A stretch of 64,000 nt of DNA. Source: Candidatus Woesearchaeota archaeon. GTDB lineage: Archaea > Nanobdellota > Nanobdellia > Woesearchaeales > GW2011-AR9. Positions within the stretch are counted from its first letter, which is position 1. Each line of letters opens with the position of its first letter. The stretch covers positions 38,420 to 102,419 of the forward strand of contig JABHQW010000002.1 of assembly GCA_018696595.1 (NCBI GenBank), given 5' to 3'. Shown here piece by piece: positions 1 through 64,000 of this stretch. The translations under genes were made by a program, and so were the position numbers. The notes beneath the pieces were generated by a model. The model ran no database searches, was not told the DNA's origin, and was given only the letters and a program-made list of their open reading frames with translations.

Positions 1-1
1 A

Positions 2-811
2 TTGGATTTGTTTAATCAAAAGAATCTTTTGGGTAAGAATTTTCTGGAAGTTAATGAACAATTGAAATTTGCTCAAGAGAAGGTTAATTTCTTACATCAA
101 AACAATCATGAGGCAGAAACAGTGCTTAGTAATCGGAAAGATTTGACTGCAGTAATTGAAGAAAAGAAAGCCCTGTTTGATGGTTTTTTAGAAGAAGAGA
201 AGAAGTTGTCAGTTAAACAAGCAGAATTACAAACTAATTTGAATAATACTTTGCGTTTGGAGAAAGAACTGCAAATAAAAGTTGACGATTTGAAAGATAA
301 GAAGAATCAATTAACTCGTTTGAAAGAACTTTATCATTGGTTAGAACAGCATTTCTCTAAGTTGACTTACACGATTGAAAAACAGGTAATGTTAAACATT
401 CATCATTTGTTTGATCAATTATTTCAAGAATGGTTCTCGATGCTGATTGATGATGAAAATATTTATTCTCGGTTAGATGATTCTTTTACACCAGTGATTG
501 AACAGAACGGTTATGAGATCTCTTTTGGCAATTTATCTGGTGGTGAAAAGACTTCTGCGGCACTTGCTTATCGTTTGGCTTTGAATAAGGTGATTAACGA
601 TGTAATTCAAGAGATTAAAACTAAAGATATTATTATTTTAGATGAACCCACAGATGGCTTTTCTTCTGAACAGTTAGATAAAGTTCGAGATGTTTTAGAA
701 AGATTGAATCTTAAGCAGACAATAATTGTTTCTCACGAAACTAAGATTGAAAGTTTTGTTGAGAATGTTGTTAGAGTTTCTAAAAGTGGGCATGAAAGTA
801 AAGTTGTTTGA
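2..811 (+). CDS. rad50: Rad50/SbcC-type SMC ATPase, C-terminal part (5' end outside window)
   Basis: Coiled coil followed by ABC signature LSGGEK, Walker B IIILDEPT and H-loop IVSHE. Confidence 0.85.
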   Translation: MDLFNQKNLLGKNFLEVNEQLKFAQEKVNFLHQNNHEAETVLSNRKDLTAVIEEKKALFDGFLEEEKKLSVKQAELQTNLNNTLRLEKELQIKVDDLKDKKNQLTRLKELYHWLEQHFSKLTYTIEKQVMLNIHHLFDQLFQEWFSMLIDDENIYSRLDDSFTPVIEQNGYEISFGNLSGGEKTSAALAYRLALNKVINDVIQEIKTKDIIILDEPTDGFSSEQLDKVRDVLERLNLKQTIIVSHETKIESFVENVVRVSKSGHESKVV

Positions 812-872
812 GAAAAAGAATTAAATGTTGCAACAAGAGCTTATTATGAAGATATGACAATAGAATTATGAT

Positions 873-2432
873 TTATCTTTGTGGTGGTCGCCAATTCGCT
901 GCGTGTCTTGCAACTGCTCCTCTATGTGATCTATGTAAGTGGACAGCTGCTACATAAGGTTCTCCTCTAAAATATTTTAATGCATGCGTTAAACCATTAA
1001 ATTCGGGAGTACATCTTGGGTTGTCAATTTGTCCATATGGGTCTCCACAAATTATTATTTTTGTTCCACTATCTTGCCTTGAGGTAATTGTTTGCACCAC
1101 ATCTGGAAGATAATTTTGAACTTCGTCAAACACTAAAACCGTATTTTTCAAGGATCTTCCTCTCATAACGCCACTATGAGTTAATTCAATTGCTTCTCTA
1201 TGGGCCGGGAGGTAAGCTTTTTTTCCTTTATTTTTGAAATAAAGATTTTCTGTTCTTGTTATGCCAAAGTCCCCAGGGAATTTTGGATGTAAAAACATTT
1301 CTAAAAATGGAAAGGATTTCCCCATGGTTGTCATAGAATGTGCATCGTCATATGGTTTCAAGTGATCTTTAAGTTTAGCGTGCATTGCTCCAGGAAGAAA
1401 TCCAATGTTTTCTCCTCCAACGGCACTTAATGATTTAAGTAAAATCATTCTTTCATATAATCCTTTATTTTTCCCAGGATTAGGATAACCTCTAAGTCTC
1501 TTTTCTTCTTCTGGATAAGATGATATCTGGTCTGCTGCTGCTGCATAACTTAGAATTGTTTTTCCACTACCTGCTCCCCCAGTAATAAAAGCAAGTTGGA
1601 TGTTTGGATTTAAAAGTACATGTTGCATTGCTAAATATTGTTCAACATCTAATGCTTCAATTCCTAATACTCTTTTCATCTTAGATTTTCCAATGTTCAA
1701 TTCAAAATTGCTGGGGATGTCAAGTAATTCTAATCTCGGAGAATTAACACTAGTAACTGCATTCCCATCTCTATTCCATACTAAATCTCCTGTGACTTGT
1801 GCATAACGCCTATTTTTACCACCAATAAATTCTACAAATTGATTTTGATATAATTTTGATCCTTGTAATTCACAAGCTATTTCTAGGCTCATTGGATTAC
1901 CTCCCATTCCAAATATTTCTGCAGATAATTCATCAGAAGCTGTAGCAATCCATTCTTCTGCTATCTCTGGTCCAATAACCAAAAATAGTGGCTTTTCAAT
2001 TTTAATTCCTCTACTTTCATATTTAATCTGTAAATCGGCTTCTCCTGTTAGTAATGTTGGTCTTCCAGATTCTGATTTAAAGACTTTAGAAATTTTTTCT
2101 TCTAAGGTAGTCATTGAAAACCTACTTTTGTCACAGATGGGTTTATCTACTAAAGCAATGTCTAATCCTTCGCTTGCATGATAAAGTGCCACGCCATCTT
2201 CTGTTGGGATTCTTTCTGATCTTCTTTGAATTCTTCTGATTTTATTTACAAATTTGTCAGCATCTCCTCCACGGCCGTTTTTTGCTTGGGAATGTAAATG
2301 ATTAATAAATGGTAATGGGATCACTACTAAATTTTTATGGTCCTCTTTGGTTAATTCTTCTAATATTGTAGAACCTGCTTCTTCGTACACATCAGTAAAA
2401 GGTACAAAAACTTCATGATATCTCTCTGCCAT
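873..2432 (-). CDS. PhoH-family ATPase with degenerate N-terminal PIN-like domain (PhoH2/YlaK type)
   Basis: P-loop ITGGAGSGKT, IGFLPG, RGRSLKNTVLVFDEVQN, IIICGDPYGQID; N-terminus has PIN-like spacing (VFVPFT, VVIPLPFINHL). Confidence 0.85.
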   Translation of the reverse strand: MAERYHEVFVPFTDVYEEAGSTILEELTKEDHKNLVVIPLPFINHLHSQAKNGRGGDADKFVNKIRRIQRRSERIPTEDGVALYHASEGLDIALVDKPICDKSRFSMTTLEEKISKVFKSESGRPTLLTGEADLQIKYESRGIKIEKPLFLVIGPEIAEEWIATASDELSAEIFGMGGNPMSLEIACELQGSKLYQNQFVEFIGGKNRRYAQVTGDLVWNRDGNAVTSVNSPRLELLDIPSNFELNIGKSKMKRVLGIEALDVEQYLAMQHVLLNPNIQLAFITGGAGSGKTILSYAAAADQISSYPEEEKRLRGYPNPGKNKGLYERMILLKSLSAVGGENIGFLPGAMHAKLKDHLKPYDDAHSMTTMGKSFPFLEMFLHPKFPGDFGITRTENLYFKNKGKKAYLPAHREAIELTHSGVMRGRSLKNTVLVFDEVQNYLPDVVQTITSRQDSGTKIIICGDPYGQIDNPRCTPEFNGLTHALKYFRGEPYVAAVHLHRSHRGAVARHAANWRPPQR

Positions 2433-2437
2433 CTATC

Positions 2438-2959
2438 TCACTTTGTCAAGGCTCTTTCCAGCTGCCCATAATTCTGATTCAAAGCATCTATGGTTCTTAT
2501 CCTTGCTTTATCTTCCATCACCCAATGATATAATTGTGATCCTTGCCTTTTTAATCTGTCTGAAAAATCTTTTCTATGACCTCTAGTTAATTTTTCTACT
2601 AACTTAGATAATAAACCACTAGGTATTGTTGTATCTGGAACAACCCCCTCTTCTACTGCCTGTTGAATATAATCACTCAAAACTGGGTTAACTTGTCCCT
2701 TTAATTCACACAAGTGACTGTAGGGGTCAGAACTATTACATGCCATTATAGAATTCTCTAATTCTTCATAAGTAGACCGAAGTTCTTCTAATTCTCTCTC
2801 TCTACCTAATTGTTTTGTTTGAGGTTGAAAAGATATTAATCCTTTTACCACAGAATAAGCAACAATTTGTGACAAATCTCTTTCGTTATCTACATGTGTA
2901 GATAATTGTCTAAACAAATGGTAAAATTGCCTATTAGAACTCTTTGTGGGGTTCGTCAT
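2438..2959 (-). CDS. Hypothetical helical protein, 5 bp upstream of the PhoH gene
   Basis: 173-aa ORF, co-oriented and tightly spaced; no recognised motif. Confidence 0.6.
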   Translation of the reverse strand: MTNPTKSSNRQFYHLFRQLSTHVDNERDLSQIVAYSVVKGLISFQPQTKQLGRERELEELRSTYEELENSIMACNSSDPYSHLCELKGQVNPVLSDYIQQAVEEGVVPDTTIPSGLLSKLVEKLTRGHRKDFSDRLKRQGSQLYHWVMEDKARIRTIDALNQNYGQLERALTK

Positions 2960-3008
2960 GAATTATTAGAACAGCAATTTAAATATAAATACTTCTGTCC
3001 TCAAAACT

Positions 3009-3833
3009 TCACTTCACAACACTTTCTAAGGCTTTAATACCAACTTCTAACTGTTTATCACTTGGTTCTTTAGTAGTGATTCTTTGCAACCATAATCCTG
3101 GGGCAATGAAAATTTTTATCAAGAAATTATTTTTGTACTTGCCACTTAATTTAATAAATTCATAACTAATTCCCGCAATTATTGGTAATAATAAAATCCT
3201 GCCAATAAATTTGATCCATAATGGCCCTCTGATTAGGGTAAATAAAACTACAGATAAAATTAATACTACAAATAAGAATGAAGTTCCGCATCTTGGATGG
3301 AATCGTGAATACTTTTTAACATTGTGAACATTTAAATCTTCTTTAGCTTCATAACAAGCAATGCACTTGTGTTCTGCTCCATGATATCGAAATAATGTTT
3401 TTACATCTTTCATCATTGAGATTACAGTTAAATAACCTAAGAATAGGACAATTCTAATAACGCCATCAAGAACATCAAACCAAACCCCATCTGAATGGAT
3501 CCAATTTGCTGCAAAGAAAGGTAATGCTACAAAAATTAGGATTGCAAATAACATTGAAAATGTAATTGTGCCAATAATTTCTTTTTTAGTAAGTTTTTCT
3601 TCAACTTCTAATTGTTGGTTACTGCTCCAGATTAAGGCTTTAATGCCATCATAAAGAGTGTATCCTAATCCAACAATTCCTCTGATGAACGGTTTTTGAA
3701 AGAATTTTGGGAACTTGCTGCTTTCTTCTTTCTTAATTTTGATGTTGCCTTCTTTTGTTCTTACAGCTACTGCGAACTTACTTTTGTTACGCATCATAAC
3801 TCCTTCAATTACTGCTTGGCCCCCTACATCCAT
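3009..3833 (-). CDS. DUF1385 (YqhQ-like) membrane protein
   Basis: GGQAVIEGVMM, PFIRG, YHGAEHK, HPRCGTSF, PGLWLQRITTKEP motifs. Confidence 0.9.
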   Translation of the reverse strand: MDVGGQAVIEGVMMRNKSKFAVAVRTKEGNIKIKKEESSKFPKFFQKPFIRGIVGLGYTLYDGIKALIWSSNQQLEVEEKLTKKEIIGTITFSMLFAILIFVALPFFAANWIHSDGVWFDVLDGVIRIVLFLGYLTVISMMKDVKTLFRYHGAEHKCIACYEAKEDLNVHNVKKYSRFHPRCGTSFLFVVLILSVVLFTLIRGPLWIKFIGRILLLPIIAGISYEFIKLSGKYKNNFLIKIFIAPGLWLQRITTKEPSDKQLEVGIKALESVVK

Positions 3834-3887
3834 AGAATTATAAGAGTTATTAGAATATATAAATGTATTGGAGAAGAGGGGAAAATA

Positions 3888-6356
3888 CTAAAAGAAACCG
3901 CCTAACCCTTGCTGAGAACTATCAGAAGAGAATTCTTCCTCACTGATTCCTAAAACTAAGAAAATGCTATTTACAGCAGGAATTAATTGATTATTCAGAT
4001 AATAATCAGCATCATAATCTCCTTCAGAAACTTCCTCTAACAACCTGGCTCTTTCTCGAACTAATCCAGTGCCTTTGGCAATAATATATTCAACAACCAT
4101 TCCGGGAGAAACTTTAACGCCTTGCTCTAACAATCTTAATGCTACTGCAACATGCGGCCCAATAGAAATATAGTTTTGCAATTCTTTAGTAATCTGAGTT
4201 TTAATAATTAATTTCTTTTTTTTAATCTCACCATTCCTCAATTTCTCAACAACTTCTTTAACATATTCAAGGGCTTCATCTTTTTTATCATTAAGAACTA
4301 ACTCCAAAACTTTCTCTTGTAATTCTTTGGCAAGCAAGGACCAGTTTCTTCTTACCATTTCAAACCCAGTAATTTTCATTTTACCTTCATCTGATAATAA
4401 AGCATACTTTTTCTTTGCCCCTTTATCGGACCCTTTAATTGCAACAAAGATTCCTTTTGGATAATGTCCTTCATACTCTAATTCCATATGTCCCGGCAGA
4501 TCAAAATTAATTTCGTTCATGAATGTCATTGCTTCATCTTTAATTTTATCTCCAAGAAGCAAGAAACAAGAATCTGTGTCTGCATAAATTACTTCAAAAC
4601 CTTTTTCTTTAGCTTTTTCAATTGTTCTTTTAATATAATCTCGAGCGTAAGCGGTTGTTGATCGAGCACATTCAATACAGTACCAGCGAGCACCAAAGAA
4701 ACCTAAATATCCGTAAAATGAATTGGCAAGAGTTTTCAATGCGTAAGATCGGGCATCTAAAATACTAGTACTTTCTCCTTTTTCTTTTGTTTTTTTAATC
4801 AATCTTTTCAAATCAACTCTTCTTAAAACTAATCTTTCTAAAACTTTAGATAAAAATGATTTTTTATTTGTACAGAACCAATATTCTTCTTGTTCAGGAA
4901 CTTTAGCTTTTTCTTTACAACAATCACAGGCTAAACTTTCTGGTCCGATATTGTGGGCAGTAATAATTGTTGGATAAAGTGAACGGAAATCAAAGATCAT
5001 TATGTCATCATATAATCCCGGAGTGGGTTCATAAACAAATGCACCTTGGAAGGTTTCTTCATTTCTTTGTTCGATCTCGCTTCTTCCTGGCTTATTGGGG
5101 GCTAAAACATTATCTTCAATTGCTCTTTTTAGAATATAATTCTCTACTAATCTGCTAAATCGCATTCTAGTTATATCAAATAGTGGTAAGCCAATAATTT
5201 TAGCAAACTCAATCATATCAAACATTAATTTTTGACATAACTGTAATGCCAAGTATGCGTCCTGCAAATTATATTCACAGAATTCTTCTAACTGTTCTGG
5301 GTTATTATCCCAGGCATTGGCAAGATCGGAAATGTCTACATCATGCTTCTGGTGATTTAATAATTCTTTAGAAACAGAGTCTAAAGAAAAACTTTCTGTT
5401 TTAAGATTTTTACCAAAAATATAACGGATGAACTTGAAAATATCTATATGTAAAATTCCATTGATTTTACTTTTTCCTTCTCTGAAGTCTGTTTTACTTC
5501 CAGCACTAAGTTCTGAATAATCTAAGCCGATATCTAATTTAACTTTGTATTTGTCTGCTCTTGTTTTAATATAAGGGAAGTCAAAACCATCTGAGAAATA
5601 TCCTGTTAATATGTCCGGTTTGTAATCAAGAATAACTTCTCGAAATCTTTTTAACAATTCAACTTCATCACTAACAACTTCAAGATAATCTAACTTATTC
5701 TCAAATCTTTTCCAAGTTAAGACTTTTTTGAACGGTTTATTATCTTCATCAATTCCATAAAAGCCGATCATCAAGATTGGATCCTTTTCTGGGTTGATTG
5801 ATTTCTGTTTAGCGTATGTTTCAATATCTATTGATAAAATTTTTAACTTCTTTACAGATTCTTTACTAAGCGGTTCAACATTTTCTGCCAAAAAGATTGG
5901 GACTCTCGTTTTCTTATCCTCAACAAAATCTCCTTCTACTTTAACTAAAGTCATTGGCGAGATCCTTTTATCTCGCAGATAGCGATGAATGTAAAAGATA
6001 TCTTTTTCATAACAATCCAGGCCCCAAGAAGAAACTTCTTTACTAATAATTGAAACTGCTTTTGGTTGGTTAACATAAATCTTCCAGAAATCACTTTTCT
6101 TGCCTAACAGTTCTTTTTCTATTGATTCCCATTTGATTACTTTTGCTGGTTCGGAATTCGTTGGAAGCTCTAATGATTTTAATCTTTTTTTCAATTGTTC
6201 TAAATGGATGTTATGGACTTTAGCGTAGAAATAAGGTAAATAATGTTGAATCACGCAAACTTTTGTATTATCTTCTAGCTTACCATACATGTAAACGTAA
6301 GGTTGGCCTTCTCTAACTTTGTACTCAAATTCTAACGGGAAGAAGTGTATTTCCAT
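3888..6356 (-). CDS. polB: Family B DNA polymerase
   Basis: ExoI SIDIETY, ExoIII YNLQDA, PolA DFRSLYPTII, PolB KTLANSFYGY, PolC YADTDS, C-terminal PIP box QQGLGGFF. Confidence 0.97.
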   Translation of the reverse strand: MEIHFFPLEFEYKVREGQPYVYMYGKLEDNTKVCVIQHYLPYFYAKVHNIHLEQLKKRLKSLELPTNSEPAKVIKWESIEKELLGKKSDFWKIYVNQPKAVSIISKEVSSWGLDCYEKDIFYIHRYLRDKRISPMTLVKVEGDFVEDKKTRVPIFLAENVEPLSKESVKKLKILSIDIETYAKQKSINPEKDPILMIGFYGIDEDNKPFKKVLTWKRFENKLDYLEVVSDEVELLKRFREVILDYKPDILTGYFSDGFDFPYIKTRADKYKVKLDIGLDYSELSAGSKTDFREGKSKINGILHIDIFKFIRYIFGKNLKTESFSLDSVSKELLNHQKHDVDISDLANAWDNNPEQLEEFCEYNLQDAYLALQLCQKLMFDMIEFAKIIGLPLFDITRMRFSRLVENYILKRAIEDNVLAPNKPGRSEIEQRNEETFQGAFVYEPTPGLYDDIMIFDFRSLYPTIITAHNIGPESLACDCCKEKAKVPEQEEYWFCTNKKSFLSKVLERLVLRRVDLKRLIKKTKEKGESTSILDARSYALKTLANSFYGYLGFFGARWYCIECARSTTAYARDYIKRTIEKAKEKGFEVIYADTDSCFLLLGDKIKDEAMTFMNEINFDLPGHMELEYEGHYPKGIFVAIKGSDKGAKKKYALLSDEGKMKITGFEMVRRNWSLLAKELQEKVLELVLNDKKDEALEYVKEVVEKLRNGEIKKKKLIIKTQITKELQNYISIGPHVAVALRLLEQGVKVSPGMVVEYIIAKGTGLVRERARLLEEVSEGDYDADYYLNNQLIPAVNSIFLVLGISEEEFSSDSSQQGLGGFF

Positions 6357-6425
6357 TATTGTTTTCAGGGGGAAGTTGATTTATAAACATTGTGAAGAAA
6401 ATGGCAATGTTTTGAATAAGGAACA

Positions 6426-6557
6426 TTTGTATACTGCGTGCCGGCGCGTGGATTTTTGGAGTAGCGCTAAAGGAGGCACATTTTACGAATCTTATGAGTA
6501 AAATCTAGGGTGCCGTGCCCTACTCCAAAAATGCGCCTATTGCAGGCAGTATACAAA
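6426..6557. ncRNA. Unassigned GC-rich structured intergenic element (nested hairpin)
   Basis: 12-bp perfect terminal stem TTTGTATACTGC/GCAGTATACAAA enclosing GGCGC/GCGCC, ATTTTTGGAGTAG/CTACTCCAAAAAT, GGCAC/GTGCC and ATTTTAC/GTAAAAT stems. Confidence 0.55.
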
Positions 6558-6619
6558 ATAGTGTTATTCTAAACAAAGACAAAGAAAAATTTAAATAAAT
6601 CAACTTCTTACCTATTGGA

Positions 6620-6802
6620 GTGGGTGGTAAAACTAAAAAGAGGATTGATACTAGAAACAATAAACGTCTAGATGTGTTTCTCTCGGATTTGCAAATTGAA
6701 CAAGAAAAGAAAGAACAGATTATTAATTATGTTGAAGATTTGACTCAGGGAGTTATTAGTAAAAGAAAACAGCCCACGTTGAGATTAAACAAACCTAAAT
6801 GA
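6620..6802 (+). CDS. Small hypothetical protein
   Basis: 60-aa GTG-start ORF in an otherwise empty intergenic space, with a TTTAAA box about 25 nt upstream. Confidence 0.4.
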   Translation: MGGKTKKRIDTRNNKRLDVFLSDLQIEQEKKEQIINYVEDLTQGVISKRKQPTLRLNKPK

Positions 6803-6829
6803 TGCAGATAGAAATTCTACTTAAGAAGT

Positions 6830-7375
6830 TCAAGGGATTCTTCTAATAGTTTTTAATAAATAATTATCTTTATCTTCTTTTGACTTTTCTTTCTTAGCAC
6901 CTTTCCCTTGTTTCTCTACTTTTTCATCAGACTTAGTTTCTTGTTCCTTATTATCTTTAAGAACATTGTCCAACTCTTTATTTAGGGTCATTAATGCAGT
7001 TTCCATCTCATCTTCCATTAATTGTTTAGGGGCCCAAGTTAAATCCAGTCCATCTTCTTCTCTTCTTGGAATGATATCAATGGAGAAATGGGGGACATTC
7101 TGATTTGCTCCTAATCCATTTTTAATTAAGATATTTGTACCTTGTGCAGCCAGCCCGTCAAAAACAGCAACGCCAACTTTATTTGCTAGATTTGCACACT
7201 TTTCTAAAATGTTATTTGGTACTAATTCTAAGATTGTGAAATGTTCTTTTGGAAATACTGTTACTTGACCAGGGCTTACAGCTAAATCTTTGATCGCAAC
7301 AACTACTTCATTGTCTTCAAAAATAATTTTTGCTTTACTGTTCCCATTAATGATATCGCAATGTTCGCATTTCAT
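6830..7375 (-). CDS. HIT-family protein with degenerate histidine triad
   Basis: CEHC, IIFEDNEVV, GQVTVFPKEH, QNVPHFSIDIIPR (canonical HxHxH reduced to HFSID). Confidence 0.85.
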   Translation of the reverse strand: MKCEHCDIINGNSKAKIIFEDNEVVVAIKDLAVSPGQVTVFPKEHFTILELVPNNILEKCANLANKVGVAVFDGLAAQGTNILIKNGLGANQNVPHFSIDIIPRREEDGLDLTWAPKQLMEDEMETALMTLNKELDNVLKDNKEQETKSDEKVEKQGKGAKKEKSKEDKDNYLLKTIRRIP

Positions 7376-7384
7376 TTTATTATT

Positions 7385-8155
7385 TTATTTGAATAAGTTA
7401 GCTATGTCATCAAGACTAGCATCCCCTTTACTTTCTGGTTCGGCTTTTACTTCAGATTCTTTTTCATCGCCTTCACTTTCTTTCCCTTCGTCAGTGTCTT
7501 CAGTTTCATCTTCACTTTCTTTCTCTTCGTCAGTGTCTTCAGTTTCATCTTCACTTTCTTTTTCTTCAGGCTCTATTTCTTTCTCTTCTTTAGTTTCATG
7601 TTCTTCTTTTTCTTCGGCCTTAACTTCAAGAACTTCTTTCTTAATTCCCATTAATTCATTGAACTTAACTTCCACCAATGAAGCAACTTTTTCAATCATC
7701 TCATTATCAATTAACCTTTCTTCAATATTAAATATTCCGTCACCATCTTTTCTGGGAATAATGTGAATCATAAAGTGTTGTGCTTTTTGTCCAGCAACTA
7801 AGCCATTAGCAATAAAAACACTAGTGCCAGAAACTTTTAGGGCTTTTAACAATAATTGTGACATCTTTTTAGCAATCGTAAACAGATGTTTGATTTCCTT
7901 TTCAGGAATTTGTGGCATAATGGCGTAATGTTCTTTTGGTATCAATAATAAGTGTCCTTTTGTAGCCGGATTAATATCAAGAATAACAATACAAGTATCA
8001 TCTTCAAAGATTTTTTTACTGGGGATCTTTCCTGAAATTAATTGGCAGAAGATACATTGTTGTTTTTGAAATTCCATTAACTCTTCAGGAGACATCTTCT
8101 TTAGTTTTTCTTCTAACTCTTTACGTTGCTCTTCCGTCAAGTCTTGTGGATTCAT
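7385..8155 (-). CDS. HIT-family protein with acidic C-terminal tail
   Basis: CIFC, KIFEDD, DINPATKGHLLLIPKEH, GQKAQHFMIHIIPR; E/D-rich tail. Confidence 0.9.
   Translation of the reverse strand: MNPQDLTEEQRKELEEKLKKMSPEELMEFQKQQCIFCQLISGKIPSKKIFEDDTCIVILDINPATKGHLLLIPKEHYAIMPQIPEKEIKHLFTIAKKMSQLLLKALKVSGTSVFIANGLVAGQKAQHFMIHIIPRKDGDGIFNIEERLIDNEMIEKVASLVEVKFNELMGIKKEVLEVKAEEKEEHETKEEKEIEPEEKESEDETEDTDEEKESEDETEDTDEGKESEGDEKESEVKAEPESKGDASLDDIANLFK
7471..7561. repeat. 39-bp in-frame tandem repeat (about 2.3 copies) encoding EKESEDETEDTDE
   Basis: CTTCACTTTCTTTC(C/T)CTTCGTCAGTGTCTTCAGTTTCAT at 7471 and 7510, partial copy at 7549. Confidence 0.9.
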
Positions 8156-8296
8156 ATTATTAGGATTTGTTCAAGTGTTTATAAAATTAATCTCAAGGGA
8201 GACATCACTCCAGAGTGATAAAATACAAAAACTTTATAAATCACCCTTCATTTTTAAGCTTAAGTTTAAATAATATAATATTTGTGGTGATTAATA

Positions 8297-9121
8297 ATGG
8301 GAAATAATGATAATAACGATGATGGAAATAAAAGGTATAAATTAAATTTACTTCGTTCATATTTTAGTGGCTTACTATTGACCTCTGAAATTCTTGTAAG
8401 AGATCCAGTAACAGATTCTAGTCGTGAACAGTGTACATCTGTCAGAGGTGATCATGATCCCGTAGATTTACTTAATTTTAGAATTGATGATCTTGGATTT
8501 GATCCTTATCTTAAAGTTAAAAATAAGGAAAGTTATTTGGCGGGCATTCCTGTAATTAAAGAACCAGACTTTGGTGCACATGATCCTTTTGGCAAGGTGG
8601 ATGATCCTTGTGGATTAGCTTTACAAAATTTCTCTTTTTATTCTGGGATTAAAACAGAAACAAATCCATCAGAATTCGGGATTGATTCAAATGGTGAAAT
8701 CGTTCTAGATGATGAGTTAACTCCTCAAGAACTGCGAATGCTAAGAAAAGCTTTAGCAAGAGATCATATCACGGGAGATTGTTATAATCCAGTTGATGGC
8801 CCAGATAATGATTGTAATGGACCAGTAACAGGGGAAGAATCTCCTGTTCCAGGAATTATTTTTGATTTTGATGGTCCTTGTTACGGTCATCCCTGTACTG
8901 ATGAAGTTTCTGAATATATTGTTCATCCTGTTGATGGCCTAGATAATTCTAAAATTAATCCTGTTAAGGAATCATTTTCTCCAGATGTTGATCTTGATTC
9001 AAAGGTTATTAAGCTTTCACGATTTAAGATGCCATCTATTGAAGAAATTTCTGTTGAGAAATTGGATCAATTTTATGATAAGTTGATGAATCCTAACTTT
9101 GATCCTGATGATGAAGAATAG
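8297..9121 (+). CDS. Hypothetical acidic, Pro/Asp-rich protein
   Basis: 274-aa ORF with GTGGTGA RBS; no family motif recognised. Confidence 0.55.
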   Translation: MGNNDNNDDGNKRYKLNLLRSYFSGLLLTSEILVRDPVTDSSREQCTSVRGDHDPVDLLNFRIDDLGFDPYLKVKNKESYLAGIPVIKEPDFGAHDPFGKVDDPCGLALQNFSFYSGIKTETNPSEFGIDSNGEIVLDDELTPQELRMLRKALARDHITGDCYNPVDGPDNDCNGPVTGEESPVPGIIFDFDGPCYGHPCTDEVSEYIVHPVDGLDNSKINPVKESFSPDVDLDSKVIKLSRFKMPSIEEISVEKLDQFYDKLMNPNFDPDDEE

Positions 9122-9196
9122 TTTTCTTTCTTCTTTATTTTTTAATTAATTATATTTAGTTTTAATTAGATCATAAGAAAAAATAAAAATAAAAAA

Positions 9197-9760
9197 TTAT
9201 ACTTTGGAAAAACTTTCTAACTTAGTTTCAAAGCCTGCAATACCTTTTAGGATGGCTTCAGTTGAGCTTAACCATTTTATTAAATCTGCAATGCCTTCTT
9301 GAGCATCTGCAAATAGTTTGGTTAATCCTGCATGGATCTTTTCTTTTCTTTCATCATCCTTAAACTTTTCCAATAATTGTTCATGGGTTTCTATTTTATG
9401 TAGATCGTCTCTTAACTCTCCTGTGAACATGGAAGCTGCTTCTAACAATTTTCCTTCTGCAATCTCTAATTGTTTCAATAACTTCTCTTCTTCTGCCTTC
9501 AGTTCATTAGGAAGAATTTCGCCCAAGCTTTCTAAATCATCAAAGATTTTATGTTCGGTACGGTCAACTTTTCTTTGACCTCGACCAATCCAACGTAGAA
9601 TCTTAAATCCTTTTCTAATATCCTTATGCGCATCTTGTGGTTCTTCTTTCTCAATTTTCTCTAAATCTAAGTGTAGCCTCTTAGCAAAACCATACTCTGC
9701 AGCGACTAAACCTATTGCTTCTTCAATATGTTTTTTTAACTTTTGTAAATCATCAGACAT
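9197..9760 (-). CDS. Hypothetical coiled-coil protein
   Basis: 187-aa charged helical ORF with GAGGTGA RBS. Confidence 0.7.
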   Translation of the reverse strand: MSDDLQKLKKHIEEAIGLVAAEYGFAKRLHLDLEKIEKEEPQDAHKDIRKGFKILRWIGRGQRKVDRTEHKIFDDLESLGEILPNELKAEEEKLLKQLEIAEGKLLEAASMFTGELRDDLHKIETHEQLLEKFKDDERKEKIHAGLTKLFADAQEGIADLIKWLSSTEAILKGIAGFETKLESFSKV

Positions 9761-9854
9761 AATTATTCACCTCATTTAATATTATGATTTTGTTGTTTGA
9801 TTATATAAAAGTTGTGGGTTTTTTGACTGATGATGCAAATAGCAATTCTATTTA

Positions 9855-10484
9855 TCAATACTCTACTCCTCTTCTAGCCATCTGGCCTTTATCAAAATAA
9901 TGTTTTCTGGGCATCATTTCTGTTATTAAATCAGCGATTACTTTTATTTCTTCTGGGGCATCCCGGCCAGTTAAAACTAATTCTGTGTGGACTGGCTTTT
10001 TCTCGATTAGTTCCATTACTTCGGCAATATCTAATAAACCTAGGGCCATCGCCACATTAATCTCATCCAAAATAACTAATTGGTATTGTCCTGAATTAAC
10101 CACTTCCAATGTTTTTTTAAATGCTTCTTTAGCATAATCTTTCTGAATTTCATCATTCAAGAAACAGTAACGGCAGGTTCCACAATCAATATCATCACGG
10201 ATAAAATCAAACAAAGTTTTATCTCTACTTCCTTTCTGACTAAATCCATCAATCTTAAGCTGTTTCTGTTGTTTTATGCATGGTCGGCCAAACTGGGCAA
10301 TGTCCATTTTTGGAAGGTAATTCTTGATAGCAATATATTCTCCAGTGTAAGCGCCACCTTTCATAAACTGAACTACAAAAACCTTAAATCCTTGCCCAAT
10401 TGCTCTCATCCCTAAACCTAGAGCGGCGGTAGTTTTACCTTTACCTTCTCCAGTATAAACATGTATTAACCCTCTTTTAGACAT
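9855..10484 (-). CDS. cobO: ATP:corrinoid adenosyltransferase (CobA/CobO/BtuR type) with Cys-rich insertion
   Basis: IHVYTGEGKGKTTAALG, VQFMKG, LVILDEIN, ELVLTGR, KHYFDKG..ARRGVEY. Confidence 0.93.
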   Translation of the reverse strand: MSKRGLIHVYTGEGKGKTTAALGLGMRAIGQGFKVFVVQFMKGGAYTGEYIAIKNYLPKMDIAQFGRPCIKQQKQLKIDGFSQKGSRDKTLFDFIRDDIDCGTCRYCFLNDEIQKDYAKEAFKKTLEVVNSGQYQLVILDEINVAMALGLLDIAEVMELIEKKPVHTELVLTGRDAPEEIKVIADLITEMMPRKHYFDKGQMARRGVEY

Positions 10485-10507
10485 TGTTATTTTGTGTATT
10501 TTAAATT

Positions 10508-10630
10508 ATGAGCAGGGCCGAGTTCGCTTCTTCTATGTAAAATAAGAGTGCGGTTCCCCCCGGATGGGGCTTCCCCCACCGCAGACTGATGTTTTCTTCT
10601 ATAAAACGCTCACGAGTTGGCGCTGCTCAT
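10508..10630 (+). ncRNA. Unknown K-turn-containing structured RNA, copy A
   Basis: Terminal stem ATGAGCAG/CTGCTCAT plus GCCGA..TTCG/CGAG.TTGGC with G-U pairs (favours + strand); core 10546-10594 aligns without gaps to copy B with compensatory changes. Confidence 0.65.
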
Positions 10631-10639
10631 TGTATCTGA

Positions 10640-13177
10640 TTATAACTCACAGCTGCCTTTGAATCCGCACTGGCTGGAACATTCTGTACAACCACCAATC
10701 TTGACCATCACTCCTTCCTTACAAGCCGGACAACGTTGACCTGCTTTTGATCCGTACTCTTCTGAATTATCAACAAACGATTCTTTTTTTGTTGCAATAT
10801 TTTTTTCAATCTCTTCTTCATTTTTGCCTTCTGCGCTAAGAGCATTCTTAGTTTCAGTATCTTCTGAGGTAGATAAAACTTGTTCTGCTCTACTTTGGTC
10901 CACATAAACTGTTAATCCTTTACAGCCAAGATCATAACCCATCTCATAAATTTTCTTAGTTTCCTCTACAGTGAAGCCACTTGGAACATTAACTGTTTTA
11001 CTGATTGAAGAATCTGTCCATTTTTGAATTACTGCTTGTGTTCGAACATGATCTTCTGGTTTTAGGTCCATCGCAGCAACAAAGTAATTTGGGAAAGACC
11101 CATCTTCTTGTTTTGCTTCTTCAGCAATTGGAATTAAGACTTTATGGAATCCTAGTCTTGACTGTTGATAATATTCAAACGCATAGTAGGGTTCAATTCC
11201 AGTAGATGTATTTAACATACTGCCAACAGTGCCAGTTGGTGCTTGAGTAGTTAAAGTTACATTTCTCATTCCATTCTTGTAAATAGTATCTTGTACTTCT
11301 TTAGATAACTGTTTAACAAATTCTGATTGCATAAACTTTTCTCGATTATATCTTGGGAATGAACCTTTTTCACTAGCTAATTCGCTAGAAGCTAGGTACA
11401 TCTCTTCAATAATTGTTTTATACAATTTGTCTAAGAAAATTAAACTATCCTCTGCCCCATACTTGATTCTTAATTTGATTAGCAGTTCTGCCAACCCTAA
11501 AGTGCCAGCACCAATTCTTCTTTCTGATTTCTGGTTCTTTTCATTCTCTGCGAAATGATAAGGGGTTAAGTCAATGATGTTGTCCAAGAATCTAATCAAT
11601 ATGCGGGCAGATTTCTTTAACTGTTCCCAATCCATCTCATAAATCTTACCAATCGGATCAGTTCCAACTTGTTTAGCAAAACTTGCTAAATATAAATGTC
11701 CCAAATTACAAACTCCCCAGGCAGGTAAACCTTGTTCTCCACAAGGGTTTGTACAGATTAGTTCATTATAATACCAAGAATTGCTTAACTTATTGTACCG
11801 TTCCATGAACACTACACCTGGTTCGGCACTTTTATGAGCAGAACTAATAATTAAGTCCCATAATTCTCTGGCATTAATAGTTTTGTAAACTTTTGTTGGG
11901 TATCCTTTCTTTTTCCAAGTTCTAACGTTACCATCCCATTCATTTTCATAAGCTTCAAAATTTTCTTCATAATCTGGATATTCTAAATTCCACATGCCAT
12001 TACTTTTTACTTTTTCCATGAACTCATCTGATACTTTAACAGAAATGTTAGCATTTTCAATCATTCCTTTTTGTTTTTTTGATCCAATAAACTCAATTAC
12101 GTCTGGGTGCCAATCATCTAACATTAACATTAATGCTCCTCTTCTCGATCCGCCTTGTTCAATCAAACCAGTAGCGAAAGAATAAATTCCTCCCCACGAA
12201 ACAGCTCCTGAAGATTTCCCATGTACTCCTCTTACAATCGCATATCTTGGTCTTAATGTTGATAGGCAAAGTCCCACTCCTCCACCTCGAGACATGACTT
12301 CTGTTAATACTCCTAACGTTTCTAAGATTCCTCCCCTTGAATCTTTTGGGGAAGGTAAAACGTAGCAGTTATACAAAGTCCAATTAGAAATTACTTCTCC
12401 TCCTTTGCTAGAGGTTGCTCCAGCCATGATTCTTCCTGCTGGTTGGATTCTTTTTTGTTTAAGTTCTTCTAAAAATTCTTTTTCCCAAAAGTTTTTTCTC
12501 TCAATGTTATCTTCTAAGCTGGAAGCAGCTTTAGCAATTCTTTTGTAAGAATCTAATACTGCTTCTTGCGCTTTGTCAACTTTCCAGATTGATTGGGAAA
12601 ACTCTTTTTCTAAATCTATTAAATAGAACTTTCCTAATTCTCCTTCTATTGAAAGAGTAATTGCTAACTCTTTTTTTGGAAAGCGAGAATCTTCTTTTGT
12701 GATAACAATTACTAAGTCACCAACACGAATATTTCTATCTTGATCTTTTTGTGAGTATCGGTCTAAGAAAATTAATCTTCCTAACTTGCTGAAACCCTTA
12801 GAATTGTTTAAAATGTGAATTGCTTGGGCACTTAAATAGATGTCTTTACTTAATAAATTGTCTACATTTTTACAATTACTTATTGCGGACTCATTTCTTA
12901 CTAAAGATCTTCTGTATCTATAAATAATAAACTCTTTTGCTAATTCTACGTGTCCTTCTTCAATCAGAACTTTTTCTACCACATCTTGAACAATCTCAAT
13001 ATCGGGAACTTCATCATCCATTAATTCTAAATATTCAGTAATCTTATTTGCCAGTTCGTTTGCTAACGGTAAGTTTGGTTCTCCAATTGATTGTGATGCT
13101 TTAAATATTGCATTAGCAATTCTGGAAACATCAAACTTTGTAGCAATTCCATCTCTTTTTTTAATTTGTTCTATCAT
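10640..13177 (-). CDS. nrdJ: Class II (adenosylcobalamin-dependent) ribonucleotide reductase with N-terminal ATP-cone and C-terminal Zn ribbon
   Basis: IKKRDG ATP-cone, PAGRIM, LYNCYVL, GGGVG, TNPCGEQGL, CNLG, TTQAPTGT, DSSISKTVN, CPAC..GGCTEC. Confidence 0.95.
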   Translation of the reverse strand: MIEQIKKRDGIATKFDVSRIANAIFKASQSIGEPNLPLANELANKITEYLELMDDEVPDIEIVQDVVEKVLIEEGHVELAKEFIIYRYRRSLVRNESAISNCKNVDNLLSKDIYLSAQAIHILNNSKGFSKLGRLIFLDRYSQKDQDRNIRVGDLVIVITKEDSRFPKKELAITLSIEGELGKFYLIDLEKEFSQSIWKVDKAQEAVLDSYKRIAKAASSLEDNIERKNFWEKEFLEELKQKRIQPAGRIMAGATSSKGGEVISNWTLYNCYVLPSPKDSRGGILETLGVLTEVMSRGGGVGLCLSTLRPRYAIVRGVHGKSSGAVSWGGIYSFATGLIEQGGSRRGALMLMLDDWHPDVIEFIGSKKQKGMIENANISVKVSDEFMEKVKSNGMWNLEYPDYEENFEAYENEWDGNVRTWKKKGYPTKVYKTINARELWDLIISSAHKSAEPGVVFMERYNKLSNSWYYNELICTNPCGEQGLPAWGVCNLGHLYLASFAKQVGTDPIGKIYEMDWEQLKKSARILIRFLDNIIDLTPYHFAENEKNQKSERRIGAGTLGLAELLIKLRIKYGAEDSLIFLDKLYKTIIEEMYLASSELASEKGSFPRYNREKFMQSEFVKQLSKEVQDTIYKNGMRNVTLTTQAPTGTVGSMLNTSTGIEPYYAFEYYQQSRLGFHKVLIPIAEEAKQEDGSFPNYFVAAMDLKPEDHVRTQAVIQKWTDSSISKTVNVPSGFTVEETKKIYEMGYDLGCKGLTVYVDQSRAEQVLSTSEDTETKNALSAEGKNEEEIEKNIATKKESFVDNSEEYGSKAGQRCPACKEGVMVKIGGCTECSSQCGFKGSCEL

Positions 13178-13178
13178 T

Positions 13179-13622
13179 TTAACTTCCTCCTTTAATAATC
13201 GTGTTGATTTCTTTTTTCAATATTTCTGGGTCATCAATTTCTTTATGTACAGAAGCGAATCTGAGATACGATATTTTGTCATGTTTTTTTAATTCTTTTA
13301 AGACTACTTTTCCAATCTCGCTTGTTTTTAATGGGTTCATCTTTTTGTTTAATATTCTCATTTCAATTTTTTTTGTAAGGTTGGTTAGAATTTCTTCTGG
13401 GGTTTTTCCACAAGCTTTACTTACGCTTTCTTCAATTTTTTTTAGGTTGAATTCTTGCTCTTTCCCATCTCTTTTAATCACTTTAAAATGGATCTTAGCT
13501 TTTTCATAAGTTGTAAATCTGTTTGTACAATTTAAACATTCCCTTCTTCTCCTTATTGATTCATTGAGAAGTCTAGATTCAAGCACTTTTGTATCTGTTT
13601 TTGAGCAAAATGGACAATACAT
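13179..13622 (-). CDS. nrdR: Transcriptional repressor NrdR
   Basis: MYCPFC..KVLESR..IRRRRECLNCTNRFTTYE, ATP-cone VIKRDG, YLRFASVHK; 1 bp from nrdJ. Confidence 0.95.
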   Translation of the reverse strand: MYCPFCSKTDTKVLESRLLNESIRRRRECLNCTNRFTTYEKAKIHFKVIKRDGKEQEFNLKKIEESVSKACGKTPEEILTNLTKKIEMRILNKKMNPLKTSEIGKVVLKELKKHDKISYLRFASVHKEIDDPEILKKEINTIIKGGS

Positions 13623-13646
13623 CTTTTCACCTTTTTTAATAGCGAC

Positions 13647-13693
13647 ACACTACATCTGGGGGTCTTTGTTGTTTTGGTTTCCCCATCTTGTGT
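13647..13693. promoter_or_regulatory. Tandem NrdR boxes upstream of nrdR-nrdJ
   Basis: ACACTACATCTGGGGG (13647-13662) and TTTCCCCATCTTGTGT (13678-13693) resemble acaCwAtATaTwGtgt, starts 31 bp apart; TTTAAA box on - strand at about 13720-13725. Confidence 0.7.
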
Positions 13694-13809
13694 TTTCTGT
13701 TTTTTAGAAAAATAATTGGTTTAAATACTTTCTAGTGTTATGGTATATATTCTCTAAACTACAAATGTATTCCAATAATCTTTTAAACCCAAACATTTTC
13801 CTTTAACTT

Positions 13810-14328
13810 ATGATTTTAATGTTAATCTTGAAAAGTTTGTATTTCTTTTTGCCAGCTTACCTAGCAAATCTTATTCCACCATTGTTGAAGAATGTTCCTT
13901 TTCTAGACAAACCAGTTTCAGAAAAACATTTTGGCAGTCATAAAACTTGGCGAGGAATTGTAGCGGCAATTATTTTAGGGGGATTTGTATTTTGGTTACA
14001 GAAAATTTCTTACTTTAATGGGTATACCAAACTTGCTTTAATTGATTACAATGGTTTTTCGGTCTTGTTAGGCTTTCTGTTAGGTGCAGGAGCAATCTTT
14101 GGAGATTTAGTTAAAAGTTATTTTAAAAGAAAGTCTGGTGTTAAACCAGGAGAATCTTGGAAACCGTGGGATCAACTTGATTTTGTTATTGGTGCAATCT
14201 TATTATCTTTTTTTGTTTACGTTCCCAGAGCGGAAGTGATTTTAGTTCTTTTACTTGTTAGTCCTTTGTTACACATCTTGTTTAACTTATTGGGATATTG
14301 GCTGAAGATCAACAAGAGTGTTTGGTGA
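13810..14328 (+). CDS. carS: CDP-archaeol synthase (DUF46)
   Basis: LPAYLAN, KTWRG, GAIFGDLVKSYFKR..G..PG..W..WDQLDF. Confidence 0.9.
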   Translation: MILMLILKSLYFFLPAYLANLIPPLLKNVPFLDKPVSEKHFGSHKTWRGIVAAIILGGFVFWLQKISYFNGYTKLALIDYNGFSVLLGFLLGAGAIFGDLVKSYFKRKSGVKPGESWKPWDQLDFVIGAILLSFFVYVPRAEVILVLLLVSPLLHILFNLLGYWLKINKSVW

Positions 14329-14330
14329 CT

Positions 14331-14918
14331 CTACGCTTTTCTTATTTCTTTAACAAAATGCTGTAATTGTAAAGCTAAAGAATAAACGATAAACCCACCA
14401 ACAATTAAGTAAGTTGCCGTAAGGATAAAAGTATTGCCAATTGGGTGAAATAAGATTCCAATTGGATAGAACATGAACGGAATTAACAAACCGGTTCTTA
14501 CAAACACTACTGGGTATTCAAATTTAGAAGAGAAGTAAACTAATTGAGTTATAATTAACAATCCTAATATAATATAAACATAGTAATCTTGTAAGTACCA
14601 ACCTAATTTAATTAAAGTTATAATAGCAATTGTTCTGTCTGTAATCAAATCATAATATTGTCCAAATTTAGTTGGTTGAGAAGCTTTAGCAATTAGTCCA
14701 TCTAAACCATCGGCAATTAAATGTAATATTGCAAAGACAACAAATAACAAATGGTTAGAGAATAGAAAGTAAACTGTTAAGATTCCTAATATTAATGAGA
14801 TGGTGGTCATAGTGTTGGCAGAGATTCCTAAATCATAGAAAAACCGACCCCATTTTAAAAAATTCTTTTCTTTAAATTCTCTGCATTTGGCCACAAACTT
14901 TTGATTTGAACTTTCCAT
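14331..14918 (-). CDS. CDP-alcohol phosphatidyltransferase family
   Basis: ISANTMT, D-G-x2-D-G-x2-A-K-x6-FG-x3-D-x3-D signature (ADGLDGLIAKASQPTKFGQYYDLITDR). Confidence 0.88.
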   Translation of the reverse strand: MESSNQKFVAKCREFKEKNFLKWGRFFYDLGISANTMTTISLILGILTVYFLFSNHLLFVVFAILHLIADGLDGLIAKASQPTKFGQYYDLITDRTIAIITLIKLGWYLQDYYVYIILGLLIITQLVYFSSKFEYPVVFVRTGLLIPFMFYPIGILFHPIGNTFILTATYLIVGGFIVYSLALQLQHFVKEIRKA

Positions 14919-14973
14919 CAGAAAGATATATATAACAGAGACTATATAAAAAGTTTCCTATATAATGGCTTTA

Positions 14974-15113
14974 CAGTAAGTATAGTTAGCATCGACTCAC
15001 TCTTTTGTTTGTGGATCTGATTGTGGTCCTCCCCGTAAGGGACGTCCCCCACCACAGAAAGATGTTTAGTCGATTATATCGTTCGTATATTGATGCTAAC
15101 TAAACTTATACTG
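14974..15113 (+). ncRNA. Unknown K-turn-containing structured RNA, copy B
   Basis: 13-bp stem TAGTTAGCATCGA/TTGATGCTAACTA extended by CAGTA/TACTG; K-turn CTGA (15017-20) / AAA-GATG (15058-64); TATATAAA box about 25 nt upstream of the stem. Confidence 0.7.
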
Positions 15114-15124
15114 CTTATAACAAA

Positions 15125-15778
15125 ATGAAACGACTATTTATTGAGACTAAATATGAAGGCAAACTGACTTTGCCAAAGGAATTAATAGAACAATTACCAC
15201 AAAAGATTGTTCTAGCTATGCCTGTACAGTTTCTTGATTTTGTAGATTCTATTAAAGAACAATTAGTGGGGAAAGAAGTTACTTTATTCAAAAGCAAACA
15301 TGGAATGCATCCTGGACAAGCTTTAGGTTGCGCCATTGAGAAGTTTCCTGGAGATTTTGAAGTGTTCCTTTACATTGGCGATGGTAAGTTTCATCCAACA
15401 GCTTTATTATATGAGAACGAGAAGAAAGTTTATTGTTACAATCCTTTTAATAATCAGATTGAAATTTTAGATCAAGATTATTTAGAAAAAGTTCATAAGA
15501 AAAGAAAAGGTCAGTTAGCAAAATTCTTATCTTCAGATAATATTGGTTTATTAGTTACTACTAAACCTGGTCAGAATCAAAGTAAGAAAGCTGAAGAGTT
15601 ACGTTTGAAGCTAGAAGAGAAAGGCAAGAACGTTTTTGTTTTCCTTGCCGATGATATTGATTTTAATTCTTTAGAAAACTTTAATTTTATTGAATCTTGG
15701 ATAAATACTGCTTGCCCTCGAATTGTTGAGGATTTTAAGTGTTTAAATTGGATGGATTTAGCCGAGATTGGATTCTAA
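15125..15778 (+). CDS. dph2: Diphthamide biosynthesis protein Dph2-like, short form
   Basis: GQALGC, YIGDGKFHP, GLLVTTKPGQ, INTACPRI. Confidence 0.88.
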   Translation: MKRLFIETKYEGKLTLPKELIEQLPQKIVLAMPVQFLDFVDSIKEQLVGKEVTLFKSKHGMHPGQALGCAIEKFPGDFEVFLYIGDGKFHPTALLYENEKKVYCYNPFNNQIEILDQDYLEKVHKKRKGQLAKFLSSDNIGLLVTTKPGQNQSKKAEELRLKLEEKGKNVFVFLADDIDFNSLENFNFIESWINTACPRIVEDFKCLNWMDLAEIGF

Positions 15779-15821
15779 TTCCAGAAATTATTTAAATGAT
15801 TAACTTGATTTTTTTATTAAA

Positions 15822-16211
15822 ATGGCTGAAGAATTATATGTGATTAATACAGAAGTAGATTCATTTTTTGTTAATCCTTTTGTAAATGAATGTCTTAGAA
15901 CATATGCAGGAGCACATCGGGAATTTGTTGCTAAAATACAAGAAGCTCTTCCTTCTTTCAATCTCCCTTATCTTGCTTTGTTTTCTAATGGTCTCTTTTA
16001 TGCTCCAGAAATGATTAGGCCGGCTAGTGGAGATAGTGGTAATATCAATAATCTTAGAATTGGTCTTAGTGGGCTTGTTGAAGAATTATTGGAAGAAGGC
16101 CCAGGGATTAAACCAATAACGGCAATAGTAGAATTTTCTTTAGAAGAGCTTTATCCTGAAGAGATGAGACAATTAGGGGAAAGATACGATCTTAAGAGGA
16201 TGATTGTTTAA
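15822..16211 (+). CDS. Hypothetical protein
   Basis: 129-aa ORF after TTTAAA box; no motif recognised. Confidence 0.55.
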   Translation: MAEELYVINTEVDSFFVNPFVNECLRTYAGAHREFVAKIQEALPSFNLPYLALFSNGLFYAPEMIRPASGDSGNINNLRIGLSGLVEELLEEGPGIKPITAIVEFSLEELYPEEMRQLGERYDLKRMIV

Positions 16212-16223
16212 CTTTTAATTCTC

Positions 16224-16241
16224 TCGTCGGGTATTCGACGG
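16224..16241 (+). terminator. Short GC-rich hairpin downstream of the 15822-16211 gene
   Basis: TCGTCGG-GTAT-TCGACGG, 7-bp stem including G-U pairs. Confidence 0.35.
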
Positions 16242-16342
16242 ATAAAACACGAAAGATTTAAATACCCTAAAGATTTCTCTTCAGCTAAGAAAAACTTAGT
16301 TTTTCCTAATAAAATAAAACAAAAAGAGGAGGGTGATTGCAA

Positions 16343-16849
16343 ATGGCACAAGTCGTAGCAAAAACTGGAATTAAAAAAGAATCAGGCTGGCTATATTTTC
16401 TTGATAAAAGTGGAAACGTAGCTTGCGCTCAAATGAGCCGAGCTGGAAGAAAAAAAGGTCGAGCAAAGAAAAAAGTAGTAGCAAAAGTTGGTGTTAAGAA
16501 AGAATCTGGTTATTTATACTTTATCGATAAGAAAGGTAATGTAGCTAGAGCAAAGATGGCTAGAGGAAGAAAAAAGGGCAAAAAGAAAGTTGCTAAAAAG
16601 AAAGCTAAGAAAAAAGTTGCTAAGAAGAAGGTAGTTAAGAGAAAAGTAGCTAAGAAGAAAGTAACTAAAAAGAAAGTAGCTAAGAAAAAGCCTGTTAAGA
16701 AGAAAGCTGTGAAAAAGAAAGCTGTTAAGAAAAAAGTTGCTAAAAAGAAAGCTGTGAAGAAGAAAGTAGTTAAGAAAAAGGCAGCTAAGAAGAAAGTAGT
16801 TAAAAAGAAAGCAGCTAAAAAGAAAGCAGTTAAGAAAAGAAAAAGGTAA
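16343..16849 (+). CDS. Histone-H1-like Lys/Ala/Val-rich basic protein with duplicated N-terminal beta module
   Basis: Two copies of KxGxKKESGxLYFxDKxGNVA..xMxRxGRKKG followed by about 18 KKK(A/V)(A/V/T) pentapeptides; ATG at 16343 after GGAGGGTG RBS. Confidence 0.85.
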   Translation: MAQVVAKTGIKKESGWLYFLDKSGNVACAQMSRAGRKKGRAKKKVVAKVGVKKESGYLYFIDKKGNVARAKMARGRKKGKKKVAKKKAKKKVAKKKVVKRKVAKKKVTKKKVAKKKPVKKKAVKKKAVKKKVAKKKAVKKKVVKKKAAKKKVVKKKAAKKKAVKKRKR

Positions 16850-16850
16850 A

Positions 16851-16890
16851 TTCTTTTTTCTTTATTTTTTTTATTTTTATTTTTTTTTGA
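16851..16890 (+). terminator. Oligo-T archaeal terminator
   Basis: Consecutive T tracts immediately after the stop codon. Confidence 0.55.
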
Positions 16891-16926
16891 GTTAAGTTTA
16901 ATAATTAAGTGTATTTCTATCAAAAA

Positions 16927-17391
16927 ATGATTCGTAAAACTAAAGAAGATGATTTTGAACAGTTAGTTTATTTAGATGCCAATAGTGGACACATATTTTA
17001 TGAAAAAAAACCGGAATGGAAGAAAGGGATTTCAGAATGGTTTAGAGGAATGTTTGATAACATAAATAATGATTTCTATGTATATGAAGAAGATGGTAAA
17101 ATTGTTGGTGCAATTGGATTAGATAAAGATTTCCCAATACATAATTCTTGCGGGATTATTTTCTTAGCTGTTCTTAAAGAAGAACACAGGAAAGGTATTG
17201 GGAAGAAGTTGGTTCAATTTATTGAGAATAAAGCTAAAGAAAATGGTAATGAAAGAATATTTCTTTATACTGGTGATGACAATACTTCAGCTCAAGGGTT
17301 TTATTTGAAATTAGGTTATGAGAAAATTAATGAATTTCCGGGATATTATAGTTGGGGACAAACTGCTTTCTTATATGGTAAGAAATTATAA
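16927..17391 (+). CDS. GNAT-family N-acetyltransferase
   Basis: FYVYEEDGKIVG, LAVLKEEHRKGIGKKLV, A..FYLKLGY. Confidence 0.9.
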   Translation: MIRKTKEDDFEQLVYLDANSGHIFYEKKPEWKKGISEWFRGMFDNINNDFYVYEEDGKIVGAIGLDKDFPIHNSCGIIFLAVLKEEHRKGIGKKLVQFIENKAKENGNERIFLYTGDDNTSAQGFYLKLGYEKINEFPGYYSWGQTAFLYGKKL

Positions 17392-17414
17392 AAAGAAAAA
17401 GAAAAGAAAAAAAA

Positions 17415-19619
17415 TTAATTAAATAAATTCTTTAAGAAAGTTGAAATTGCTCCACCAGTAATAGCGTTTCCTTCTTCTGGTTCAGCTTCTGGTTCAGGAG
17501 TTGGTTCGGGTTCCACAACTTCGGGTTCGGACTCTTCTTCCTCTTCTTCAACTTCGGGTTCACTTTCTACTACTTCTGGCTCCTCATTACTTCCAGAATT
17601 GTCATCAGAACCTGGTGGGCCACTTTCTCCATAACCTAAGCAAACACATTGACCATCTACACAGTCTGTGTTTTGATCACCACACTCTTGTTCACAGCCA
17701 TCACTACATTCACTTGTTGGGTGAGATTTACATTCACCATACTCACAATAAGTGTCTTCTGGGCAAAGAATTGCATCACAACCTTCTTTCCAATCGTCTC
17801 CTTCTTTATCATCGTAGTAACATTCACACTGATCATCTATACAATCTGTACTAGAAGCGCCAGGACATTTACTTTCACAATCACCGCAACCTCCTTCGTC
17901 TGGGAAACATTGTCCATATTGACAACTATATCCTTGCTGGCAATCTATTGCTCCACATCCTTCATTTGAATCTGAAGTGCATTTACAATTTTTACCATTG
18001 TCATCACAGATGTGTAATTCATCAGCGGCACAATCTTGTTTTGATTCTCCTTCCATTTTCTTTTGAATTTTTTTACATTCATCCCAATCTCTTCTTCCAG
18101 AACCATCTAACCCTGCATCTAAACATTCTTGTGGGGCTTCTAACTTAAACTGAACCGGTTTACATTTTTTCCATGGGTCTCTGTCATCGGCAAATTGGTG
18201 ACATTCCTCTGGCGCATCCAACATGAAAGTAATCTTATTACACTTTTTCCAATCATCTTTACCTTCTCCAGTTAATCCTGCATCTAAACACTCTTGTGGA
18301 GAATCTAACTTGAAACGGATAGTTTCACATTTCTTCCAATCATCTCTATGTGTTCCATCAATACCTGCATCTAAACATTCTTGTGGTGCATCTAATTTGA
18401 ATCTAATTGCATCACACTTCTTCCAATCGTCTCTTCCAGAACCAGTTAAACCCGCATCAATACATTCTTGTGGTGCGTCTAACTTAAACATATATTTTTC
18501 ACATGTTCGGAAACTTTTAAGTCCTGCATCAATACATTCTTGTGGTGCGTCTTGTTTAAACATAATTTGTTCACAAGCTTCTCTAGAATCTCGTTCATTA
18601 TTAATGTCGATTTTTCCTGCTTCTAAAGCTTTAACACAAGGTTCAGGACCATGGATCTTAAACATAACTTTTGAACAGGCTTCTTTACTTTCTGCACCAG
18701 CTTCAACACATTCTATTGGAATATGGAAATCATGTTTTGAATCTCCATAATTATCTTCTAAATCTGCCATAACATTTTGTAAGTAGTCTGGAAGTAAATC
18801 TATTGGGTCTCCTGCCTTTTCCATTTCTTTACAAGCTTCTTCATCTCCAGCATCACATTGTGCCGCTAAAGGGGCAATGATATTACATTGTTCTGCAAAA
18901 GGTTTTACAGAGATATCATCACATCGACATTCACTAGGATTATCAAAACATTCAGACATAATTTCAAAAAATTCTTTAGCTTCTTGCTCTTGTTCTTCAG
19001 TTAATTCTTCATCTAAATCTCTTTTCCATTTAGGTGCATCATCATCAGTTTTACAAATTTTTGAATATTCTAATGGGTCTATGTCTGAGAGGGCTCGACA
19101 TAGTTCAGCAATCTTATTAGAAATCTTTGCAGCTAAAGCAATTTTATCTTCTTCTTTAAGATTATCATTGATACCATCTTTAACATCTTCCCAGTCTTCA
19201 TCTACTTCGAAAGAGTTTAAAATAACTTTTACAGCTTTACTACTTTCTCTAACTTCTCTTTCTATTTCTGGAGATACTTCTTTTTTAATAATTTTGTTAT
19301 ACCTTTCAACACCTTCTAAAGCTTTTTCTGCTCCTTCTTGGTTGTTATCTTCAATCATTGCTTTTAGTTCTAGAATTTTTTCCTCTTTATATTCTAAAGC
19401 AGTTTCTGGATTGTCTCCCACTAACATATTTTCTAGTAACGTTTCCATAAAATATAACGCACTGTCTGGAGTCATTCCAGCTTCACCTTTCAACTCAACG
19501 TCATTAACATCTTGATAAATATCTTCTTCTAAGACTTCATTGTACTCTTCATCATAATCTTGAGCAGTAACAGTCATTGCTAATAATATAATTAATAGTA
19601 CAGAAATTATTTTTTTCAT
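17415..19619 (-). CDS. Secreted Cys-rich repeat protein with DUF5667-like N-terminal region
   Basis: Signal peptide MKKIISVLLIILLAMTVTA, AGMTPDSALYFME, about 7 DAPQECLDAG..DDWKKC repeats, Glu/Pro-rich tail. Confidence 0.8.
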   Translation of the reverse strand: MKKIISVLLIILLAMTVTAQDYDEEYNEVLEEDIYQDVNDVELKGEAGMTPDSALYFMETLLENMLVGDNPETALEYKEEKILELKAMIEDNNQEGAEKALEGVERYNKIIKKEVSPEIEREVRESSKAVKVILNSFEVDEDWEDVKDGINDNLKEEDKIALAAKISNKIAELCRALSDIDPLEYSKICKTDDDAPKWKRDLDEELTEEQEQEAKEFFEIMSECFDNPSECRCDDISVKPFAEQCNIIAPLAAQCDAGDEEACKEMEKAGDPIDLLPDYLQNVMADLEDNYGDSKHDFHIPIECVEAGAESKEACSKVMFKIHGPEPCVKALEAGKIDINNERDSREACEQIMFKQDAPQECIDAGLKSFRTCEKYMFKLDAPQECIDAGLTGSGRDDWKKCDAIRFKLDAPQECLDAGIDGTHRDDWKKCETIRFKLDSPQECLDAGLTGEGKDDWKKCNKITFMLDAPEECHQFADDRDPWKKCKPVQFKLEAPQECLDAGLDGSGRRDWDECKKIQKKMEGESKQDCAADELHICDDNGKNCKCTSDSNEGCGAIDCQQGYSCQYGQCFPDEGGCGDCESKCPGASSTDCIDDQCECYYDDKEGDDWKEGCDAILCPEDTYCEYGECKSHPTSECSDGCEQECGDQNTDCVDGQCVCLGYGESGPPGSDDNSGSNEEPEVVESEPEVEEEEEESEPEVVEPEPTPEPEAEPEEGNAITGGAISTFLKNLFN

Positions 19620-19704
19620 TTGTATACACCTCTTTGAATTTATCTAAGTATAATTTAGTTATATATAAAAGTAATCTCTCTTTTCCGAAATCTTTATAAA
19701 TAAT

Positions 19705-19733
19705 TGTGCATTAATGCAATGCATTGACGCACA
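19705..19733. promoter_or_regulatory. 29-bp imperfect palindrome (putative operator) downstream of a TTTATAAA box
   Basis: TGTGCATTAATGCA-A-TGCATTGACGCACA, 12 of 14 positions paired; TATA at 19693-19700. Confidence 0.65.
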
Positions 19734-19734
19734 A

Positions 19735-19929
19735 ATGAGTAAAACAAAAAAAGAGTTGACAATAGGACTTCTAAAGAAAGACACAGATGGTTTGACAATT
19801 ATTGAGATTGCAAATAAGCTAAAAGTTTCTCGGAACACTGTTCCCGTTATATTGGCAGAACTTAAAGGGGAAGGCAAGATTCGTATTAGGCCAGTTGGTA
19901 AAGCAAAACTTCATTATTGGAAAAAATGA
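19735..19929 (+). CDS. Small winged-helix/HTH transcriptional regulator
   Basis: LLKKDTDGLTIIEIANKLKVSRNTVPVILAELKGEGKIRIRPVGKAKLHYW; stop overlaps the next ATG (ATGA). Confidence 0.85.
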   Translation: MSKTKKELTIGLLKKDTDGLTIIEIANKLKVSRNTVPVILAELKGEGKIRIRPVGKAKLHYWKK

Positions 19930-22900
19930 AGAAAAACATAATTGCAGGAATTGTACTTTTATTCATCGTAGTAGTCTTAGCTTTATCTATCTCCCAAACA
20001 GAAACCGCAATTACTGGTGCGGTTATTGGGATTCATCAAGAAAACTTTACTGTGGATGAAAATGTTACTATTACAATCCCGGATTCCGAAAAAACAATCT
20101 TGGATTTTAATGAAACAATAATTGAAAATGTAACTGAAAAGTTGCCTTTGGGAACAAATGAAACGATTTTTGTTAATGAAACTATTGAATTGCCTATTGA
20201 TGAACCTGAAGAAATTCCTGGTTCGGGGGAAGAATCAACTGAAAACGAAATTACCGGGGGCATTACTGTTGATTTACCCATTGAAAATATTTCTGATGAA
20301 ATTGTTGAACTGCCCATTGAAGAACCTTTAATTATTAATGAAACAATTGAAGGACCAACTGTTAACAAAACCTTTGAAACAAATAAAAAGGTGGGAGAAA
20401 TTAACACAACTAATTCTTTAGGAAAATTAAATGCAATTACTCCACTTGATTTAGGATCTCAAAATCTAGTTTTAACTAGTGGGGGAAATACCCAATCTTC
20501 CGATGCTCAAAACACTGCTGAATGGAGGATGCAGGGTCGAGATTTACAACGTACTGCTTATTATCCTGGATCTACACCAGTAAATATTTCTACTGAAACC
20601 CAAATTACTAAAACGGGTTTAAGTTTATCTTCTGCTCAAGCTGCTGTGGCTGGTGGATTTATGTACATTGGTGATAATGCTCGTCTTTACAAAGTTAATG
20701 CTTTTAATGTTAGTCAAGAAATTGATCGTTCGGGAAGTCTCTCAACATTATACATCACTGGCCCTACAGTTTGGGGAGATTTTGTTTATGTTACTAATGG
20801 GGGTACTTATTATCAAATTAACACTTCTAATTTGAGTCAAACTCTTGCTACTTTTTCTGTTGGTAGTCAAAGTTGGGCTAATCCCATTATTTATGATGGG
20901 CTAATTTATTTTGCTAGTACGAGTACAGACAAGTTATACAAGAATAACGCTAGTAACATTAGTCATTCAATTGCAAGTTATTCAATGACTAATTGCGATT
21001 CTAACATTGCTATTGATAATAATTTCATGTATATTGCTTGTGGGAATGTTGTAAGTCAACTTAATATGTCTAATCTTTCTCAAACTTACGCTTCATATAA
21101 TGTTGGGCATGTAAATAATCGGGGTGGAATAACTATTGGTGGTGGTTTTGCTTATGTTGGAGAAGAAACAAATGACAAGGTTTGGCAATTAAATGCATCT
21201 AATGTTTCGCAGTTGATTGCAACTTATAGTGCTGGTGGAGATGTAGAAGCTGCTGTTGCTTATACTTCAGATTATGTTTATGCTGGTAGTTGGGATGGTA
21301 ATTTATACCAACTAAATGCTTCTAATGTTTCTCAACTAGTTGCTAGCCTTAATACCGGAACTGTGTATTACACCCCTGTTGTTAGTAATAATCATGTTTT
21401 CGTTACGGCTGGTTCTGGTACGACATATCAATTGAATGCTTCTAATATTGCTCAAATTATTACTACTGAAAGTACAGGGGGTAATTTTAATTCCCCAACA
21501 ATTGCCAATGGAATTGTTTATGCTCATAGTGGTAGCACTATGTATCAATATGGTAGTGGTGCACCTATTGTAACTTTAAATTCTCCTGCAGACAATTATA
21601 TTAATCAAACTCAAATAGCTTCCATTACATTCAATTGTTCTGCAAGTAGTGGTGTTGGTTTGGCCAATATGAGTTTACATCTTACTAACTCATCGAACCA
21701 GAATTTAACTTCAAACCAAACCACTATCATTAATGGAACTAGTAATTCAACCACCTGGAGTGTGACTTTATCTAATGGGACTTACAGTTGGAATTGTTTA
21801 AGTTATGATATTAACGGTTTAGAAGGGTGGGGGGTACAAAGAAGTCTTACTATCGGTGATAGTTATGTTCCTACATTTACTTATACTTCTCCAACCCCTA
21901 CTGATGCGACAGCACAATCCCAAACAAATGTTAAGATTAATATTTCTATTGAAGAGGCAAACCTAAAAGAATTAAAATATAATTGGAATGGAACTAATCA
22001 TACCATTTACAACGATTCTTTAGTTTTAATGTTTAACTTTGATAATCTTTCTGCTTTAAATGAAAATCACACCTATGTTTTTGATGTAAGTGGGAATAAC
22101 AATAATGGGACTTCTGTTAATGAGGCTGGTTCTTTTTCTTCGGGGAAATATGGAGGTGCGTTTGACTTTGATGGCGTTAATGATCAAGTGATTACTCCTA
22201 GCATTTTTGGAATTGGAACTACTAGTTTTACTATTTCCAGTTGGGTTAATTTGGATTCTATCTCTGAGGGTGGTGCTTTTGTAAAAATTGGTGGCACTTC
22301 ACCAAACCAAGGGTTTGCGATTGGTGTTGGGGGAACTACTTTTGATGATACAGGTAATGATTTAATTCTTCTTTACGAAGGGATAAGATGGATTGATACA
22401 AATGATGCAATTGGTACTGGTTGGCACCATGTTGCCATGACTGTTGATAGTAGTGGATATCCTTCAGCATTTATTGATGGTAATTTAACTTATAGTGATA
22501 CCACTGGAACTGGGGCAGCACCTCAACAAGATATTACTTATGTTGGTGGGTATACTGGTTCTGGGGCTGAGAATAGACATGCTGATGTTACTATTGATGA
22601 AGTTCGTATTTGGGGTCGTAGTTTAAATGCTCAAGAGATTTACGAACAATACGCATCAAACCTTAGGAAAATAGATTTAGACTCTTGGGAATTTTATGTT
22701 AACCAAAGTAAGAACTCTACTGCGGTATTAACTGATAGTGCTTATACTTATTCGGTTTATTCCAATGATGTTTACAATCAGGCGGCCTCTAGCACACAAC
22801 AAACAATTACCATTGATACTGTCATTCCAACCTTTGTAAATATTAACAATGTTTCAATTGAACATAAGTTTGCATTGGGAAATAATATCAATGCAACAGA

Positions 22901-25900
22901 TACTGTTGCGTTAAGTTGTTTTACTGTTAATGATACAACAAACTTTAAAATTAATTGTTCTGGTTATCTGGAGAATAATACAATTGTTGATGTTGCAAGA
23001 TATGATTTATTAATAACAATCAATGATACTGCAGGAAATACTAATCAACAAACAATGTTTGTTAATATTACTCCAGATGTTACTCTACCTACATTTACTA
23101 CTATTGCAAATCAAACTGTAGAATATGGGGCTTCATTGGGTTATGATATTGAAGCAAGTGATAATAATCAGTTTGACTGTTTTGTAGTAAATGATACAAC
23201 AAGGTTTAAAGTTAATTGTTCTGGTTATTTAGAGAATAATACCGTGTTAAGTATTAACCGTTACTGGCTAAATCTTACCATTAATGATTCTTCAAATAAT
23301 GTAAATTATGACACTATGTGGGTTAATGTTTCAGATACTATTTCCCCAACAATTTCTATTGTTTATCCCACTAATGGGACTAATACCACTAATACTTTAC
23401 TAAATGTTAATTATACTGTTTCCGATTTAAATACATTATCTTGCTGGTATAGTAATGATACAATGAGTGTGAATACAACTTTGGTAAGTTGTGCAAATAT
23501 CACCTCTGTGGTTTGGGGTGAAGGGCAACATAATATCACTGTTTGGGTTAATGACACTTATAATAACAAGAATAGTTCTGGCATTACATTTACAGTAGAT
23601 TTATCAGCCCCAACATTTACTGCAATTGCTAACCAAAGCTTTCTAAGCAAGAATTCTTTAGCATATGATGTTGATGCAACGGATGTTGTTGGGGTGAGTT
23701 GCTTTACAGTTAATGACACCACTAATTTCCAGATTAATTGTTCTGGTTATTTACAAAACAATACTGCTTTGAGTGTTGGTACTTATTGGTTGAACATTAC
23801 AGTTAATGACACTTTTAATTTTAACAACTCAGCTTTAATGTATGTTGAAGTAAACACTACTCCCACTATTGGTTTAACTTTAGTTTCTCCAATGGGTAAT
23901 ATTAATGTTACTCAAAACAAATCTTTTAGTGTTTCTGCGACGGTAAGTTGTAGTAATGCTGATTGTGGAGAAGTTAATGTTAGTTTAGATCCAGCAACAG
24001 ATAGAACTCTCAGAACTTGTTCTGGAGTTTGGGGCGCTAGTTGTGTCGGTTCGGACCCAACAACAGGAGATTATAGTTATGATAGTTGTGCAGCGGGATC
24101 ATATTATTCTAATGGTTTCTGGGTTGATGAAGTTCACGTTGACGCCACTACTGTTGCAATAGGGGATACAATCAATATAACCTGTGATTATGATTGTTAT
24201 TCCTCTTCTAGCCTCAACGATATTGCAATTATGTATTATAACGGGACTTGGAATAAGATCTGGCGACAAGATAGTGCTTGCACTGATGGGAATTATTCAC
24301 AAGCTGTTGTTATTAGTGGTGCTGTTGGTGTACAAAAAGCAAGATGTTCCATTGGTTATAATTTGTACCCTAATGATGCAACAGATGATGTCTGTTTTGA
24401 TACCACTTATTCTGATAATGATGATGTTAATTTTACAGTTGTTGCATCTGGGAAATCAGGATTGGTTTCAATGAATACTTCTGCTACTCCATTTTGGACG
24501 TCTGTAACCAATCCCTATAACTTAACATTAAATGTTGGGGAATCTTCTACCATCACTTGGACAGTTAATGCAACTGGAGACACTAATGTCACTCATGAGT
24601 TTTTTGTTTATGTTAATCAGACTGCGGACAAAACAATTAGTAATATTACTGCTAAATGGAATGTCACCATTGTTAATTTTACTGTTAGTGCACAAGCCCC
24701 TTCTGTTAGTATTGTGTATCCAGTTGCGAGTACAAATTACAATACAGATGTTACTCTTATGAATTATACGGTTACTACAGATCCTGCTTGGCAAACATTA
24801 AATCAGTGTTGGTATAGTACAGATAGTGGAGTGACAAACTCAAGTAAAGTTGCTGGAGGAATTAATTTTACAGGTCTGACAAGTGTAGCTGATTCAAATA
24901 CTTGGACCGTTTATTGTGATGATAATAATAGTTTGGTAGGCACAGGTAGTGTTACTTTTCAGAGAATTCCAGTGATCAATTTGACTTTAGTTTATCCTAC
25001 TCAGAATATTAATGTTAGTCAAAATGAATTTTTTAATGTTACCACGATAGTAAGTTGTAGCAATGTGAATTGTGGAGAAATAAATGTTACATTAGATCCA
25101 GAGGTTGGTACTTATTATAACTTTACCACTTGTGGAGCAAGTGGGGTAAATGGACCCACTCAAGCAAATTGCACTGCCAATTATACTGGAACAACTCTTG
25201 CGGGTCTTGTAACAATAAATACAACTGGTTATCAAGAATTTTTAGTTCCCACAACTGGAACATATCTTATTGGGGCCTATGGTGCAAGCGGTGGAACTCA
25301 ACCGCAAAACACACCCGTAAGTGAGGGTGCTTTTATCTCTGGGAATGTGAGTCTTACTGCAGGAACAAAACTGATTATTGTTGTTGGTCAAGTTGGAGCG
25401 AGTAGTGCCATCTCAGATAATGAAGCGGGGGCAGGAGGGGGAACTTTTGTTACTTCTGGAAATAATTATACTATTTCGTCACCTTTAATTGTTGCTGGAG
25501 GGGGTTCCGGGGCAGGATCGGATAGTAACGGAGGAAATGCATATATTTTAACTGATGGAATTGGCTCTGGATGTACCTTAGGGGGAGCATGTACTAATCA
25601 GAATGATGGTGCTGGTTTTTATTTTAATAATAGTGTTGCAGCAGGTGCAAAATCATTTAGAAATGGGGCAACGGGGGGAACAACACTAAGTGGAAGCCCA
25701 AGTTTTGGAAATGGTGGTTTTGGCGGAGGCGGCGGCGGCACTAATGAAGATGGGTCTGGTGGTGGAGGATTTACAGGGGGAATAGGAGCTGATTCAGTTG
25801 TGGCAACAAGAGGTGGTGCTTCATTTATTAATACTACTTTAGTAAATTTAAGTAGCAATACCACTACTGGATATAGTGGGGATGGAAAAGTTTTTATTCA

Positions 25901-28900
25901 GTTTTTAGCAGGGGGTAGTAAGAGTGGCATTATTTCAACAAACATTTCTGCCACTCCTTTTTACACTAATGTTACTAATCCCTATAATTTATCTTTGAAT
26001 GCAGGAGATTCAGAAACTATAACCTGGTGGGTTAATGCCACCGGAGATATTGATGTTACCCACGAGTTTTTTATTTATGCAAACAAAACTTCTGACTTAA
26101 GTATTGGAACTACAACCACAAAATGGAATGTTACTATTAAAGATACCACCTCTCCAACAGTCAATATAATTTATCCTGCTGCTACAACTTATGCTGTTGT
26201 TATTACTGATTTGAATTATACTTATTCTGATGTTAATGACGGTACTAGTTGTTGGTATAGTACTGATAGTGGAGCAACTAATTCCTCTGTCAATAATGTT
26301 GGGATTAATTTCACTGGGTTAAGTAGTCCTGGCGGTGAAAATATTTGGATTGTTTATTGTAATGATAGTTCTGGCAATATTGGTTCTGATACCGTTAATT
26401 TTACCAGTTCCGTTCCAGTGATTGCTTTAAGTTCAGTTTCTCCCAACCAAAATATTAATGTTACTCAGAATGAAACTTTTACTGTTTCAGTGACGGTAAG
26501 TTGTACAAATAATGATTGTGGTGAAGTTAATGTTAGTTTAGATCCTGTGGCTAATACGCAATATAATTTTACCACTTGTGGCACTTCAGGAAAAGATGGC
26601 CCTAATCAATCTCAATGTGATACAAATTATACTGGGACAAACCTTAATGGGCTAGTGACCGTAAATGGAGGGATTCAAAACTGGACAGTACCTTCCACAG
26701 GAACCTATACAATTGAAACTTATGGTGCTTCAGGGGGAGATGGTTCGCTTTCAGAACCAGGATATGGAGCAAGAATGAAGGGTGATTTTGAATTAACTGC
26801 GGGAACAGTTTTATCAATTATTGTCGGGCAAAAAGGAAGTGTGGGTTCTGGCGAAGCAGGAGGCGGTGGCGGTGGAACTTATGTTTGGGATTCCGTGTTA
26901 AATGATCCATTAATTATAGCCGGTGGTGGCGGTGGTACAGGGGATCAGTCACAGGCCGGAGGTAATGACGATGGGAAGAATGCCTCTAATGAAACAAGTG
27001 GTACTGCGGATGGTTCTGGAGGAGGGGCCGGTGGTACTAATGGAACAGGAGGATCTTCTGCAGGTTCTGGGGGCGCAGGTGCAGGATGGTTAACTGATGG
27101 TGCTGATGGTGCTGCTAGTACTGGTGGTCATACCCCTTCAAATGGAGGAATGGGCGGCGACAAAGTTACTGATGGTGGATTTGGTGGTGGTGGTGCTGAC
27201 GGTGATGCTTCTACTGGTTCTGATTCAGAAGGTGGCGGTGGTGGCGGCGGATATTCCGGCGGTGGAGCATCTGGTAGTTCTTCGGACGCAGGTGGTGGCG
27301 GCGGCGGTTCACTTAATAATGGAACTAACCAAAATAATACGATTAGGGCTGATTTAGGTGATGGTCTTGTTACTATTACATCTTTGACTGCAACAAAATC
27401 TGGATTAGTTTCGATGGTGGTGGATACTACTCCATTCTGGACTTCAACAACTAATCCTTACAATGTTTCGTTGAATGAAGGAGAGTCTTCATCTATCTCT
27501 TGGACTGTTAATGCGACAGGAGATCTGAACACAACCCATGATTTCTTTATTTATGCTAACATGACTTCTGATCAATCAATCAATGATGCTACTGCTCATT
27601 GGAATGTTACAATTTCTAACACCACTACTCAACTTGCTCCGACAATAACAATAATTTATCCTACGACTAATAGTTTTACCAGTAACACAGAGTTTGGAAT
27701 TAATTATACTGCAACAAGTACCACTTTAGATTCTTGTTGGTATGGTTACAATGGAGCTAATACTTCATTAGCAAGTTGTGCTAATATTTCAGCTTTAACT
27801 TGGAGTGAGAGTGCACATACTGTTACAATTTATGCGAATGATACAACAGGAAATGTTGGTAGTAGTTCTGTAACTTTTACAATTGATACTATAACTCCCT
27901 TAATCTCTATAGCATATCCAAGCAATAATACAAATAGTACTAACAATGCTTTGAATGTAAACTATACTTACACTGAAACAAATTTGGGAAGTTGTTGGTA
28001 TAGTAATGATACCATGACTAGCAATACAACTTTAGCTAGCTGTGCTAATATAAGTATAACTTGGACTGACGGTCAGCATAACGTAACTGTTTGGGTAAAT
28101 GATTCGGCAGCAAACTTAAATAAAAGTAGCGTGGCCTTTACAATTGATACTACTGTTCCAAATGTTACACTTGAAACACCAGCAGCAAATTATATTGATA
28201 ATAGTGTTGGTAATGTTAATTTAGTGTTTAATTGTTCTGTTATTGATTTAATCAATTTAGCTAATGTTAGTTTGTATATCACAAATAATCTGAATACTAG
28301 TTTTGTTTTAAATCAGACCACTTCATTATCAGGGGTAACTGGTTCTGCTAACTGGACTTTACCTTTGGTTAATGGGAATTATACTTGGAACTGTTTTGTA
28401 GAAGATTTTGTAGGTAATAGTAATTGGTCAATCAATAAAACAATTCTTATCAATTCAACCCCAGATACAGACAATGACGGGATTGAAGATACTACTGATC
28501 CTTTACTTTACAACGAAACAAACGTGACTCAATCAGGAATAACCAGATTAAACATTACTGTTGGCGGTAATAGAACTAATGAAACTTATACTGGGAAACA
28601 AGAAATATTATTTTATGACCAAAATACGTTAATGATTAATTTTAGTCATAATTTTTCATCAAAAAATTTAGATTTAAGTAATGTTACAATTATTAAAGAT
28701 ACTAATTCTATCATTGTAAATCTTTCAGGACAATTGCAAGGGAATAAAACTTTGTATATTACAGATAATAGTTTTGTTACCTTATGTGTTAAAGATGCAG
28801 AAGTAAGTTCGATTTCTGAAGTCAGTTCTGGGTGCGATGGGGATAATGAAACTGATTTTACTTCTTGCTTGGGGGGAAGTCTTAGTGCAAGTGGAATTAA

Positions 28901-30164
28901 TTGTACTGATTTAGGAACAACGATAAAAATTGATAATTTGCAATACTCTGCAATTAAAGGAACTGTTGCTACTCCTGCCACTACATCTTCGTCTAGTGGA
29001 GGAGGAGGAGGAAGTGGCGGCGGCGGGGCTGGAATTATTAAAAAAGTATTAGAACTCATTAAAGAACCTGAATGTCAGTCCGATGCTGAATGTAGTCCAG
29101 ATAAAACTTGTTATCACAATCAGTGTGTTAAGTTGTTTGACGTAAAAGTTCTTGACGTTGATTCTCCTATTGGGGAAGATGGGTTATTGGGATTTACTTA
29201 TTTCATTAAAGGTATGGCGGATATTAATAGTGATGTGATTATTAATTTTTGGCTGGAGAAAGATAATCAGACTGTTAGTTCTGGTCAAGATGTGGTTTAT
29301 TTAGGTTCATTTGAAGAAAAAACAGAACAAACAAAAATATTTATTCCTCAAAATTTAATCTCTGGCGCATATGATTTTTATGTTCAAGTTAGTTTTGAAA
29401 ACTATCAGGCATTGTCTCATCGAACAATATTCGTTGAAGAGAAAGACGGTGGTAAAATGTCCGTTGAATTAATTGAATCAGAATTAAGAAAACCAGCAAA
29501 TCTTTATTCTTTTCTCATTGGTACTTTAATTATTACATTGTTAATTCTAATAATTATTCATCGGATTATTCTTCTTCCTAAATCTAAAGCTAAGAAGGAA
29601 GTTATGAGGGTGTTTGAATTAAGAAAACAGAGAAGGAAAAAGAGAAAAGTAAGGAAACATCTAAAGAAGAATCAAGCGAAGGAGAAAAGACAAAAAGAGA
29701 AGAATAAAGTAGCAGAAAATATTGTTAAGAAAAAAGAAGATGAAGGGGTAGTGGAAATTGAATTAGAAACGAAGGCAGATGAGAAATTACGGGAAACAAA
29801 ACCGGAAATCAAACCAGAGATAAAAATAGGACTCCCTTTAAAAGATTTAATTTCAAGTAAAAATGAAGTTCAGAAATCTAATGAAAAAGATAAAATAATA
29901 ACTGATGAGGAAATAATAGAAAAAAATATTGATATATTAGAAAAGTATGGTTTTAGTGCGAACAAAACAAAATTAATGCCAGTAAAAGAAAAAGTTGCAA
30001 AACAAGAACCAGTAAAAATAACAAGAGAACAAACAACAAATAAAACAATAGACAGAACAATAGAAAACAACATTAAAGCTTTGGAAGCACATGGTTTTAA
30101 AGTTGTGGGGATAATTAAAGAAAAGAAGAAGCCTAAGAACTCTGTTACTATTTCTTCTTCTTAA
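19926..30164 (+). CDS. Giant (about 3,400 aa) membrane-anchored surface protein/adhesin
   Basis: N-terminal hydrophobic helix; PQQ-like propeller (WRMQGRDLQRT, VYAGSWDGNLYQLNA); LamG (FDFDGVND, WHHVAMT, IDEVRIW); Ig-like repeats; two Gly-rich domains; DTDNDG motif; C-terminal TM and Lys-rich tail; dense N-x-T/S sequons. Confidence 0.9.
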   Translation: MKKNIIAGIVLLFIVVVLALSISQTETAITGAVIGIHQENFTVDENVTITIPDSEKTILDFNETIIENVTEKLPLGTNETIFVNETIELPIDEPEEIPGSGEESTENEITGGITVDLPIENISDEIVELPIEEPLIINETIEGPTVNKTFETNKKVGEINTTNSLGKLNAITPLDLGSQNLVLTSGGNTQSSDAQNTAEWRMQGRDLQRTAYYPGSTPVNISTETQITKTGLSLSSAQAAVAGGFMYIGDNARLYKVNAFNVSQEIDRSGSLSTLYITGPTVWGDFVYVTNGGTYYQINTSNLSQTLATFSVGSQSWANPIIYDGLIYFASTSTDKLYKNNASNISHSIASYSMTNCDSNIAIDNNFMYIACGNVVSQLNMSNLSQTYASYNVGHVNNRGGITIGGGFAYVGEETNDKVWQLNASNVSQLIATYSAGGDVEAAVAYTSDYVYAGSWDGNLYQLNASNVSQLVASLNTGTVYYTPVVSNNHVFVTAGSGTTYQLNASNIAQIITTESTGGNFNSPTIANGIVYAHSGSTMYQYGSGAPIVTLNSPADNYINQTQIASITFNCSASSGVGLANMSLHLTNSSNQNLTSNQTTIINGTSNSTTWSVTLSNGTYSWNCLSYDINGLEGWGVQRSLTIGDSYVPTFTYTSPTPTDATAQSQTNVKINISIEEANLKELKYNWNGTNHTIYNDSLVLMFNFDNLSALNENHTYVFDVSGNNNNGTSVNEAGSFSSGKYGGAFDFDGVNDQVITPSIFGIGTTSFTISSWVNLDSISEGGAFVKIGGTSPNQGFAIGVGGTTFDDTGNDLILLYEGIRWIDTNDAIGTGWHHVAMTVDSSGYPSAFIDGNLTYSDTTGTGAAPQQDITYVGGYTGSGAENRHADVTIDEVRIWGRSLNAQEIYEQYASNLRKIDLDSWEFYVNQSKNSTAVLTDSAYTYSVYSNDVYNQAASSTQQTITIDTVIPTFVNINNVSIEHKFALGNNINATDTVALSCFTVNDTTNFKINCSGYLENNTIVDVARYDLLITINDTAGNTNQQTMFVNITPDVTLPTFTTIANQTVEYGASLGYDIEASDNNQFDCFVVNDTTRFKVNCSGYLENNTVLSINRYWLNLTINDSSNNVNYDTMWVNVSDTISPTISIVYPTNGTNTTNTLLNVNYTVSDLNTLSCWYSNDTMSVNTTLVSCANITSVVWGEGQHNITVWVNDTYNNKNSSGITFTVDLSAPTFTAIANQSFLSKNSLAYDVDATDVVGVSCFTVNDTTNFQINCSGYLQNNTALSVGTYWLNITVNDTFNFNNSALMYVEVNTTPTIGLTLVSPMGNINVTQNKSFSVSATVSCSNADCGEVNVSLDPATDRTLRTCSGVWGASCVGSDPTTGDYSYDSCAAGSYYSNGFWVDEVHVDATTVAIGDTINITCDYDCYSSSSLNDIAIMYYNGTWNKIWRQDSACTDGNYSQAVVISGAVGVQKARCSIGYNLYPNDATDDVCFDTTYSDNDDVNFTVVASGKSGLVSMNTSATPFWTSVTNPYNLTLNVGESSTITWTVNATGDTNVTHEFFVYVNQTADKTISNITAKWNVTIVNFTVSAQAPSVSIVYPVASTNYNTDVTLMNYTVTTDPAWQTLNQCWYSTDSGVTNSSKVAGGINFTGLTSVADSNTWTVYCDDNNSLVGTGSVTFQRIPVINLTLVYPTQNINVSQNEFFNVTTIVSCSNVNCGEINVTLDPEVGTYYNFTTCGASGVNGPTQANCTANYTGTTLAGLVTINTTGYQEFLVPTTGTYLIGAYGASGGTQPQNTPVSEGAFISGNVSLTAGTKLIIVVGQVGASSAISDNEAGAGGGTFVTSGNNYTISSPLIVAGGGSGAGSDSNGGNAYILTDGIGSGCTLGGACTNQNDGAGFYFNNSVAAGAKSFRNGATGGTTLSGSPSFGNGGFGGGGGGTNEDGSGGGGFTGGIGADSVVATRGGASFINTTLVNLSSNTTTGYSGDGKVFIQFLAGGSKSGIISTNISATPFYTNVTNPYNLSLNAGDSETITWWVNATGDIDVTHEFFIYANKTSDLSIGTTTTKWNVTIKDTTSPTVNIIYPAATTYAVVITDLNYTYSDVNDGTSCWYSTDSGATNSSVNNVGINFTGLSSPGGENIWIVYCNDSSGNIGSDTVNFTSSVPVIALSSVSPNQNINVTQNETFTVSVTVSCTNNDCGEVNVSLDPVANTQYNFTTCGTSGKDGPNQSQCDTNYTGTNLNGLVTVNGGIQNWTVPSTGTYTIETYGASGGDGSLSEPGYGARMKGDFELTAGTVLSIIVGQKGSVGSGEAGGGGGGTYVWDSVLNDPLIIAGGGGGTGDQSQAGGNDDGKNASNETSGTADGSGGGAGGTNGTGGSSAGSGGAGAGWLTDGADGAASTGGHTPSNGGMGGDKVTDGGFGGGGADGDASTGSDSEGGGGGGGYSGGGASGSSSDAGGGGGGSLNNGTNQNNTIRADLGDGLVTITSLTATKSGLVSMVVDTTPFWTSTTNPYNVSLNEGESSSISWTVNATGDLNTTHDFFIYANMTSDQSINDATAHWNVTISNTTTQLAPTITIIYPTTNSFTSNTEFGINYTATSTTLDSCWYGYNGANTSLASCANISALTWSESAHTVTIYANDTTGNVGSSSVTFTIDTITPLISIAYPSNNTNSTNNALNVNYTYTETNLGSCWYSNDTMTSNTTLASCANISITWTDGQHNVTVWVNDSAANLNKSSVAFTIDTTVPNVTLETPAANYIDNSVGNVNLVFNCSVIDLINLANVSLYITNNLNTSFVLNQTTSLSGVTGSANWTLPLVNGNYTWNCFVEDFVGNSNWSINKTILINSTPDTDNDGIEDTTDPLLYNETNVTQSGITRLNITVGGNRTNETYTGKQEILFYDQNTLMINFSHNFSSKNLDLSNVTIIKDTNSIIVNLSGQLQGNKTLYITDNSFVTLCVKDAEVSSISEVSSGCDGDNETDFTSCLGGSLSASGINCTDLGTTIKIDNLQYSAIKGTVATPATTSSSSGGGGGSGGGGAGIIKKVLELIKEPECQSDAECSPDKTCYHNQCVKLFDVKVLDVDSPIGEDGLLGFTYFIKGMADINSDVIINFWLEKDNQTVSSGQDVVYLGSFEEKTEQTKIFIPQNLISGAYDFYVQVSFENYQALSHRTIFVEEKDGGKMSVELIESELRKPANLYSFLIGTLIITLLILIIIHRIILLPKSKAKKEVMRVFELRKQRRKKRKVRKHLKKNQAKEKRQKEKNKVAENIVKKKEDEGVVEIELETKADEKLRETKPEIKPEIKIGLPLKDLISSKNEVQKSNEKDKIITDEEIIEKNIDILEKYGFSANKTKLMPVKEKVAKQEPVKITREQTTNKTIDRTIENNIKALEAHGFKVVGIIKEKKKPKNSVTISSS

Positions 30165-30175
30165 TTGCTTTTTAA

Positions 30176-31180
30176 TTAAATTACTTTCTCTAATAACTCT
30201 TTAACACATTCACTGACAGAATTACAATTTACTTCAAAAGAATAATCTAATTTACTTAAAGAATGATCATAAAGGGGATCGTAATAATATACTAATAAAA
30301 TCTTTGCAGCTTTCTCAAACTCGCCAGCGTCAATAAAATCTAACATCTCTTGCTTCTTAGCTTTAGAAATAACTTTCCACAATCTAGAAGAGATCTCTTT
30401 AATATCTTTAACAATTTCTGCATCTAAAAAATATTCTTTAACCATCTCTTTTACACGAATATCAAGATCTCGAACAACTTCAATATTTTCACCATTACAC
30501 ATTGCTTTCCAAAGAAATTCTGGCAACATTAAATTACCAATTCGTCTAGATTCACCTTCAATAAATATAAACTTTTCAGAATTCAACTCTTTCAATCTTT
30601 TCAATAATAAATTATCAAACATTTTTTGGGAACGAGGTTTCAAACCAATGGCGCCATATAAACTTCCTCGGTGGCATGCCAGACCTTCTAAGTCAACAGA
30701 GTTCGGTAATTTCTGTAAGAGGGCAGTTTTACCGGTACAAGTTAAGCCATGCAGAACATACAATTTTGGTTTTAATTTAAATTCTTGTAATTCTTTCAAT
30801 AATGAAGCACGATATGCTTTATATCCATCTTTCAACTGAAACGCTTTAAACCCTAACGATTCAAATAAAGTTGTCATAATTTTTGATCGAAGACCGCCAC
30901 GCCAACAATAAACTACTAAAGTTTTCCCTTCAAAAGGTTTAACTTTTTTTGTTATGGAGGGAATTTTATCTTCATAATATTTCATTCCTGTTTCTATGGC
31001 TTTATCTTGACAAACTTGTTTATACATTGTTCCCACAATTTCTCTTTCTTCATCAGTTAAGATTGGGACATTAATTGCTTCTAGAATATGATCTTTTTCG
31101 AATTCAATTGGCGCTCTAACATCTATAAAAACTGAATCTTTTAAGTCCATTGCTTTGTTAACAGATATCTTTTCTGGCAT
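30176..31180 (-). CDS. selU: tRNA 2-selenouridine synthase (rhodanese plus P-loop)
   Basis: IDVRAPIEF..DHI..AINVP, YCWRGGLRS, GGY-like DGYKAYR, GLTCTGKT, DLEGLACHRGS, EGESRRIG. Confidence 0.92.
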   Translation of the reverse strand: MPEKISVNKAMDLKDSVFIDVRAPIEFEKDHILEAINVPILTDEEREIVGTMYKQVCQDKAIETGMKYYEDKIPSITKKVKPFEGKTLVVYCWRGGLRSKIMTTLFESLGFKAFQLKDGYKAYRASLLKELQEFKLKPKLYVLHGLTCTGKTALLQKLPNSVDLEGLACHRGSLYGAIGLKPRSQKMFDNLLLKRLKELNSEKFIFIEGESRRIGNLMLPEFLWKAMCNGENIEVVRDLDIRVKEMVKEYFLDAEIVKDIKEISSRLWKVISKAKKQEMLDFIDAGEFEKAAKILLVYYYDPLYDHSLSKLDYSFEVNCNSVSECVKELLEKVI

Positions 31181-31212
31181 CTTTATTCTCGGAACGATAA
31201 ATCTTTATAAAC

Positions 31213-31851
31213 TTGTTCTTCGGATTGTTTTTTATGGTGGTTTATTCTGTGCTTGGTGCTGGAAGAAGGTGGACTGATAAATTAGCGGATGAGTTAATAG
31301 GCCATGATGGTGGTTGGTCTAGATTTATTACCAGATTTAGTCAGTTAGAAGAGTTTATTGAATCTTATTCTGATAGTTCTCCAGAAGATTGTGGTTCATT
31401 AGTTAATTGTTATTTGGCTTTAACTAATCTTCCTAGACAATTAGACTTATATCGTAAATCTGTTGACCTTCATATTAGAAAAGCTGCCAGGGAAGGTAGA
31501 ATTGAACCTAAATCTGAAGCGATGAAACAAGGTAAGAAGATTATAAAAGATTTGGAAAAAATTACTGAAGGAATTGAAGATTGTTTTAATGGTGGAACAA
31601 CTTACAAAGGTTTGAATGAAAGGGTAGATTCATTAAGAGAAAATTCTTCTTCTGAGAACATCCAAAGACAACTTTATTCTGGATTAAGAAAGAGTAAACA
31701 AGGGGTCGCTTTATTGCAACAACTAAACGTTTATCTACAACAGATTTCAGATTATGAGGTTGAGATTGTCCACAAAGTTTTCAGAGATGAAGAAAAACCT
31801 GCAATCCATACTGTCAGACGCAAATTGGTTGCTGAAGTTTCTAAAGAATAA
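31213..31851 (+). CDS. Hypothetical protein with N-terminal hydrophobic segment
   Basis: 212-aa helical ORF; start codon uncertain. Confidence 0.55.
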   Translation: MFFGLFFMVVYSVLGAGRRWTDKLADELIGHDGGWSRFITRFSQLEEFIESYSDSSPEDCGSLVNCYLALTNLPRQLDLYRKSVDLHIRKAAREGRIEPKSEAMKQGKKIIKDLEKITEGIEDCFNGGTTYKGLNERVDSLRENSSSENIQRQLYSGLRKSKQGVALLQQLNVYLQQISDYEVEIVHKVFRDEEKPAIHTVRRKLVAEVSKE

Positions 31852-31893
31852 AATCGCGTTAGTTTTTTAAATCTTGGAAGATTACTCGATTTT

Positions 31894-32394
31894 ATGGATT
31901 ACTTTGCACATGGATTATGGAGTTATATTCTTTTCAATAAAACAAAAAAACCGCTTTATGCTATTTTGTTTGGGATACTTCCAGATACTTTCTCTTGGTT
32001 GATTTATATGTTTTTCAGAATATTTACTGGTTCTTTAGCTTTTGGTAAGCCTAATTTAAATACCATTCCTGCTTGGATGGATACACTTTACGGATTGAGT
32101 CATAGTTTGGTTATTTTTTCGTTAGTGGCAGTTATAGTTTATTTAGTTTACAAAAAGATTCCAATTTACATGTGGGCTTGGCCGATACATATTTTGATAG
32201 ATATTCCTACACATAGTAGGGATTTTTTACCTACCCCTTTTTTATGGCCAATATCTAATTGGGCTTTTCCAGGAATTAGTTGGGGGACAAGTTGGTTGTT
32301 TATCTCTTATTGGAGTCTGATTATTGTTTCGTTAATTTATATTCTAGGAAAAAAGAAAAACTGGTTCAAGAAATCAATTGTTAGAAAGTCTTGA
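31894..32394 (+). CDS. Membrane-bound metal-dependent hydrolase (YdjM/DUF457-like)
   Basis: MDYFAHG, GILPD, SHSL, HILIDIPTH, PFLWP. Confidence 0.8.
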   Translation: MDYFAHGLWSYILFNKTKKPLYAILFGILPDTFSWLIYMFFRIFTGSLAFGKPNLNTIPAWMDTLYGLSHSLVIFSLVAVIVYLVYKKIPIYMWAWPIHILIDIPTHSRDFLPTPFLWPISNWAFPGISWGTSWLFISYWSLIIVSLIYILGKKKNWFKKSIVRKS

Positions 32395-32408
32395 TGATTG
32401 AAAAAATG

Positions 32409-32540
32409 CGCCCCGACCGGGACTCTCAAATCCTGGAGATTTGTGGTCTCCAAATGGATATTTGAACCCGGGTCGCTGCCTATCTTCCTTTTCGGAAAGC
32501 CGAAAGGGCAGAATGATAGTCCGGACTACACCATCGGGGC
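32409..32540 (-). tRNA. tRNA-Glu(UUC) with two introns (37/38: 32482-32500; 59/60: 32423-32460)
   Basis: Acceptor GCCCCGA/TCGGGGC, anticodon arm CTGCC-CT-TTC-GA-GGCAG and T arm CCGGG-TTCAAAT-CCCGG after removing BHB-flanked introns. Confidence 0.93.
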
Positions 32541-32593
32541 GTAGAACTGAAAATATATGTTGGCTTTAAAAATGTTTTGGAAATATTCGCTGA

Positions 32594-32709
32594 TCCAGAA
32601 AGGAATAAAATTGTATACTAGGGCACGGTGCCTATTACAAGTTGTCTGCGACACCTCGTGCACCTCGGCAAGCCAGGGCGCCAGTATACAAAAATCATCC
32701 CTTTCTGGA
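32594..32709. ncRNA. Unassigned structured intergenic element with TTGTATACT/AGTATACAA stem
   Basis: Outer 10-bp stem TCCAGAAAGG/CCTTTCTGGA, inner 9-bp stem identical to that of the 6426 element, GC-rich interior with possible pseudoknot. Confidence 0.5.
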
Positions 32710-32760
32710 AATACTTACTATACCAAAAAACTTATATAACAAAAAAGGAATATTGGGCTT

Positions 32761-33120
32761 ATGGCTGAGAAACGAGCAGTATTAGGATTAATTGAGAAAA
32801 TAGTAGTCTTTGGCCCAGATAATAATGAAGAAAAAGTTATCGCTAGAATTGATTCTGGAGCTACTGCATCTTCAATCGACTTCAAATTATCTGCAAAACT
32901 GGGTCTAGGGCCAATTACAAGAACAAAAATCGTTAAATCTGCTTCTGGTGTTAAAAGAAGACCAATTATCATTGTTAAAGTTAGAGTTGGAAAGAAGGAA
33001 ATTGAAGCCGAATTTACTTTAGCAGATCGGGCACATATGACTTATCCTGTTTTAATTGGTCAAAATATTCTTCAGGAAGGGAATTTCTTAATTGACCCGA
33101 ATAAAGGTGGTAAAAAATGA
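32761..33120 (+). CDS. RimK-associated retropepsin-like protease (RimB / ATP-dependent Zn-protease family)
   Basis: ARIDSGATASSID, EFTLADRAHMTYPVLIGQNIL; overlaps the rimK start. Confidence 0.88.
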   Translation: MAEKRAVLGLIEKIVVFGPDNNEEKVIARIDSGATASSIDFKLSAKLGLGPITRTKIVKSASGVKRRPIIIVKVRVGKKEIEAEFTLADRAHMTYPVLIGQNILQEGNFLIDPNKGGKK

Positions 33121-34208
33121 AAGCTGCTGTAATCTCTTTAGGTAGTACAAGTTCTCAAATGGTGGCTGAATCCATGAAAAAATATTTCAAAAAAGTTGAC
33201 ATGATCCAATTAAAAGAAATTGAAGTTAGCATGGGGAAAGACGGCGGAATTCTTTATCAAGGCGAGCCTATGAAGAATTACGATTGTATTTATGTTAAAG
33301 GTAGTTTTCGTTACGCTAACTTATTGGCATCAATTGCTAACTTACTTGAAGGAAAAGTCCCTTACATGCCTATTGCAGGAAGTGCATTCACTATTGTTCA
33401 TAATAAATTATTAACTCATCTGGCTTTACAACAACATAATATTCCTATGCCTAAAACTTATGTTTCTTCTACAGTTGAAGCTGCTAAGGAATTACTTGAC
33501 AAAGTTAATTATCCAATTGTGATGAAGTTTCCTGAAGGAACACAAGGCAAGGGTGTGATGTTTGCAGATTCTAAAAGTTCTGCCGCTTCTTTGTTAGATG
33601 CATTAGTGGCTTTAAACCAACCGTTCATTATTCAAGAATATATTGAAACTGGTGGTTGTGATGTAAGGGCTTTAGTTGTTGGTGGCAAAGTAGTGGCCGC
33701 AATGAAACGTAAAGCACAGAAGGAAGAGAAACGTTCAAACATTCATGCTGGTGGCACTGGTGAATCTGTTGAATTAACACGGGAATTAATTAATATTGCA
33801 TTGGATACAGCTAAAGCATTGAAAGTAGACGTTTGTGGTGTAGATATTTTAGAGAGTCCTCTTGGTCCATTAGTTATTGAAGCGAACATTTCTCCAGGAT
33901 TGCAAGGGTTAAGTAAAGCTGTTGATGTAGATGTTCCTAACGAAATTGCTAAACATTTATTTTTAGAAACTGAAGCAATAGTGAAAAAGAAAAAACGTGT
34001 TGAAGAAAAGAGAGCAATGGAAGAAATGAAGTTGGATGATTTGAGTGAAAGGATGCCACAGCAAGAAATTATTACTAATTTACAATTTCGTGGAGAAAGG
34101 ATTTTACTTCCAGAAGTTGTTACTAAATTATGTAAGTTCAATGACCGTAAAGAGTATACTTTGAAAGTTAAGAAAGGTAAGTTAGAGTTGGAAGAGTTCA
34201 AGATTTAG
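33117..34208 (+). CDS. rimK: RimK-family ATP-grasp amino-acid ligase with C-terminal AbrB-like extension
   Basis: NKLLT..L..H.IPMPKT, YPIVMKFPEGTQGKGV, IIQEYI, DVRALVVGG, RSNIHAGG, GVDILE, IEANISPG. Confidence 0.92.
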   Translation: MKAAVISLGSTSSQMVAESMKKYFKKVDMIQLKEIEVSMGKDGGILYQGEPMKNYDCIYVKGSFRYANLLASIANLLEGKVPYMPIAGSAFTIVHNKLLTHLALQQHNIPMPKTYVSSTVEAAKELLDKVNYPIVMKFPEGTQGKGVMFADSKSSAASLLDALVALNQPFIIQEYIETGGCDVRALVVGGKVVAAMKRKAQKEEKRSNIHAGGTGESVELTRELINIALDTAKALKVDVCGVDILESPLGPLVIEANISPGLQGLSKAVDVDVPNEIAKHLFLETEAIVKKKKRVEEKRAMEEMKLDDLSERMPQQEIITNLQFRGERILLPEVVTKLCKFNDRKEYTLKVKKGKLELEEFKI

Positions 34209-34274
34209 GAAGTTCATCACATACTTTTATAAATAAAAAAATAATTCTTTATACATAAAAGAGGTAGATATATA

Positions 34275-36155
34275 TTGGCTCAACTGAAAAAAGTATTAAG
34301 TTATCCTGCGATTCTTCTAATTACAATTAACTCGATTATGGGTACGGGTATTTTCTTTTTGCCAGCAGTTGGTGCAGGAGCAGCAGGACCAGCTTCACTT
34401 TTATCCTGGATAATCCTTTCTATAATCTCGATCTATATCGCCATGTGTTTTGGAGAACTTGCTTCTATGTTTCCAAAGTCTGGAGGGATTTATGAATATT
34501 GTAAACAGGCTTACGGAAGATTCTTTTCATTCATTATTGGTTGGATGACTGTTGTTGCTGGAAACGTTACGATTGCCATGCTGGTGGTTGGGGCCGTACA
34601 ATATTTGCTTCCATTAGGGGCCATTTGGATGAAAATAGCCATTTCATTATTATTCATTTTTGCTTTCAATTACATCGCTTTCAAAGGGATGAAAACTAGT
34701 GCAGTAATGTTAGTAGTTTTTGCTTTCATTACTTTAGCAGCAATTCTAGGTTTAACAATTCCAGGATTATTCAAATTTAATGTTGGAAACTTTAAACCAT
34801 TCTTTATTTTCCCAGCATCTTCGTTAGTGCTAGCGATATTTCTAATAGCAGAAACTTTTTTTGGTTGGGAGACTGCTACGTTCTTAGCAGAAGAAACTAA
34901 AGATGGCCAGAGAGTTATGCCTAAAGCATTAATTTGGGGAACAGTAATTATTGCCATAATTTGTATTCTATTTGTAGTTACTTCTTTAGGGGTTATGCCT
35001 TGGAACATTTTTGGAAGTTCCGCTACCCCATTAACAGATTTAGGAATTTTACATTATGGTGGATTGGGTGGAGATATTTTCACGATTCTTGTTTACTTAG
35101 CAATTATTGGTTCTGTGGCAGGGTGGGTTGTTTCTGCCCCAAGATTATTATTAGCAATGGCGAAAGATAAATTGTTCTTAGACCATTTTGCTAAAATTCA
35201 TAAAAAGAATTTAACACCTCATCGAGCTATTCTTTTTCAAACTATTCTGACAACAATTCTGGTTATTGTTGGTGCGGGTTCTTATACTACAATGTTACAT
35301 TTACTAGTGCCCATAGTTTTGGTGGCATATTCATTTGTTCTGGTTAGTGTAGTTGTGTTAAGATATAAAAAACCAGACCAGAAAAGATTTTATACTGCTC
35401 CTTTTGGTAAAGTTGGTCCAATAATTATTGCGTTATTTATGTTATTTTTAATTTATATGTGGATGACTCATACTCCTGGTGCATTAGATATTGTTAAAGT
35501 GGCTCTGTCACTAATTTTCTTGGGTGTTCCTTTATATTTCCTTGTAGAGATGTATCATGATGCTAAAGCCATTTATGGAGTTAACGAAAAGTTATCTTAC
35601 ATCTTGGTTTTGTTTGAAAACATTTTCTTTCCAATCTCAATAAAGAAAAGAATTCTTTTGATGCTTGGTGATGTAAAGAATAAAAACATCTTGGAATTTG
35701 GTTGTTCGGTTGGAACTTTAACTAGAAAACTTTCTCAGAAAGTTTTACCTAAAGGAAGAGTTTATGCTTTTGATTTTATTGAGCATAATGTTAGGGTTGC
35801 TTTATCTCATATGAAGAGACACGGACATGTTAACTTTTACCACCATAAACATTTAGATCATTTTAAAACAACTATCAAATTGCCGAAGATGGATGCTTTA
35901 GTTTCTACTGGTTCTTTGTCTTATATGCAAAAGCCACAAAATGTTTTGAACCATTTAGGTAAGCATGTCAAGAAAGGTGGCCGAGTTGTATTCTTAGATT
36001 ACGATCAGTTCTTTTTCTTTATTCCTAATGTGCCCTGGATTAGTGATGAGAAAAAACTTAAAAAGATGTTTAAGATTGCTAGTTTTGAAGTTGAAGTTAT
36101 TAAGAAACGCGGATTGTTATGGAGACATATCTTTATTCATGGTAAGAAAGTTTAA
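34275..36155 (+). CDS. APC-family amino-acid permease fused to a C-terminal class I SAM-methyltransferase-like domain
   Basis: INSIMGTGIF, ELASMFPKSGGIY, FFGWETATFLAEE, PRLLLAMAKD; then ILEFGCSVG, VYAFD, MDALVS, VKKGG. Confidence 0.9.
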   Translation: MAQLKKVLSYPAILLITINSIMGTGIFFLPAVGAGAAGPASLLSWIILSIISIYIAMCFGELASMFPKSGGIYEYCKQAYGRFFSFIIGWMTVVAGNVTIAMLVVGAVQYLLPLGAIWMKIAISLLFIFAFNYIAFKGMKTSAVMLVVFAFITLAAILGLTIPGLFKFNVGNFKPFFIFPASSLVLAIFLIAETFFGWETATFLAEETKDGQRVMPKALIWGTVIIAIICILFVVTSLGVMPWNIFGSSATPLTDLGILHYGGLGGDIFTILVYLAIIGSVAGWVVSAPRLLLAMAKDKLFLDHFAKIHKKNLTPHRAILFQTILTTILVIVGAGSYTTMLHLLVPIVLVAYSFVLVSVVVLRYKKPDQKRFYTAPFGKVGPIIIALFMLFLIYMWMTHTPGALDIVKVALSLIFLGVPLYFLVEMYHDAKAIYGVNEKLSYILVLFENIFFPISIKKRILLMLGDVKNKNILEFGCSVGTLTRKLSQKVLPKGRVYAFDFIEHNVRVALSHMKRHGHVNFYHHKHLDHFKTTIKLPKMDALVSTGSLSYMQKPQNVLNHLGKHVKKGGRVVFLDYDQFFFFIPNVPWISDEKKLKKMFKIASFEVEVIKKRGLLWRHIFIHGKKV

Positions 36156-36198
36156 ATACTATTAAACAATAATTATTATTACAAAAAGAGGTAATAAA

Positions 36199-38532
36199 GT
36201 GGTGAGAAACAAATTAGACAAAATAATACAACTATTAATCCCTCCCTCATTAGTTCTCCTTCTTGTTGTTACTATCATTGAACTTTTTTATGGTGTTGGT
36301 AAATCTATGTCAATATTTATTGATATTTTTGATGTCTATGTGATTATTATTTTTGCTATTGATTTGTATTACCGATGGTTTGAAACTCCACGCTTTTGGC
36401 CTTATATTAAAAAACACATTCTTGATATTATTGCTACTATCCCTTTCAACTTAATTTTTTTAGGAATTGAAGCACTCGCTTTAATAAGAGCGTTAAGGGG
36501 TGTTCGTATTATTGCTAGAATTGTTAAGTTTGCACGATTTGCACGTTATGGTCGTTTATTAAGATTATTAAGATTTGGTGCAAGAGCACCGAGATTTATT
36601 AGGGTAAGAAAGCAAGTAAAAAAAGGTAAAATTCGTAAAGTTCAACCGCACGAAAAAGAGTTGAAGAAAACATTGAGTTTTAAAGTAATCCTCCTAATCA
36701 CAATTAACTCCATTATGGGTACTGGTATTTGGTTCCTTACTTCTGCAGGAGCTAAACATGCTGGTCCCGCTTCTTTAGTTTCTTGGGGTGTATTGTCTTT
36801 AATTTCTGTTTATATTGCGATGTGTTTTGGAGAATTAGTTTCTATGTTTCCAAAAGCAGGTGGCGTTTATGAGTTTGCTAAACAAGCTTACGGTAGATTT
36901 TGGAGTTTCGTTATTGGTTGGACCACATCTATTGCTGGAAGTGTAACTATTGCTATGCTTCTTTTAGGTGCGTTACAATATCTTATTCCTCTTAAATATT
37001 CTTTTACCTATATCCCTATTGCAATTTTTTTAATTATTGCTTTCAGTTATGTAGCATTTAGGGGGATGCAAACTTCAACCGTTGTTTTGGTGACCTTTGC
37101 AATCATTACTTTAACTGCGGTTGTTTCAATTATCATTCCTGGATTTATTAATTTTAAACCGGGCAATCTTGATCCTTTCTTTGTTTTCCCAGCAATGAAT
37201 GTCTTGTTAGCAATATTCTTTATTGCGGAAACTTTCTTTGGTTGGGAAAGTGCTATTTTTCTTTCTGCTGAAACAAAAAATCCTTCTAAAATAATGCCTA
37301 AGGCGTTAATTTACGGAACTCTTATTATTGCGGTTTTGTCTTTCTTTTTAGCTCTTACAGCTATGGGTACTATTCCCTGGGCAGAATTTTCAGAATCTGT
37401 AGCACCACTAAAAGATTTAGGAAGCGTCCATTTTGGAAATATTGGGGGGATAATCTTTGCAATATTGATTTTTATTTCTGTAATTGGTGCTACTGCAGGT
37501 TGGATTGTAACTGCACCAAGATTATTAATGTCTATTGCTGAAGATAAATTATTTTTCACTCAATTTGCAAAAATTCATCCCAAACATAAAAGCCCTTACG
37601 TTTCAATAATTTTTCAAGTTTTAGTTGTTTCAACTTTAGTTATTGTTGGGGCTGGTTCGTATGAAACTTTATTGCATATGCTAATTCCTTTAATTTTGGT
37701 TGTCTATTCTGCTGTCTTGTTAAGTCTCGTTATTTTACGTTTTAAAAGACCAGAATTAAAACGACCTTACAAAGTTATTTTTGGAAAAGTTGGCCCTCTT
37801 ATCACGATGCTGTTTATGGTTTTTCTATTAATAATGTTTATTAAAGAAACTCATAGTGCTTTTGACATCTTGAGGATTTCTGCTGGTTTAGTTGCTTTTG
37901 GTATCCCTGCTTATTTCGCAATTGAATTATTTTATGATAAGAAATATGTTACTCTTAGAAGAAATTTGATGGCTAAGTTATCACATCATTATAATAAATT
38001 TCCTTTAACTAAAATGACATTTAATAAAATAATTTCTTTAGTTGGACCATTTAATAAGAAATCTTCTCTTATGGTTTATAATTCTCCAATGGGGGCTTTT
38101 ACTCAAAAAATTGTTAAATCTAAAATTCCTTTCCGTAAAATAATTATTGCCAATCAGTCAAAAGAAGAAATTAAAGTTTTCAAAGAAAAAATTTCTTCTG
38201 AAAATAGAAAACATATTGGTGTGCATTTGTTGAGAAAATTAAGTGTCCCTGTAAATGTGGGGAAAGTAAATGCTTTTGTTTCATTTAATAGTTTAGGACA
38301 TGTTAAAGACGTAGCTGGGTTTGTTCACAATGTAAAGAAAGTTCTTAATAAAAAAGGCAAGTTCTGTTTTTATGTTAAAAACAATTTTCTGAATATGACT
38401 CCTAATGCTTTATTAGTTGAAGATAAGAAAAAGATGCTGGCTTTGTTTAAGAAAGAAAAATTAGTGGTAACTTATAACAAAAAAAGAAGATTGTTTAAGA
38501 CAGAAATATTTATTTGTGGTAAAAAAGTTTAA
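36199..38532 (+). CDS. Voltage-sensor domain + APC permease + degenerate methyltransferase-like domain (triple fusion)
   Basis: S2 IIFAIDLYYRW, S3 HILDIIATIPF, S4 RALRGVRIIARIVKFARFARYGRLLRLLR; APC motifs INSIMGTGIW, PKAGGVY, FFGWESAIFLSAE; MTase-fold tail. Confidence 0.88.
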   Translation: MVRNKLDKIIQLLIPPSLVLLLVVTIIELFYGVGKSMSIFIDIFDVYVIIIFAIDLYYRWFETPRFWPYIKKHILDIIATIPFNLIFLGIEALALIRALRGVRIIARIVKFARFARYGRLLRLLRFGARAPRFIRVRKQVKKGKIRKVQPHEKELKKTLSFKVILLITINSIMGTGIWFLTSAGAKHAGPASLVSWGVLSLISVYIAMCFGELVSMFPKAGGVYEFAKQAYGRFWSFVIGWTTSIAGSVTIAMLLLGALQYLIPLKYSFTYIPIAIFLIIAFSYVAFRGMQTSTVVLVTFAIITLTAVVSIIIPGFINFKPGNLDPFFVFPAMNVLLAIFFIAETFFGWESAIFLSAETKNPSKIMPKALIYGTLIIAVLSFFLALTAMGTIPWAEFSESVAPLKDLGSVHFGNIGGIIFAILIFISVIGATAGWIVTAPRLLMSIAEDKLFFTQFAKIHPKHKSPYVSIIFQVLVVSTLVIVGAGSYETLLHMLIPLILVVYSAVLLSLVILRFKRPELKRPYKVIFGKVGPLITMLFMVFLLIMFIKETHSAFDILRISAGLVAFGIPAYFAIELFYDKKYVTLRRNLMAKLSHHYNKFPLTKMTFNKIISLVGPFNKKSSLMVYNSPMGAFTQKIVKSKIPFRKIIIANQSKEEIKVFKEKISSENRKHIGVHLLRKLSVPVNVGKVNAFVSFNSLGHVKDVAGFVHNVKKVLNKKGKFCFYVKNNFLNMTPNALLVEDKKKMLALFKKEKLVVTYNKKRRLFKTEIFICGKKV

Positions 38533-38605
38533 TGAAAGTTTTATAAATAAAATCGTTTTTAAGAAATAAAGAGACTGATTCTGATGTTGGTGGAGGGAAG
38601 TAAAA

Positions 38606-38956
38606 ATGGTAAAATTAACTTATATTGAAAAAAAAGGATTTACTCAGAACAACCGTTATGACGCTGGAGTTCAAGCTATTAAGGCTACTGGTGTATTGGA
38701 AGCTTTTTATAATTTATTGCCTAGTCATGATCAAAGAGGATTTAATATTTCTTCTGGTATCGTTGATACTCTCCCTTCTTACTTTGCGGTTCCTATCAAA
38801 CGAAAATTAGAAAAAAGTTTTAACCCTAATATACATCCGCAGGATCCAGTAATTGCGGTTGCTGATTACAGATTAAATGAAAGAATTAATCTCAATCCAG
38901 AAGAAAACCAAACTCTTGATAAATTAATGGAAGGAATAAGTATGGTGCCATTGTAA
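38606..38956 (+). CDS. Hypothetical protein
   Basis: 116-aa ORF with GGAGGGA RBS and upstream TTTATAAA. Confidence 0.6.
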   Translation: MVKLTYIEKKGFTQNNRYDAGVQAIKATGVLEAFYNLLPSHDQRGFNISSGIVDTLPSYFAVPIKRKLEKSFNPNIHPQDPVIAVADYRLNERINLNPEENQTLDKLMEGISMVPL

Positions 38957-38964
38957 TCTTTCAT

Positions 38965-39543
38965 CTACTTTTTATTTTTGTTTTTCTTCAAATTTCTTTT
39001 CTCTAGAACTTTTGTATGTTTCTTCTGATACTCTGGTTTGTGTCTATGAACATGATGTGTGACTTTTGTAAACAATCTTGATTTGGTAACAATTCTTAAT
39101 GATCGAGCAGCTAATCTAATATACTTAGCAATTTTCTGACTTCTACTTAAGGCAGAGATGCCTTTTCTTGCTTCTAATGACTCATGTAATATTGCTTGAC
39201 TAATGGTGTATTTTCCAGCAGTTGCAGCGACTCGCCAAACTCGACTTACAATAGTAAATACAATCACTAGGGGGACAACTGCGACTATATCTAACCAGTA
39301 ACTTTTGAAAAAGAATTTCCAGGTTTTAGCTTTGATTGCCAAGAAGATCAAATCAATGACAAAGATGACGATGATAAAGTAATCTAATGCCACAATCGGT
39401 GTATGGTAAAGTTCAACAAAATGATGAACTGATTCGTTAAAGTACCCGATGACTTCTAAAACGATAATTATCAGCAAACCCACAATCGCTGCTGGAATTA
39501 ACTTGGCATTCCAATGTTCAACCTTTTCCCAAAAATTATTCAT
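38965..39543 (-). CDS. Stand-alone voltage-sensor-like (S1-S4) membrane protein with no pore domain
   Basis: Likely start MNNFWEK (39543); S2 IIVIFVIDLIF, S3 YWLDIVAVVP, basic KIAKYIRLAARSLRIVTKSR segment, His/Lys-rich tail. Confidence 0.8.
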   Translation of the reverse strand: MNNFWEKVEHWNAKLIPAAIVGLLIIIVLEVIGYFNESVHHFVELYHTPIVALDYFIIVIFVIDLIFLAIKAKTWKFFFKSYWLDIVAVVPLVIVFTIVSRVWRVAATAGKYTISQAILHESLEARKGISALSRSQKIAKYIRLAARSLRIVTKSRLFTKVTHHVHRHKPEYQKKHTKVLEKRNLKKNKNKK

Positions 39544-39636
39544 AGAAGAAAGTAATTTTTTTAGGTATATAAATTTTGTCCTGTGATAACTTTTATAAAT
39601 GATAGAACAATAGTTAACTATGAAAAGAGGCATGAG
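39544..39636. promoter_or_regulatory. Divergent promoter region shared by the VSD-only gene and APC paralog 3
   Basis: TATATAAA at about 39567 and TTTATAAA at about 39592; AAGAGG RBS before the ATG at 39637. Confidence 0.5.
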
Positions 39637-41712
39637 ATGAAACTTAAACAGTTCTGGCAGTATTTAGTTACGGATAGTTCTAAGAAGAAGAAAGTTACAA
39701 CTCTAACTTCTAATAAATCTATTTCTACTAAAACTGTAACTGTAAAAAGGCATCAATCTACCGCAAAAAGACTTCTCTCATCACCGGTTGTACTATTTAT
39801 TTTAATTAACTCTATCTTAGGGAGCTCATTATTTTACCTCCCCAGCCTAGGAGTTGTTTCTTCTGGGGCGGCATCACTTATTGCTTGGATTCTATTATTT
39901 GCTCTTTCAACATTTATGATGCTTTACGTTTCTGAATTAATTACTTTACATCCTACCTCAGGTGGAACTTACGAGTTCTGTAAACGAGCTTACGGAAGAC
40001 AAATCTCTTTTTTTGCTGGCTGGATTATTTGGATTGCTGGAAATTTCGGAATGGCTCTTAATGTAGTGGCGGCTTCTGAATACTTTATCCCAGATACTTA
40101 TTCTTACTACTTCATTTTACGACTAGTTTTTGCAGCAATCTGGATTCTTGTTCTTAACTTTATGGCTTTTAGAGGAATAGATGCGGGAGCAACAATGTTA
40201 GTTGTTTTCGGAATTTTAACTGTGGTTGTAGTGATTGCAATGATCTTACCTTCTTTCATTGACATTCCTACTTTGTTTCAAGGAAGTTTAACCAGCCCAT
40301 TTCAATTAGAAATGATGCAACCTTTCTTCCGTCATACTGGATTAGGAATATTTAGTTTCTTACTTCTCTCGGTTTTCTTAATCGCGGAAGCATTCTTTGG
40401 TTTTGAAACAGTAAGTTATATGGCTAACGAAGTTAAAGATAAAAAGAATTTACCAAAAATAATGATTTCTGCAATGGTCATTTGTGGTGTTATCATGACG
40501 ATTTATCTGTTAAGTTCGTTGGGGACAGTTTCTTATCATGATTATGTTAGTGATGCTCGGCCTTGGGCAGTACAGGCATTAAACAATATGGGCAGTTTAG
40601 GACAGAACTTTGTTGTTTTTGGTATGTACCTAGTAATTATTGGTGCGGCAGCAGCGTGGCCAATTGCTAGTTCAAGATTGATTAGGGCGATGTCTAGCGA
40701 TAAATTGTTTTTGAAACATTTCTCAAAGTTACATCCAAAACACAAATCTCCTTATCGTGCAGTTTATTTTCAAACAATCATAATTTTCTTATTTGCTTGG
40801 TTTATTTTTCGTGGATATATTGTTAAATGGGGTGATCCATATCGGACCATTTACTTAATCTACTTATTACTAAGTTTAATTGTACTATCACTTGTCCTTT
40901 TTGCAGTTCCTATCTTGAGGAAGAAAGAAGCACATTTGAAAAGAACATTTAAGGCGCCATTACCTTGGCTTGGTCCAATATTCTTTGTTGGTCTTTTTGT
41001 TTTCATGATTATTAATTGGATCAGAATTGAAGGTGGTGTAGCAACGTCTGTAATTTTAATGGCAGGGTCATTTGTTGTTTTAGGAATTCCATTTTATTTC
41101 TTAGTGGAAATGTTTTACAATCCTAAGGCTATCATCTCAGTTAATGAAAGGTTATCTTATTTTGTAGTTATTGGAGAAAAATTATTTTTTCCTTTTACTA
41201 TTAGAAACAGATTGATTAAAGACCTAAAAACTTTGCGAGGGAAGTCTGTTTTAGAGTATGGTTGTTCTTTCGGAACACTAACTCGGAAGTTGGCAAAGAA
41301 AGTTACTTCTACTGGAAAAATTTACGCGACAGATTTATCTTTACACAAAGTTAAGATTGCTGATCAAAGAACAAAACGAATCAAGCATGTTTTTGTTCAT
41401 CATCATCCTCATTTGAGTGATTTCAAATTGAAATTGCCTCAGAAGGTTGATAACGTGCTCTCTGTGGGGATGTTATCTTACATGCAGAATCCTTTGAAAG
41501 TATTGTCAAGTTTAGCGAAGCGAGTAAAAAGGGGTGCTGACGTAGTATTCTTGGATTATGATAAATTCTTTTACTTTATTCCTAACGTGAAGTGGATTGA
41601 AGAAGATAAAAAGCTAATTGCTTTATTCAAACGAGCGGGTTACAAAGTCAAAGTAGAAAGAAAACGTGGTTTATTATGGACTTATGTTATTATTAGTGGA
41701 AAAAGAGTTTAA
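39637..41712 (+). CDS. APC-family permease fused to a C-terminal class I SAM-methyltransferase-like domain (paralog 3)
   Basis: INSILGSSLF, PTSGGTYEF, FFGFETVSYMANE, SRLIRAMSSD; VLEYGCSFG, IYATD, VDNVLS, VKRG. Confidence 0.9.
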   Translation: MKLKQFWQYLVTDSSKKKKVTTLTSNKSISTKTVTVKRHQSTAKRLLSSPVVLFILINSILGSSLFYLPSLGVVSSGAASLIAWILLFALSTFMMLYVSELITLHPTSGGTYEFCKRAYGRQISFFAGWIIWIAGNFGMALNVVAASEYFIPDTYSYYFILRLVFAAIWILVLNFMAFRGIDAGATMLVVFGILTVVVVIAMILPSFIDIPTLFQGSLTSPFQLEMMQPFFRHTGLGIFSFLLLSVFLIAEAFFGFETVSYMANEVKDKKNLPKIMISAMVICGVIMTIYLLSSLGTVSYHDYVSDARPWAVQALNNMGSLGQNFVVFGMYLVIIGAAAAWPIASSRLIRAMSSDKLFLKHFSKLHPKHKSPYRAVYFQTIIIFLFAWFIFRGYIVKWGDPYRTIYLIYLLLSLIVLSLVLFAVPILRKKEAHLKRTFKAPLPWLGPIFFVGLFVFMIINWIRIEGGVATSVILMAGSFVVLGIPFYFLVEMFYNPKAIISVNERLSYFVVIGEKLFFPFTIRNRLIKDLKTLRGKSVLEYGCSFGTLTRKLAKKVTSTGKIYATDLSLHKVKIADQRTKRIKHVFVHHHPHLSDFKLKLPQKVDNVLSVGMLSYMQNPLKVLSSLAKRVKRGADVVFLDYDKFFYFIPNVKWIEEDKKLIALFKRAGYKVKVERKRGLLWTYVIISGKRV

Positions 41713-41717
41713 GAAAT

Positions 41718-42782
41718 TTATTTTCTTTTCTTTTTCTTTACTACTTTTTTTTTAATAACTTTCTTGGCAGTTTTCTTTTTGAGAGTTTTCTTCTTTACTG
41801 GTTTCTTTTTAGCAACTTTTTTTACTGTCTTTTTCTTTGTTACTTTCTTTTTAGCTACCTTTTTCTTGACAGGTTTTGTTACAACTTTCTTTTTAGAAGA
41901 TTCTTTCTTACTAAAACTTACACTTTTCTTAGCAGCTAAATTTAATTTCTCTAAATCTTCAACAATATCAGAAGCAATGAAACAGTAACCTTTTTTTCTC
42001 TTCAATAATTGGTCGCCAACCCAGCCATTAACATAACTTGCCGCAACTGCACTTTTAAACAAGTCTCTTGTCTTAGATAAAAATCCCACTGCTAGACCCG
42101 CTAAAACATCTCCTGTGCCAGCTTTAGTCATTCCTTGATTGCCAGTTCTATTGTAAGCAACTTTATTTCTTGAAATAATTATATCTGTGGCTCCTTTCAG
42201 AAGTAGAACATTATTGTTTTGTAAAAAGTAACGTAAGTTTCCTTGCAGAATATCTGCTTTTTCTTTAGCATTAGCTGATTTTAGTTTTGGTAACAGAAAC
42301 TCTTTGCCACTGTTAGCTAACATCATTTCTAATTCTGCTTCGTGTGGAGTAATGATAGAATTGTTGAAATCTTTAAATGACATTGATTTTAATGCATCAG
42401 CATCAACAACTTTTAATCGTGGTGATTTTCTGATAAAATATTGGCTGAACTTGTCTGCTTTTCTGGTAATACCATTGCCTAAACAAATTGCATCAAATAA
42501 TTCTGCATACTTAACCATTTCTTTTGCGTTTTTAATATTAAAATTACTGCCTTTGATTTTGTGAGTTATTAAATCTGGAGAGTAAGAGTTAATTATCCAA
42601 GCAACCTTTTCTGGGGCTGCAATCGTTACTGAATCACAACCAGCTCTTAGTGCTGCTAATCCTGCAAGGGCTGGAGCACCAACATAATCTTCAGAACCGC
42701 CAATAATTAAGGCATAACCATTTTCTCCTTTAGAAGAATTTTTCTTTCTGTCCATTAACTTTTTCACTTGATTAAGATTCAT
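41718..42782 (-). CDS. nnrD: ADP-dependent NAD(P)H-hydrate dehydratase (YjeF C-terminal domain only) with H1-like Lys-rich tail
   Basis: SSKGENGYALIIGGSEDYVGAP, AICLGNG, VVDADAL, ITPHEAE, LLKGA, GMTKAGTGDVLAG. Confidence 0.92.
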   Translation of the reverse strand: MNLNQVKKLMDRKKNSSKGENGYALIIGGSEDYVGAPALAGLAALRAGCDSVTIAAPEKVAWIINSYSPDLITHKIKGSNFNIKNAKEMVKYAELFDAICLGNGITRKADKFSQYFIRKSPRLKVVDADALKSMSFKDFNNSIITPHEAELEMMLANSGKEFLLPKLKSANAKEKADILQGNLRYFLQNNNVLLLKGATDIIISRNKVAYNRTGNQGMTKAGTGDVLAGLAVGFLSKTRDLFKSAVAASYVNGWVGDQLLKRKKGYCFIASDIVEDLEKLNLAAKKSVSFSKKESSKKKVVTKPVKKKVAKKKVTKKKTVKKVAKKKPVKKKTLKKKTAKKVIKKKVVKKKKRK

Positions 42783-42858
42783 TTGCTTACCTCTTTTTTA
42801 AACTACGATTTAAAAAAAGGTCAAAAGGAATTTGTTCCTTTGCTTACCTCTTTTTAAA
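42782..42858. repeat. 20-bp direct repeat duplicating the nnrD RBS region
   Basis: TTTGCTTACCTCTTTTT(T)AAA at 42782-42802 and 42839-42858. Confidence 0.7.
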
Positions 42859-43029
42859 TACCTTTGATTTTTAATTATGTTATTTATAAAGTAGGCTAGT
42901 TTTTGAGGTTTATTAATCTTTGTAATTATTAAAGGGTAGATAATCTTCTTTTTTATTGTATTTAGGGTTATTATTTGTATTTGTTTGAAGAACGATAACA
43001 ATATAAACTTCTTTTAGATTTCTAATAGA

Positions 43030-43533
43030 ATGAAACATACTTTTGTATTTATTGATAAAATTGTGGATTTGCTTAGTGGTGGTCCGCGTCAGACTATAGA
43101 AACTCCAGAAAGGAAAGAAGAAGCTAGAAAAATTTGCACCGAACTTCTGAAGTATATTGGGATTCTTGATACGCTCATTAAGAACCATAAAGAAGAAAAA
43201 TATTTGAAAAGATTACACGATGCCCACATTTCTAAGATTAGCGATTGGGCAGATCAAGTAGCTAAATTGTTTGAAAGATTTGATTCTTTCTTAAGGATCT
43301 TAGAAGCTGACATTAAAAAATTACAAGCAATTATAGAGGGTGATAGAGATGAAGAATGGTCAACACGGTTTGGTTCTACTGGTTTTGGTTTATATATGTC
43401 TGGATTGCATGATAAAGAAAATGAAATGAAAAGGTTCAGAGAGATTGCAGTTTTTGAAATGCATGAACTTAAAGGAACGATTTCAGCCGAACATCTGGCG
43501 GAATTGGAACAAGTTTTAGATTTATTAGAATGA
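43030..43533 (+). CDS. Hypothetical helical protein
   Basis: 167-aa ORF; no motif recognised. Confidence 0.65.
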   Translation: MKHTFVFIDKIVDLLSGGPRQTIETPERKEEARKICTELLKYIGILDTLIKNHKEEKYLKRLHDAHISKISDWADQVAKLFERFDSFLRILEADIKKLQAIIEGDRDEEWSTRFGSTGFGLYMSGLHDKENEMKRFREIAVFEMHELKGTISAEHLAELEQVLDLLE

Positions 43534-43590
43534 TTTATTTGACTCTTAAAGAAAAACCTTTTAAATAAACTAACATATTCTTCTGAGTGT

Positions 43591-43771
43591 GGCCCCATAG
43601 CTTACCCTGGTGGAGCGCCAGTCTTATATGGCAGTGTTCTACACAATCGCAAGACAGCTGGAGGTTCCGGGTTCAAAACAGTTATTTCGCCAACTGGGAG
43701 CGAGAGGCGGCGTAATCTCGCGTTGCTCGCTTAACCCCCTGCGAAAAACTATGAAAGTCCCGGTGGGGCCA
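43591..43771 (+). tRNA. tRNA-Ile(UAU) with two introns (37/38: 43629-43655; 59/60: 43678-43757)
   Basis: Acceptor GGCCCCA/TGGGGCC with A73, CCAGT-CT-TAT-AA-GCTGG, CCGGG-TTCAAAT-CCCGG after splicing; D loop slightly atypical (C15, G21). Confidence 0.8.
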
Positions 43772-43831
43772 TATTTTTTATTTCTTTTACCACAATCTTA
43801 ATAAATCAGTTAAGTTTTTGCAGAACTTAAT

Positions 43832-43924
43832 GCGGGAGTAGTATAGTGGTTAGTATACGGCGTTGCCAATAGCTTTTCGCTAAGTAAAGACGCTGTGACC
43901 TGGGTTCAAGTCCCAGCTCTCGCA
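43832..43924 (+). tRNA. tRNA-Gly(GCC) with canonical intron 43869-43889
   Basis: GCGGGAG/CTCTCGC, CGGCG-TT-GCC-AA-CGCTG, BHB helix TTGC/GTAA. Confidence 0.95.
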
Positions 43925-43959
43925 CTTCATTTTCTAATAAATAAAAAAATAAAAAGAAA

Positions 43960-44358
43960 TTATCTTTGGGCGTAAGCAAATGTTGCTTTCAAGGCCACAA
44001 TTATTGTTGCTGGCACAAACAATGTTAAGATTCCTGTCAACATATTAGTTATTGACGGAGCAACAGCATCAAAAATTCCCACTTGAATTCCTAAGAACGA
44101 GATTAATACTAATACTGTTCCACTAGTTAAGAATCCAGAAATCTCTTCAACTGCAATGTTTAGTAATCCTACTATAATCCCTAATAGAAATACTGTCCAT
44201 AAAATTTCTTTCTGGTAAGCACCAGTAAAACCCAATCCTAATACTATAGCAAGAAACAGCCCAATTAAGAATGACCAACTGCCAACTAAATTTCTACGGC
44301 AATAACTTCCTTCACATTTGACCTGTTTTGCAACTTTTTTTTTCTTTCTTTTAACCAT
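43960..44358 (-). CDS. Small four-TM hypothetical membrane protein
   Basis: ATG at 44358 after GAGGTGA; GSWSFLIGLFLAI..LGIIVGLLNI..E...FL pattern. Confidence 0.75.
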   Translation of the reverse strand: MVKRKKKKVAKQVKCEGSYCRRNLVGSWSFLIGLFLAIVLGLGFTGAYQKEILWTVFLLGIIVGLLNIAVEEISGFLTSGTVLVLISFLGIQVGIFDAVAPSITNMLTGILTLFVPATIIVALKATFAYAQR

Positions 44359-44437
44359 AAATTTCACCTCTTTTTCTCTAGAATTATTTTATGGTATAAA
44401 AAGTTTTATAAATTAGGTGCGTTTCTGCTAAAAGTAA

Positions 44438-44582
44438 CCCTTCATAGTTTAGTGGCTAGAACGTCCGGCTGTAGAAATCGTTTGATTTTGCCATAATGGC
44501 TAGAAATGAAAAACGATCAGCTGTAGTCACCGGAAGATCCCCGGTTCAAATTGTTTTAAACATGAAAGTCCGGGTGAGGGGA
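44438..44582 (+). tRNA. tRNA-Tyr(GUA) with two introns (37/38: 44475-44528; 59/60: 44551-44568)
   Basis: C1-G72 acceptor CCCTTCA/TGAGGGG, A73, TCCGG-CT-GTA-GA-CCGGA, BHB helices CTGT/GTAG and TTCA/TGAA. Confidence 0.93.
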
Positions 44583-44586
44583 CTCA

Positions 44587-44618
44587 TTTGGGAAGAATTG
44601 CGTTTTATTCTTCCCAAA
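44587..44618 (+). terminator. Perfect 12-bp hairpin after tRNA-Tyr
   Basis: TTTGGGAAGAAT-8nt-ATTCTTCCCAAA followed by CTTTT. Confidence 0.6.
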
Positions 44619-44791
44619 CTTTTCTCAATGATTTATTGTTATTTTTAACATATATATTGCACAATCTTCTTTTTAACTAGAAATTACCAAAAGCTTTATA
44701 AACCCCCCATTTAACTATCTTTCAAAATGGCTAAAGATCTTTCTATGAGTAACAATCTAAAAATTTTACTTGTAGATAGTGCTATATGAAT

Positions 44792-44939
44792 GCCCTGGTA
44801 GTGTAGCCAGGTTTAGCATGAAGCCCTGTCGGAAACTTTTACGAAAAGAAAAATTCGTGAGGTTTTTAGAAAGGCTTCGACCCGGGTTCAAATGGGTTGT
44901 AGATGTTATTTACAATCACTGAATGTCCCGGCCAGGGCG
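44792..44939 (+). tRNA. tRNA-Asp(GUC) with two introns (37/38: 44832-44871; 59/60: 44893-44925)
   Basis: GCCCTGG/CCAGGGC, G73, AAGCC-CT-GTC-GA-GGCTT, T-loop BHB TTCA/TGAA. Confidence 0.93.
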
Positions 44940-44974
44940 TTTCCTTTACCTTAGGTTAGGGAATTAAACGAAAT

Positions 44975-45048
44975 GGGCCGGTAGCTTAGCTTGGAAGAGC
45001 GCCTGACTTTTAATCAGGCGGTCGAGGGTTCAAATCCCTTCCGGCCCG
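44975..45048 (+). tRNA. tRNA-Lys(UUU), intronless
   Basis: GGGCCGG/CCGGCCC, CCTGA-CT-TTT-AA-TCAGG, GAGGG-TTCAAAT-CCCTT. Confidence 0.97.
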
Positions 45049-45079
45049 CTCATATTCAACAAATGGAGAAAAATCAAAA

Positions 45080-45316
45080 ATGACTCTTGATGGAAACAAA
45101 CACCTACTAATTCCGAAACATAGTAAATTAAATGAATCAGATAAAAAGAAGCTATTAGAAGAATACAAAATCAATGTTTTCTCTTTACCTAAGATTACTA
45201 GTGAAGATCCTGCTATTGTTAAATTTAATGCAAAAGTTGGAGACGTAATTAAAATTGAGAGAGACAGTAAAACTGCTGGAACTACATCCTATTATCGTGT
45301 TGTAGTGGAAAGCTAG
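45080..45316 (+). CDS. rpoH: RNA polymerase subunit H (Rpo5)
   Basis: HLLIPKH, LPKI..EDP, GDVIKIERDSKTAG..YYRVV. Confidence 0.95.
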   Translation: MTLDGNKHLLIPKHSKLNESDKKKLLEEYKINVFSLPKITSEDPAIVKFNAKVGDVIKIERDSKTAGTTSYYRVVVES

Positions 45317-45333
45317 AGGGAGGAAAAAATCAA

Positions 45334-46809
45334 ATGGACCGATCCATCTTAATCAAAAAATATTTCGAAGAAAAACGATTTGTGGACAGTAGTATTCAGT
45401 CTTTTAATAACTTTATAGATAATGGTTTGCAAGAAGTTGTTGAAGAGAATAAAGAAGCAGAGCCTGCAATTATCCCACATAATATTGAAAAATTTAAAAT
45501 CAGGTTCGGAAGAATTACTGTTGGTAAACCTGAAATTACTGAAGCCGATGGAAGTAAGAGGCCAATTTATCCTGCTGAAGCAAGATTAAGAAAAATTTCT
45601 TATTATGCTCCTATCTATTTGGAAGTTAGTACTTATATTAATGATGTTCAAAGAGAAAGTTTTGTTGCAGAAATTGGAAAAATGCCAATCATGCTTAGAA
45701 GTAAATATTGTCATCTTGACGGGTTAAGCCGAGAAGAACTAATTAAACATGGTGACGACCCAACTGATCCTGGTGGATACTTTATTATTAACGGAACTGA
45801 AAGAGTAATTGTTAATGTTGAAGATTTGGCAGCTAACAATTTTATTGTTGAAGGTAATCCCATTAAAGGATATAATGGGAGATTCTTTGCAGCAAAAGGA
45901 TCTTACAAAATTCCTCATTCTTTTGAAAGGAAGAAAGATGGGATTTATTATATGACATTTACTCGGGTTAAGAATATGCCCATTATAGTTGTATTAAAAG
46001 CATTGGGGCTAACTAAAGACGAAGATATCATGCGAGCAATCTCTGCTAATGAAACTTATGAAGAAGTAATTCTTAACTTGTTTGAATTTGTTGATATCAA
46101 AACTCAAGAAGATGCAGTGGATTACATTTCTAAAAGAATTGGAATCGCTCAAGCTAAAGAAATTAGAATTGAAAGAACTAAAGAAATCTTAGACAAGTTC
46201 TTGTTACCTAATATTGGTATGGATATTGGCTTGAAATCAATAAAAGCAAAAAACATTTGTAAGATGTTAAAGAAATTCATTGATGTTAGAAAAGAAACAA
46301 GACCTTCTGATGATAAGGATCATTACATGAATAAAAGACTGAGACTTAGTGGAGACTTAATGATTGATTTGTTTAGAGTTAATTTTAAAATTCTGGTTGG
46401 AGATATTCTTTACAACTTTCAAAGAATTATCAAACGGGGAAAATTACCTTCAATCCGAGTTATTATTAGAGATAAGTTGTTAACTTCTAGACTTTATTCT
46501 TCAATGGCTACCGGAGAATGGGTTGGTGGGAGACAAGGAGTATCTCAAAGAATGGATCGTTCAAATTTTTTGGCAATGGTATCACATTTACAAAAGGTTG
46601 TTAGTCCGTTATCTTCAAGTCAAGAGAATTTTGACGCAAGAGCATTACATTGTACGCACATTGGTAGGTTGTGTCCAATTGAAACTCCTGAAGGTACAAA
46701 CATTGGGCTAAGAAAAAACATGGCAATGTTATGTTCAATCTCACAAGACGTTGGGGAAACTAGCGTTCTTGAGAAAGTTAAAGAATTAGGTTTAAAACCT
46801 ATCGAATAA
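45334..46809 (+). CDS. rpoB2: RNA polymerase subunit B'' (Rpo2N)
   Basis: QSFNNFI, P.EARLR.ISY, DPGGYFIINGTERV, DKDHYMNKRLRLSGDL, GRLCPIETPEGTNIGL. Confidence 0.97.
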   Translation: MDRSILIKKYFEEKRFVDSSIQSFNNFIDNGLQEVVEENKEAEPAIIPHNIEKFKIRFGRITVGKPEITEADGSKRPIYPAEARLRKISYYAPIYLEVSTYINDVQRESFVAEIGKMPIMLRSKYCHLDGLSREELIKHGDDPTDPGGYFIINGTERVIVNVEDLAANNFIVEGNPIKGYNGRFFAAKGSYKIPHSFERKKDGIYYMTFTRVKNMPIIVVLKALGLTKDEDIMRAISANETYEEVILNLFEFVDIKTQEDAVDYISKRIGIAQAKEIRIERTKEILDKFLLPNIGMDIGLKSIKAKNICKMLKKFIDVRKETRPSDDKDHYMNKRLRLSGDLMIDLFRVNFKILVGDILYNFQRIIKRGKLPSIRVIIRDKLLTSRLYSSMATGEWVGGRQGVSQRMDRSNFLAMVSHLQKVVSPLSSSQENFDARALHCTHIGRLCPIETPEGTNIGLRKNMAMLCSISQDVGETSVLEKVKELGLKPIE

Positions 46810-46818
46810 GGAAATAAA

Positions 46819-48621
46819 ATGGCAGACGTTTATATTAATTCAAGATTTGTAGGAACAGTAGATGACATTAATCTATTTGTTGAGAACATAAAAGATGAAA
46901 GAAGAAAAGGTTCTTTGGCAGAAGATGTTAATGTTTATACTGATATAGAAAACAATGAAGTTCACGTTAATTGTGATGGTGGAAGAGCAAGAAGGCCTTT
47001 AATAATTATTAAAGAAGGAAAATCTTTGCTAACAGAAAGACACTTGAAACAATTAAAAGATGGCGAAATCACTTGGGCTGATTTAGTGAGACAAGGAGTC
47101 GTAGAATATTTGGACGCTGGTGAAGAAGAAAATGCATTAGTGGCTTACGACGAAACTCAATTAACCGAGAAACATACGCACATGGAAATTACTCCTGGGT
47201 CTATTAGTGGAATTGCAACTGCATTGGTTCCTTTTGGAAACTTTAACCAATCTTCAAGATTAATTATTGGAAGTAAGAACCAGAAACAATCTTTAGGATT
47301 CTATGCTGCTAATTATCACATTAGATTAGATATGGATACAAACTTATTACATTATCCACAATTTCCTTTAGTTAAAACTAAGTTACACGATGTTACTAAT
47401 TATGATGAACATCCGGCCGGCCAGAATATGGTTGTTGCTATAATGTGTTTCGATGGTTATAACATGGAGGATGGAGTTATATTAAACAAGAGTTCTGTTG
47501 AGAGAGGATTGGCAAGAAGTACTTATTTCCGTCCAGTATCTGCAGAAGAATTACGTTATTCTGGTGGTTTAATTGATGAAGTTTCTATTCCTGATAAAGA
47601 AGTTAAAGGTTATCGTAGTGAAGCCGATTACAAGTTCCTTGAAGGGGACGGAATTATCTATCCTGAAGCAAAAGTATGTGATGGTGACGTGATTATTGGA
47701 AGAACATCTCCTCCTAGATTCTTGAGTAGTTTGGATGAATACAATTTATCTGCTGCCATTAGAAGAGAAAGTTCTGTTTCTTTGAAACATGGAGAAAAAG
47801 GTGTGGCTGACTTTGTCGTTATTACTGAAAATGAAGAAGGTAACAAACTTGTTCAAGTAAGATTAAGGGAGGAAAGAATTCCAGAGATTGGAGATAAATT
47901 CACTTCTCGTCATGGTCAGAAAGGAGTTACAGGTATTTTAGTTCCTGTGCAAGACATTCCTTTTTCCGCTAATGGAATTACTCCTGACTTAATTTTCACT
48001 CCGCACGGTATTTCTTCTCGGATGACCATTTCTCATTTATTAGAATTAATTGGTGGGAAAGTTGGTGCATTATCTGGAAGATTTGTTGATGGGACTTTAT
48101 TTGAGGCAGAATCTGAACTTAATATGCGAGCAGAATTATTAAATCTTGGTTTTAAAGAAGATGGAACCGAAACATTTTATGATGGTCGGACTGGAAAGCA
48201 GATGTTAGCTAAGATTTATGTGGGAAACATGTATTATCTGAGACTAAGACATTTAGTTGCTAACAAAATGCAATCTCGGGCAAGAGGACCAATCCAATTA
48301 CTAACAAGACAACCAACTGAGGGTAAGGCTAAAGAAGGTGGTCTAAGGTTGGGAGAGATGGAGAAGGATGTTTTCATTGCTCACGGTGCTTCATTATTAT
48401 TGAAGGAAAGGTTTGATTCTGATAAAACAAACTTACCAGTTTGTGAAAAGTGTGGCCTAGTGGCAGTTGAAGACCAATACAAGAATAGAAAGTACTGTTT
48501 GATGTGTGGCGAAGATGTTAACATTAATTATGTTGAGATGAGTTACGCATTTAAATTACTGTTAGACGAAATAAGAAGCTTAGGTATCTACCCTAAGTTG
48601 AATTTAGAAAATAAGTATTAA
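46819..48621 (+). CDS. rpoB1: RNA polymerase subunit B' (Rpo2C)
   Basis: GYNMEDG, GDKFTSRHGQKG, YYLRLRHLV..K..SRARGP, RQPTEGKAKEGGLRLGEMEKD, Zn ribbon. Confidence 0.97.
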   Translation: MADVYINSRFVGTVDDINLFVENIKDERRKGSLAEDVNVYTDIENNEVHVNCDGGRARRPLIIIKEGKSLLTERHLKQLKDGEITWADLVRQGVVEYLDAGEEENALVAYDETQLTEKHTHMEITPGSISGIATALVPFGNFNQSSRLIIGSKNQKQSLGFYAANYHIRLDMDTNLLHYPQFPLVKTKLHDVTNYDEHPAGQNMVVAIMCFDGYNMEDGVILNKSSVERGLARSTYFRPVSAEELRYSGGLIDEVSIPDKEVKGYRSEADYKFLEGDGIIYPEAKVCDGDVIIGRTSPPRFLSSLDEYNLSAAIRRESSVSLKHGEKGVADFVVITENEEGNKLVQVRLREERIPEIGDKFTSRHGQKGVTGILVPVQDIPFSANGITPDLIFTPHGISSRMTISHLLELIGGKVGALSGRFVDGTLFEAESELNMRAELLNLGFKEDGTETFYDGRTGKQMLAKIYVGNMYYLRLRHLVANKMQSRARGPIQLLTRQPTEGKAKEGGLRLGEMEKDVFIAHGASLLLKERFDSDKTNLPVCEKCGLVAVEDQYKNRKYCLMCGEDVNINYVEMSYAFKLLLDEIRSLGIYPKLNLENKY

Positions 48622-48641
48622 ACTTATGTTGAGGAAAAAAA

Positions 48642-51212
48642 ATGGATCGACAAGTGCATAAAAAAGTATGTAATATTAACTTTAGTTTGTTTTCTCCAAA
48701 ACAAATTATGGATCTAGCTGCTGCTAAAGTAGTTACTCCTGAATTATATGATCGTGAAGGATATTCTGTTGACGGTGGTTTAATGGATATTCGTTTAGGG
48801 GTTATTGATCCAGGGTTAAGATGTAAAACCTGTGGTCAAAAGCTTAAAGAATGTCCTGGTCATTTTGGATATATTGAATTAGCAAGACCTGTAATTCATA
48901 TTAAGTTTGTTAGACAAGTTCTTGATTTGTTAAAATCTACTTGTAAATATTGTGGTCAGGTTCTTATTCCTGAAAATAACATTAGCAAGTTTACCGATGT
49001 TTTTGATAAAGTGGGTAAGGAAGAAGGTTTTGAAGCAAGAAGAAGAAAAATTAAGGAAGTTGTTAATAAATTTAAAACTAAAGAAAAGTGTCCTCATTGT
49101 GAGAAAAAACAAGAAAAAATTAAAATTGAAAAACCTTATACTTATTACGAAAGTGATTTACGTCTAAGTCCAATTGAAGTGCGAGCAAGATTAGAAAAAG
49201 TACCTTCAGAAGATCTTAAAATCTTTGGATACGTAGAAGGTTTCCGTCCAGAATGGATGGTTCTAACTGTTTTACAAATTCCTCCAGTTACGATGCGTCC
49301 AAGCATTACTTTAGAATCTGGAGAACGAAGTGAAGACGACTTAACTCATAAGTTAGGTGATATTGTTAGAATTAATCAGCGTTTATTTGAGAACATTAAT
49401 GCTGGTGCTCCTGAAGTTATTATTGAAGATTTATGGGATCTGTTACAATACCATGTTACAACTTTCTTTGACAATGCAGTTTCTCAACTACCTCCTGCAA
49501 GACATCGGGGCGGACAAGTACTAAAAACATTAGCTGCAAGAATTAAAAGTAAAGAAGGTCGGTTAAGACATAATCTTGCTGGTAAGAGAACTGACTTTTC
49601 AGCGAGAACAGTTATTAGTCCTGACCCTTTTATTGATTTGAACCAAGTTGGTGTTCCATTATCAATGTCAATGAATTTAACAGTTCCAGAAAGAGTTACT
49701 GAATGGAACAAAGAATACCTGTTAAAGTTTGTTAAGAACGGACCAAAAAAATATCCTGGTGCTAATTATATTATCAAGCCTGATGGAAAAAGAAAATCCA
49801 TAACTGAAGATACACAAGAAGAAATCTTAGAAGAGTTAGAAGAAGGTTATCTTGTAGAAAGACATTTACTTGACGGTGATGTTGCTTTATTTAACAGACA
49901 ACCAAGTTTGCACAGAATGAGCATGATGTGTCATAAAGTAAAAGTTCTTCCAGGTAAAACATTCCGTTTGAATCCTGCAGTTTGTAATCCTTATAACGCT
50001 GATTTTGATGGGGATGAAATGAACTTACATATTCCACAGAACGATGAAGCAAGAGCAGAAGCAAAAATTTTAATGTTGGTTGATACTCAAATAATTAGTC
50101 CCCGTTATGGATTAAGTGTTGTGGGTTGTATCCAAGATGCAATTACTGGTAATTATCTTTTAACTAAAGAATTAGTTTTAAGTAGGGCTGAAGCAACTGA
50201 CTTATTATATAATTGCGGGGTTACTGATTTGTCCCCTTTACCTAAGAAAGAGAAGGTTGATGGTAGTGAAGTATTCTCTGTTTTATTACCTAACGACTTT
50301 AGTTTCATTGGTAAAGATAAGAGTGGTAATGACGTTAAGATTGTTAATGGAAAACTAAAATCTGGTTACATGGACAAATCTAACTTAGGTCAAGAAAGTG
50401 GACTGATGTTAAGAAACATTTATGAAAAATATGGTCCTGCTTATACTGCTGAACTTTTAGGTAAGATCTCAAAATTAGGTATTTCTGTATTGGCAAGAAG
50501 AGGGTTCTCGATTGGAATTGGGGATATGGACTTACCATTAGAAACACAAGATGAAATTAGGGCAACTGTAAAGAAATCCGAAGATGAAGCACTAAAAATA
50601 ATTGATGAATTTTATGCTGGAAAATTGGATGCATTGCCTGGAAGAAGTGTTGCTGAAACTCTTGAACTTAATGTTCTTGGTGCACTTAACAAAGCAAGAA
50701 ATAAGAGCGGAGATATTGCTATGAAACAAGTACAAAATAGTGCAGCAATTACTATGGCTCGGAGTGGTGCAAGAGGAAATCCTTTAAACATTGCTCAAAT
50801 GACTGCTGTTGTTGGTCAGCAAGCTTTAAGAGGTAAAAGAATTGAGTCTGGTTTTAAAAATAGAACCATGTCTTATTTTGGAAATAAAGATCTTAGTCCT
50901 AAGGCTAGGGGTTTTGTTAAAAATAATTTTAAAAGCGGTTTGACCCCTGCAGAGTTCTTTTTTGGAGCGATGACTGGGAGAGACGCATTAATGGATACTG
51001 CTTTGAGAACACCTAAATCCGGTTATCTTTATCGAAGATTATCTAACGCTTTACAAGATCTTAAAGTTGAATATGATGGCACAGTTAGAGATGCAAGTAG
51101 TAGGATTGTCCAGTTTAGTTATGGAGAAGACGGATTAGATGTTTCCAAAACTAAGAATGGTGTTGTTGATGTAAAAAGTGTCATTCAAAATGTTATAGGT
51201 GCAAGCAAATGA
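48642..51212 (+). CDS. rpoA1: RNA polymerase subunit A' (Rpo1N)
   Basis: [58 protein letters not shown]. Confidence 0.98.
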
Positions 51213-52354
51213 AAGCAGAACACACAAAAATAATTAATAGCTATGCTGATAAATTACCTCCATTAGTATTGAAAACAGTGGAAGAAGAAGTTCCTGGAAA
51301 TATTAGTGCTAGCAATCTATCTAAGATTATGGAAGGAGTTATTGCAGCTTACAAATATGCTGAAGTTCATCCTGGTGAAAGTGTTGGTTTAGTTGGCGCT
51401 GAAAGTATTGGTGAGCCTGGTACACAAATGACTTTGAATACGTTTCACTTGGCTGGGGTTGCTGAAGTACAAGTTACTACTGGTTTGCCAAGGATTATTG
51501 AAGTTTTTGATGCAAGAAAAGAAATCAAAACTCCAATGATGGAGATTTATCTTAAAAGTCCACATAATAAAAATATGGAAAAAGTTCGTAAGTTTGCTGC
51601 TAATATTAAAGAGATGAAATTTGAAGAATTTGTTTCCGAATATTCATTAAGTATCTTTGATCAGACTCTTAAAGTAGTTTTAAATAAAGGTTTGTTAGAT
51701 GACAATGCTTTAGTTGCAAAAGACTTAATCAAGTTAATTAAGACTAAAGCAAAGGGATTTAATTTAACAAGTCAAAATGAAGAGATTCTTTTTACTCATA
51801 AAGGTAAAACTGAGGAAATTAAAGATCTTTATGCAATCAAGGAAAAAATTAAAGATGTTAAAGTTGGCGGAGTCAAGGGTTTGAAACAAGTTCTTCCAGT
51901 AAAGCGAAATGAAGAATATGTTGTTTTAACTTCTGGAAATAATTTGAAAGATGTTTTGGCTTTACCTGAGGTTGATTCAAATAGAACAACTAGTAACGAC
52001 ATCTATGAAATTTATAAAGTTCTGGGCATTGAAGCGGCTAGACAAGCAATAATTAATGAGGTTTACAAAGTTGTTGAATCTCAAGGATTGAATGTTAATA
52101 TTCGTCATATTATGCTTGTAGCAGACGTGATGTGTGCTAGTGGTGTGGTTAAAGGAGTTACTCGTTATGGTGTTGTTAGTGAGAAAGCTAGTGTTTTAGC
52201 AAGGGCATCTTTTGAAACTCCATTAAAACATTTATTTAATGCTGCATTGGAAGGGGAAGTTGATGACCTGACTTCTGTAGTTGAAAATGTAATGATTAAT
52301 CAGCCAGTTCCAATTGGTACTGGGTTACCTGGATTAATAACAAAGATGAAATAA
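51209..52354 (+). CDS. rpoA2: RNA polymerase subunit A'' (Rpo1C)
   Basis: [48 protein letters not shown]. Confidence 0.97.
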
Positions 52355-52369
52355 TGACGGTGAGTTTAT

Positions 52370-52657
52370 ATGGCAAAGAAAAAAGAAATTAATGAAGAAA
52401 TTAAATTACTGAAAGCTAAAGTTCAAGAGGATAAAGCAATTATTGGGACTGATAGAGTAGTCAAAGAGTTAAGAAAGAAAAGCCTTAGTAAGGTGTTTTT
52501 GTCCAGTAATTGTCCTGATAACACTAAAAGTGATATTCAACATTACGCTGATTTAGTGAAGGTTCCAGTTGTTCAATTAGATTTGAATAACGAAGAACTA
52601 GGAGTTGTTTGTAAAAAAGAATTCTTCATCTCTGTTTTAGGTATTAGCGGAGAATAA
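52370..52657 (+). CDS. rpl30e: 50S ribosomal protein L30e
   Basis: IIGTDRVVKEL, VFLSSNCP, NEELGVVCKK.F.IS; conserved synteny. Confidence 0.9.
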   Translation: MAKKKEINEEIKLLKAKVQEDKAIIGTDRVVKELRKKSLSKVFLSSNCPDNTKSDIQHYADLVKVPVVQLDLNNEELGVVCKKEFFISVLGISGE

Positions 52658-52658
52658 A

Positions 52659-53075
52659 TTGGTAAGGTTAAAACTCGATCAGGAAACTTTGGGGTTATCT
52701 TTACTTATGGAAAGAATTTCTGGTGTTAGGGTTAAAGATTGTTTTAGGGACGAAGATGTGCTTTATTTTGTTGTTTCTCCTGGTTATTTGGGGAAGGCAA
52801 TTGGTAAGGGTGGAGCAAATATTAAAAAGATTCAAACCGAACTTGGTAAGAAAATCAGAATTATTGAGTTTCGGGATAATATGATAGATTTTGTTAAAAA
52901 TGTCATTTATCCTTTAAAGGTGGCGGAAGTTGTTGAGGAAGAAAATATTGTTTATATTAAAGATCCTAATAAAAAAACAAAAAGTTTATTAATAGGACGG
53001 GATGGAAAGAATCTAAAATTAATAAATAGGGCTGTCAAACGCTTTTTTAGTGTTGATGATGTCAAAGTTATATAA
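52659..53075 (+). CDS. nusA: Archaeal NusA (KH domains)
   Basis: GKAIGKGGANIKK, KIRIIEF, LIGRDGKNLK; conserved synteny. Confidence 0.92.
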   Translation: MVRLKLDQETLGLSLLMERISGVRVKDCFRDEDVLYFVVSPGYLGKAIGKGGANIKKIQTELGKKIRIIEFRDNMIDFVKNVIYPLKVAEVVEEENIVYIKDPNKKTKSLLIGRDGKNLKLINRAVKRFFSVDDVKVI

Positions 53076-53084
53076 AAATAAAAA

Positions 53085-53504
53085 ATGGCTAACAAATCAA
53101 GAGGATTAGGAGCTGCAAAGAAATTGCAGAAAAGAAGGAAGACTTACAAATTGGCTAGAAGGTCAATCTTAAAAAAGAAATCAGATCCCTTAGCAGGAGC
53201 TTCTCAAGCAAAAGCTATTGTATTAGAAAAAATTCAAATTGAAGCTAAGCAGCCAAACTCAGCTATGCGTAAGTGTGCTAGAGTTCAATTAGTAAAAAAT
53301 GGTAAACAAGTAACTGCTTTTATGCCAGGAGATGGCGCTCAGAAGCTAATTAACGAACACGATGAAGTTATTGTTGAGTGTATTGGTGGAAAGATGGGAA
53401 GAGCAAAAGGTGATATCCCAGGAGTTAGATGGCAAGTTCTTAAGGTTAATGATCAAAGTCTAAATGCTTTATTAAAAGGTAAGTTAGAGAAAGCAAGAAG
53501 GTAA
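53085..53504 (+). CDS. rps12: 30S ribosomal protein S12 (uS12)
   Basis: [32 protein letters not shown]. Confidence 0.97.
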
Positions 53505-53511
53505 ACATAAA

Positions 53512-54114
53512 ATGAGTGACGAAATTAAATTTTTCAATCGATGGACTGCAGAAGGAGTTAAAGTAGAAGATCCTGGTTTGATTAATTACATTACTTTAAG
53601 TCCAAGAATCATGCCAAAAACAGGTGCAAGATATGCAGGAGCAAGATTTCATAAATCTTATACTTTTATTGTTGAACGGTTAGCTAGTAAGTTAATGGTT
53701 TCTGGTCATAAAAGTAAGAAACACTTTATGAGTTCTGGCCACAATACGGGTAAGAAAAATAAAGTTCTAAAAGTAATTGAAAACGCATTAGCAAAATGTG
53801 AATTACAGTTGAAGAAAAATCCTTTGGCTATTTTAGTAAAAGCAATTGAAAACGCTGCTCCTCGTGAAGAAGTTATCGCGATTGAGTATGGTGGTGCTCG
53901 TTATCCTAAAGCGGTTGATGTTGCTCCTCAAAGAAGAATTGACATTGCTTTGAGATACATGGCTCAGGGAGCTTACACTAAATCTTTTAATAAGAAAAAG
54001 AAAATTGAAGAAGCTTTAGCTGAAGAGCTTATTGCGGCTTACCAAAGTTCTGGAAAGAGTAATGCAGTTGCTAAGAAACGTGATACTGAAAGACAAGCTG
54101 CTAGTAGTAAGTAG
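53512..54114 (+). CDS. rps7: 30S ribosomal protein S7 (uS7)
   Basis: AIENAAPREE, YGGARYPKAVDVAPQRRID, EELIAA, RQAASSK. Confidence 0.97.
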   Translation: MSDEIKFFNRWTAEGVKVEDPGLINYITLSPRIMPKTGARYAGARFHKSYTFIVERLASKLMVSGHKSKKHFMSSGHNTGKKNKVLKVIENALAKCELQLKKNPLAILVKAIENAAPREEVIAIEYGGARYPKAVDVAPQRRIDIALRYMAQGAYTKSFNKKKKIEEALAEELIAAYQSSGKSNAVAKKRDTERQAASSK

Positions 54115-54155
54115 ATTTACAAAAACTTTTTATATTTCTTATCTTTTCTTTTATT

Positions 54156-54656
54156 ATGACATACGAACCACATCATTGTTTGAACTTTAGAATTAATGAT
54201 CATAATGTTGATTACTTTGTTGAAGCTTTTTCTAAAGAAGAACAACCAACTCAACTTTTAGTTCCTTGCGATTATGATGGAAATGAAATTGTTGTTCCAG
54301 CTCCAAGTAGGCGGGTTGTAGAGGAAGAAATTTTCAAATATGATGTTCGTAAAAGATTGGGTGACGATAGTTTAGATGTTTCTTCAATTAAATGGCCCTT
54401 TGCTTGGAAAACAGGAAAAGTTAATGTTAGTGATCCAAATGATAGAAAACCAACCTTTATGGAATGGCATAAAGTTTATGGAAACTTATCAGAGTTGCGG
54501 TTTAGAGCTCATCCTGAAGAAATGTATCAATTCTCAGCAGAAGATCAAGGCAATTTAAGAAGAATGACTCGGTTAGAAAAACAAGTTATTTCTATTGAGA
54601 TTGGTGGGATTTCAAGAACTCTCGAGAATCCTCTTTTGCAATGTTTGAGATTTTAA
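54156..54656 (+). CDS. Hypothetical protein
   Basis: 166-aa ORF between rps7 and kae1; no motif recognised. Confidence 0.6.
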   Translation: MTYEPHHCLNFRINDHNVDYFVEAFSKEEQPTQLLVPCDYDGNEIVVPAPSRRVVEEEIFKYDVRKRLGDDSLDVSSIKWPFAWKTGKVNVSDPNDRKPTFMEWHKVYGNLSELRFRAHPEEMYQFSAEDQGNLRRMTRLEKQVISIEIGGISRTLENPLLQCLRF

Positions 54657-54704
54657 TAATTTTATACTAAAATCTTTTAAATATACATTAGAATTACTTC
54701 TTTT

Positions 54705-55652
54705 ATGAACATATTAGGTATAGAATCAACTGCACATACATTTGGTGTGGGAATTGTAACAGATGAGGGAAAAGTATTAGCGAATGCTGTTGATAGTTAC
54801 ACTTCTAAGGACATTGGGATGATTCCGCACGAGATGGCGGAGCATCATAATAAAGTGGCTGAGAAGCTCTTAAAACAGGCCTTGAAGGACGCTAATGTGT
54901 CTTGGGGCGATATTGAATTTATTGCTTATTCTGCTGGTCCTGGTTTAGATCCTGCATTATGGGCTGGGTATCATATTGCTAAGAAATGGGCTGAAGAGAA
55001 TGGTAAAAAATTGGTGGGTGTAAATCACTGTGCAGCTCATTTGTCTATTGGAAAAGTGTGGAATAAACTGAAAGATCCTTGCTATCTTTATGTTTCTGGT
55101 GTAAATACTCAAATTATTGCTTATGAAGCCGGAAAATATCGTGTGTTTGGAGAAACCTTAGATCTTGGTTTAGGAAATATGTTAGACAAGTTTGGTCGTA
55201 TTTTAGGTTTGGGATTTCCTGCTGGTCCAAAAGTTGAGGAACTGGCTAAGAATGGGGGGTTTGTTGAATTACCTTACACTGTGAAAGGGATGGATTTTTC
55301 TTTTTCAGGAATTCTGACTAAAGCAGAACAATTATTGAAGAAGGGCATTTCTAAAGAAGATCTTTGTTTCTCTGTACAGGAAACTTGTTTTGCTATTCTT
55401 GCCGAAGCTACTGAAAGAGCAATGGCTTATATTGATAAAAAAGAATTGTTGTTAGTTGGTGGTGTAGGGGCTAATAAACGGTTTTGTGAAATGCTCGACA
55501 TTATGTGCAAAGAACGGGGTGCTAAATTCTATAAAGTTCCAATGGATCTTGCTGGTGATCAAGGAGCAATGATTGCTTGGGAAGGTTTTCTTAGAAAAGA
55601 TGAATCTTCTGATATAGAAGTTAATCCACATTGGCGGACTGATGAAGTTTAG
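54705..55652 (+). CDS. kae1: tRNA t6A biosynthesis protein Kae1 (not fused to Bud32)
   Basis: ILGIESTAHTFG, SAGPGL, VNHCAAH, LYVSG..TQ, GETLD..LGN.LDKF, GFPAGP, DQGAMIA. Confidence 0.95.
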   Translation: MNILGIESTAHTFGVGIVTDEGKVLANAVDSYTSKDIGMIPHEMAEHHNKVAEKLLKQALKDANVSWGDIEFIAYSAGPGLDPALWAGYHIAKKWAEENGKKLVGVNHCAAHLSIGKVWNKLKDPCYLYVSGVNTQIIAYEAGKYRVFGETLDLGLGNMLDKFGRILGLGFPAGPKVEELAKNGGFVELPYTVKGMDFSFSGILTKAEQLLKKGISKEDLCFSVQETCFAILAEATERAMAYIDKKELLLVGGVGANKRFCEMLDIMCKERGAKFYKVPMDLAGDQGAMIAWEGFLRKDESSDIEVNPHWRTDEV

Positions 55653-55655
55653 AAA

Positions 55656-56732
55656 ATGGTTTTGTTAAAACCTACAGATTTAAATGATTCTCAAGATTTA
55701 GTTAGATTAATTGGTTTTTTTCTTGCTCGCAAAGGTAAAGCTAAAGATAACCATTTTGGTGCTGCTGCTCGAGAATTAGATGTAGTAGAAAATGCTTTAG
55801 CATTGATTTTAAGAAATTTTGATTGTGATATTTCTATTTCTAGTTATGCGGATAATTTGTTTCGTTTTAGATTTTATAACGATGATTTACAGGAAACTTA
55901 TAATCATTATACCAAAGAAGGAACAAGTTTACCCTGGGAATTGTTTTCTTCAACTGGTGATCAAGAAGAGTTATTTAAATGGTATTTCTCTAGAGTTGGT
56001 TCTGTTGCTGTTGAAGAGCAATCTGCGGGTGCAAATATAAGAACCCGGTTTATTTTTAGGAATAGTCCAAACCTGGGAGAAGATTTTGCTGTCTTGTTAT
56101 TTAATTTAGGGATGTTACCTTACCATTCTGTTACAGGAGTAGAGATTTGTGATCATAGTGATTTAATAAAAGCTAAAGAACTTTGTTTTAATGCGAGAAA
56201 GAAAGTTTTTTTAGAAGATTTACTTAAAACGGTTTCCAATAAAACAGAAATGCCCCCTCAAATGGTCTTGTCAGTAATTGATCAAGTAAACTCTGGGATT
56301 ATTTCGCGTAAGGAAGGACAAGAAATTCTTAAAGATTACAATGTTCCAGTTACTCGTTTAGATCAATGGCGTTTTATGGGGACGCGTCCTAATAATGTTA
56401 AAAGATATCTTCACTTAAAAGAATTAAAAGAAACGGTCTATGAAAGAAATGAGGTTATTAAACTAAGAGGATACGTGCCAATAACACAGATTTTTAATAT
56501 GTATCTTTCCGAAAGATATCTATCTGATGACTCAGTTGTAAAAGCCTGTCATTCACAATACCTCGTGGCTGTTCGCAATGCTTCAATTGATATTATTGAA
56601 ATTGGTTCCAGTTCTTATGTTGCTAAAGAAGTGCAGAGAGATATTGGGGAGATTCTAGAAAAAAAATTATTTTGTCATAAAGAAAGAACATTTGATGAAG
56701 CTAAGGAACTAACTGAAAAGCTTGGTTCTTAA
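55656..56732 (+). CDS. Hypothetical protein with a possible degenerate LAGLIDADG-like N-terminal region
   Basis: LVRLIGFFLARKG and ELFKWYFSRVGSV resemble paired LAGLIDADG helices lacking the acidic residues. Confidence 0.45.
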   Translation: MVLLKPTDLNDSQDLVRLIGFFLARKGKAKDNHFGAAARELDVVENALALILRNFDCDISISSYADNLFRFRFYNDDLQETYNHYTKEGTSLPWELFSSTGDQEELFKWYFSRVGSVAVEEQSAGANIRTRFIFRNSPNLGEDFAVLLFNLGMLPYHSVTGVEICDHSDLIKAKELCFNARKKVFLEDLLKTVSNKTEMPPQMVLSVIDQVNSGIISRKEGQEILKDYNVPVTRLDQWRFMGTRPNNVKRYLHLKELKETVYERNEVIKLRGYVPITQIFNMYLSERYLSDDSVVKACHSQYLVAVRNASIDIIEIGSSSYVAKEVQRDIGEILEKKLFCHKERTFDEAKELTEKLGS

Positions 56733-56835
56733 AATAAACTTCTACTCTAAAACCGATATGTTTATAAAGCCTCCCTTCCTAATAATATTATCAATTTATC
56801 GACGTTAAAAGAGGATTAAAAAAGCTTATTTTTAA

Positions 56836-58872
<2,037 letters not shown>

Positions 58873-58966
58873 ATTGTTAATTTTCTTCCGAAAGCTTTTA
58901 ATATAATTGTGCTATATAATAATAAAATAATATTATAAACATAAATTTGAGGGGTTCAATGAAAAA

Positions 58967-59203
58967 ATGGCTGGATATGACAAGGAATTAGATAAAGAAT
59001 TATTTTCAGAAGTGGTTGAGTTCGAAAGGTGCAGAATCAATGTTGCAGTTTTCGCTTATAACGAAGGGGTAGCTAAGTTACAAATTACTCGAGAAAATAA
59101 GAATGCTGCAGGTGAGTTCTCTTTTGCTAAGTTAGGTAGAATGACAAAAGAAGAAGTTGAAGCAGTAATGCCTTTAATGGAAAAAGCTAAAGCAAGTCTT
59201 TAG
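58967..59203 (+). CDS. Small conserved protein, possibly a PC4/YdbC-like ssDNA-binding fold
   Basis: beta-rich core INVAVFAYNEG.AKLQITRE followed by F.KLGRMTKEE helix; fold assignment by resemblance only. Confidence 0.45.
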   Translation: MAGYDKELDKELFSEVVEFERCRINVAVFAYNEGVAKLQITRENKNAAGEFSFAKLGRMTKEEVEAVMPLMEKAKASL

Positions 59204-59237
59204 ATTTTTTAATTTTGTTTTTTTCTTATTTATTTTT

Positions 59238-59969
59238 CTAACTTTCTTCCCATTCTCTTTTGATCCAAGCATGTAAACAATGAATACATTTTTTATATCC
59301 TATTGTTTGTGCTTGTAATCCACTACTTTTGTAGTAAGTGTTACAATAAAAACTATAATCCACTAATATGTTACCATGAATCACATTTTCTTTACTTACT
59401 TTAACTTGTGCAAAAGTTAATAACTTTCTTTTAAAGCTTAAAGAATCATCTTTTTTATTTAGTAATATTCTTATTTCCACTCCTCTTTTCTTAGCTTTAG
59501 TTAATTCAATCATTAGTTTTTCTAACCATTTCTTGTTCAAATAATGTATTGAAATGTTTTTTTCTGCTAAAGAAATTGTTCTACTCAGTAAATTTAATGT
59601 TCTTTTTGTTTCTACAAATAAATCTGATCCTATCTCAGAAGAAAGCTCATTCTCATTTTTGATTTTTGAAGCTAATTCTTCAATCACAAACTCACTTGCT
59701 TTTTTCATTTCTTCTTCAATTTGTTTTAACTTCTTTTTCACATGATTAATATCTACTAAAGAATATTTGATTGGTGTTGTATCTAATATTTGTACCCAGC
59801 CTTTTCTGGCTAAAGAAGAAAGAACATCATAGATTCTAGCACGAGGTACTTTCGATTCAGTACTAATTTCTGTAGCGGTGGATATATTCTGGTTAAGTAA
59901 GGCATTGTAAACTTTGGCTTCGTATTCAGTTAGTCCAAAACTTTTTAATGCTTTGATAATATTGTCCAT
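59238..59969 (-). CDS. TrmB-family transcriptional regulator
   Basis: LKSFGLTEYEAKVYNALL, SKVPRARIYDVLSSL..KGWV, PIKY; C-terminal effector domain. Confidence 0.9.
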   Translation of the reverse strand: MDNIIKALKSFGLTEYEAKVYNALLNQNISTATEISTESKVPRARIYDVLSSLARKGWVQILDTTPIKYSLVDINHVKKKLKQIEEEMKKASEFVIEELASKIKNENELSSEIGSDLFVETKRTLNLLSRTISLAEKNISIHYLNKKWLEKLMIELTKAKKRGVEIRILLNKKDDSLSFKRKLLTFAQVKVSKENVIHGNILVDYSFYCNTYYKSSGLQAQTIGYKKCIHCLHAWIKREWEES

Positions 59970-60079
59970 GTTAATGTTAATATTATTTATTCTTTAAAAA
60001 TGTTACTGTTGTTACGACAAGAGTTGCAAATGGCTTAAATAGTTCTTCTATTGTTCTTTATAATTAAGGAGGTTAAGAA

Positions 60080-60415
60080 ATGACATATGCAATGAAAAAA
60101 ACACAAAAGTATGGGGCTTTAATAGTCAAAAGAGACTTTAGACCACAAGTTTACCAAACTTTAGAAACACTGTATGGTGCGGATTATCAAAGAGACTTAG
60201 AGAAAGCAAAACAACATTTTGCAGCAAAACTAAAAGTTACTAAAACTGAAGACAATGTCGTTTACGTTGATTTTGGCCCTTATAATGAGAAACTAAACGG
60301 GTCTGAGAAACTGAGTAAAGATCTTGCTTGGCAGAGGAAGAAGTTTGGTTCATTAGTTAATATTCCAACCAAAGAAGATGACAACCTTGAAAGAATTACA
60401 GAAATTATCATGTAA
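60080..60415 (+). CDS. Hypothetical protein divergent from the TrmB gene
   Basis: 111-aa ORF with GGAGGT RBS; overlaps the next gene by 38 bp. Confidence 0.6.
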   Translation: MTYAMKKTQKYGALIVKRDFRPQVYQTLETLYGADYQRDLEKAKQHFAAKLKVTKTEDNVVYVDFGPYNEKLNGSEKLSKDLAWQRKKFGSLVNIPTKEDDNLERITEIIM

Positions 60416-61232
60416 CTATATTGATAATTTAATTTTTTATCTTTATCAGTTTTTAGATAAGCAATACAATCATTACCGCCAGAAAGGATTTTTACATGGT
60501 TTAAGTGGTGGAGTGGATTCTGCCACTTTACTTAAACTGATTGTTGATCGTTATGGACCAGAAAGTATTACTTGTTTAATTACTAATTTGGATGACTTTA
60601 GTAATCCTAATGATCTTAACGATGCAAAGGAGTTATGTGATGAATTGGGTGTCAAATATCATTTTATTAATATTACAAAGGCTGTTGAAGCATTAAAGAA
60701 AACTTTTAATGGATTGAATGATTGTCCAAAAGATAATTTAGCTTCTCGTATCAGAATTGCTATTGCTTGTGAGTTATCTGTTAAACATAATTTACGTTTA
60801 CTTTTTGCAGGCCCTTATTCGGAATGGGCCATTAAAGGAGGTGACATTATTGGGGGTGCTACTGCTCATTGTTATCCTTTCGGGGGGTTGTATAAATCAG
60901 AAGTTTATGCTATTGCTAAGAAAATTGGTTTGCCTGAGAAATTTATTAAGAAAGTAACTTCTAATAGTTCATTAGAGAAAGAAAATTATAAACAAGTTAC
61001 AAATTATGGACTTAAGTTTAGTGATGTTGAGAAATTGTTGATGTTCTTTAATGGTTTAATTTCAGAGGAAAAAGTGGCCCATATTCCAAACGATAAGCGT
61101 GTTTTCTTTCATTACTTGCTGAAGGTTTTTGAAAAAGATATTGATTATCCTTCATTGGATAGAGATGAGCCAGAAAGGTTTGGCAGAAAGGAATTCTTTG
61201 CCCAGTTCGACAAATTTCCTTTTGAAACTTAA
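60378..61232 (+). CDS. NH3-dependent NAD synthetase-like (NadE) PP-loop ATPase, divergent
   Basis: GLSGGVDSA, NLASRIR, PFGGLYKSEVYAIAKKIGLP; several other NadE motifs degenerate. Confidence 0.75.
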   Translation: MTTLKELQKLSCNYIDNLIFYLYQFLDKQYNHYRQKGFLHGLSGGVDSATLLKLIVDRYGPESITCLITNLDDFSNPNDLNDAKELCDELGVKYHFINITKAVEALKKTFNGLNDCPKDNLASRIRIAIACELSVKHNLRLLFAGPYSEWAIKGGDIIGGATAHCYPFGGLYKSEVYAIAKKIGLPEKFIKKVTSNSSLEKENYKQVTNYGLKFSDVEKLLMFFNGLISEEKVAHIPNDKRVFFHYLLKVFEKDIDYPSLDRDEPERFGRKEFFAQFDKFPFET

Positions 61233-61241
61233 TATAAAAAT

Positions 61242-63029
61242 TTATGTTTTAGGGTGTTCGTGTCCAACATCTTTACGTTCTTTAAGATGTTCCATATGCT
61301 TTTCTTTCTCTTCTTTAAGATCAATTTTCCTTTTACGATGATCTGAAATGATATTTCCAACATGTTCTCCACCTAAGAAATGTGGTAAAATTACATAATC
61401 TGCACCATTGTTGTAAAGGCGTAATGCTTCATCAATTTCGTTAGCAGCAACAAATATTTTTGCTCTTTTGTTAACCTCTCTTACTTTTCTTATTAACAAT
61501 AAGTTTTCAGAAACTTCTGGAACTGTTGAGACTAAAATGCTTATTCCTTCTAAGTTCATTTTTTCAATAATCTCGTTATCTGTAACGTTTCCATAAATAC
61601 AATGATAACCTTCTTTGACCATCTTGTTAATTATTTCTGGATTATAATCTACTACTAAAATCTTTTTCTTAGATTTTCTTAAACTTTTTAAGATGCTATA
61701 TCCAATCCTATTATGACCACAAAGAATAATTCTTGGTTTTACTTCTGTTGGTAAGTATTCTAACCCTTCGGTTGTAAAGACATCAAAAAGTTTTAATGGT
61801 TTCTCCATGACTTTGAATAACCAATGATCATATTTGATTAAGTAAGATGTTAATGTGATTGAAATTAATGTAATTAAAACAGCTAAAGAAAATAATTCTT
61901 GTGAAATGTGGCCTAAAATTAAACCTTGGGCAACTAATATTAATGAGAATTCTCCTACTTGTGCTAAGGATAATGCCGTTAAGAACGACGGTTTTTTTGT
62001 GTACTTAAACAATGAACAAATGAACATGATAATGAATGGTTTCAAGAAAATTACTGCAAGCAATAATACTGTGAAGGGTAACCACATTTTCACAATAACT
62101 TCTGGAGATAAAGCCATTCCTAATGAAACAAAAAATAGTAATGAAAAGAAATCCCTTAGGCTTGTAATTTTACCAATAATTTCTGTACTATATTGTAGAT
62201 TACCTAACGCGACTCCTGCTATAAACGCTCCAATGGCTAAAGAAAAGCCCGGACTAATAGACGCGATAATTTCTGTGGATAAGTTTAATGTCCATAATGG
62301 ATTTTGAAAAATATAAAGTAATACTACTCCAATCTTATCTGCTAATAAAGAAAAGATAAAACAAACGGCTAAAGAAGTAATCAATAATAATTCTTGATTT
62401 CTGGCAGCGAACCTAAAGAAACTTGGAAAAATCAATTTAGCACATAAATATGCTACTGCAATAATAATTAAGAATTTTAATAACGCAATTCCAACTAAGG
62501 CGGCACTAAAACCATTTGCTGAAGTCATTAATGAAATTGCGATAATTGCCACAATGTCTTGCATTAACAAAATTCCTACTACAATTCTTCCGTGTAATGT
62601 GTTTAGTTCTCTTTTATCTGATAATAGTTTCATTACTACCATTGTTGAAGAGAACGCTAACATCAAACCAATGTAAGCTGCTTCTAAACTAAGATAACCT
62701 AAAAAGATCGCAATTAAGTAACCTAATACTCCTGTAATTAATATTTGGATTGCTCCACCTAAACTAGAAACTAAAGCTACATTTCTTAGCTTTTTTAGTT
62801 CCATCTCCATCCCAACAATAAAAAGTAGGAAGGCAATTCCAATAACTGACATGGATTCAATAATTGTTGTGTCTGTAACTAACTGAAATACTGGAGTGAT
62901 TAATATTCCCACAACTACGTAAGCAAGGATTTGTGGTTGTTTAATTAAACGTAGAACAAATGCAGCTAAAGCAGCAATAATTGTAATTGCTCCTATCTGT
63001 AAGAAAATATTTCCTCCATCCATTACCAT
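61242..63029 (-). CDS. CPA2-family cation/H+ antiporter with C-terminal TrkA-N (RCK) domain (Kef-like)
   Basis: KQPQILAYVVVG, LLFIVGMEM, FSSTMVV, ILLMQD, FFVSLG, LAQVGEFS, ILCGHNRIG, VDYNP, YGNVT, GADYV. Confidence 0.92.
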   Translation of the reverse strand: MVMDGGNIFLQIGAITIIAALAAFVLRLIKQPQILAYVVVGILITPVFQLVTDTTIIESMSVIGIAFLLFIVGMEMELKKLRNVALVSSLGGAIQILITGVLGYLIAIFLGYLSLEAAYIGLMLAFSSTMVVMKLLSDKRELNTLHGRIVVGILLMQDIVAIIAISLMTSANGFSAALVGIALLKFLIIIAVAYLCAKLIFPSFFRFAARNQELLLITSLAVCFIFSLLADKIGVVLLYIFQNPLWTLNLSTEIIASISPGFSLAIGAFIAGVALGNLQYSTEIIGKITSLRDFFSLLFFVSLGMALSPEVIVKMWLPFTVLLLAVIFLKPFIIMFICSLFKYTKKPSFLTALSLAQVGEFSLILVAQGLILGHISQELFSLAVLITLISITLTSYLIKYDHWLFKVMEKPLKLFDVFTTEGLEYLPTEVKPRIILCGHNRIGYSILKSLRKSKKKILVVDYNPEIINKMVKEGYHCIYGNVTDNEIIEKMNLEGISILVSTVPEVSENLLLIRKVREVNKRAKIFVAANEIDEALRLYNNGADYVILPHFLGGEHVGNIISDHRKRKIDLKEEKEKHMEHLKERKDVGHEHPKT

Positions 63030-63142
63030 CTTTTAAGTATTAAAGTAAATAAAAGTATTTTATAAAGGTTTTTGTTTTGTACTTCCATCATTTATTTTGA
63101 AGAGCAATAATTATTATTAATGACCAAGCCATAATCTGGTCT

Positions 63143-64000
63143 ATGTTCGTAGAAACTATCATCGCTTTAATCATCGGAGTTTTATCTGGAGTCATCACAG
63201 GCTTAATCCCTGGGATTCATGTAAACCTAATTTCTCTAATCGTTCTTTCAGTTTCTCCGTTACTATTAGCGATAACTTCTCCAGTTGTTGTCGGAGTTTA
63301 CATCATTTCATTGGCTTTAACACATACTTTCTTAGATTCTCTTCCTAGTATTTATCTTGGAGCCCCAGATGAAGCTCAAGCTCTTAATGTTCTTCCTGGA
63401 CACAGATTATTACATCGAGGAGAAGGACACAATGCAATTGTTTACACTGTAATTGGTTCCTTCGGATGTTTATTATTGGGAATTGCTTTGTTTCCATTAT
63501 TTATTCTCAGCATGGCAAAAGTTTATCCTCTGGTTAAAGGAGCGATTGGTTATATTTTGGCTTTGATAATGATTTTTATGATTGGTAAAGATAAAGGTAA
63601 GAGATTAAAAAGTTTAGTTCTTTTTTTAATCGCTGGTTGTTTGGGATTACTTATTTTTAGTATTCCAACATTAAATCAGCCGTTGTTTCCGCTTCTGTCT
63701 GGGCTATTTGGTTTTTCAATTTTATTGTTAAGTTTATTACAGAAATCTAAAATCCCAAAACAGGATTTGTCTAAACCATTAACAATCTCTAAAAAGAATG
63801 TTGCCAAATCAGTGACTGCTGCTTCAGGCGTTGGTTTTATTGCAGCATTCTTACCTGGTTTTGGTTCCTCGCAAGCAGCAATTGTTGCTACTAACATTGT
63901 TGGCGATATTGGGGACGAAGGTTTTCTTTCTTTAGTTGGTGGTATTAACACAGCAAACTTTCTAATTAGTATCGGAACTGCTTACGCTCTTCAAAAAGCT
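63143..64000 (+). CDS. TctA-like (DUF112) tripartite tricarboxylate transporter permease, runs off the window
   Basis: Translated by hand from ATG 63143: MFVETIIALIIGVLSGVITGLIPGIHVN..THTFLDSLPSIYLGAPD...VLPGHRLL..GEG; LFPLLSGLFG, FLPGFGSSQAA. Confidence 0.88.
   Translation, partial: MFVETIIALIIGVLSGVITGLIPGIHVNLISLIVLSVSPLLLAITSPVVVGVYIISLALTHTFLDSLPSIYLGAPDEAQALNVLPGHRLLHRGEGHNAIVYTVIGSFGCLLLGIALFPLFILSMAKVYPLVKGAIGYILALIMIFMIGKDKGKRLKSLVLFLIAGCLGLLIFSIPTLNQPLFPLLSGLFGFSILLLSLLQKSKIPKQDLSKPLTISKKNVAKSVTAASGVGFIAAFLPGFGSSQAAIVATNIVGDIGDEGFLSLVGGINTANFLISIGTAYALQKA

What the first reader, a model, noticed from the sequence alone, without database searches (positions are those of the whole stretch)
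10508..10630. Copy A of a repeated K-turn RNA with compensatory covariation (partner at 14974-15113)
Seen: a gapless core alignment. A 10546 GAG-TGCGGT-TC-CCCC-CGGAT-GGGG-CTT-CCCCC-ACCGCA-G-ACT-GATGTTT; B 15019 GAT-TGTGGT-CC-TCCC-CGTAA-GGGA-CGT-CCCCC-ACCACA-G-AAA-GATGTTT. Two independent C-G to T-A compensatory changes, one in each stem; a conserved unpaired CCCCC; a 3-nt bulge followed by GA/GA (K-turn geometry). The flanking sequences are unrelated, yet each forms a long terminal stem and side hairpins. Copy A lies between nrdJ and cobO, antisense to them. Inference: a novel L7Ae-binding ncRNA family under structural selection, with the C5 loop perhaps a docking or pseudoknot site and variable arms acting as guides.
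Basis: partly seen in the sequence, partly recalled or inferred. Interest (0 to 1): 0.8.

Follow-up and report, generated by a model that had tools for sequence, protein, structure and literature searches.

The report
Relic copies of a structured archaeal MITE
The two look-alike "RNAs" are real, but they are worn-down copies of a small jumping DNA element common in one order of tiny archaea. Its folded 120-nt core is kept intact even after the element's ends have decayed, and it is not a K-turn RNA.

Summary
Copies A (10507-10631) and B (14981-15104) share a GC-rich core with compensatory changes. The reading as a K-turn/L7Ae guide RNA does not hold.

- **Family size.** This 1.19-Mb genome has 9 copies. 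A covariance model finds 1 to at least 23 copies in 47 of 151 genomes of the same order. Rfam has no match.
- **Structure.** The whole ~125 nt is homologous and folds into P1, P2 (with an invariant UC/UC internal loop), and a junction of P3/P4/CCCCC plus P5. 92.6% of cells are paired against 69% in shuffles, and 24 of 26 pairs covary.
- **K-turn.** The GA/GA signature occurs in only 3 of 39 members.
- **Mobility.** Both sites are empty in two genomes of the same genus, and no copy is shared within the genus. In relatives the same core lies in a 165-bp element with 14-bp inverted ends (GGCTCTGT...) and 9-bp target duplications. These elements insert 15-17 bp upstream of the TATA boxes of leaderless genes (34 of 40).
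- **Constraint.** In one relative the stems carry 8-fold fewer private substitutions than the inverted ends. In this genome the ends are gone and the cores are intact, so the fold appears to be selected in place.

The function and the transposase are unknown, and no RNA data exist. Earlier follow-ups of this scan called sister hairpin families in this genome MITE-like, and I agree.

The parts
10507..10631 (+). Copy A, whole unit as matched by the family covariance model (core-only relic with no inverted ends)
   Evidence: R2 scores 119 bits, E 2e-26, over model positions 1-124. R1 scores 130 bits.
10508..10519 (+). A: P1 5' strand. It pairs with 10619-10630, with one G-G opposition at 10516/10622.
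   Evidence: MFE fold. P1 pairs covary in 39 members, with 95.6% of cells paired.
10619..10630 (+). A: P1 3' strand
10522..10527 (+). A: P2 5' strand GUUCGC. G-C and U-A pairs, then the invariant unpaired UC, then G-C and C-G pairs with 10608-10613.
   Evidence: RNAalifold pairs covary (TTCGC/GCTCA versus CTCAC/GTTCG). TC is invariant on both strands.
10608..10613 (+). A: P2 3' strand GCUCAC, with the second invariant UC
10528..10548 (+). A: J2/3, a pyrimidine-rich variable single strand
   Evidence: Variable within and between genomes.
10549..10583 (+). A: P3 (10549-10554 with 10578-10583) encloses the P4 hairpin (10557-10560, loop 10561-10565, 10566-10569) and the unpaired C5 run (10573-10577).
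   Evidence: P3 and C5 are almost invariant among 19 copies in G217.
10584..10607 (+). A: J3/5 (GACUGAU, the supposed K-turn strand) and the small P5 hairpin (10591-10595 with 10603-10607)
   Evidence: Fold. 'GA' at the K-turn position on this strand occurs in 5 of 39 members. P5 is weakly supported (78% paired).
10498..10507 (-). TATA-like box of cobO, directly abutting the 5' end of copy A
   Evidence: Sequence. The spacing differs from the canonical 15-17 bp, which fits loss of A's outer parts.
14960..15124 (+). Copy B, whole inserted segment (165 nt, the canonical element length). It includes a degenerate end GGCTTTACAGTAAG at 14967-14980.
   Evidence: The site is empty in G001 and G002. 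Contigs in runs X9 and X10 join 14959 to 15125 (weak, 28-nt side). Canonical length is 164-166.
14981..15104 (+). Copy B, unit matched by the covariance model
   Evidence: R2 scores 116 bits, E 1e-25.
14974..14993 (+). B: extended P1 5' strand, pairing with 15092-15113
   Evidence: Fold, z-score -4.0.
14995..15000 (+). B: P2 5' strand ACUCAC, pairing around the UC/UC loop with GUUCGU at 15081-15086
15022..15056 (+). B: P3 (15022-15027 with 15051-15056), P4 (15030-15033, loop 15034-15038, 15039-15042) and C5 (15046-15050)

Best explanation
A and B are two of nine relic copies of a non-autonomous transposable element (a MITE) that is widespread in this order of small AT-rich archaea.

Shown for the canonical element in related genomes:
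- It is 165 bp long, with 14-bp terminal inverted repeats (GGCTCTGTCCTGAA or GGCTCTGTAGAAAA).
- It makes 9-bp target-site duplications.
- It lands 15-17 bp upstream of the TATA box of a gene, mostly a leaderless one, whose promoter fires away from it.

Inferred: a transposase supplied in trans moves it. A longer repeat with the same ends exists in one relative, but only as contig-end stubs.

Shown for the interior: one strand (the + strand here) folds into P1, P2 with an invariant UC/UC internal loop, and a three-way junction of P3/P4 with an unpaired C5 run plus P5. This fold is held by selection more tightly than the inverted repeats. In this genome the repeats and duplications have decayed or been deleted, while the cores are intact.

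Inferred (about 0.35): the core acts in place as a folded single strand, either RNA made by read-through or single-stranded DNA, that a protein recognises through the UC/UC loop and the C-run. One possible role is a structural or insulating module in front of promoters. It is not a K-turn or L7Ae guide RNA.
For: **Family and fold**
- 9 copies in the genome.
- 20 of 60 relatives and 47 of 151 genomes of the order carry it, with up to at least 23 copies. None was found outside the order in a phylum sample.
- Covariation: 92.6% of cells paired against 68.9% in shuffles and about 40% in slid controls. 24 of 26 pairs change on both sides.

**Mobility**
- The A and B sites are empty in G001 and G002.
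- Of G002's four copies, two lie at sites that are clearly empty in G000, a third has no family copy at the matching G000 site, and the fourth is at a contig end.
- Two identical copies in G033 lie at different sites with target duplications.
- Among 40 elements bounded by the inverted repeats, 22 have duplications matching at 8 or 9 of 9 positions.
- Copies lie in all orientations and no protein family recurs next to them.

**Target preference**
- A TATA-like hexamer starts 15-17 nt beyond one end in 34 of 40 elements.
- In 33 of 37 such flanks a start codon with an open frame follows, mostly 25-32 nt after the TATA.

**Constraint on the core**
- In 19 G217 copies, private substitutions per cell are 0.051 in the inverted repeats and 0.006 in the stems plus C5 (Fisher p 8e-8). 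J2/3, which lies between the stems, is variable, which argues against gene conversion.
- All 23 elements of 161-167 bp found by their inverted repeats keep a recognisable core.
- G000 has no intact pair of inverted repeats, yet its cores score 89-119 bits.

**Strand**
- The outer pair of P4 is U-G in 13 members and C-A in 3. Overall there are 55 G-U pairs against 21 A-C.

**Candidate partner**
- Eight G217 contig ends stop inside a longer repeat with the same inverted repeat. An ORF starts 44 nt inside one end, and an ORF runs out through the other end.
Against: - A and B themselves show no clear inverted repeats or target duplication, so their origin as MITE copies rests on homology of the core and on the empty sites.
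- No transposase gene was found between such ends. ISL3, IS256 and Y1 transposase genes and IS1595- or IS4/5-type genes with matching ends were not found.
- The constraint test uses copies that are related to each other and come from one genome.
- Expression, and whether the folded strand is RNA or DNA, could not be tested.
- B lies between a TATA box and the start codon of the Dph2-like gene, which is not the canonical geometry.
Confidence: 0.75

Rival explanations
1. A family of independent, trans-acting small RNA genes, such as guide or sponge RNAs. The variable J2/3 and P5 stretches would select targets, and MITE shells would merely spread the genes.
For: - Covariation is strong and there are invariant unpaired nucleotides.
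- Wobble pairs are strand-specific.
- The stems are constrained in place while J2/3 varies.
- Length variants carry an insertion at one defined site, as in structured RNAs.
Against: - No promoter lies at a fixed distance upstream of the copies, and there is no terminator.
- No copy is shared between species of one genus.
- Copy number ranges from 0 to at least 23 among related genomes.
- Five G000 copies share nearly the same J2/3, which is odd for guides.
- The neighbouring promoters fire away from the element.
Confidence: 0.15
2. A K-turn RNA bound by L7Ae, related to C/D or H/ACA guides.
For: A and B have GA on both strands flanking a 3-nt bulge next to P3. There is one weak sub-threshold Rfam match to a C/D family (sR35, 13 bits against a gathering score of 60).
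Against: - GA on both strands occurs in 3 of 39 members. The 3' strand is mostly AAUG or UAUG.
- A has a G-G opposition where the C-stem should close.
- C/D boxes are not conserved.
- Rfam has no hit at gathering thresholds.
Confidence: 0.03
3. A hairpin transposon moved as single-stranded DNA by a HUH/Y1 transposase, of the IS200/IS605-PATE or REPIN/RAYT type. The conserved imperfect hairpin would be the enzyme's recognition structure.
For: - The fold is strand-specific and has invariant mismatches (UC/UC) on one strand.
- The core is conserved more than the ends.
- An earlier follow-up of this scan named REPINs as closest for a sister family.
Against: - Clean 9-bp target duplications and 14-bp terminal inverted repeats are marks of staggered-cut transposition, which IS200/IS605 and REPINs lack.
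- Y1 transposase genes were found in only 2 of 10 element-rich genomes and not in G000.
Confidence: 0.05
4. A cis-regulatory leader or riboswitch of the downstream gene, for example cobalamin-related for cobO or SAM-related for Dph2.
For: B lies directly upstream of, and in sense to, the Dph2-like gene. A lies next to cobO and a B12-type RNR.
Against: - A is antisense to both of its neighbours.
- Copies occur in all four orientation classes next to unrelated genes.
- Congeners have the same genes without the element.
- There is no Rfam riboswitch hit.
Confidence: 0.02

Closest known systems
Prokaryotic MITEs (for example Correia/NEMIS of Neisseria, Sulfolobus SM-type MITEs)
   Same: Small (82-416 bp) with no ORF, terminal inverted repeats, fixed-length target duplication, many copies, and patchy presence among relatives. 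They are intergenic and fold into a long hairpin. Several interiors share one pair of ends.
   Different: The interior is not neutral filler. It is a three-way-junction fold with invariant unpaired nucleotides, conserved across an order and more constrained than the inverted repeats. Insertion is aimed at a fixed distance from archaeal TATA boxes. No autonomous partner has been identified.
REPINs/RAYT and IS200/IS605-derived PATEs
   Same: Hairpin elements whose stems change in pairs while an imperfect core is kept. The signal is strand-specific.
   Different: Those make no target duplication and have no true terminal inverted repeats. Here 9-bp duplications and 14-bp inverted repeats are the rule, and Y1 transposases are mostly missing.
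K-turn RNAs bound by L7Ae (archaeal C/D and H/ACA sRNAs)
   Same: A GC-rich structured RNA-like element in an AT-rich archaeal genome. A and B formally show a 3-nt bulge followed by GA.
   Different: The tandem G-A pairs are not conserved (3 of 39). There are no C/D or ACA boxes. The element is mobile and varies in copy number.
Promoter-targeting eukaryotic elements (Ty3 at Pol III start sites via TFIIIB/TBP); from general knowledge, not tested here
   Same: Integration at a fixed short distance from a TBP-bound promoter element, which spares coding sequence.
   Different: This is an archaeal host and a DNA-type element with inverted repeats and target duplication, not a retrotransposon. No interaction with TBP or TFB has been shown.

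Membership tests
MITE (non-autonomous element with terminal inverted repeats and target duplication) | Short, no coding capacity, many dispersed copies | tested here: met
   ~125-165 nt with no ORF. 9 copies in G000 and up to at least 23 in relatives.
MITE (non-autonomous element with terminal inverted repeats and target duplication) | Terminal inverted repeats | tested here: inconclusive
   Met in relatives (GGCTCTGTCCTGAA/TTCAGGACAGAGCC). Not met in A. Only a degenerate trace in B (GGCTTTACAGTAAG). G000 has no intact pair.
MITE (non-autonomous element with terminal inverted repeats and target duplication) | Target-site duplication of fixed length | tested here: inconclusive
   9 bp in relatives, with 22 of 40 matching at 8 or 9 of 9 positions. 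One 14-bp case in G002. None is recognisable at A or B.
MITE (non-autonomous element with terminal inverted repeats and target duplication) | Presence/absence polymorphism at orthologous sites | tested here: met
   A and B are absent from G001 and G002. Two G002 copies lie at sites that are clearly empty in G000, and none of the four is shared with G000. There is a weak population-level joint across B.
MITE (non-autonomous element with terminal inverted repeats and target duplication) | Autonomous partner with the same ends that encodes a transposase | tested here: inconclusive
   Only contig-end stubs of a longer repeat with the same inverted repeat were found in G217. Transposase genes found elsewhere have other ends.
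K-turn / L7Ae-binding RNA | Tandem sheared G-A/A-G pairs next to a 3-nt bulge, conserved in homologues | tested here: not met
   GA on both strands in 3 of 39 members.
K-turn / L7Ae-binding RNA | Binding by L7Ae | not testable with these tools
   Needs EMSA or RIP.
Box C/D sRNA | C (RUGAUGA) and D (CUGA) boxes plus C'/D', with 12-nt guides | tested here: not met
   No conserved boxes in the alignment. Rfam C/D matches are far below threshold.
Any Rfam 15 family (riboswitches, ribozymes, RNase P, SRP, 5S, HgcC and others) | Covariance-model score at or above the gathering threshold | tested here: not met
   Only two tRNAs in the window reach threshold. Nothing meaningful appears at E up to 10 around A or B. 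The 5S rRNA is elsewhere in the genome.
REPIN/RAYT or IS200/IS605 PATE | No target duplication, and a Y1/HUH transposase in the genome | tested here: not met
   9-bp duplications are present. Y1_Tnp was found in 2 of 10 genomes and not in G000.

The most novel reading that the evidence does not exclude
The 120-nt core is a functional folded module, either RNA or single-stranded DNA bound by a protein through the UC/UC loop and the C-run. A transposon that targets promoters spreads it through the genomes of these archaea, and the host keeps it after the transposon ends have decayed. This would be domestication of a mobile structured element placed at a fixed distance in front of archaeal promoters, which in turn implies that a transposase reads the TBP/TFB-bound promoter.
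Probability: 0.3. Interest if true: 0.8.

Novelty: new variant of a known kind. Interest (0 to 1): 0.55.

Why it matters
- It removes a tempting false lead. This is not a new L7Ae guide RNA.
- It defines an order-wide family of repeats in DPANN-type archaea that is absent from Rfam. Two full-text literature searches found no description of it.
- Two features are unusual for MITEs. The interior fold is under stronger constraint than the transposition ends. Insertion occurs at a fixed 15-17 bp from TATA boxes of leaderless genes.
- If confirmed, the second feature would be a rare case of promoter-guided integration in archaea, and a handle on how streamlined genomes tolerate or exploit mobile DNA.
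- For annotation, the covariance model lets hundreds of "orphan structured RNAs" in these genomes be recognised as one family.

Tried and rejected
**Known RNA families**
- Rfam at gathering and E-value thresholds gave nothing.
- ARAGORN found nothing here.
- 5S rRNA is excluded, because the real 5S is at C3:117107.
- A hammerhead-like CUGAUGA occurs only in A and is not conserved (by eye).
- K-turn: not conserved.

**Genomic context**
- No protein family recurs next to the copies.

**Search for the transposase**
- ISL3 and IS256 were not found in 10 element-rich genomes.
- IS4/5-type genes are present in 3 genomes but have other ends.
- Y1 is present in 2 genomes.
- IS1595-type genes occur in 3 of 60 genomes, also with other ends.
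- Solo inverted-repeat loci in G012, G050 and G022 lie next to ordinary genes.
- An apparent 2.2-kb pair of inverted repeats in G033 lies inside coding sequence.
- The interior of the long G217 repeat was not found in the bin, in 400 genomes of the order, in one metagenome scan (stubs only) or in IMG/VR.

**Viral contigs**
- One hit to the core pattern was not confirmed by the model.
- The 14-mer inverted-repeat sequences give only single hits per contig, as chance would in so large a collection.

**Taxonomy**
- Naming the organism by protein relatives failed, because only distant organisms were returned.

**Expression and read data**
- No RNA holder was listed for this stretch.
- Parts of the stretch without contig cover say nothing.
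- The joint 10535 to 15031 in run X14 is another family member, not a deletion.

**Not done**
- Complementarity of the variable arms to rRNA or tRNA was not tested.
- No structure-aware significance test such as R-scape was available.

Full report
**1. The observation**

The two stretches are as described. The cores at 10546-10594 and 15019-15067 align without gaps. A 22-nt degenerate pattern taken from them matches only these two places in the window, where 0 matches are expected by chance. Both stretches fold with long terminal stems (folding z-scores -2.7 and -4.0 on the + strand).

Copy A lies between a CobA/CobO/BtuR gene (9855-10484, minus) and a ribonucleotide reductase gene (10640-13177, minus). 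Copy B lies between a CDP-alcohol phosphatidyltransferase gene (14331-14918, minus) and a Dph2-like gene (15125-15778, plus).

Two sub-claims fail:
- The flanks are not unrelated.
- The K-turn is not a property of the family.

**2. Size and shape of the family**

A pattern search of the whole 1.19-Mb assembly (GC 32%) found 7 copies. A covariance model built from them found 9 solid copies.

The seven copies align over about 125 nt. RNAalifold and my own reading give this fold:
- P1 is a terminal stem whose sequence differs from copy to copy but stays paired.
- P2 has two pairs on each side of an invariant 2x2 UC/UC loop. Its pairs covary (TTCGC/GCUCA in A, CUCAC/GUUCG in B).
- A long pyrimidine-rich J2/3 follows.
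- P3 encloses the P4 hairpin and an unpaired C5 run.
- A small, weakly supported P5 follows.

On 39 members from 20 genomes:
- 92.6% of pair cells are standard pairs, against 68.9% in shuffles and about 40% when partners are slid.
- 24 of 26 pairs show changes on both sides.

That alignment was fitted to the model, so the figures lean towards the structure. The independent MAFFT alignment of seven copies already gave 15 of 26 pairs with double changes.

G-U pairs outnumber A-C oppositions 55 to 21. The outer pair of P4 is U-G in 13 members and C-A in 3. The strand given as + here is therefore the one that folds.

Rfam 15 has no match at either threshold. The genome's 5S rRNA is elsewhere.

**3. 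The K-turn**

I counted GA two and three nucleotides before P3, and GA after the 3-nt bulge on the 3' side, in all 39 members. 15 have the first, 5 have the second, and 3 have both. Those three are A, B and one copy from another genus. The 3' strand is mostly AAUG or UAUG. In A the position that should close the C-stem is a G-G opposition. The L7Ae reading is therefore not supported.

**4. It is mobile DNA**

- **Distribution.** All hits in a phylum-wide sample lie in the same order.
- **Orientation and neighbours.** Copies are intergenic in all orientation classes, and no protein family recurs beside them.
- **A and B are absent from congeners.** In two other species of the genus (about 77% nucleotide identity in the flanking genes), cobO-RNR and the transferase-Dph2 junction are adjacent without the element. 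B corresponds to a clean insertion of about 165-170 nt.
- **G002's copies are not shared with G000.** Of its four copies, two lie at sites that are clearly empty in G000. A third has no family copy at the matching G000 site. The fourth lies at a contig end and cannot be judged. One has a 14-bp direct duplication of the target.
- **Population data.** Contigs from two seawater metagenomes join 14959 directly to 15125. This is weak evidence (28-nt side, 88% threshold).

**5. The canonical element**

In other genera the core lies between further inverted repeats. In G217, a member of the same GTDB family with at least 21 copies, the unit is 165 bp. It consists of:
- the inverted repeat GGCTCTGTCCTGAA,
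- a 13-nt one-sided bulge,
- the core,
- the inverted repeat TTCAGGACAGAGCC.

Across 40 such elements from five genomes, the 9 bp on either side match at 9 of 9 positions in 12 and at 8 of 9 in 10.

The same ends enclose other interiors of 132, 226, 286 and 416 bp, and in one case only a 27-bp hairpin. The 226-bp class is this core with an insert of about 60 nt between P3 and P4. An 82-bp form keeps only P1 and P2.

**6. Target choice**

Reading outward from the ends, a TATA-like hexamer starts 15-17 nt beyond one inverted repeat in 34 of 40 elements. Almost none start at other offsets. In 33 of 37 such flanks a start codon with a frame open to the end of the available flank follows. It mostly lies 25-32 nt after the TATA, which is the geometry of leaderless archaeal genes (the geometry is from general knowledge).

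The element therefore lands just upstream of the BRE/TATA of a promoter that fires away from it. Core orientation relative to that promoter is mixed in G217 (by my reading of the flanks, more copies have the TATA on the core's 5' side).

**7. Constraint on the core**

In 19 G217 copies (one divergent copy, L158, was left out), private substitutions per cell are:
- 0.051 in the inverted repeats,
- 0.019 in the unpaired stretches,
- 0.006 in P1, P2, P3 and C5.

The difference between inverted repeats and stems gives Fisher p 8e-8. Of 56 changed pair cells in the inverted repeats, 40 are broken.

J2/3 lies between P2 and P3 and is variable, which makes gene conversion an unlikely cause. Because I first picked copies by model score, I re-ascertained them by their inverted repeats. 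All 23 elements of 161-167 bp carry a recognisable core of at least 52 bits.

In G000 no intact pair of inverted repeats exists, yet the nine cores score 89-119 bits.
- A sits in a 155-nt spacer that is too short to hold the inverted repeats, and its 5' end abuts the cobO TATA-like box.
- B has the canonical length but only a trace of an inverted repeat.

The simplest reading is old insertions whose ends decayed or were deleted while the fold was kept. This is an inference. It rests on one genome's statistics and on related copies.

**8. The transposase**

It is not identified.
- ISL3 and IS256 genes were not found. Y1 genes were found in only 2 of the 10 element-rich genomes searched.
- The IS4/5-type and IS1595-type genes that were found have other ends.

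In G217, eight contig ends stop 52-55 nt inside a longer repeat that begins with GGCTCTGTCCGGAA. One kind of end has an ATG 44 nt inside. At the other kind, an open frame runs out through the inverted repeat. This looks like the autonomous partner, collapsed in assembly. Its interior could not be recovered.

**9. What it does**

- **Shown:** a single-strand fold under selection, mobile spread, and promoter-proximal targets.
- **Not shown:** whether the folded strand is RNA or DNA, and what binds it. No RNA runs hold this organism.

My best guess (about 0.35) is a protein-recognised module that acts in place, possibly as a structural or insulating element in front of promoters. An sRNA gene family remains possible (0.15). 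It is weakened by the lack of a promoter at a fixed distance, the absence of shared loci within a genus, and copy numbers from 0 to at least 23.

**10. Relation to earlier notes of this scan**

- First-reader notes on other contigs describe the same family read on the other strand, for example the C8 copies, which my model confirms.
- Earlier follow-ups called sister hairpin families of this genome MITE-like or REPIN-like mobile elements of Woesearchaeota.
- I reached the empty sites and target duplications before reading those notes, and I agree on mobility.
- I disagree with the REPIN comparison, because 9-bp duplications and true terminal inverted repeats are the rule here.
- The organism's name could not be verified with the tools.

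Noticed in passing
L064-L083, L139-L158 (related genomes G050, G022, G012, G033, G217): MITEs with GGCTCTGT... ends insert so that a TATA-like hexamer starts 15-17 nt beyond one end (34 of 40). A start codon with an open frame follows, mostly 25-32 nt later. This indicates promoter-guided insertion upstream of leaderless genes.
   Followed up: yes
L404-L411 (G217 contig ends); L412-L415 (groundwater metagenome contigs): Eight contig ends break 52-55 nt inside a longer repeat with the same inverted repeat (GGCTCTGTCCGGAA). One end has an ATG 44 nt inside, and at the other an ORF runs out through the inverted repeat (...VIPDRA). This is the likely autonomous element. Its interior was not recovered.
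   Followed up: partly
L071, L072, L077 (G022); L162-L164, L165 (G217); L090 (G050): The same inverted ends enclose other interiors:
- a 132-bp family that also has a GT[TC]GT / AT[TC]AC loop like P2;
- a 226-bp form of this core with a ~60-nt insert between P3 and P4;
- an 82-bp internal deletion;
- a 27-bp hairpin made of the inverted ends alone, with a target duplication.
   Followed up: partly
window 43832-43924 (+): A tRNA gene with a 23-nt intron in the anticodon loop is found by Rfam (52 bits) but missed by ARAGORN. This supports an archaeal origin.
   Followed up: no
window 14940-14966 and 15114-15124: Copy B lies between the TATA-like box (14943-14952) and the start codon of the Dph2-like gene, which in congeners are 7 nt apart. 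The gene must now be read through the element or from a new promoter. A second TATA-like box (14959-14966) lies at the element's edge.
   Followed up: partly
L130 (G002:C87) 2781-2946; G000 C3:349812, C4:80691, C3:284212, C5:44844 (the last is window about 6425-6559): A different ~150-nt repeat lies next to a G002 copy of this family. It has at least four relatives in G000, one of them inside this window. It is probably one of the sister hairpin families noted by other readers.
   Followed up: no
window 10596-10600: Environmental contigs (runs X9, X10, X14) carry a 1-nt deletion and a 1-nt insertion in the P5 loop of copy A, while the stems are unchanged.
   Followed up: no

What the first reader, a model, noticed from the sequence alone, without database searches (positions are those of the whole stretch)
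32761..41712. Candidate undescribed system: RimB-like protease + RimK + three APC-methyltransferase fusions + voltage sensors
Seen: protease-rimK (overlapping), APC-MTase, VSD-APC-MTase', a small ORF, an oppositely oriented VSD-only gene and a third APC-MTase, all within 9 kb. The three permeases are clear paralogs (shared NSIxG, GGxYEx, FFGxE and FFxxxPN motifs). Known: RimK makes poly-alpha-glutamate or glutamylates proteins and Pseudomonas RimB degrades poly-Glu; APC carriers import amino acids. Inference: a membrane-potential- and SAM-responsive amino-acid or peptide acquisition and storage module, plausible for an auxotrophic episymbiont. Functional linkage of rimK to the permeases rests on adjacency only.
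Basis: partly seen in the sequence, partly recalled or inferred. Interest (0 to 1): 0.85.

Follow-up and report, generated by a model that had tools for sequence, protein, structure and literature searches.

The report
Voltage-sensor amino-acid carriers beside RimK
The genes are real, but they look like two unrelated units. One is an ordinary RimB-like protease plus RimK pair. The other is an undescribed archaeal family of amino-acid carriers fused to a methyltransferase domain, one copy of which also carries a channel-type voltage sensor, something known so far for only one animal transporter.

Summary
Observation confirmed. All seven ORFs exist. Corrected starts: voltage-sensor (VSD)-only gene 38965-39543; third permease 39637-41712.

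The "one system" reading is not supported.
- The retropepsin-like protease and RimK pair (4-bp overlap) was found in 36 of 40 related genomes, with or without the permeases.
- In this family the permease and VSD genes fill a variable slot between rimK and a NAD(P)HX-dehydratase gene. That slot holds 0 to 3 permeases.
- Outside the family, rimK is never next to a permease.
- A same-genus genome has four other genes between rimK and permease 1.

What is notable is the carriers.
- They have a BasC/LAT/AdiC-like APC core plus a cytoplasmic class-I methyltransferase-fold domain. There are more than 1,100 homologue clusters, apparently confined to one DPANN order (Woesearchaeota-type).
- Paralogs 1 and 3 keep their SAM-binding motifs; paralog 2 has lost them.
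- Paralog 2 has an N-terminal S1-S4 voltage sensor: profile match to KvAP at E 8e-6, a Kv-type charge-transfer centre, and 13 Arg/Lys at mostly every third position.
- More than 120 clusters share this fusion. They form one clade.
- The stand-alone gene is a charge-poor homologue of the sensor. It also occurs without the carriers, and relatives are fused to HPP-family membrane domains.

Function is untested. This scan has already found the carrier fusions in other genomes.

The parts
32761..33120 (+). RimB-like retropepsin-type aspartic peptidase (119 aa), with a DSG motif at Asp31. I treat it as a separate unit together with rimK.
   Evidence: PF05618 scores 54.2 bits against a cut-off of 27, and other Asp_protease families also match. 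The NCBIfam RimB and RloA3 equivalog models match only far below their cut-offs (39.7 of 200; 59.9 of 210). The gene sits upstream of rimK in all 16 relatives' loci where this could be assessed.
33117..34208 (+). RimK-family alpha-L-glutamate ligase (363 aa) with a conserved C-terminal extension of about 80 aa that matches no known family.
   Evidence: PF08443 E 7e-47. TIGR00768 rimK_fam scores 199.5 against a cut-off of 143.4, but the S6-ligase, MptN, LysX and CofF equivalog models are all below their cut-offs. Found in 36 of 40 relatives. The extension has no Pfam hit.
34275..36155 (+). APC-MT1 (626 aa): APC carrier core (about aa 1-440) plus a class-I methyltransferase-fold domain (about aa 455-626) with intact SAM-binding motifs.
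   Evidence: Pfam. Nearest solved structures for the core: BasC 6f2g at E 6e-34, then LAT2 and AdiC. Motif conservation across 114 orthologues. More than 1,130 homologue clusters share this architecture.
36199..36672 (+). N-terminal S1-S4 voltage-sensor domain of paralog 2 (aa 1-158).
   Evidence: Profile of 62 sequences against solved structures: KvAP E 8e-6, HCN1 2e-4. Single sequence against KvAP: E 9e-4. D45-F52-D55 in S2 and D76 in S3 are invariant or nearly invariant. There are 13 Arg/Lys between residues 97 and 135, mostly at every third position. In the AlphaFold2 model, S1-S3 have pLDDT 64-77 and residues 82-156 are below 50.
36673..38532 (+). APC core (about aa 159-580) and degenerate methyltransferase-fold tail (about aa 585-777) of paralog 2.
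   Evidence: Pfam. The AlphaFold2 model matches BasC 9h76 with TM 0.84 normalised to the target. In this clade (n=115) the SAM-binding positions are replaced: G476 to N in 70%, D500 to N in 59%, G546 to N in 79%, and the DYD motif is lost.
38606..38956 (+). Orphan 116-aa ORF. Probably not part of anything conserved.
   Evidence: No Pfam or NCBIfam hit. No match in 39 relatives. In the same-genus genome G001 there is no room for it between the two flanking genes.
38965..39543 (-). Stand-alone VSD-like membrane protein (192 aa from Met31). It is a homologue of the fused sensor but has a charge-poor S4 region and a conserved GQAILHE.LEA insert.
   Evidence: hhalign against the fused sensor: probability 99.5%, E 2e-22. 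At least 157 homologue clusters. Conserved D54-F61-D64 and D85. Ion_trans 21.6 bits, below the cut-off of 25. Fold searches were inconclusive.
39637..41712 (+). APC-MT3 (691 aa from the likely start): a variable basic N-terminal tail, an APC core, and a methyltransferase domain with intact SAM-binding motifs. Transcribed divergently from the VSD-like gene across 93 bp.
   Evidence: Pfam. Alignment of six orthologues. Motifs. Intergenic sequence with an AGAGG ribosome-binding site and TATA-like boxes on both strands.
41718..42782 (-). NAD(P)HX dehydratase (Carb_kinase family). This is the far synteny anchor of the variable slot, not a functional part of it.
   Evidence: PF01256 E 2e-43. It lies next to the slot in 13 relatives' loci, including four with no permease between it and rimK.

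Best explanation
The 9-kb stretch holds two functionally separate units that share only a conserved chromosomal position.

Unit 1 is a two-gene operon: a retropepsin-like aspartic peptidase and a RimK-family alpha-L-glutamate ligase. By analogy with bacterial RimB/RimK, it adds and trims alpha-linked glutamates on an unknown protein, or makes poly-alpha-glutamate. Archaea have no bacterial S6, so the bacterial target cannot apply.

Unit 2 is a lineage-specific set of three old paralogs of one carrier family. Each has a BasC/LAT/AdiC-like APC core that moves an amino acid or related amine, probably by exchange, and a cytoplasmic class-I methyltransferase-fold domain attached directly after the last membrane helix.
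- In paralogs 1 and 3 this domain still binds SAM. I think it most likely acts as a sensor of methyl-cycle state (SAM/SAH) that tunes transport. This organism has MetK and SAH hydrolase but no methionine synthase, so it must import methionine. The main alternative is a true enzyme that methylates the cargo.
- In paralog 2 the SAM site has decayed and the domain remains as a scaffold. An N-terminal S1-S4 voltage sensor has been added. It has an unusually long, highly charged S4 and post-S4 helix running straight into carrier helix 1. This would make transport depend on membrane potential, as in animal SLC9C1.

The stand-alone sensor-like gene belongs to a large family of pore-less sensor homologues. 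These also occur alone, without the carriers, and fused to other membrane domains.

Shown here: domains, homology, motif conservation and decay, distribution, synteny. Inferred: substrate, SAM sensing, voltage gating.
For: Independence of the units:
- RimK was found in 36 of 40 relatives and the carrier fusion in 25 of 40, in all four combinations.
- The peptidase-rimK pair is present in all 16 assessable loci.
- In family f1 the order is peptidase-rimK, then 0 to 3 carriers with or without the sensor gene, then the dehydratase. Four genomes (G003, G012, G016, G019) have rimK 0.4-1.3 kb from the dehydratase with no carrier between. Two genomes have only the sensor gene there.
- In G007 the carriers stay with the dehydratase and are not next to rimK.
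- Outside f1 there was no adjacency: G039 has a 15-kb gap, and G030 and G032 have nothing within about 5-6 kb.
- G001, of the same genus, has four genes between rimK and carrier 1: one unknown, an HTH_10 regulator, a DUF5652 protein and a GNAT acetyltransferase.
- Each unit has its own TATA-like box and AGAGG(T) ribosome-binding site. This is read from the sequence only.

Carrier core: BasC E 6e-34; Foldseek BasC, AdiC, GkApcT and LAT1 with target-normalised TM 0.75-0.84. The best NCBIfam match is TIGR00909, TC 2.A.3.6.

SAM domain:
- In paralog types 1 and 3, motif I and the ribose-binding acid are conserved at 83-100%.
- Profile against solved structures: plant phosphoethanolamine N-methyltransferases at E 4e-12.
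- MetK and SAH hydrolase are present; MetE and MetH-type domains were not found in a genome that is 97% complete.
- There are precedents for APC-fold carriers with cytoplasmic ligand-binding tails. KimA with c-di-AMP and NKCC appear among the fold matches.

Sensor:
- KvAP profile hit, charge-transfer-centre spacing identical to the Kv pattern, and 13 periodic basic residues.
- More than 120 fused clusters, forming one clade with SH-aLRT 100.
- SLC9C1 is stated to be the only known transporter regulated by a voltage sensor (PMC10620092).
Against: - Inside family f1, rimK lies next to a type-3 carrier in at least six genera. A functional tie there, such as glutamate supply, cannot be excluded by synteny alone.
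- The S4 region of the sensor is modelled with pLDDT below 50. Pfam Ion_trans stays below its curated cut-off.
- Nothing shows that this organism uses changes in membrane potential as a signal.
- About ten positions are strongly conserved in the intact methyltransferase domains and lost together in paralog 2: DYD, W588, W616, H518 and the SAM motifs. This fits an enzyme turning into a pseudoenzyme at least as well as it fits a sensor.
- Presence of the carriers did not track presence of MetK among the 40 relatives.
- No expression data are available.
Confidence: 0.6

Rival explanations
1. One reading: peptidase, RimK, the three carriers and the sensors form one co-regulated module. It imports amino acids (for example glutamate) under control of voltage and SAM, and stores or processes them as poly-glutamate.
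For: All genes sit within 9 kb. Five lie on one strand with short gaps of 66 and 43 bp. rimK is within 3 kb of a carrier in 8 of the 11 f1 genomes where this can be judged.
Against: - RimK and the carriers occur independently across 40 relatives.
- The adjacency is limited to one family, and the dehydratase gene on the other side is equally syntenic.
- The sensor-fused paralog is unlinked from rimK in most genomes: G004, G007, G011, G016, G017, G020, G021, G023.
- Four other genes intervene in a same-genus genome.

Confidence: 0.1
2. The methyltransferase domains of paralogs 1 and 3 are active enzymes that methylate the transported amine or amino acid as it arrives. This would be vectorial methylation that traps or converts the cargo. 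Paralog 2 is then a pseudoenzyme derivative.
For: - Besides the SAM motifs, DYD after strand 4, H518, W588, W616 and the Tyr in LSYxQKP are conserved at 90-100% in the intact groups and lost together in paralog 2.
- The best solved relatives are small-molecule amine N-methyltransferases: PMT 5wp5 at E 4e-12.
- The domain follows the last membrane helix directly.
Against: - The similarity to PMT covers mainly the SAM-binding core, and the PMT catalytic His and Asp are not conserved (alignment).
- No acceptor can be named.
- The fold is retained in paralog 2 without its SAM residues, which shows the domain also has a non-catalytic role.
Confidence: 0.25
3. The stand-alone sensor-like protein is the detachable voltage-sensing subunit of the sensor-less carriers 1 and 3. 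This would be a two-component version of paralog 2.
For: It is homologous to the fused sensor (hhalign 99.5%). It is transcribed divergently from, or lies next to, a carrier in G000, G001, G007, G015 and G023.
Against: - It was found in at least eight relatives with no carrier fusion: G003, G005, G006, G009, G010, G012, G018, G019.
- Its S4 has lost most of its charges and carries a conserved polar insert.
- Relatives are fused to HPP-family or other domains, so its partners, if any, are not specific to these carriers.
Confidence: 0.15
4. The N-terminal domain of paralog 2 descends from a voltage sensor but no longer senses voltage. It would serve only as a structural, targeting or oligomerisation module.
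For: S4 is modelled poorly. Ion_trans is below its cut-off. No Ion_trans match above the curated cut-off was found elsewhere in the genome.
Against: D45, F52, D55 and D76 and the basic residues at 122-135 are invariant or nearly invariant in 62 sequences whose sensor domains are 49-89% identical to the window's. That is the pattern expected for a working charge-transfer centre.
Confidence: 0.2

Closest known systems
SLC9C1 (sperm Na+/H+ exchanger gated by an S4-type voltage sensor and cAMP)
   Same: A pore-less S1-S4 voltage sensor is covalently joined to a secondary carrier, together with a cytoplasmic nucleotide-type ligand-binding domain. S4 is long and continues into cytoplasmic helices (PMC6052114, PMC10620092, PMC13095418).
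   Different: - The carrier fold is NHE/CPA there and APC/LeuT here.
- The sensor lies after the carrier there and before it here.
- The third domain is a CNBD there and a methyltransferase fold here.
- SLC9C1 is eukaryotic; this protein is archaeal.
- Voltage gating has been measured for SLC9C1 and not here.
BasC / SLC7 LAT, AdiC, GkApcT and ApcT carriers (APC superfamily; TC 2.A.3.6 and 2.A.3.8 types)
   Same: The 12-helix core matches by sequence (E 6e-34 to BasC) and by fold (TM 0.75-0.84). It has a G-T/S-G motif in helix 1 and FFGWE/FFGFE in helix 6.
   Different: None of the solved relatives has a methyltransferase tail or a voltage sensor. All NCBIfam equivalog and subfamily cut-offs are missed, so substrate and coupling cannot be transferred.
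Pseudomonas RimB/RimK (retropepsin-like Glu-trimming peptidase plus alpha-L-glutamate ligase)
   Same: Same two families and the same tight gene pairing, with a DSG catalytic motif at Asp31. RimB trims poly-Glu and stimulates RimK (PMC11957791).
   Different: Both proteins fall far below the NCBIfam equivalog cut-offs. There is no RimA. The bacterial target RpsF (bS6) does not exist in archaea. This RimK carries an extra C-terminal extension of about 80 aa.
KvAP-type archaeal Kv channel voltage sensor
   Same: It is the best solved match to the fused sensor over S1-S4 (E 8e-6), with the same acidic/Phe/acidic pattern in S2 and Asp in S3.
   Different: No S5-pore-S6 follows. S4 and its continuation carry 13 basic residues, ending in a conserved A-P-R-F motif that KvAP lacks.
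KimA and cation-chloride cotransporters (APC-fold carriers with regulatory cytoplasmic C-terminal domains)
   Same: An APC-fold membrane domain followed by a cytoplasmic domain that binds a small ligand and controls transport. Both appear among the fold matches.
   Different: The tail folds and ligands differ. No methyltransferase-fold tail has been described for them.
Mammalian Slc7a5 (LAT1) and Kv1 voltage-sensor interaction
   Same: A LAT-type APC carrier is functionally coupled to a voltage-sensing domain, with the sensor determining sensitivity (PMC7690953).
   Different: There the two are separate proteins, and the effect reported is on the channel rather than on transport. Here they form one polypeptide with no pore.

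Membership tests
APC superfamily amino-acid/polyamine carriers (PF13520) | Profile match above the curated cut-off | tested here: met
   172, 153 and 148 bits against a cut-off of 27 for the three paralogs.
APC superfamily amino-acid/polyamine carriers (PF13520) | 12-helix LeuT-type fold | tested here: met
   The model of paralog 2 matches BasC, AdiC, GkApcT and LAT1 at Foldseek E 1e-13 to 1e-14, with target-normalised TM 0.75-0.84.
APC superfamily amino-acid/polyamine carriers (PF13520) | Membership of a named subfamily with known substrate (NCBIfam equivalog or subfamily cut-offs) | tested here: not met
   The best match is TIGR00909 at 215 bits against a cut-off of 557. All others are also below their cut-offs.
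Class I SAM-dependent methyltransferases | Profile match above the curated cut-off | tested here: met
   Paralogs 1 and 3 pass Methyltransf_31, _12, _23, _25 and _11. Paralog 2 passes only Methyltransf_11, at 23.7 bits against 21.2, when the tail is scanned alone.
Class I SAM-dependent methyltransferases | Motif I (E/D-x-G-x-G-x-G-like) and the acidic residue at the end of strand 2 | tested here: met
   LE(F/Y)GCSVG and D500 are conserved at 83-100% in paralog types 1 and 3. They are not met in paralog 2, where N replaces G476 and N replaces D500 in most of the clade.
Class I SAM-dependent methyltransferases | SAM binding and methyl transfer | not testable with these tools
   Needs biochemistry.
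S1-S4 voltage-sensor domain (N-terminal half of PF00520) | Profile match above Pfam's curated cut-off | tested here: not met
   19.2 bits (fused) and 21.6 bits (stand-alone) against a cut-off of 25. Some family members do pass, for example P0448 at 29.6 bits.
S1-S4 voltage-sensor domain (N-terminal half of PF00520) | Homology to solved sensors by family profile | tested here: met
   Fused form: KvAP E 8e-6 over S1-S4, HCN1 2e-4. Stand-alone form: only E 0.03 to a bacterial Nav, but 99.5% hhalign probability to the fused form.
S1-S4 voltage-sensor domain (N-terminal half of PF00520) | Charge-transfer centre: acidic, 7 residues, Phe, 3 residues, acidic in S2, plus Asp in S3 | tested here: met
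   D45-F52-D55 and D76 in the fused form; D54-F61-D64 and D85 in the stand-alone form. All are invariant or nearly invariant. The comparison with the Kv1.2 and SLC9C1 pattern rests on PMC13095418 and my own knowledge.
S1-S4 voltage-sensor domain (N-terminal half of PF00520) | S4 with basic residues at every third position | tested here: met
   Fused form: R97, R100, R103, R107, K110, R113, R116, R119, R122, R125, R129, R132, R135. Stand-alone form: only R101, R104 and K111 before a polar insert, so this feature is weak or not met there.
S1-S4 voltage-sensor domain (N-terminal half of PF00520) | Four-helix bundle fold | tested here: inconclusive
   Fused model: residues 82-156 have pLDDT below 50. 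Stand-alone model: pLDDT 78, but S3 and S4 are drawn as one helix. Foldseek found nothing at E of 0.001 or better. The top VIA-align rows are sensors (CatSper Z 8.0, Kv4.2 Z 7.7), but these are within the noise range for helical proteins.
RimK family alpha-L-glutamate ligases | Family profile above cut-off | tested here: met
   TIGR00768 scores 199.5 against 143.4; PF08443 E 7e-47.
RimK family alpha-L-glutamate ligases | Equivalence to S6-glutamate ligase, MptN, LysX or CofF | tested here: not met
   152.9 of 331; 147.9 of 350; 135.9 of 276; 73 of 300.
RimB retropepsin-like peptidase | Equivalog profile above cut-off | tested here: not met
   NF052261 scores 39.7 against 200. PF05618 is met at 54.2 against 27.
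RimB retropepsin-like peptidase | Catalytic D-T/S-G motif and pairing with rimK | tested here: met
   RIDSGA with Asp31. 4-bp overlap with rimK. The pair is conserved in 16 of 16 assessable loci. Catalytic D31 in Pseudomonas RimB: PMC11957791.
SLC9C1-type voltage-gated carrier | Sensor and carrier in one polypeptide with no pore | tested here: met
SLC9C1-type voltage-gated carrier | NHE-fold carrier and CNBD | tested here: not met
   The carrier has the APC fold and the third domain has a methyltransferase fold. This is an analogue, not a member.
SLC9C1-type voltage-gated carrier | Transport gated by membrane potential | not testable with these tools
   Needs electrophysiology or proteoliposome assays.

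The most novel reading that the evidence does not exclude
Paralog 2 is a truly voltage-gated amino-acid carrier. That would be the first such carrier in prokaryotes and only the second kind of voltage-sensor-controlled secondary transporter known. The same pore-less sensor module would then be a general, reusable regulator of carriers in DPANN archaea: fused to APC carriers, fused to HPP-family membrane proteins, and free-standing. The intact methyltransferase tails of the sister paralogs would add a second input, or a cargo-methylating step, linked to SAM.
Probability: 0.3. Interest if true: 0.85.

Novelty: new variant of a known kind. Interest (0 to 1): 0.62.

Why it matters
Voltage sensors are regarded as devices of ion channels. 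The structural paper on SLC9C1 calls it the only known transporter regulated by one (PMC10620092). A recent review states that pore-less, sensor-only Hv channels are not found in bacteria or archaea (PMC13095418).

This window, and more than 120 related clusters, show a sensor with an intact charge-transfer centre joined to an APC amino-acid carrier in tiny marine archaea. Hundreds of free-standing relatives of the sensor also exist. If the sensor works, it gives a small, prokaryotic and probably easily expressed model for how a voltage sensor can drive an alternating-access carrier.

The methyltransferase tail, found on more than 1,000 carrier clusters, is a second uncharacterised feature. 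It could link amino-acid uptake to methyl-group metabolism in organisms that must import methionine.

The RimB/RimK pair is ordinary, except that its archaeal target is unknown.

Tried and rejected
1. SAM import. The archaeal SAM synthetase (PF01941) was not found, which suggested the carriers might import SAM. Rejected: a bacterial-type MetK is present in this genome and in 31 of 40 relatives. Carrier presence does not track MetK presence.
2. Complex prediction of carrier 3 (aa 1-510) with the stand-alone sensor gave no answer (score 0.00, below the mark). This is no evidence either way.
3. Fold searches with the stand-alone sensor model. Foldseek against PDB found nothing at E of 0.001 or better. 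In VIA-align the top rows are channel sensors, but at Z 7-8, which is noise level for helical proteins.
4. RNA evidence for co-transcription. No RNA holder was listed.
5. A weak Ion_trans pore-half match elsewhere in the genome (C7, E 0.006) is a 117-aa membrane ORF. I saw no channel selectivity-filter (TVGYG-type) motif when reading it. Rejected as a split-channel partner.
6. The bacterial sigma-70 promoter and terminator scan found no more sites than shuffled sequence, and it is not suited to archaea.
7. Six literature searches for either fusion found no description. The library lacks most subscription journals, so prior description cannot be excluded.
8. Open-frame length alone is not a proxy for the sensor fusion. 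The 853-aa G030 protein has an extra C-terminal domain and no N-terminal sensor.

Full report
**Observation.**
- A 119-aa peptidase gene (32761-33120) overlaps a 363-aa rimK (33117-34208) by 4 bp.
- Three large permease genes follow: 34275-36155, 36199-38532, and one ending at 41712.
- Between the second and third lie a 116-aa ORF (38606-38956) and an oppositely oriented small membrane-protein gene.
- Pfam confirms the retropepsin-type "Zn_protease" family, RimK, AA_permease_2 in all three large proteins, and class-I methyltransferase families in the first and third. The second has only a weak methyltransferase match. Ion_trans matches to the N-terminus of the second permease and to the small minus-strand protein fall below the cut-off.
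- Two starts need correcting. The minus-strand gene most likely begins at Met31 (38965-39543, 192 aa), as in gene calls and in about 157 homologue clusters. The third permease most likely begins at 39637, with a conserved M-x-L-K-x-F-W start and AGAGG 7 nt upstream.
- The 116-aa ORF is an orphan: no family match, and no match in 39 related genomes.

**Organism.** The window lies in a 1.19-Mb genome of 8 contigs, 97% complete. Its protein relatives are labelled Woesearchaeota or Nanoarchaeota. The DNA recurs in marine and seawater metagenomes from many studies.

**Is it one system?** I searched 40 related genomes with the carrier, RimK and the small sensor-like protein. I then fetched 20 loci and mapped all window proteins onto them.
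- RimK was found in 36 of 40 genomes, always with the peptidase directly upstream where this can be judged. The carrier fusion was found in 25 of 40. All four presence/absence combinations occur.
- Within the window's own family (f1) there is a conserved frame: peptidase-rimK on one side and a convergent NAD(P)HX dehydratase gene on the other.
- The space between holds three carriers (this genus), two (G014), one (G004, G017, G020; G015 with the sensor gene as well), only the sensor-like gene (G009, G010) or no carrier at all (G003, G012, G016, G019).
- In G007 the carriers remain beside the dehydratase and are not next to rimK.
- The sensor-fused paralog lies elsewhere in the genome in most f1 members.
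- Outside f1, rimK is never near a carrier: 15 kb away in G039, and nothing within the fetched windows in G030 and G032.
- In G001, of the same genus, four genes sit between rimK and carrier 1, three of them on the opposite strand: one unknown, an HTH_10 regulator, a DUF5652 protein and a GNAT acetyltransferase.
- Each unit in the window also has its own TATA-like box and ribosome-binding site.
- I conclude that the rimK-carrier adjacency reflects family-level synteny around a variable slot, not an operon. A local functional tie within f1 cannot be strictly excluded, and related genomes are not independent samples.

**The RimB/RimK unit.**
- The ligase passes the RimK-family model but none of the substrate-specific equivalog models. 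It has a conserved C-terminal extension of about 80 aa with no known family.
- The peptidase passes PF05618. It has the DSG motif at Asp31, the position of the catalytic Asp of Pseudomonas RimB. RimB trims poly-glutamate and stimulates RimK (PMC11957791).
- It is far below the RimB equivalog cut-off, however.
- Archaea lack bacterial S6, so the target is open.

**The carriers.**
- The core is most like BasC, the LATs, AdiC, GkApcT and ApcT, by both sequence and fold. It falls below every subfamily cut-off.
- More than 1,130 clusters share the carrier-plus-methyltransferase architecture.
- In an even sample of 201 genomes of the phylum, the tail was found in 66. All of these are marked as the same order.
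- A quick maximum-likelihood tree separates three old groups. Type 3 and the sensor-fused type are each one side of a branch with SH-aLRT support of 100. The fused type sits on a long stem (midpoint root only, careful search not finished).

**The methyltransferase tail.**
- In 114 type-1 and 6 type-3 sequences, motif I (LE-F/Y-GCSVG), the strand-2 Asp, a DYD motif after strand 4, P-N, two Trp and a His are 83-100% conserved.
- In 115 sensor-fused sequences the SAM positions are mostly replaced (G to N, D to N, G to N, DYD lost). The fold and the P-N motif persist.
- The model of paralog 2 shows a confident Rossmann-like tail.
- Earlier-branching members of the fused clade still hit the full set of methyltransferase families. 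This suggests the sensor was gained first and the SAM site decayed later.
- A profile of the intact tails best matches plant phosphoethanolamine N-methyltransferases (E 4e-12), then KsgA and assorted small-molecule methyltransferases. The match covers mainly the SAM-binding core, and the PMT catalytic residues are not kept.
- The genome has MetK and SAH hydrolase but no detectable methionine synthase. Methionine must therefore be imported, and homocysteine cannot be recycled.
- This makes a link between amino-acid exchange and methyl-cycle state plausible but unproven. I favour a regulatory SAM/SAH-sensing role, with a cargo-methylating enzyme as a serious rival.

**The voltage sensor.**
- The first 158 residues of paralog 2 align with the isolated KvAP sensor at E 9e-4 as a single sequence and E 8e-6 as a 62-sequence profile. 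HCN channels are next.
- S2 carries D45, F52 and D55, and S3 carries D76. All are invariant or nearly invariant. This is the spacing of the charge-transfer centre described for Kv, Nav and SLC9C1 sensors (PMC13095418).
- From residue 97 to 135 there are 13 Arg/Lys, mostly at every third position, ending in a conserved A-P-R-F motif just before carrier helix 1.
- The topology fits: four helices in and out, then a carrier whose N-terminus is cytoplasmic.
- Weak points: the S4 stretch is modelled with low confidence, and Ion_trans is below its cut-off.
- An exhaustive profile search found 522 representative clusters. Most are 140-230-aa stand-alone proteins. Some have an HPP-family membrane domain in front of the sensor, and one has a further helix and a 320-aa domain behind it.

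**The stand-alone gene.**
- It is homologous to the fused sensor (99.5%) and keeps the S2 and S3 acidic/Phe pattern.
- Its S4 has few charges and carries a conserved GQAILHE.LEA insert.
- It was found in at least eight relatives that lack the carrier fusion. A dedicated two-component partnership with carriers 1 and 3 is therefore not favoured.

**Comparison with what is known.** The nearest functional analogue is SLC9C1, described as the only transporter known to be regulated by a voltage sensor (PMC10620092). The fold of the carrier, the domain order and the third domain all differ here. Mammalian LAT1 (Slc7a5) modulates Kv1 channels through their voltage-sensing domain (PMC7690953), an intriguing parallel between the same two protein classes. 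I found no paper describing either fusion. Earlier reports of this scan reached the same reading on other genomes.

**Verdict.** The single-system interpretation is not supported. The carrier fusions are real, conserved and uncharacterised, and the sensor-fused paralog is the most interesting element. Function remains inference.

Noticed in passing
Proteins P0406, P0448, P0468: Proteins of about 305-313 aa combine an N-terminal HPP-family membrane domain (PF04982, above its cut-off) with a C-terminal sensor of the same subfamily, including the R-x-P-R-F motif after S4. This is a second kind of membrane-domain/voltage-sensor fusion. Their organisms are unknown.
   Followed up: partly
L030:49-1524 (-), genome G005: A 491-aa protein has the stand-alone sensor type at its N-terminus, followed by one further membrane helix and a domain of about 320 aa that I did not scan against any family library. 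This is another architecture for the same module.
   Followed up: no
L019:7584-7901, L020:8092-8409, L026:6976-7242, L014:9498-9743, L007:3074-3370 (all -): A small DUF5652 membrane protein (81-105 aa) recurs just downstream of rimK in relatives. It was not found in the window's own genome with one of these proteins as query.
   Followed up: partly
window 41718-42782 (-): The NAD(P)HX dehydratase carries a C-terminal tail of about 70 aa made almost entirely of Lys, Val, Thr and Ala repeats (KKKV, KKKT...). Relatives' tblastn matches end near residue 280-288, so the tail is poorly conserved or missing in them.
   Followed up: no
window 19917-30164 (+): A giant 3,415-aa ORF lies just upstream of the region. 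It coincides with a local rise in G+C to 0.39-0.40 at 24-28 kb. I did not examine it.
   Followed up: no
window 33987-34208 (C-terminal part of rimK): The RimK here and in relatives has a conserved C-terminal extension of about 80 aa. It is rich in Lys and Glu and then probably forms a small folded module. It has no Pfam match. It could be the target-recognition part of an archaeal RimK.
   Followed up: partly
L031:3366-5927 (+), genome G030: An 853-aa carrier-methyltransferase fusion has an additional C-terminal domain of about 215 aa after an intact methyltransferase domain, and no N-terminal sensor.
   Followed up: no
window 43591-44939: ARAGORN reports only one tRNA (Lys, 44975-45049) between 30 and 46 kb. 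Earlier first-reader notes claim several intron-bearing tRNAs just upstream of it. If those are real, they escape the standard tool.
   Followed up: no

What the first reader, a model, noticed from the sequence alone, without database searches (positions are those of the whole stretch)
36199..38532. Voltage-sensor domain fused directly to an APC transporter: a possible voltage-gated secondary carrier
Seen: N-terminal S1-S4 with the S2 F-x-x-D/R pattern (IFAIDLYYR), the S3 D-x-x-A-x-x-P motif and an unusually long S4 with about 10 Arg/Lys at mostly every third position (36481-36570). A basic linker leads straight into APC TM1 (INSIMGTG), with no S5-P-S6 pore or GYG filter. Known: VSDs gate channels, the phosphatase VSP and the sperm Na+/H+ exchanger SLC9C1 (VSD + transporter + cyclic-nucleotide-binding domain). 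I know of no characterised VSD-APC fusion. Inference: a prokaryotic convergent analogue of SLC9C1 using a LeuT-fold carrier and an MTase-fold regulatory domain.
Basis: partly seen in the sequence, partly recalled or inferred. Interest (0 to 1): 0.9.

Follow-up and report, generated by a model that had tools for sequence, protein, structure and literature searches.

The report
Voltage sensor fused to amino-acid transporter
A marine DPANN archaeon encodes one 777-residue membrane protein that joins a channel-type S1-S4 voltage-sensor domain to an amino-acid/polyamine (APC) carrier and a decayed methyltransferase-like tail; this is a conserved natural candidate for a second, independently evolved voltage-controlled transporter, the only recognised one being the sperm Na+/H+ exchanger SLC9C1.

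Summary
ORF 36199-38532 (+) is one uninterrupted 777-aa gene made of three parts:
- an S1-S4 voltage-sensor domain (VSD, residues 1-~135);
- a conserved basic linker, followed by a 12-TM APC permease (159-590);
- a class-I-methyltransferase-like domain with eroded SAM motifs (616-777).

The fusion is not an assembly artefact:
- more than 130 protein clusters of 765-790 aa share the architecture;
- 21 of 301 sampled genomes of the phylum carry it, all in one order;
- contigs from separate seawater runs cross the junction without mismatch.

The N-domain is homologous to real channel VSDs (profile against KvAP E 3.4e-9; hhalign against a 6TM K+ channel 97-98%). It folds as a VSD, and the S2 Phe/Asp, S3 Asp and about 10 S4 Arg/Lys are conserved (dN/dS about 0.04). 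There is no pore domain.

On a tree built without the VSD, the fused proteins form one clade (support 100), so the fusion arose once and was kept.

Voltage dependence itself cannot be tested here. My best reading, at about 0.55, is a voltage-controlled APC carrier in which S4 acts on TM1a through the invariant linker. I found no paper describing it. The scan had already noted this same stretch of this genome (e1-2565870).

The parts
36199..38532 (+). Whole gene: VSD-APC-methyltransferase-like fusion protein, 777 aa (P0001), stop codon included
   Evidence: Single open frame. 132 homologous clusters of the same length and architecture. Contigs of separate runs bridge the domain junction.
36220..36291 (+). 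S1 helix (residues ~8-31), with the near-invariant acidic E28 close to its outer end
   Evidence: AF2 helix 5-31. E28 conserved in 36 of 38 orthologues.
36301..36384 (+). S2 helix (residues ~35-62): D45, F52, D55, R59, spaced 7/3/4 as in Kv1.2 E226/F233/E236/R240 (the Kv1.2 numbering is from my own knowledge)
   Evidence: D45, D55 and R59 invariant; F52 in 37 of 38. Aligned to KvAP and to K+ channel P0150.
36394..36465 (+). S3 helix (residues ~66-89) with D76 and the invariant A79, P82, F83
36466..36504 (+). S3-S4 insert (residues 90-102, contains R97 and R100). It is either a paddle-like hairpin or the outer start of S4; the placement is ambiguous.
   Evidence: 13-residue insert relative to channel P0150 in hhalign. 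Sequence alignment to KvAP instead pairs R97/R100/R103 with KvAP S4 arginines. Lower pLDDT here.
36505..36594 (+). Core S4 (residues ~103-132): Arg/Lys at 103, 107, 110, 113, 116, 119, 122, 125, 129, 132. The indel-tolerant part is 104-113.
   Evidence: Aligned residue for residue to the S4 of a true K+ channel. Positions 116-132 are R/K in 37-38 of 38 orthologues. The wider family consensus is R-x-x-R-x-x-R-x-x-R-x-x-x-R-x-P-R-F.
36595..36672 (+). Conserved basic cytoplasmic linker between S4 and the carrier (residues 133-158), with the invariant P150-H151-E152; proposed coupling element
   Evidence: R135, K141, R146, K147 at 90% or more; P150/H151/E152 invariant. The unfused paralogue starts just after this point.
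36673..37968 (+). APC-superfamily permease domain (residues 159-590), 12 predicted TM helices; TM1 motif N-S-I-M-G-T-G and TM6 motif E-T-F-F-G-W-E-S are invariant
   Evidence: Pfam AA_permease_2 at 152.9 bits against a cut-off of 27. Best PDB matches: BasC 6F2G E 1.4e-29, GkApcT, LAT1. Invariant columns.
37969..38043 (+). Helical connector between the carrier and the C-terminal domain (residues 591-615), poorly conserved
   Evidence: AF2 helices 581-598 and 605-615. Mean pairwise identity 34%.
38044..38529 (+). Class-I methyltransferase-like alpha/beta domain (residues 616-777) with eroded SAM-binding motifs I and II
   Evidence: Methyltransf_11 E 6e-4, 20.8 bits against a cut-off of 21.2. Homologous to the paralogue's intact domain, E 3e-12. 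Motif comparison. AF2 pLDDT about 78-89 with a beta-alpha pattern.

Best explanation
The gene encodes a self-contained, voltage-controlled secondary carrier.

The sensor. The N-terminal S1-S4 domain is a true homologue of channel voltage sensors. It keeps a charge-transfer centre (F52, D55, D76), outer acidic residues (E28, D45) and a long S4 with about 10 Arg/Lys. Because the S4 charges sit in the membrane field, S4 should shift with membrane potential.

The coupling. S4 is not followed by an S4-S5 linker and pore. It continues into a 26-residue, highly conserved basic linker (invariant R132 and P150-H151-E152) that is covalently joined to TM1 of an APC (LeuT-fold) permease. In LeuT-fold carriers the cytoplasmic half of TM1 (TM1a) forms the inner gate; this is established knowledge from LeuT-family structures, not tested here. 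I infer that S4 movement is passed through the linker to TM1a and biases the carrier between locked and transport-competent states. Uptake of an amino-acid- or polyamine-like substrate would then depend on the cell's membrane potential.

A plausible purpose (speculative). A small-genome, auxotrophic DPANN cell would take up substrate when energised and would avoid leaking accumulated substrate backwards through the carrier when the potential collapses.

The C-terminal domain. It is a cytoplasmic methyltransferase-fold module inherited from the widespread DPANN APC-methyltransferase family. In this lineage it has probably lost SAM-dependent catalysis.

Shown here: the architecture, the homology, the fold, the conservation, and the single origin and retention of the fusion. 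Inferred: voltage sensitivity, the coupling route, the polarity and the substrate.
For: 1. The fusion is real and old.
- 132 clusters match residues 1-165 within proteins of 427-1360 aa. Nearly all are 765-790 aa with AA_permease domains, and sources name them Woesearchaeota/Nanoarchaeota.
- 21 of 301 sampled genomes of the phylum have it as one open frame without stops. They lie in six families of one order.
- Contigs from runs X1, X7 and X8 span 36522-36906 with 0 mismatches and no indels.

2. Homology to real voltage sensors.
- Profile A2 against PDB sequences: KvAP 6UWM E 3.4e-9, and all 27 hits are voltage-gated K+/Na+ channel chains.
- hhalign to a 6TM K+ channel with a T-T-V-G-Y-G-D filter: probability 98.3%, E 1.2e-14 over S1-S3; probability 97.3%, E 1.8e-11 with S4 included.

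3. Fold.
- AF2 N-domain model, pLDDT 81.6.
- Foldseek top hits are the KvAP VSD (2KYH, 1ORS; probability 1.00, TM 0.51-0.62), and all top 50 are channel VSDs.
- VIA-align Z is 8-9 with nearly all of the top 30 being VSDs. These include Ci-VSP 4G7V (Z 8.6, rmsd 3.8, 120 aligned) and SpSLC9C1 8PCZ (Z 8.4, rmsd 6.1, 129 aligned).

4. Functional residues are conserved in 38 orthologues down to about 52% VSD identity.
- D45, D55, R59, P82 and F83 are invariant.
- E28, F52 and D76 are at 90% or more.
- R/K at 116, 119, 122, 125, 129, 132 and 135 in 37-38 of 38 orthologues, 37-38 at 97, 100 and 103 if Gln97 is counted.

5. Purifying selection. For G000 against its closest orthologue, VSD dN 0.073, dS about 2, dN/dS about 0.04, compared with 0.045 for the APC domain. 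dS is near saturation, so this is an order of magnitude only.

6. Single origin, then retention. A tree built from the APC plus methyltransferase part only puts all 38 fused proteins on one side of a branch (SH-aLRT 100, stem 0.74 substitutions per site).

7. The carrier looks intact. The TM1 and TM6 substrate-site motifs are invariant.

8. Topology fits. S4 ends in the cytoplasm and APC TM1 starts there; basic residues cluster on the predicted inner loops (sequence).

9. Weak docking signal. Complex prediction of VSD (1-150) against APC (155-600) gave ipSAE 0.47 (runs 0.53/0.47/0.40) against a best control of 0.00, verdict 'weak support'.
- The mark was reached by 58 of 80 solved complexes and 2 of 110 mismatched pairs.
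- At 0.60 or under it was reached by only 7 of those 80 and by both mismatches.
- The runs agree in at least 58% of contacts, and the partner's pLDDT is at least 58.
- My own alignment was used, so these counts hold only roughly.

10. Precedent. In SLC9C1 a very long S4 and an attached intracellular helix restrain the transporter until S4 moves (PMC10620092).
Against: - There is no functional data of any kind, and no RNA evidence.
- Pfam Ion_trans is below its gathering score (19.2 against 25 bits).
- Structural scores are middling for a helical bundle (Foldseek E 5e-3; Z 8-9, and the tool warns that Z under about 13 can be generic for helical bundles).
- The S4 region is the least confident part of both models: pLDDT below 50 in the full-length model and about 65 in the domain model. 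Its exact membrane register is ambiguous.
- The family tolerates indels inside the S4 stretch, from a 12-residue deletion to a 21-residue insertion at 104-113. That is unusual for a rigid force-transmitting helix.
- Close VSD-only relatives (47-55% identity) exist as free genes that are not next to carriers. The module may therefore have an autonomous function.
- VSD-like folds without voltage sensing are known (TMEM266; PMC13095418).
- The docking prediction is only 'weak support'.
Confidence: 0.55

Rival explanations
1. The N-domain is an evolutionary derivative of a voltage sensor that no longer senses voltage. It would serve as a structural, oligomerisation, lipid-sensing or partner-docking module for the carrier, much as S1-S4-like domains do in TRP channels or TMEM266.
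For: Pfam Ion_trans is below its cut-off. Indels are tolerated within the S4 stretch. pLDDT is low at S4. Non-sensing VSD-like proteins are known (PMC13095418).
Against: The residues that matter only for charge translocation are the most conserved ones: F52, D55, D76, D45, E28, and 7-10 R/K at three-residue spacing. dN/dS is about 0.04. S4 aligns register for register with a bona fide K+ channel S4.
Confidence: 0.2
2. The VSD is itself an ion pathway (an Hv1-like or omega-current-like H+/cation pathway). In that case it supplies or dissipates the coupling ion next to the carrier rather than gating it allosterically. The many free-standing VSD-only proteins of this phylum would be the ancestral form of that activity.
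For: About 100 of 301 genomes of the phylum carry VSD-only ORFs of 130-350 aa. The closest ones (P0124, P0125) stand alone, away from carriers. Hv1 shows that a VSD alone can conduct (PMC13095418).
Against: The hydrophobic plug residue F52 and a full ladder of S4 arginines are conserved, and that pattern normally seals the gating pore. The conserved S1 acid (E28) lies near the outer end of S1, not mid-membrane as the Hv1 selectivity Asp does (the Hv1 position is from my own knowledge). Hv channels are reported as not found in archaea (PMC13095418).
Confidence: 0.1
3. The VSD controls the cytoplasmic methyltransferase-fold domain, as in a voltage-sensing phosphatase (a VSD-controlled enzyme). 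Alternatively, the whole protein is a signalling 'transceptor', with transport a secondary function.
For: Deep-branching fused orthologues keep an intact SAM motif I, D-Y-D-C-G-x-G. Ci-VSP is a precedent for VSD-to-enzyme coupling (PMC13095418).
Against: The VSD is joined to the carrier's TM1. It is separated from the C-terminal domain by 12 TM helices. The methyltransferase domain is the least conserved part (42% mean identity against 76% for APC). It has lost motifs I and II in this clade, while the VSD and the carrier motifs stay intact.
Confidence: 0.1
4. The fusion is an artefact: a chimeric assembly, a frameshift that joins two genes, or a decaying pseudogene.
For: None was found.
Against: One open frame without stops in 21 genomes. 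132 clusters from NCBI, JGI, ENA, Logan and Tara sources, on contigs up to 922 kb. Contigs from separate runs cross the junction with no mismatch or indel. Strong purifying selection.
Confidence: 0.01

Closest known systems
SLC9C1 (sperm-specific voltage-gated Na+/H+ exchanger; SpSLC9C1 structure 8PCZ)
   Same: An S1-S4 voltage-sensor domain covalently joined to a secondary transporter with no pore domain. S4 is unusually long and continues into a cytoplasmic element proposed to restrain the transporter. An extra cytoplasmic domain is present. The VSD model aligns to its VSD (Z 8.4, rmsd 6.1, 129 residues; PMC10620092).
   Different: The carrier fold is APC/LeuT-type rather than NhaA/CPA. The VSD is N-terminal and leads directly into TM1, instead of lying C-terminal to the transporter and about 2 nm away from it. 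There is no cyclic-nucleotide-binding domain; a methyltransferase-like fold takes that place. The host is archaeal, not metazoan. The origin is independent. Function is untested.
KvAP-type archaeal/bacterial 6TM voltage-gated K+ channels (KvAP 1ORS/6UWM; metagenomic channel P0150)
   Same: S1-S4 is homologous (E 3.4e-9 to KvAP; hhalign 97-98% to P0150). The S2 F-x-x-D and S3 D-x-x-A-x-x-P signatures are shared. P0150 also has a very long S4 with 11 R/K at every third residue.
   Different: There is no S4-S5 linker, S5, P-loop, filter or S6. S4 is followed instead by a basic linker and a 12-TM carrier. A 13-residue insert lies between S3 and S4.
Unfused APC-methyltransferase permeases of DPANN archaea (for example the neighbours at 34275-36155 and 39583-41712)
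   Same: The same APC core and C-terminal class-I methyltransferase fold. 912 homologues at E <= 1e-20. The fused clade branches from within or beside this family.
   Different: They lack the 155-residue VSD and linker, and they keep intact SAM motifs. 31 positions are diagnostic of the fused clade. The stem leading to the fused clade is long (0.74 substitutions per site).
Characterised APC transporters BasC (6F2G), GkApcT (5OQT), LAT1, AdiC
   Same: 12-TM LeuT-fold permease, E 1e-29 to 1e-17. The TM1 G-x-G and TM6 motifs are conserved.
   Different: No equivalog-level match, so the substrate is unknown. The TM5 lysine of BasC (K154) and GkApcT (K191) aligns to Thr here. None of these carriers has a VSD.
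Ci-VSP / voltage-sensing phosphatases
   Same: A non-channel protein whose VSD drives a covalently attached effector. The VSD model aligns to 4G7V (Z 8.6, rmsd 3.8, 120 residues).
   Different: The effector there is a soluble phosphatase directly after S4. Here it is a membrane carrier.

Membership tests
[quoted passage not shown] | Four-helix transmembrane bundle S1-S4 | tested here: met
   AF2 domain model, pLDDT 81.6, with helices 5-31, 35-62, 66-80/83-100 and 103-139. The top structural matches are VSDs.
[quoted passage not shown] | S4 with Arg/Lys at every third position | tested here: met
   R/K at 103, 107, 110, 113, 116, 119, 122, 125, 129, 132. Conserved in orthologues and aligned to a K+ channel S4.
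[quoted passage not shown] | Charge-transfer centre: S2 aromatic plus acidic residue (F-x-x-E/D), and an S3 Asp | tested here: met
   F52 in 37 of 38, D55 in 38 of 38, D76 in 35 of 38.
[quoted passage not shown] | Significant sequence homology to known VSDs | tested here: met
   Profile against KvAP, E 3.4e-9. hhalign to a true K+ channel, 98.3% / E 1.2e-14.
[quoted passage not shown] | Pfam PF00520 Ion_trans gathering score | tested here: not met
   19.2 bits against a cut-off of 25. The model spans S1-S6 (241 positions) and only positions 15-110 can match, so this row bears on membership of the 6TM channel family rather than on the VSD fold.
[quoted passage not shown] | Gating-charge movement in response to membrane potential | not testable with these tools
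   Needs electrophysiology or voltage-clamp fluorometry.
6TM voltage-gated cation channel | S5-P-loop-S6 pore domain with a selectivity filter after S4 | tested here: not met
   No Ion_trans_2 match. Residues from 159 onward are AA_permease_2. Compare P0150, which has both.
APC superfamily permease (Pfam AA_permease_2 / AA_permease) | Pfam gathering score and full-length coverage | tested here: met
   152.9 bits against a cut-off of 27, profile positions 1-407 of 427.
APC superfamily permease (Pfam AA_permease_2 / AA_permease) | Unwound TM1 G-x-G motif and TM6 motif lining the substrate site | tested here: met
   N170-S-I-M-G-T-G176 and E344-T-F-F-G-W-E-S351 are invariant in 38 orthologues and align to BasC/GkApcT.
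APC superfamily permease (Pfam AA_permease_2 / AA_permease) | Assignment to a substrate-defined subfamily (NCBIfam equivalog) | tested here: not met
   The best match, TIGR00909, scores 177 bits against a cut-off of 556.8. No equivalog cut-off is reached.
Class I SAM-dependent methyltransferase | Rossmann-like fold homologous to methyltransferase domains | tested here: met
   E 3e-12 to the paralogue's domain, which passes five Pfam methyltransferase models. AF2 beta-alpha pattern with pLDDT about 78-89.
Class I SAM-dependent methyltransferase | Motif I (D/E-x-G-x-G-x-G) and the motif II acidic residue for SAM binding; Pfam cut-off | tested here: not met
   V-Y-N-S-P-M-G in place of motif I and N in place of the motif II Asp. 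Methyltransf_11 scores 20.8 against 21.2 bits. Both motifs are intact in deeper-branching fused orthologues.
SLC9C1-type voltage-gated transporter | VSD covalently joined to a secondary transporter without a pore | tested here: met
SLC9C1-type voltage-gated transporter | CPA1/NhaA-fold Na+/H+ exchanger module and a C-terminal CNBD | tested here: not met
   The carrier is APC. No Na_H_Exchanger or cNMP-binding match in Pfam. It is therefore an analogue, not a member.
SLC9C1-type voltage-gated transporter | Transport switched on by a change of membrane potential | not testable with these tools
   Needs flux or SSM electrophysiology under an imposed potential.

The most novel reading that the evidence does not exclude
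This would be the first prokaryotic voltage-gated secondary carrier and the first with a LeuT-fold core. In it, a channel-type S4 acts directly, through a short invariant linker, on TM1a, the inner gate of an APC amino-acid transporter. Voltage gating of carriers would then have evolved at least twice, on unrelated transporter folds. The many free-standing VSD-only proteins of Nanoarchaeota would be the reservoir from which the sensor was recruited.
Probability: 0.5. Interest if true: 0.9.

Novelty: new variant of a known kind. Interest (0 to 1): 0.8.

Why it matters
- Voltage sensors are textbook parts of ion channels. Only one carrier, metazoan SLC9C1, is recognised as VSD-regulated (PMC10620092; PMC13095418).
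- A second, independent and compact (777 aa) example on the best-understood carrier fold would test a general question: can S4 motion gate alternating access, and how?
- Here the coupling route is unusually simple, running from S4 through the linker to TM1a. The family also offers many natural variants, including ones with S4 indels.
- It would show that archaea with tiny genomes use membrane potential to control nutrient uptake.
- It could also provide a small natural scaffold for engineering voltage-controlled transport.

Tried and rejected
- Expression evidence: the look-up of sequencing runs listed no RNA holder, so expression is unaddressed.
- Foldseek gave no PDB match at E <= 0.001 (best 5.3e-3). 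I relied on the consistency of the hit list and on profile homology instead.
- The ESM Atlas feature and shape searches added nothing beyond Ion_trans clusters at lead-level scores (0.80; TM 0.52) and the protein's own cluster.
- The own-genome search with the VSD found only the fused gene at E <= 0.01 and missed the neighbouring VSD-like ORF P0002. Pairwise BLASTP links the two at E 1e-11 and 23% identity.
- Gene fission: I tested whether the nearest VSD-only relatives are split forms sitting next to an APC gene. They are not. P0125 is followed by an AAA_5 gene, and P0124 lies beside a DUF3179 gene on a short contig.
- Conserved operon: none was found. In 12 other genomes none of the window's neighbouring genes (RimK, the RimB-like peptidase, paralogue 1, paralogue 3, ORF116) lies within about 10 kb of the fused gene. 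Only one genome has a P0002-like gene next to it.
- Fused-clade-specific acidic residues on the carrier that might pair with the basic linker: the 31 diagnostic positions show no obvious acidic gain.
- dN/dS: dS is saturated even for the closest pair, and other pairs gave undefined values.
- The full-length AF2 model (pLDDT 69) gives no coordinates or PAE here, so VSD-carrier contacts could not be read from it.
- Five literature searches found no description of a VSD-APC fusion. Subscription journals and TCDB are not covered.
Full report
**What is there.** The window is AT-rich (about 33% G+C). It belongs to a 1.19-Mb, 97%-complete genome whose proteins are named Woesearchaeota/Nanoarchaeota by public sources. 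ORF 36199-38532 (+) is a single 777-codon frame with a GTG start behind AAGAGGT. Orthologues begin at the same position.
- Pfam places AA_permease_2 at residues 159-547 (E 1.6e-44).
- It places a sub-threshold Methyltransf_11 at 646-724.
- Scanned alone, residues 1-160 give only Ion_trans (E 7.5e-4, below cut-off, profile positions 15-110, i.e. the S1-S4 half).

**Is the fusion real?** Yes.
- A search restricted to residues 1-165, but to proteins of 427-1360 aa, returned 132 clusters. Nearly all are 765-790 aa with AA_permease domains. They come from NCBI, JGI, ENA, Logan and Tara assemblies, on contigs up to 922 kb.
- In 301 genomes sampled across the phylum, 21 carry the VSD as part of one open frame of 600-867 aa with no internal stop. 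They lie in six families of one order.
- The DNA occurs in seawater and marine metagenomes of 15 studies.
- Contigs of runs X1, X7 and X8 span the VSD-carrier junction (36522-36906) with zero mismatches and no indels.

**Is the N-domain a voltage sensor?**
- Sequence. phmmer of residues 1-160 against PDB finds voltage-gated channel (Kv/HCN) chains almost exclusively (apart from a few plant ribosome-inactivating proteins at E > 0.6), best KvAP 1ORS at E 9e-4.
- Exhaustive search. Against 1.84 billion representatives it found 152 relatives. Most are 130-230-aa VSD-only proteins. A few are true channels carrying Ion_trans plus Ion_trans_2, and one is an HPP-VSD fusion.
- Profile. A 120-sequence profile raises KvAP to E 3.4e-9.
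- hhalign to a 6TM K+ channel with a T-T-V-G-Y-G-D filter (P0150) gives 98.3%, E 1.2e-14 over S1-S3. With a fused-family profile it gives 97.3%, E 1.8e-11 through S4.
- Structure. The AF2 domain model has pLDDT 81.6. Foldseek's top two hits are the isolated KvAP VSD (probability 1.00, TM 0.51-0.62) and all 50 listed are channel VSDs. An exhaustive VIA-align search gives Z 8-9, with nearly all of the top 30 being VSDs, including Ci-VSP and SpSLC9C1. These Z values are middling for helical bundles; the weight comes from the uniform hit list together with the profile homology.
- Signature residues. D45...F52-x-x-D55-x-x-x-R59 in S2 and D76...P82 in S3. They are invariant or above 90% in 38 orthologues. 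So are E28 in S1 and the R/K ladder at 116-135.
- Selection. dN/dS for the VSD is about 0.04, like the carrier domain (dS is saturated, so this is an order of magnitude).

**Where exactly is S4?** There are two readings.
- Pairwise alignment to KvAP pairs R97/R100/R103 with KvAP S4 arginines.
- Three lines point elsewhere: the profile alignment to P0150, the aligned ranges in the structure search, and the wider-family consensus R-x-x-R-x-x-R-x-x-R-x-x-x-R-x-P-R-F. They place the core S4 at about 103-132 and treat 90-102 as an insert between S3 and S4.

I favour the second reading. Under either, S4 is very long, as it is in P0150, which has 11 charges, and in SLC9C1. Residues 104-113 tolerate indels across the family, and this is the least confident part of the models.

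**The linker and the carrier.** After S4 comes a 26-residue basic segment, with R135, K141, R146 and K147 near-invariant and P150-H151-E152 invariant. The unfused paralogue begins just after this point. The segment therefore belongs to the sensor module and is the obvious coupling element.
- The carrier keeps invariant TM1 and TM6 substrate-site motifs.
- It is closest to BasC, GkApcT and LAT-type transporters.
- It reaches no substrate-defined NCBIfam cut-off.
- The TM5 lysine of BasC and GkApcT aligns to Thr, so the coupling ion is open.
- A two-chain prediction of VSD against carrier passed its controls only weakly: ipSAE 0.47 against a best control of 0.00. The mark was reached by 58 of 80 solved complexes and 2 of 110 mismatched pairs, but at 0.60 or under by only 7 of those 80 and by both mismatches. 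The runs agree in at least 58% of contacts, and the partner's pLDDT is at least 58.

**The C-terminal domain.** It is homologous to the intact methyltransferase domain of the neighbouring paralogue (E 3e-12) and is confidently folded. It has nevertheless lost motif I and the motif II acid in this clade, whereas deep-branching fused orthologues keep D-Y-D-C-G-x-G. It is the fastest-evolving domain (42% mean identity against 76% for the carrier).

**Evolution and context.**
- APC-methyltransferase fusions without a VSD are common in DPANN archaea: 912 proteins at E <= 1e-20, plus Atlas clusters in Woesearchaeota, Aenigmatarchaeota and Nanobdellota.
- On a tree built only from the carrier plus methyltransferase part, all 38 fused proteins form one group (SH-aLRT 100) on a long stem of 0.74. 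This means one fusion event, followed by diversification with the sensor retained.
- The rows were a sample: every third hit of paralogue 1, all 38 rows of A1, and midpoint rooting.
- The local tandem (paralogue 1, fused gene, ORF116, VSD-only gene, paralogue 3) is not conserved. In 12 other genomes the fused gene stands without these neighbours, and one genome has a P0002-like gene downstream. The fused gene is therefore a self-contained unit.

**How it most likely works.** See Best explanation. The architecture, homology, fold, conservation and single origin are shown. Voltage sensitivity, coupling through TM1a, polarity, substrate and physiological purpose are inferred. The rivals are a non-sensing structural module (0.2), an Hv-like ion pathway (0.1), VSD control of the methyltransferase-like domain or a transceptor role (0.1), and an artefact (about 0.01).

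**Comparison and novelty.** The closest functional analogue is SLC9C1, described in 2023 as the only known VSD-regulated transporter (PMC10620092) and still the only one in a 2024 review (PMC13095418). The present protein fails SLC9C1 membership, because it has a different carrier fold, a different domain order and no CNBD, but it shares the design principle. Five full-text searches found no description of it. Public annotations call it merely 'APC family permease'. I rate it a new variant of a known kind. The same stretch of this genome had already been flagged earlier in this scan (e1-2565870).

Noticed in passing
window 38965-39633 (-): A free-standing 222-aa VSD-like ORF (P0002; Ion_trans E 1.4e-4; 23% identity and E 1e-11 to the fused VSD). 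It is transcribed divergently from paralogue 3, and its start overlaps that gene's start by about 50 nt. Its S4-like stretch is split by a polar segment of about 35 residues.
   Followed up: partly
phylum-wide; e.g. G202:C4:77756-78106, G215:C4:1154-1579; proteins P0124, P0125, P0128: About 100 of 301 sampled genomes of the phylum encode small VSD-only proteins (130-350 aa) with no pore or effector. A 2024 review states that VSD-only Hv channels are not found in bacteria or archaea. The function of this widespread family is unknown.
   Followed up: partly
protein P0190 (305 aa): A different non-channel fusion: an HPP-family transmembrane domain (PF04982, E 1.5e-10) followed by the same type of VSD (residues 170-299). 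Several other proteins of 260-310 aa carry the VSD in their C-terminal half, behind an unassigned N-terminal membrane region.
   Followed up: no
protein P0150 (284 aa): A bona fide 6TM K+ channel (T-T-V-G-Y-G-D filter) whose S4 carries 11 Arg/Lys at strict three-residue spacing, with almost no S3-S4 loop. It is the closest true channel to the fused VSD.
   Followed up: partly
window 34275-36155 (+) and 39583-41712 (+): Two VSD-less APC-methyltransferase paralogues with intact SAM motifs flank the fused gene. Paralogue 3 is very divergent (terminal branch 1.61) and has a 70-residue Ser/Thr/Lys-rich N-terminal extension. What an amino-acid permease does with a covalently attached methyltransferase is itself unexplained, although there are 912 such proteins in DPANN.
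   Followed up: partly
window 32761-34208 (+): A RimB/RloA-like retropepsin-type aspartic peptidase (119 aa), translationally coupled (4-nt overlap) to a RimK-type ATP-grasp ligase (363 aa). The pair lies directly upstream of the permease cluster, but this adjacency is not conserved in 12 other genomes.
   Followed up: partly
P0001 residue ~T305 (TM5), window ~37111-37113: The TM5 lysine that substitutes for the Na2 ion in BasC (K154) and GkApcT (K191) aligns to Thr in this marine protein. The carrier may therefore be Na+-coupled or an exchanger rather than H+-coupled through that lysine.
   Followed up: no
window 43832-43924 (+) and 44975-45048 (+): Rfam finds two tRNAs. The first spans 93 nt and so probably contains an intron. 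Earlier notes of the scan report several intron-bearing tRNAs in this stretch.
   Followed up: no
window 19917-30164 (+): A giant ORF of 3415 aa, not examined.
   Followed up: no
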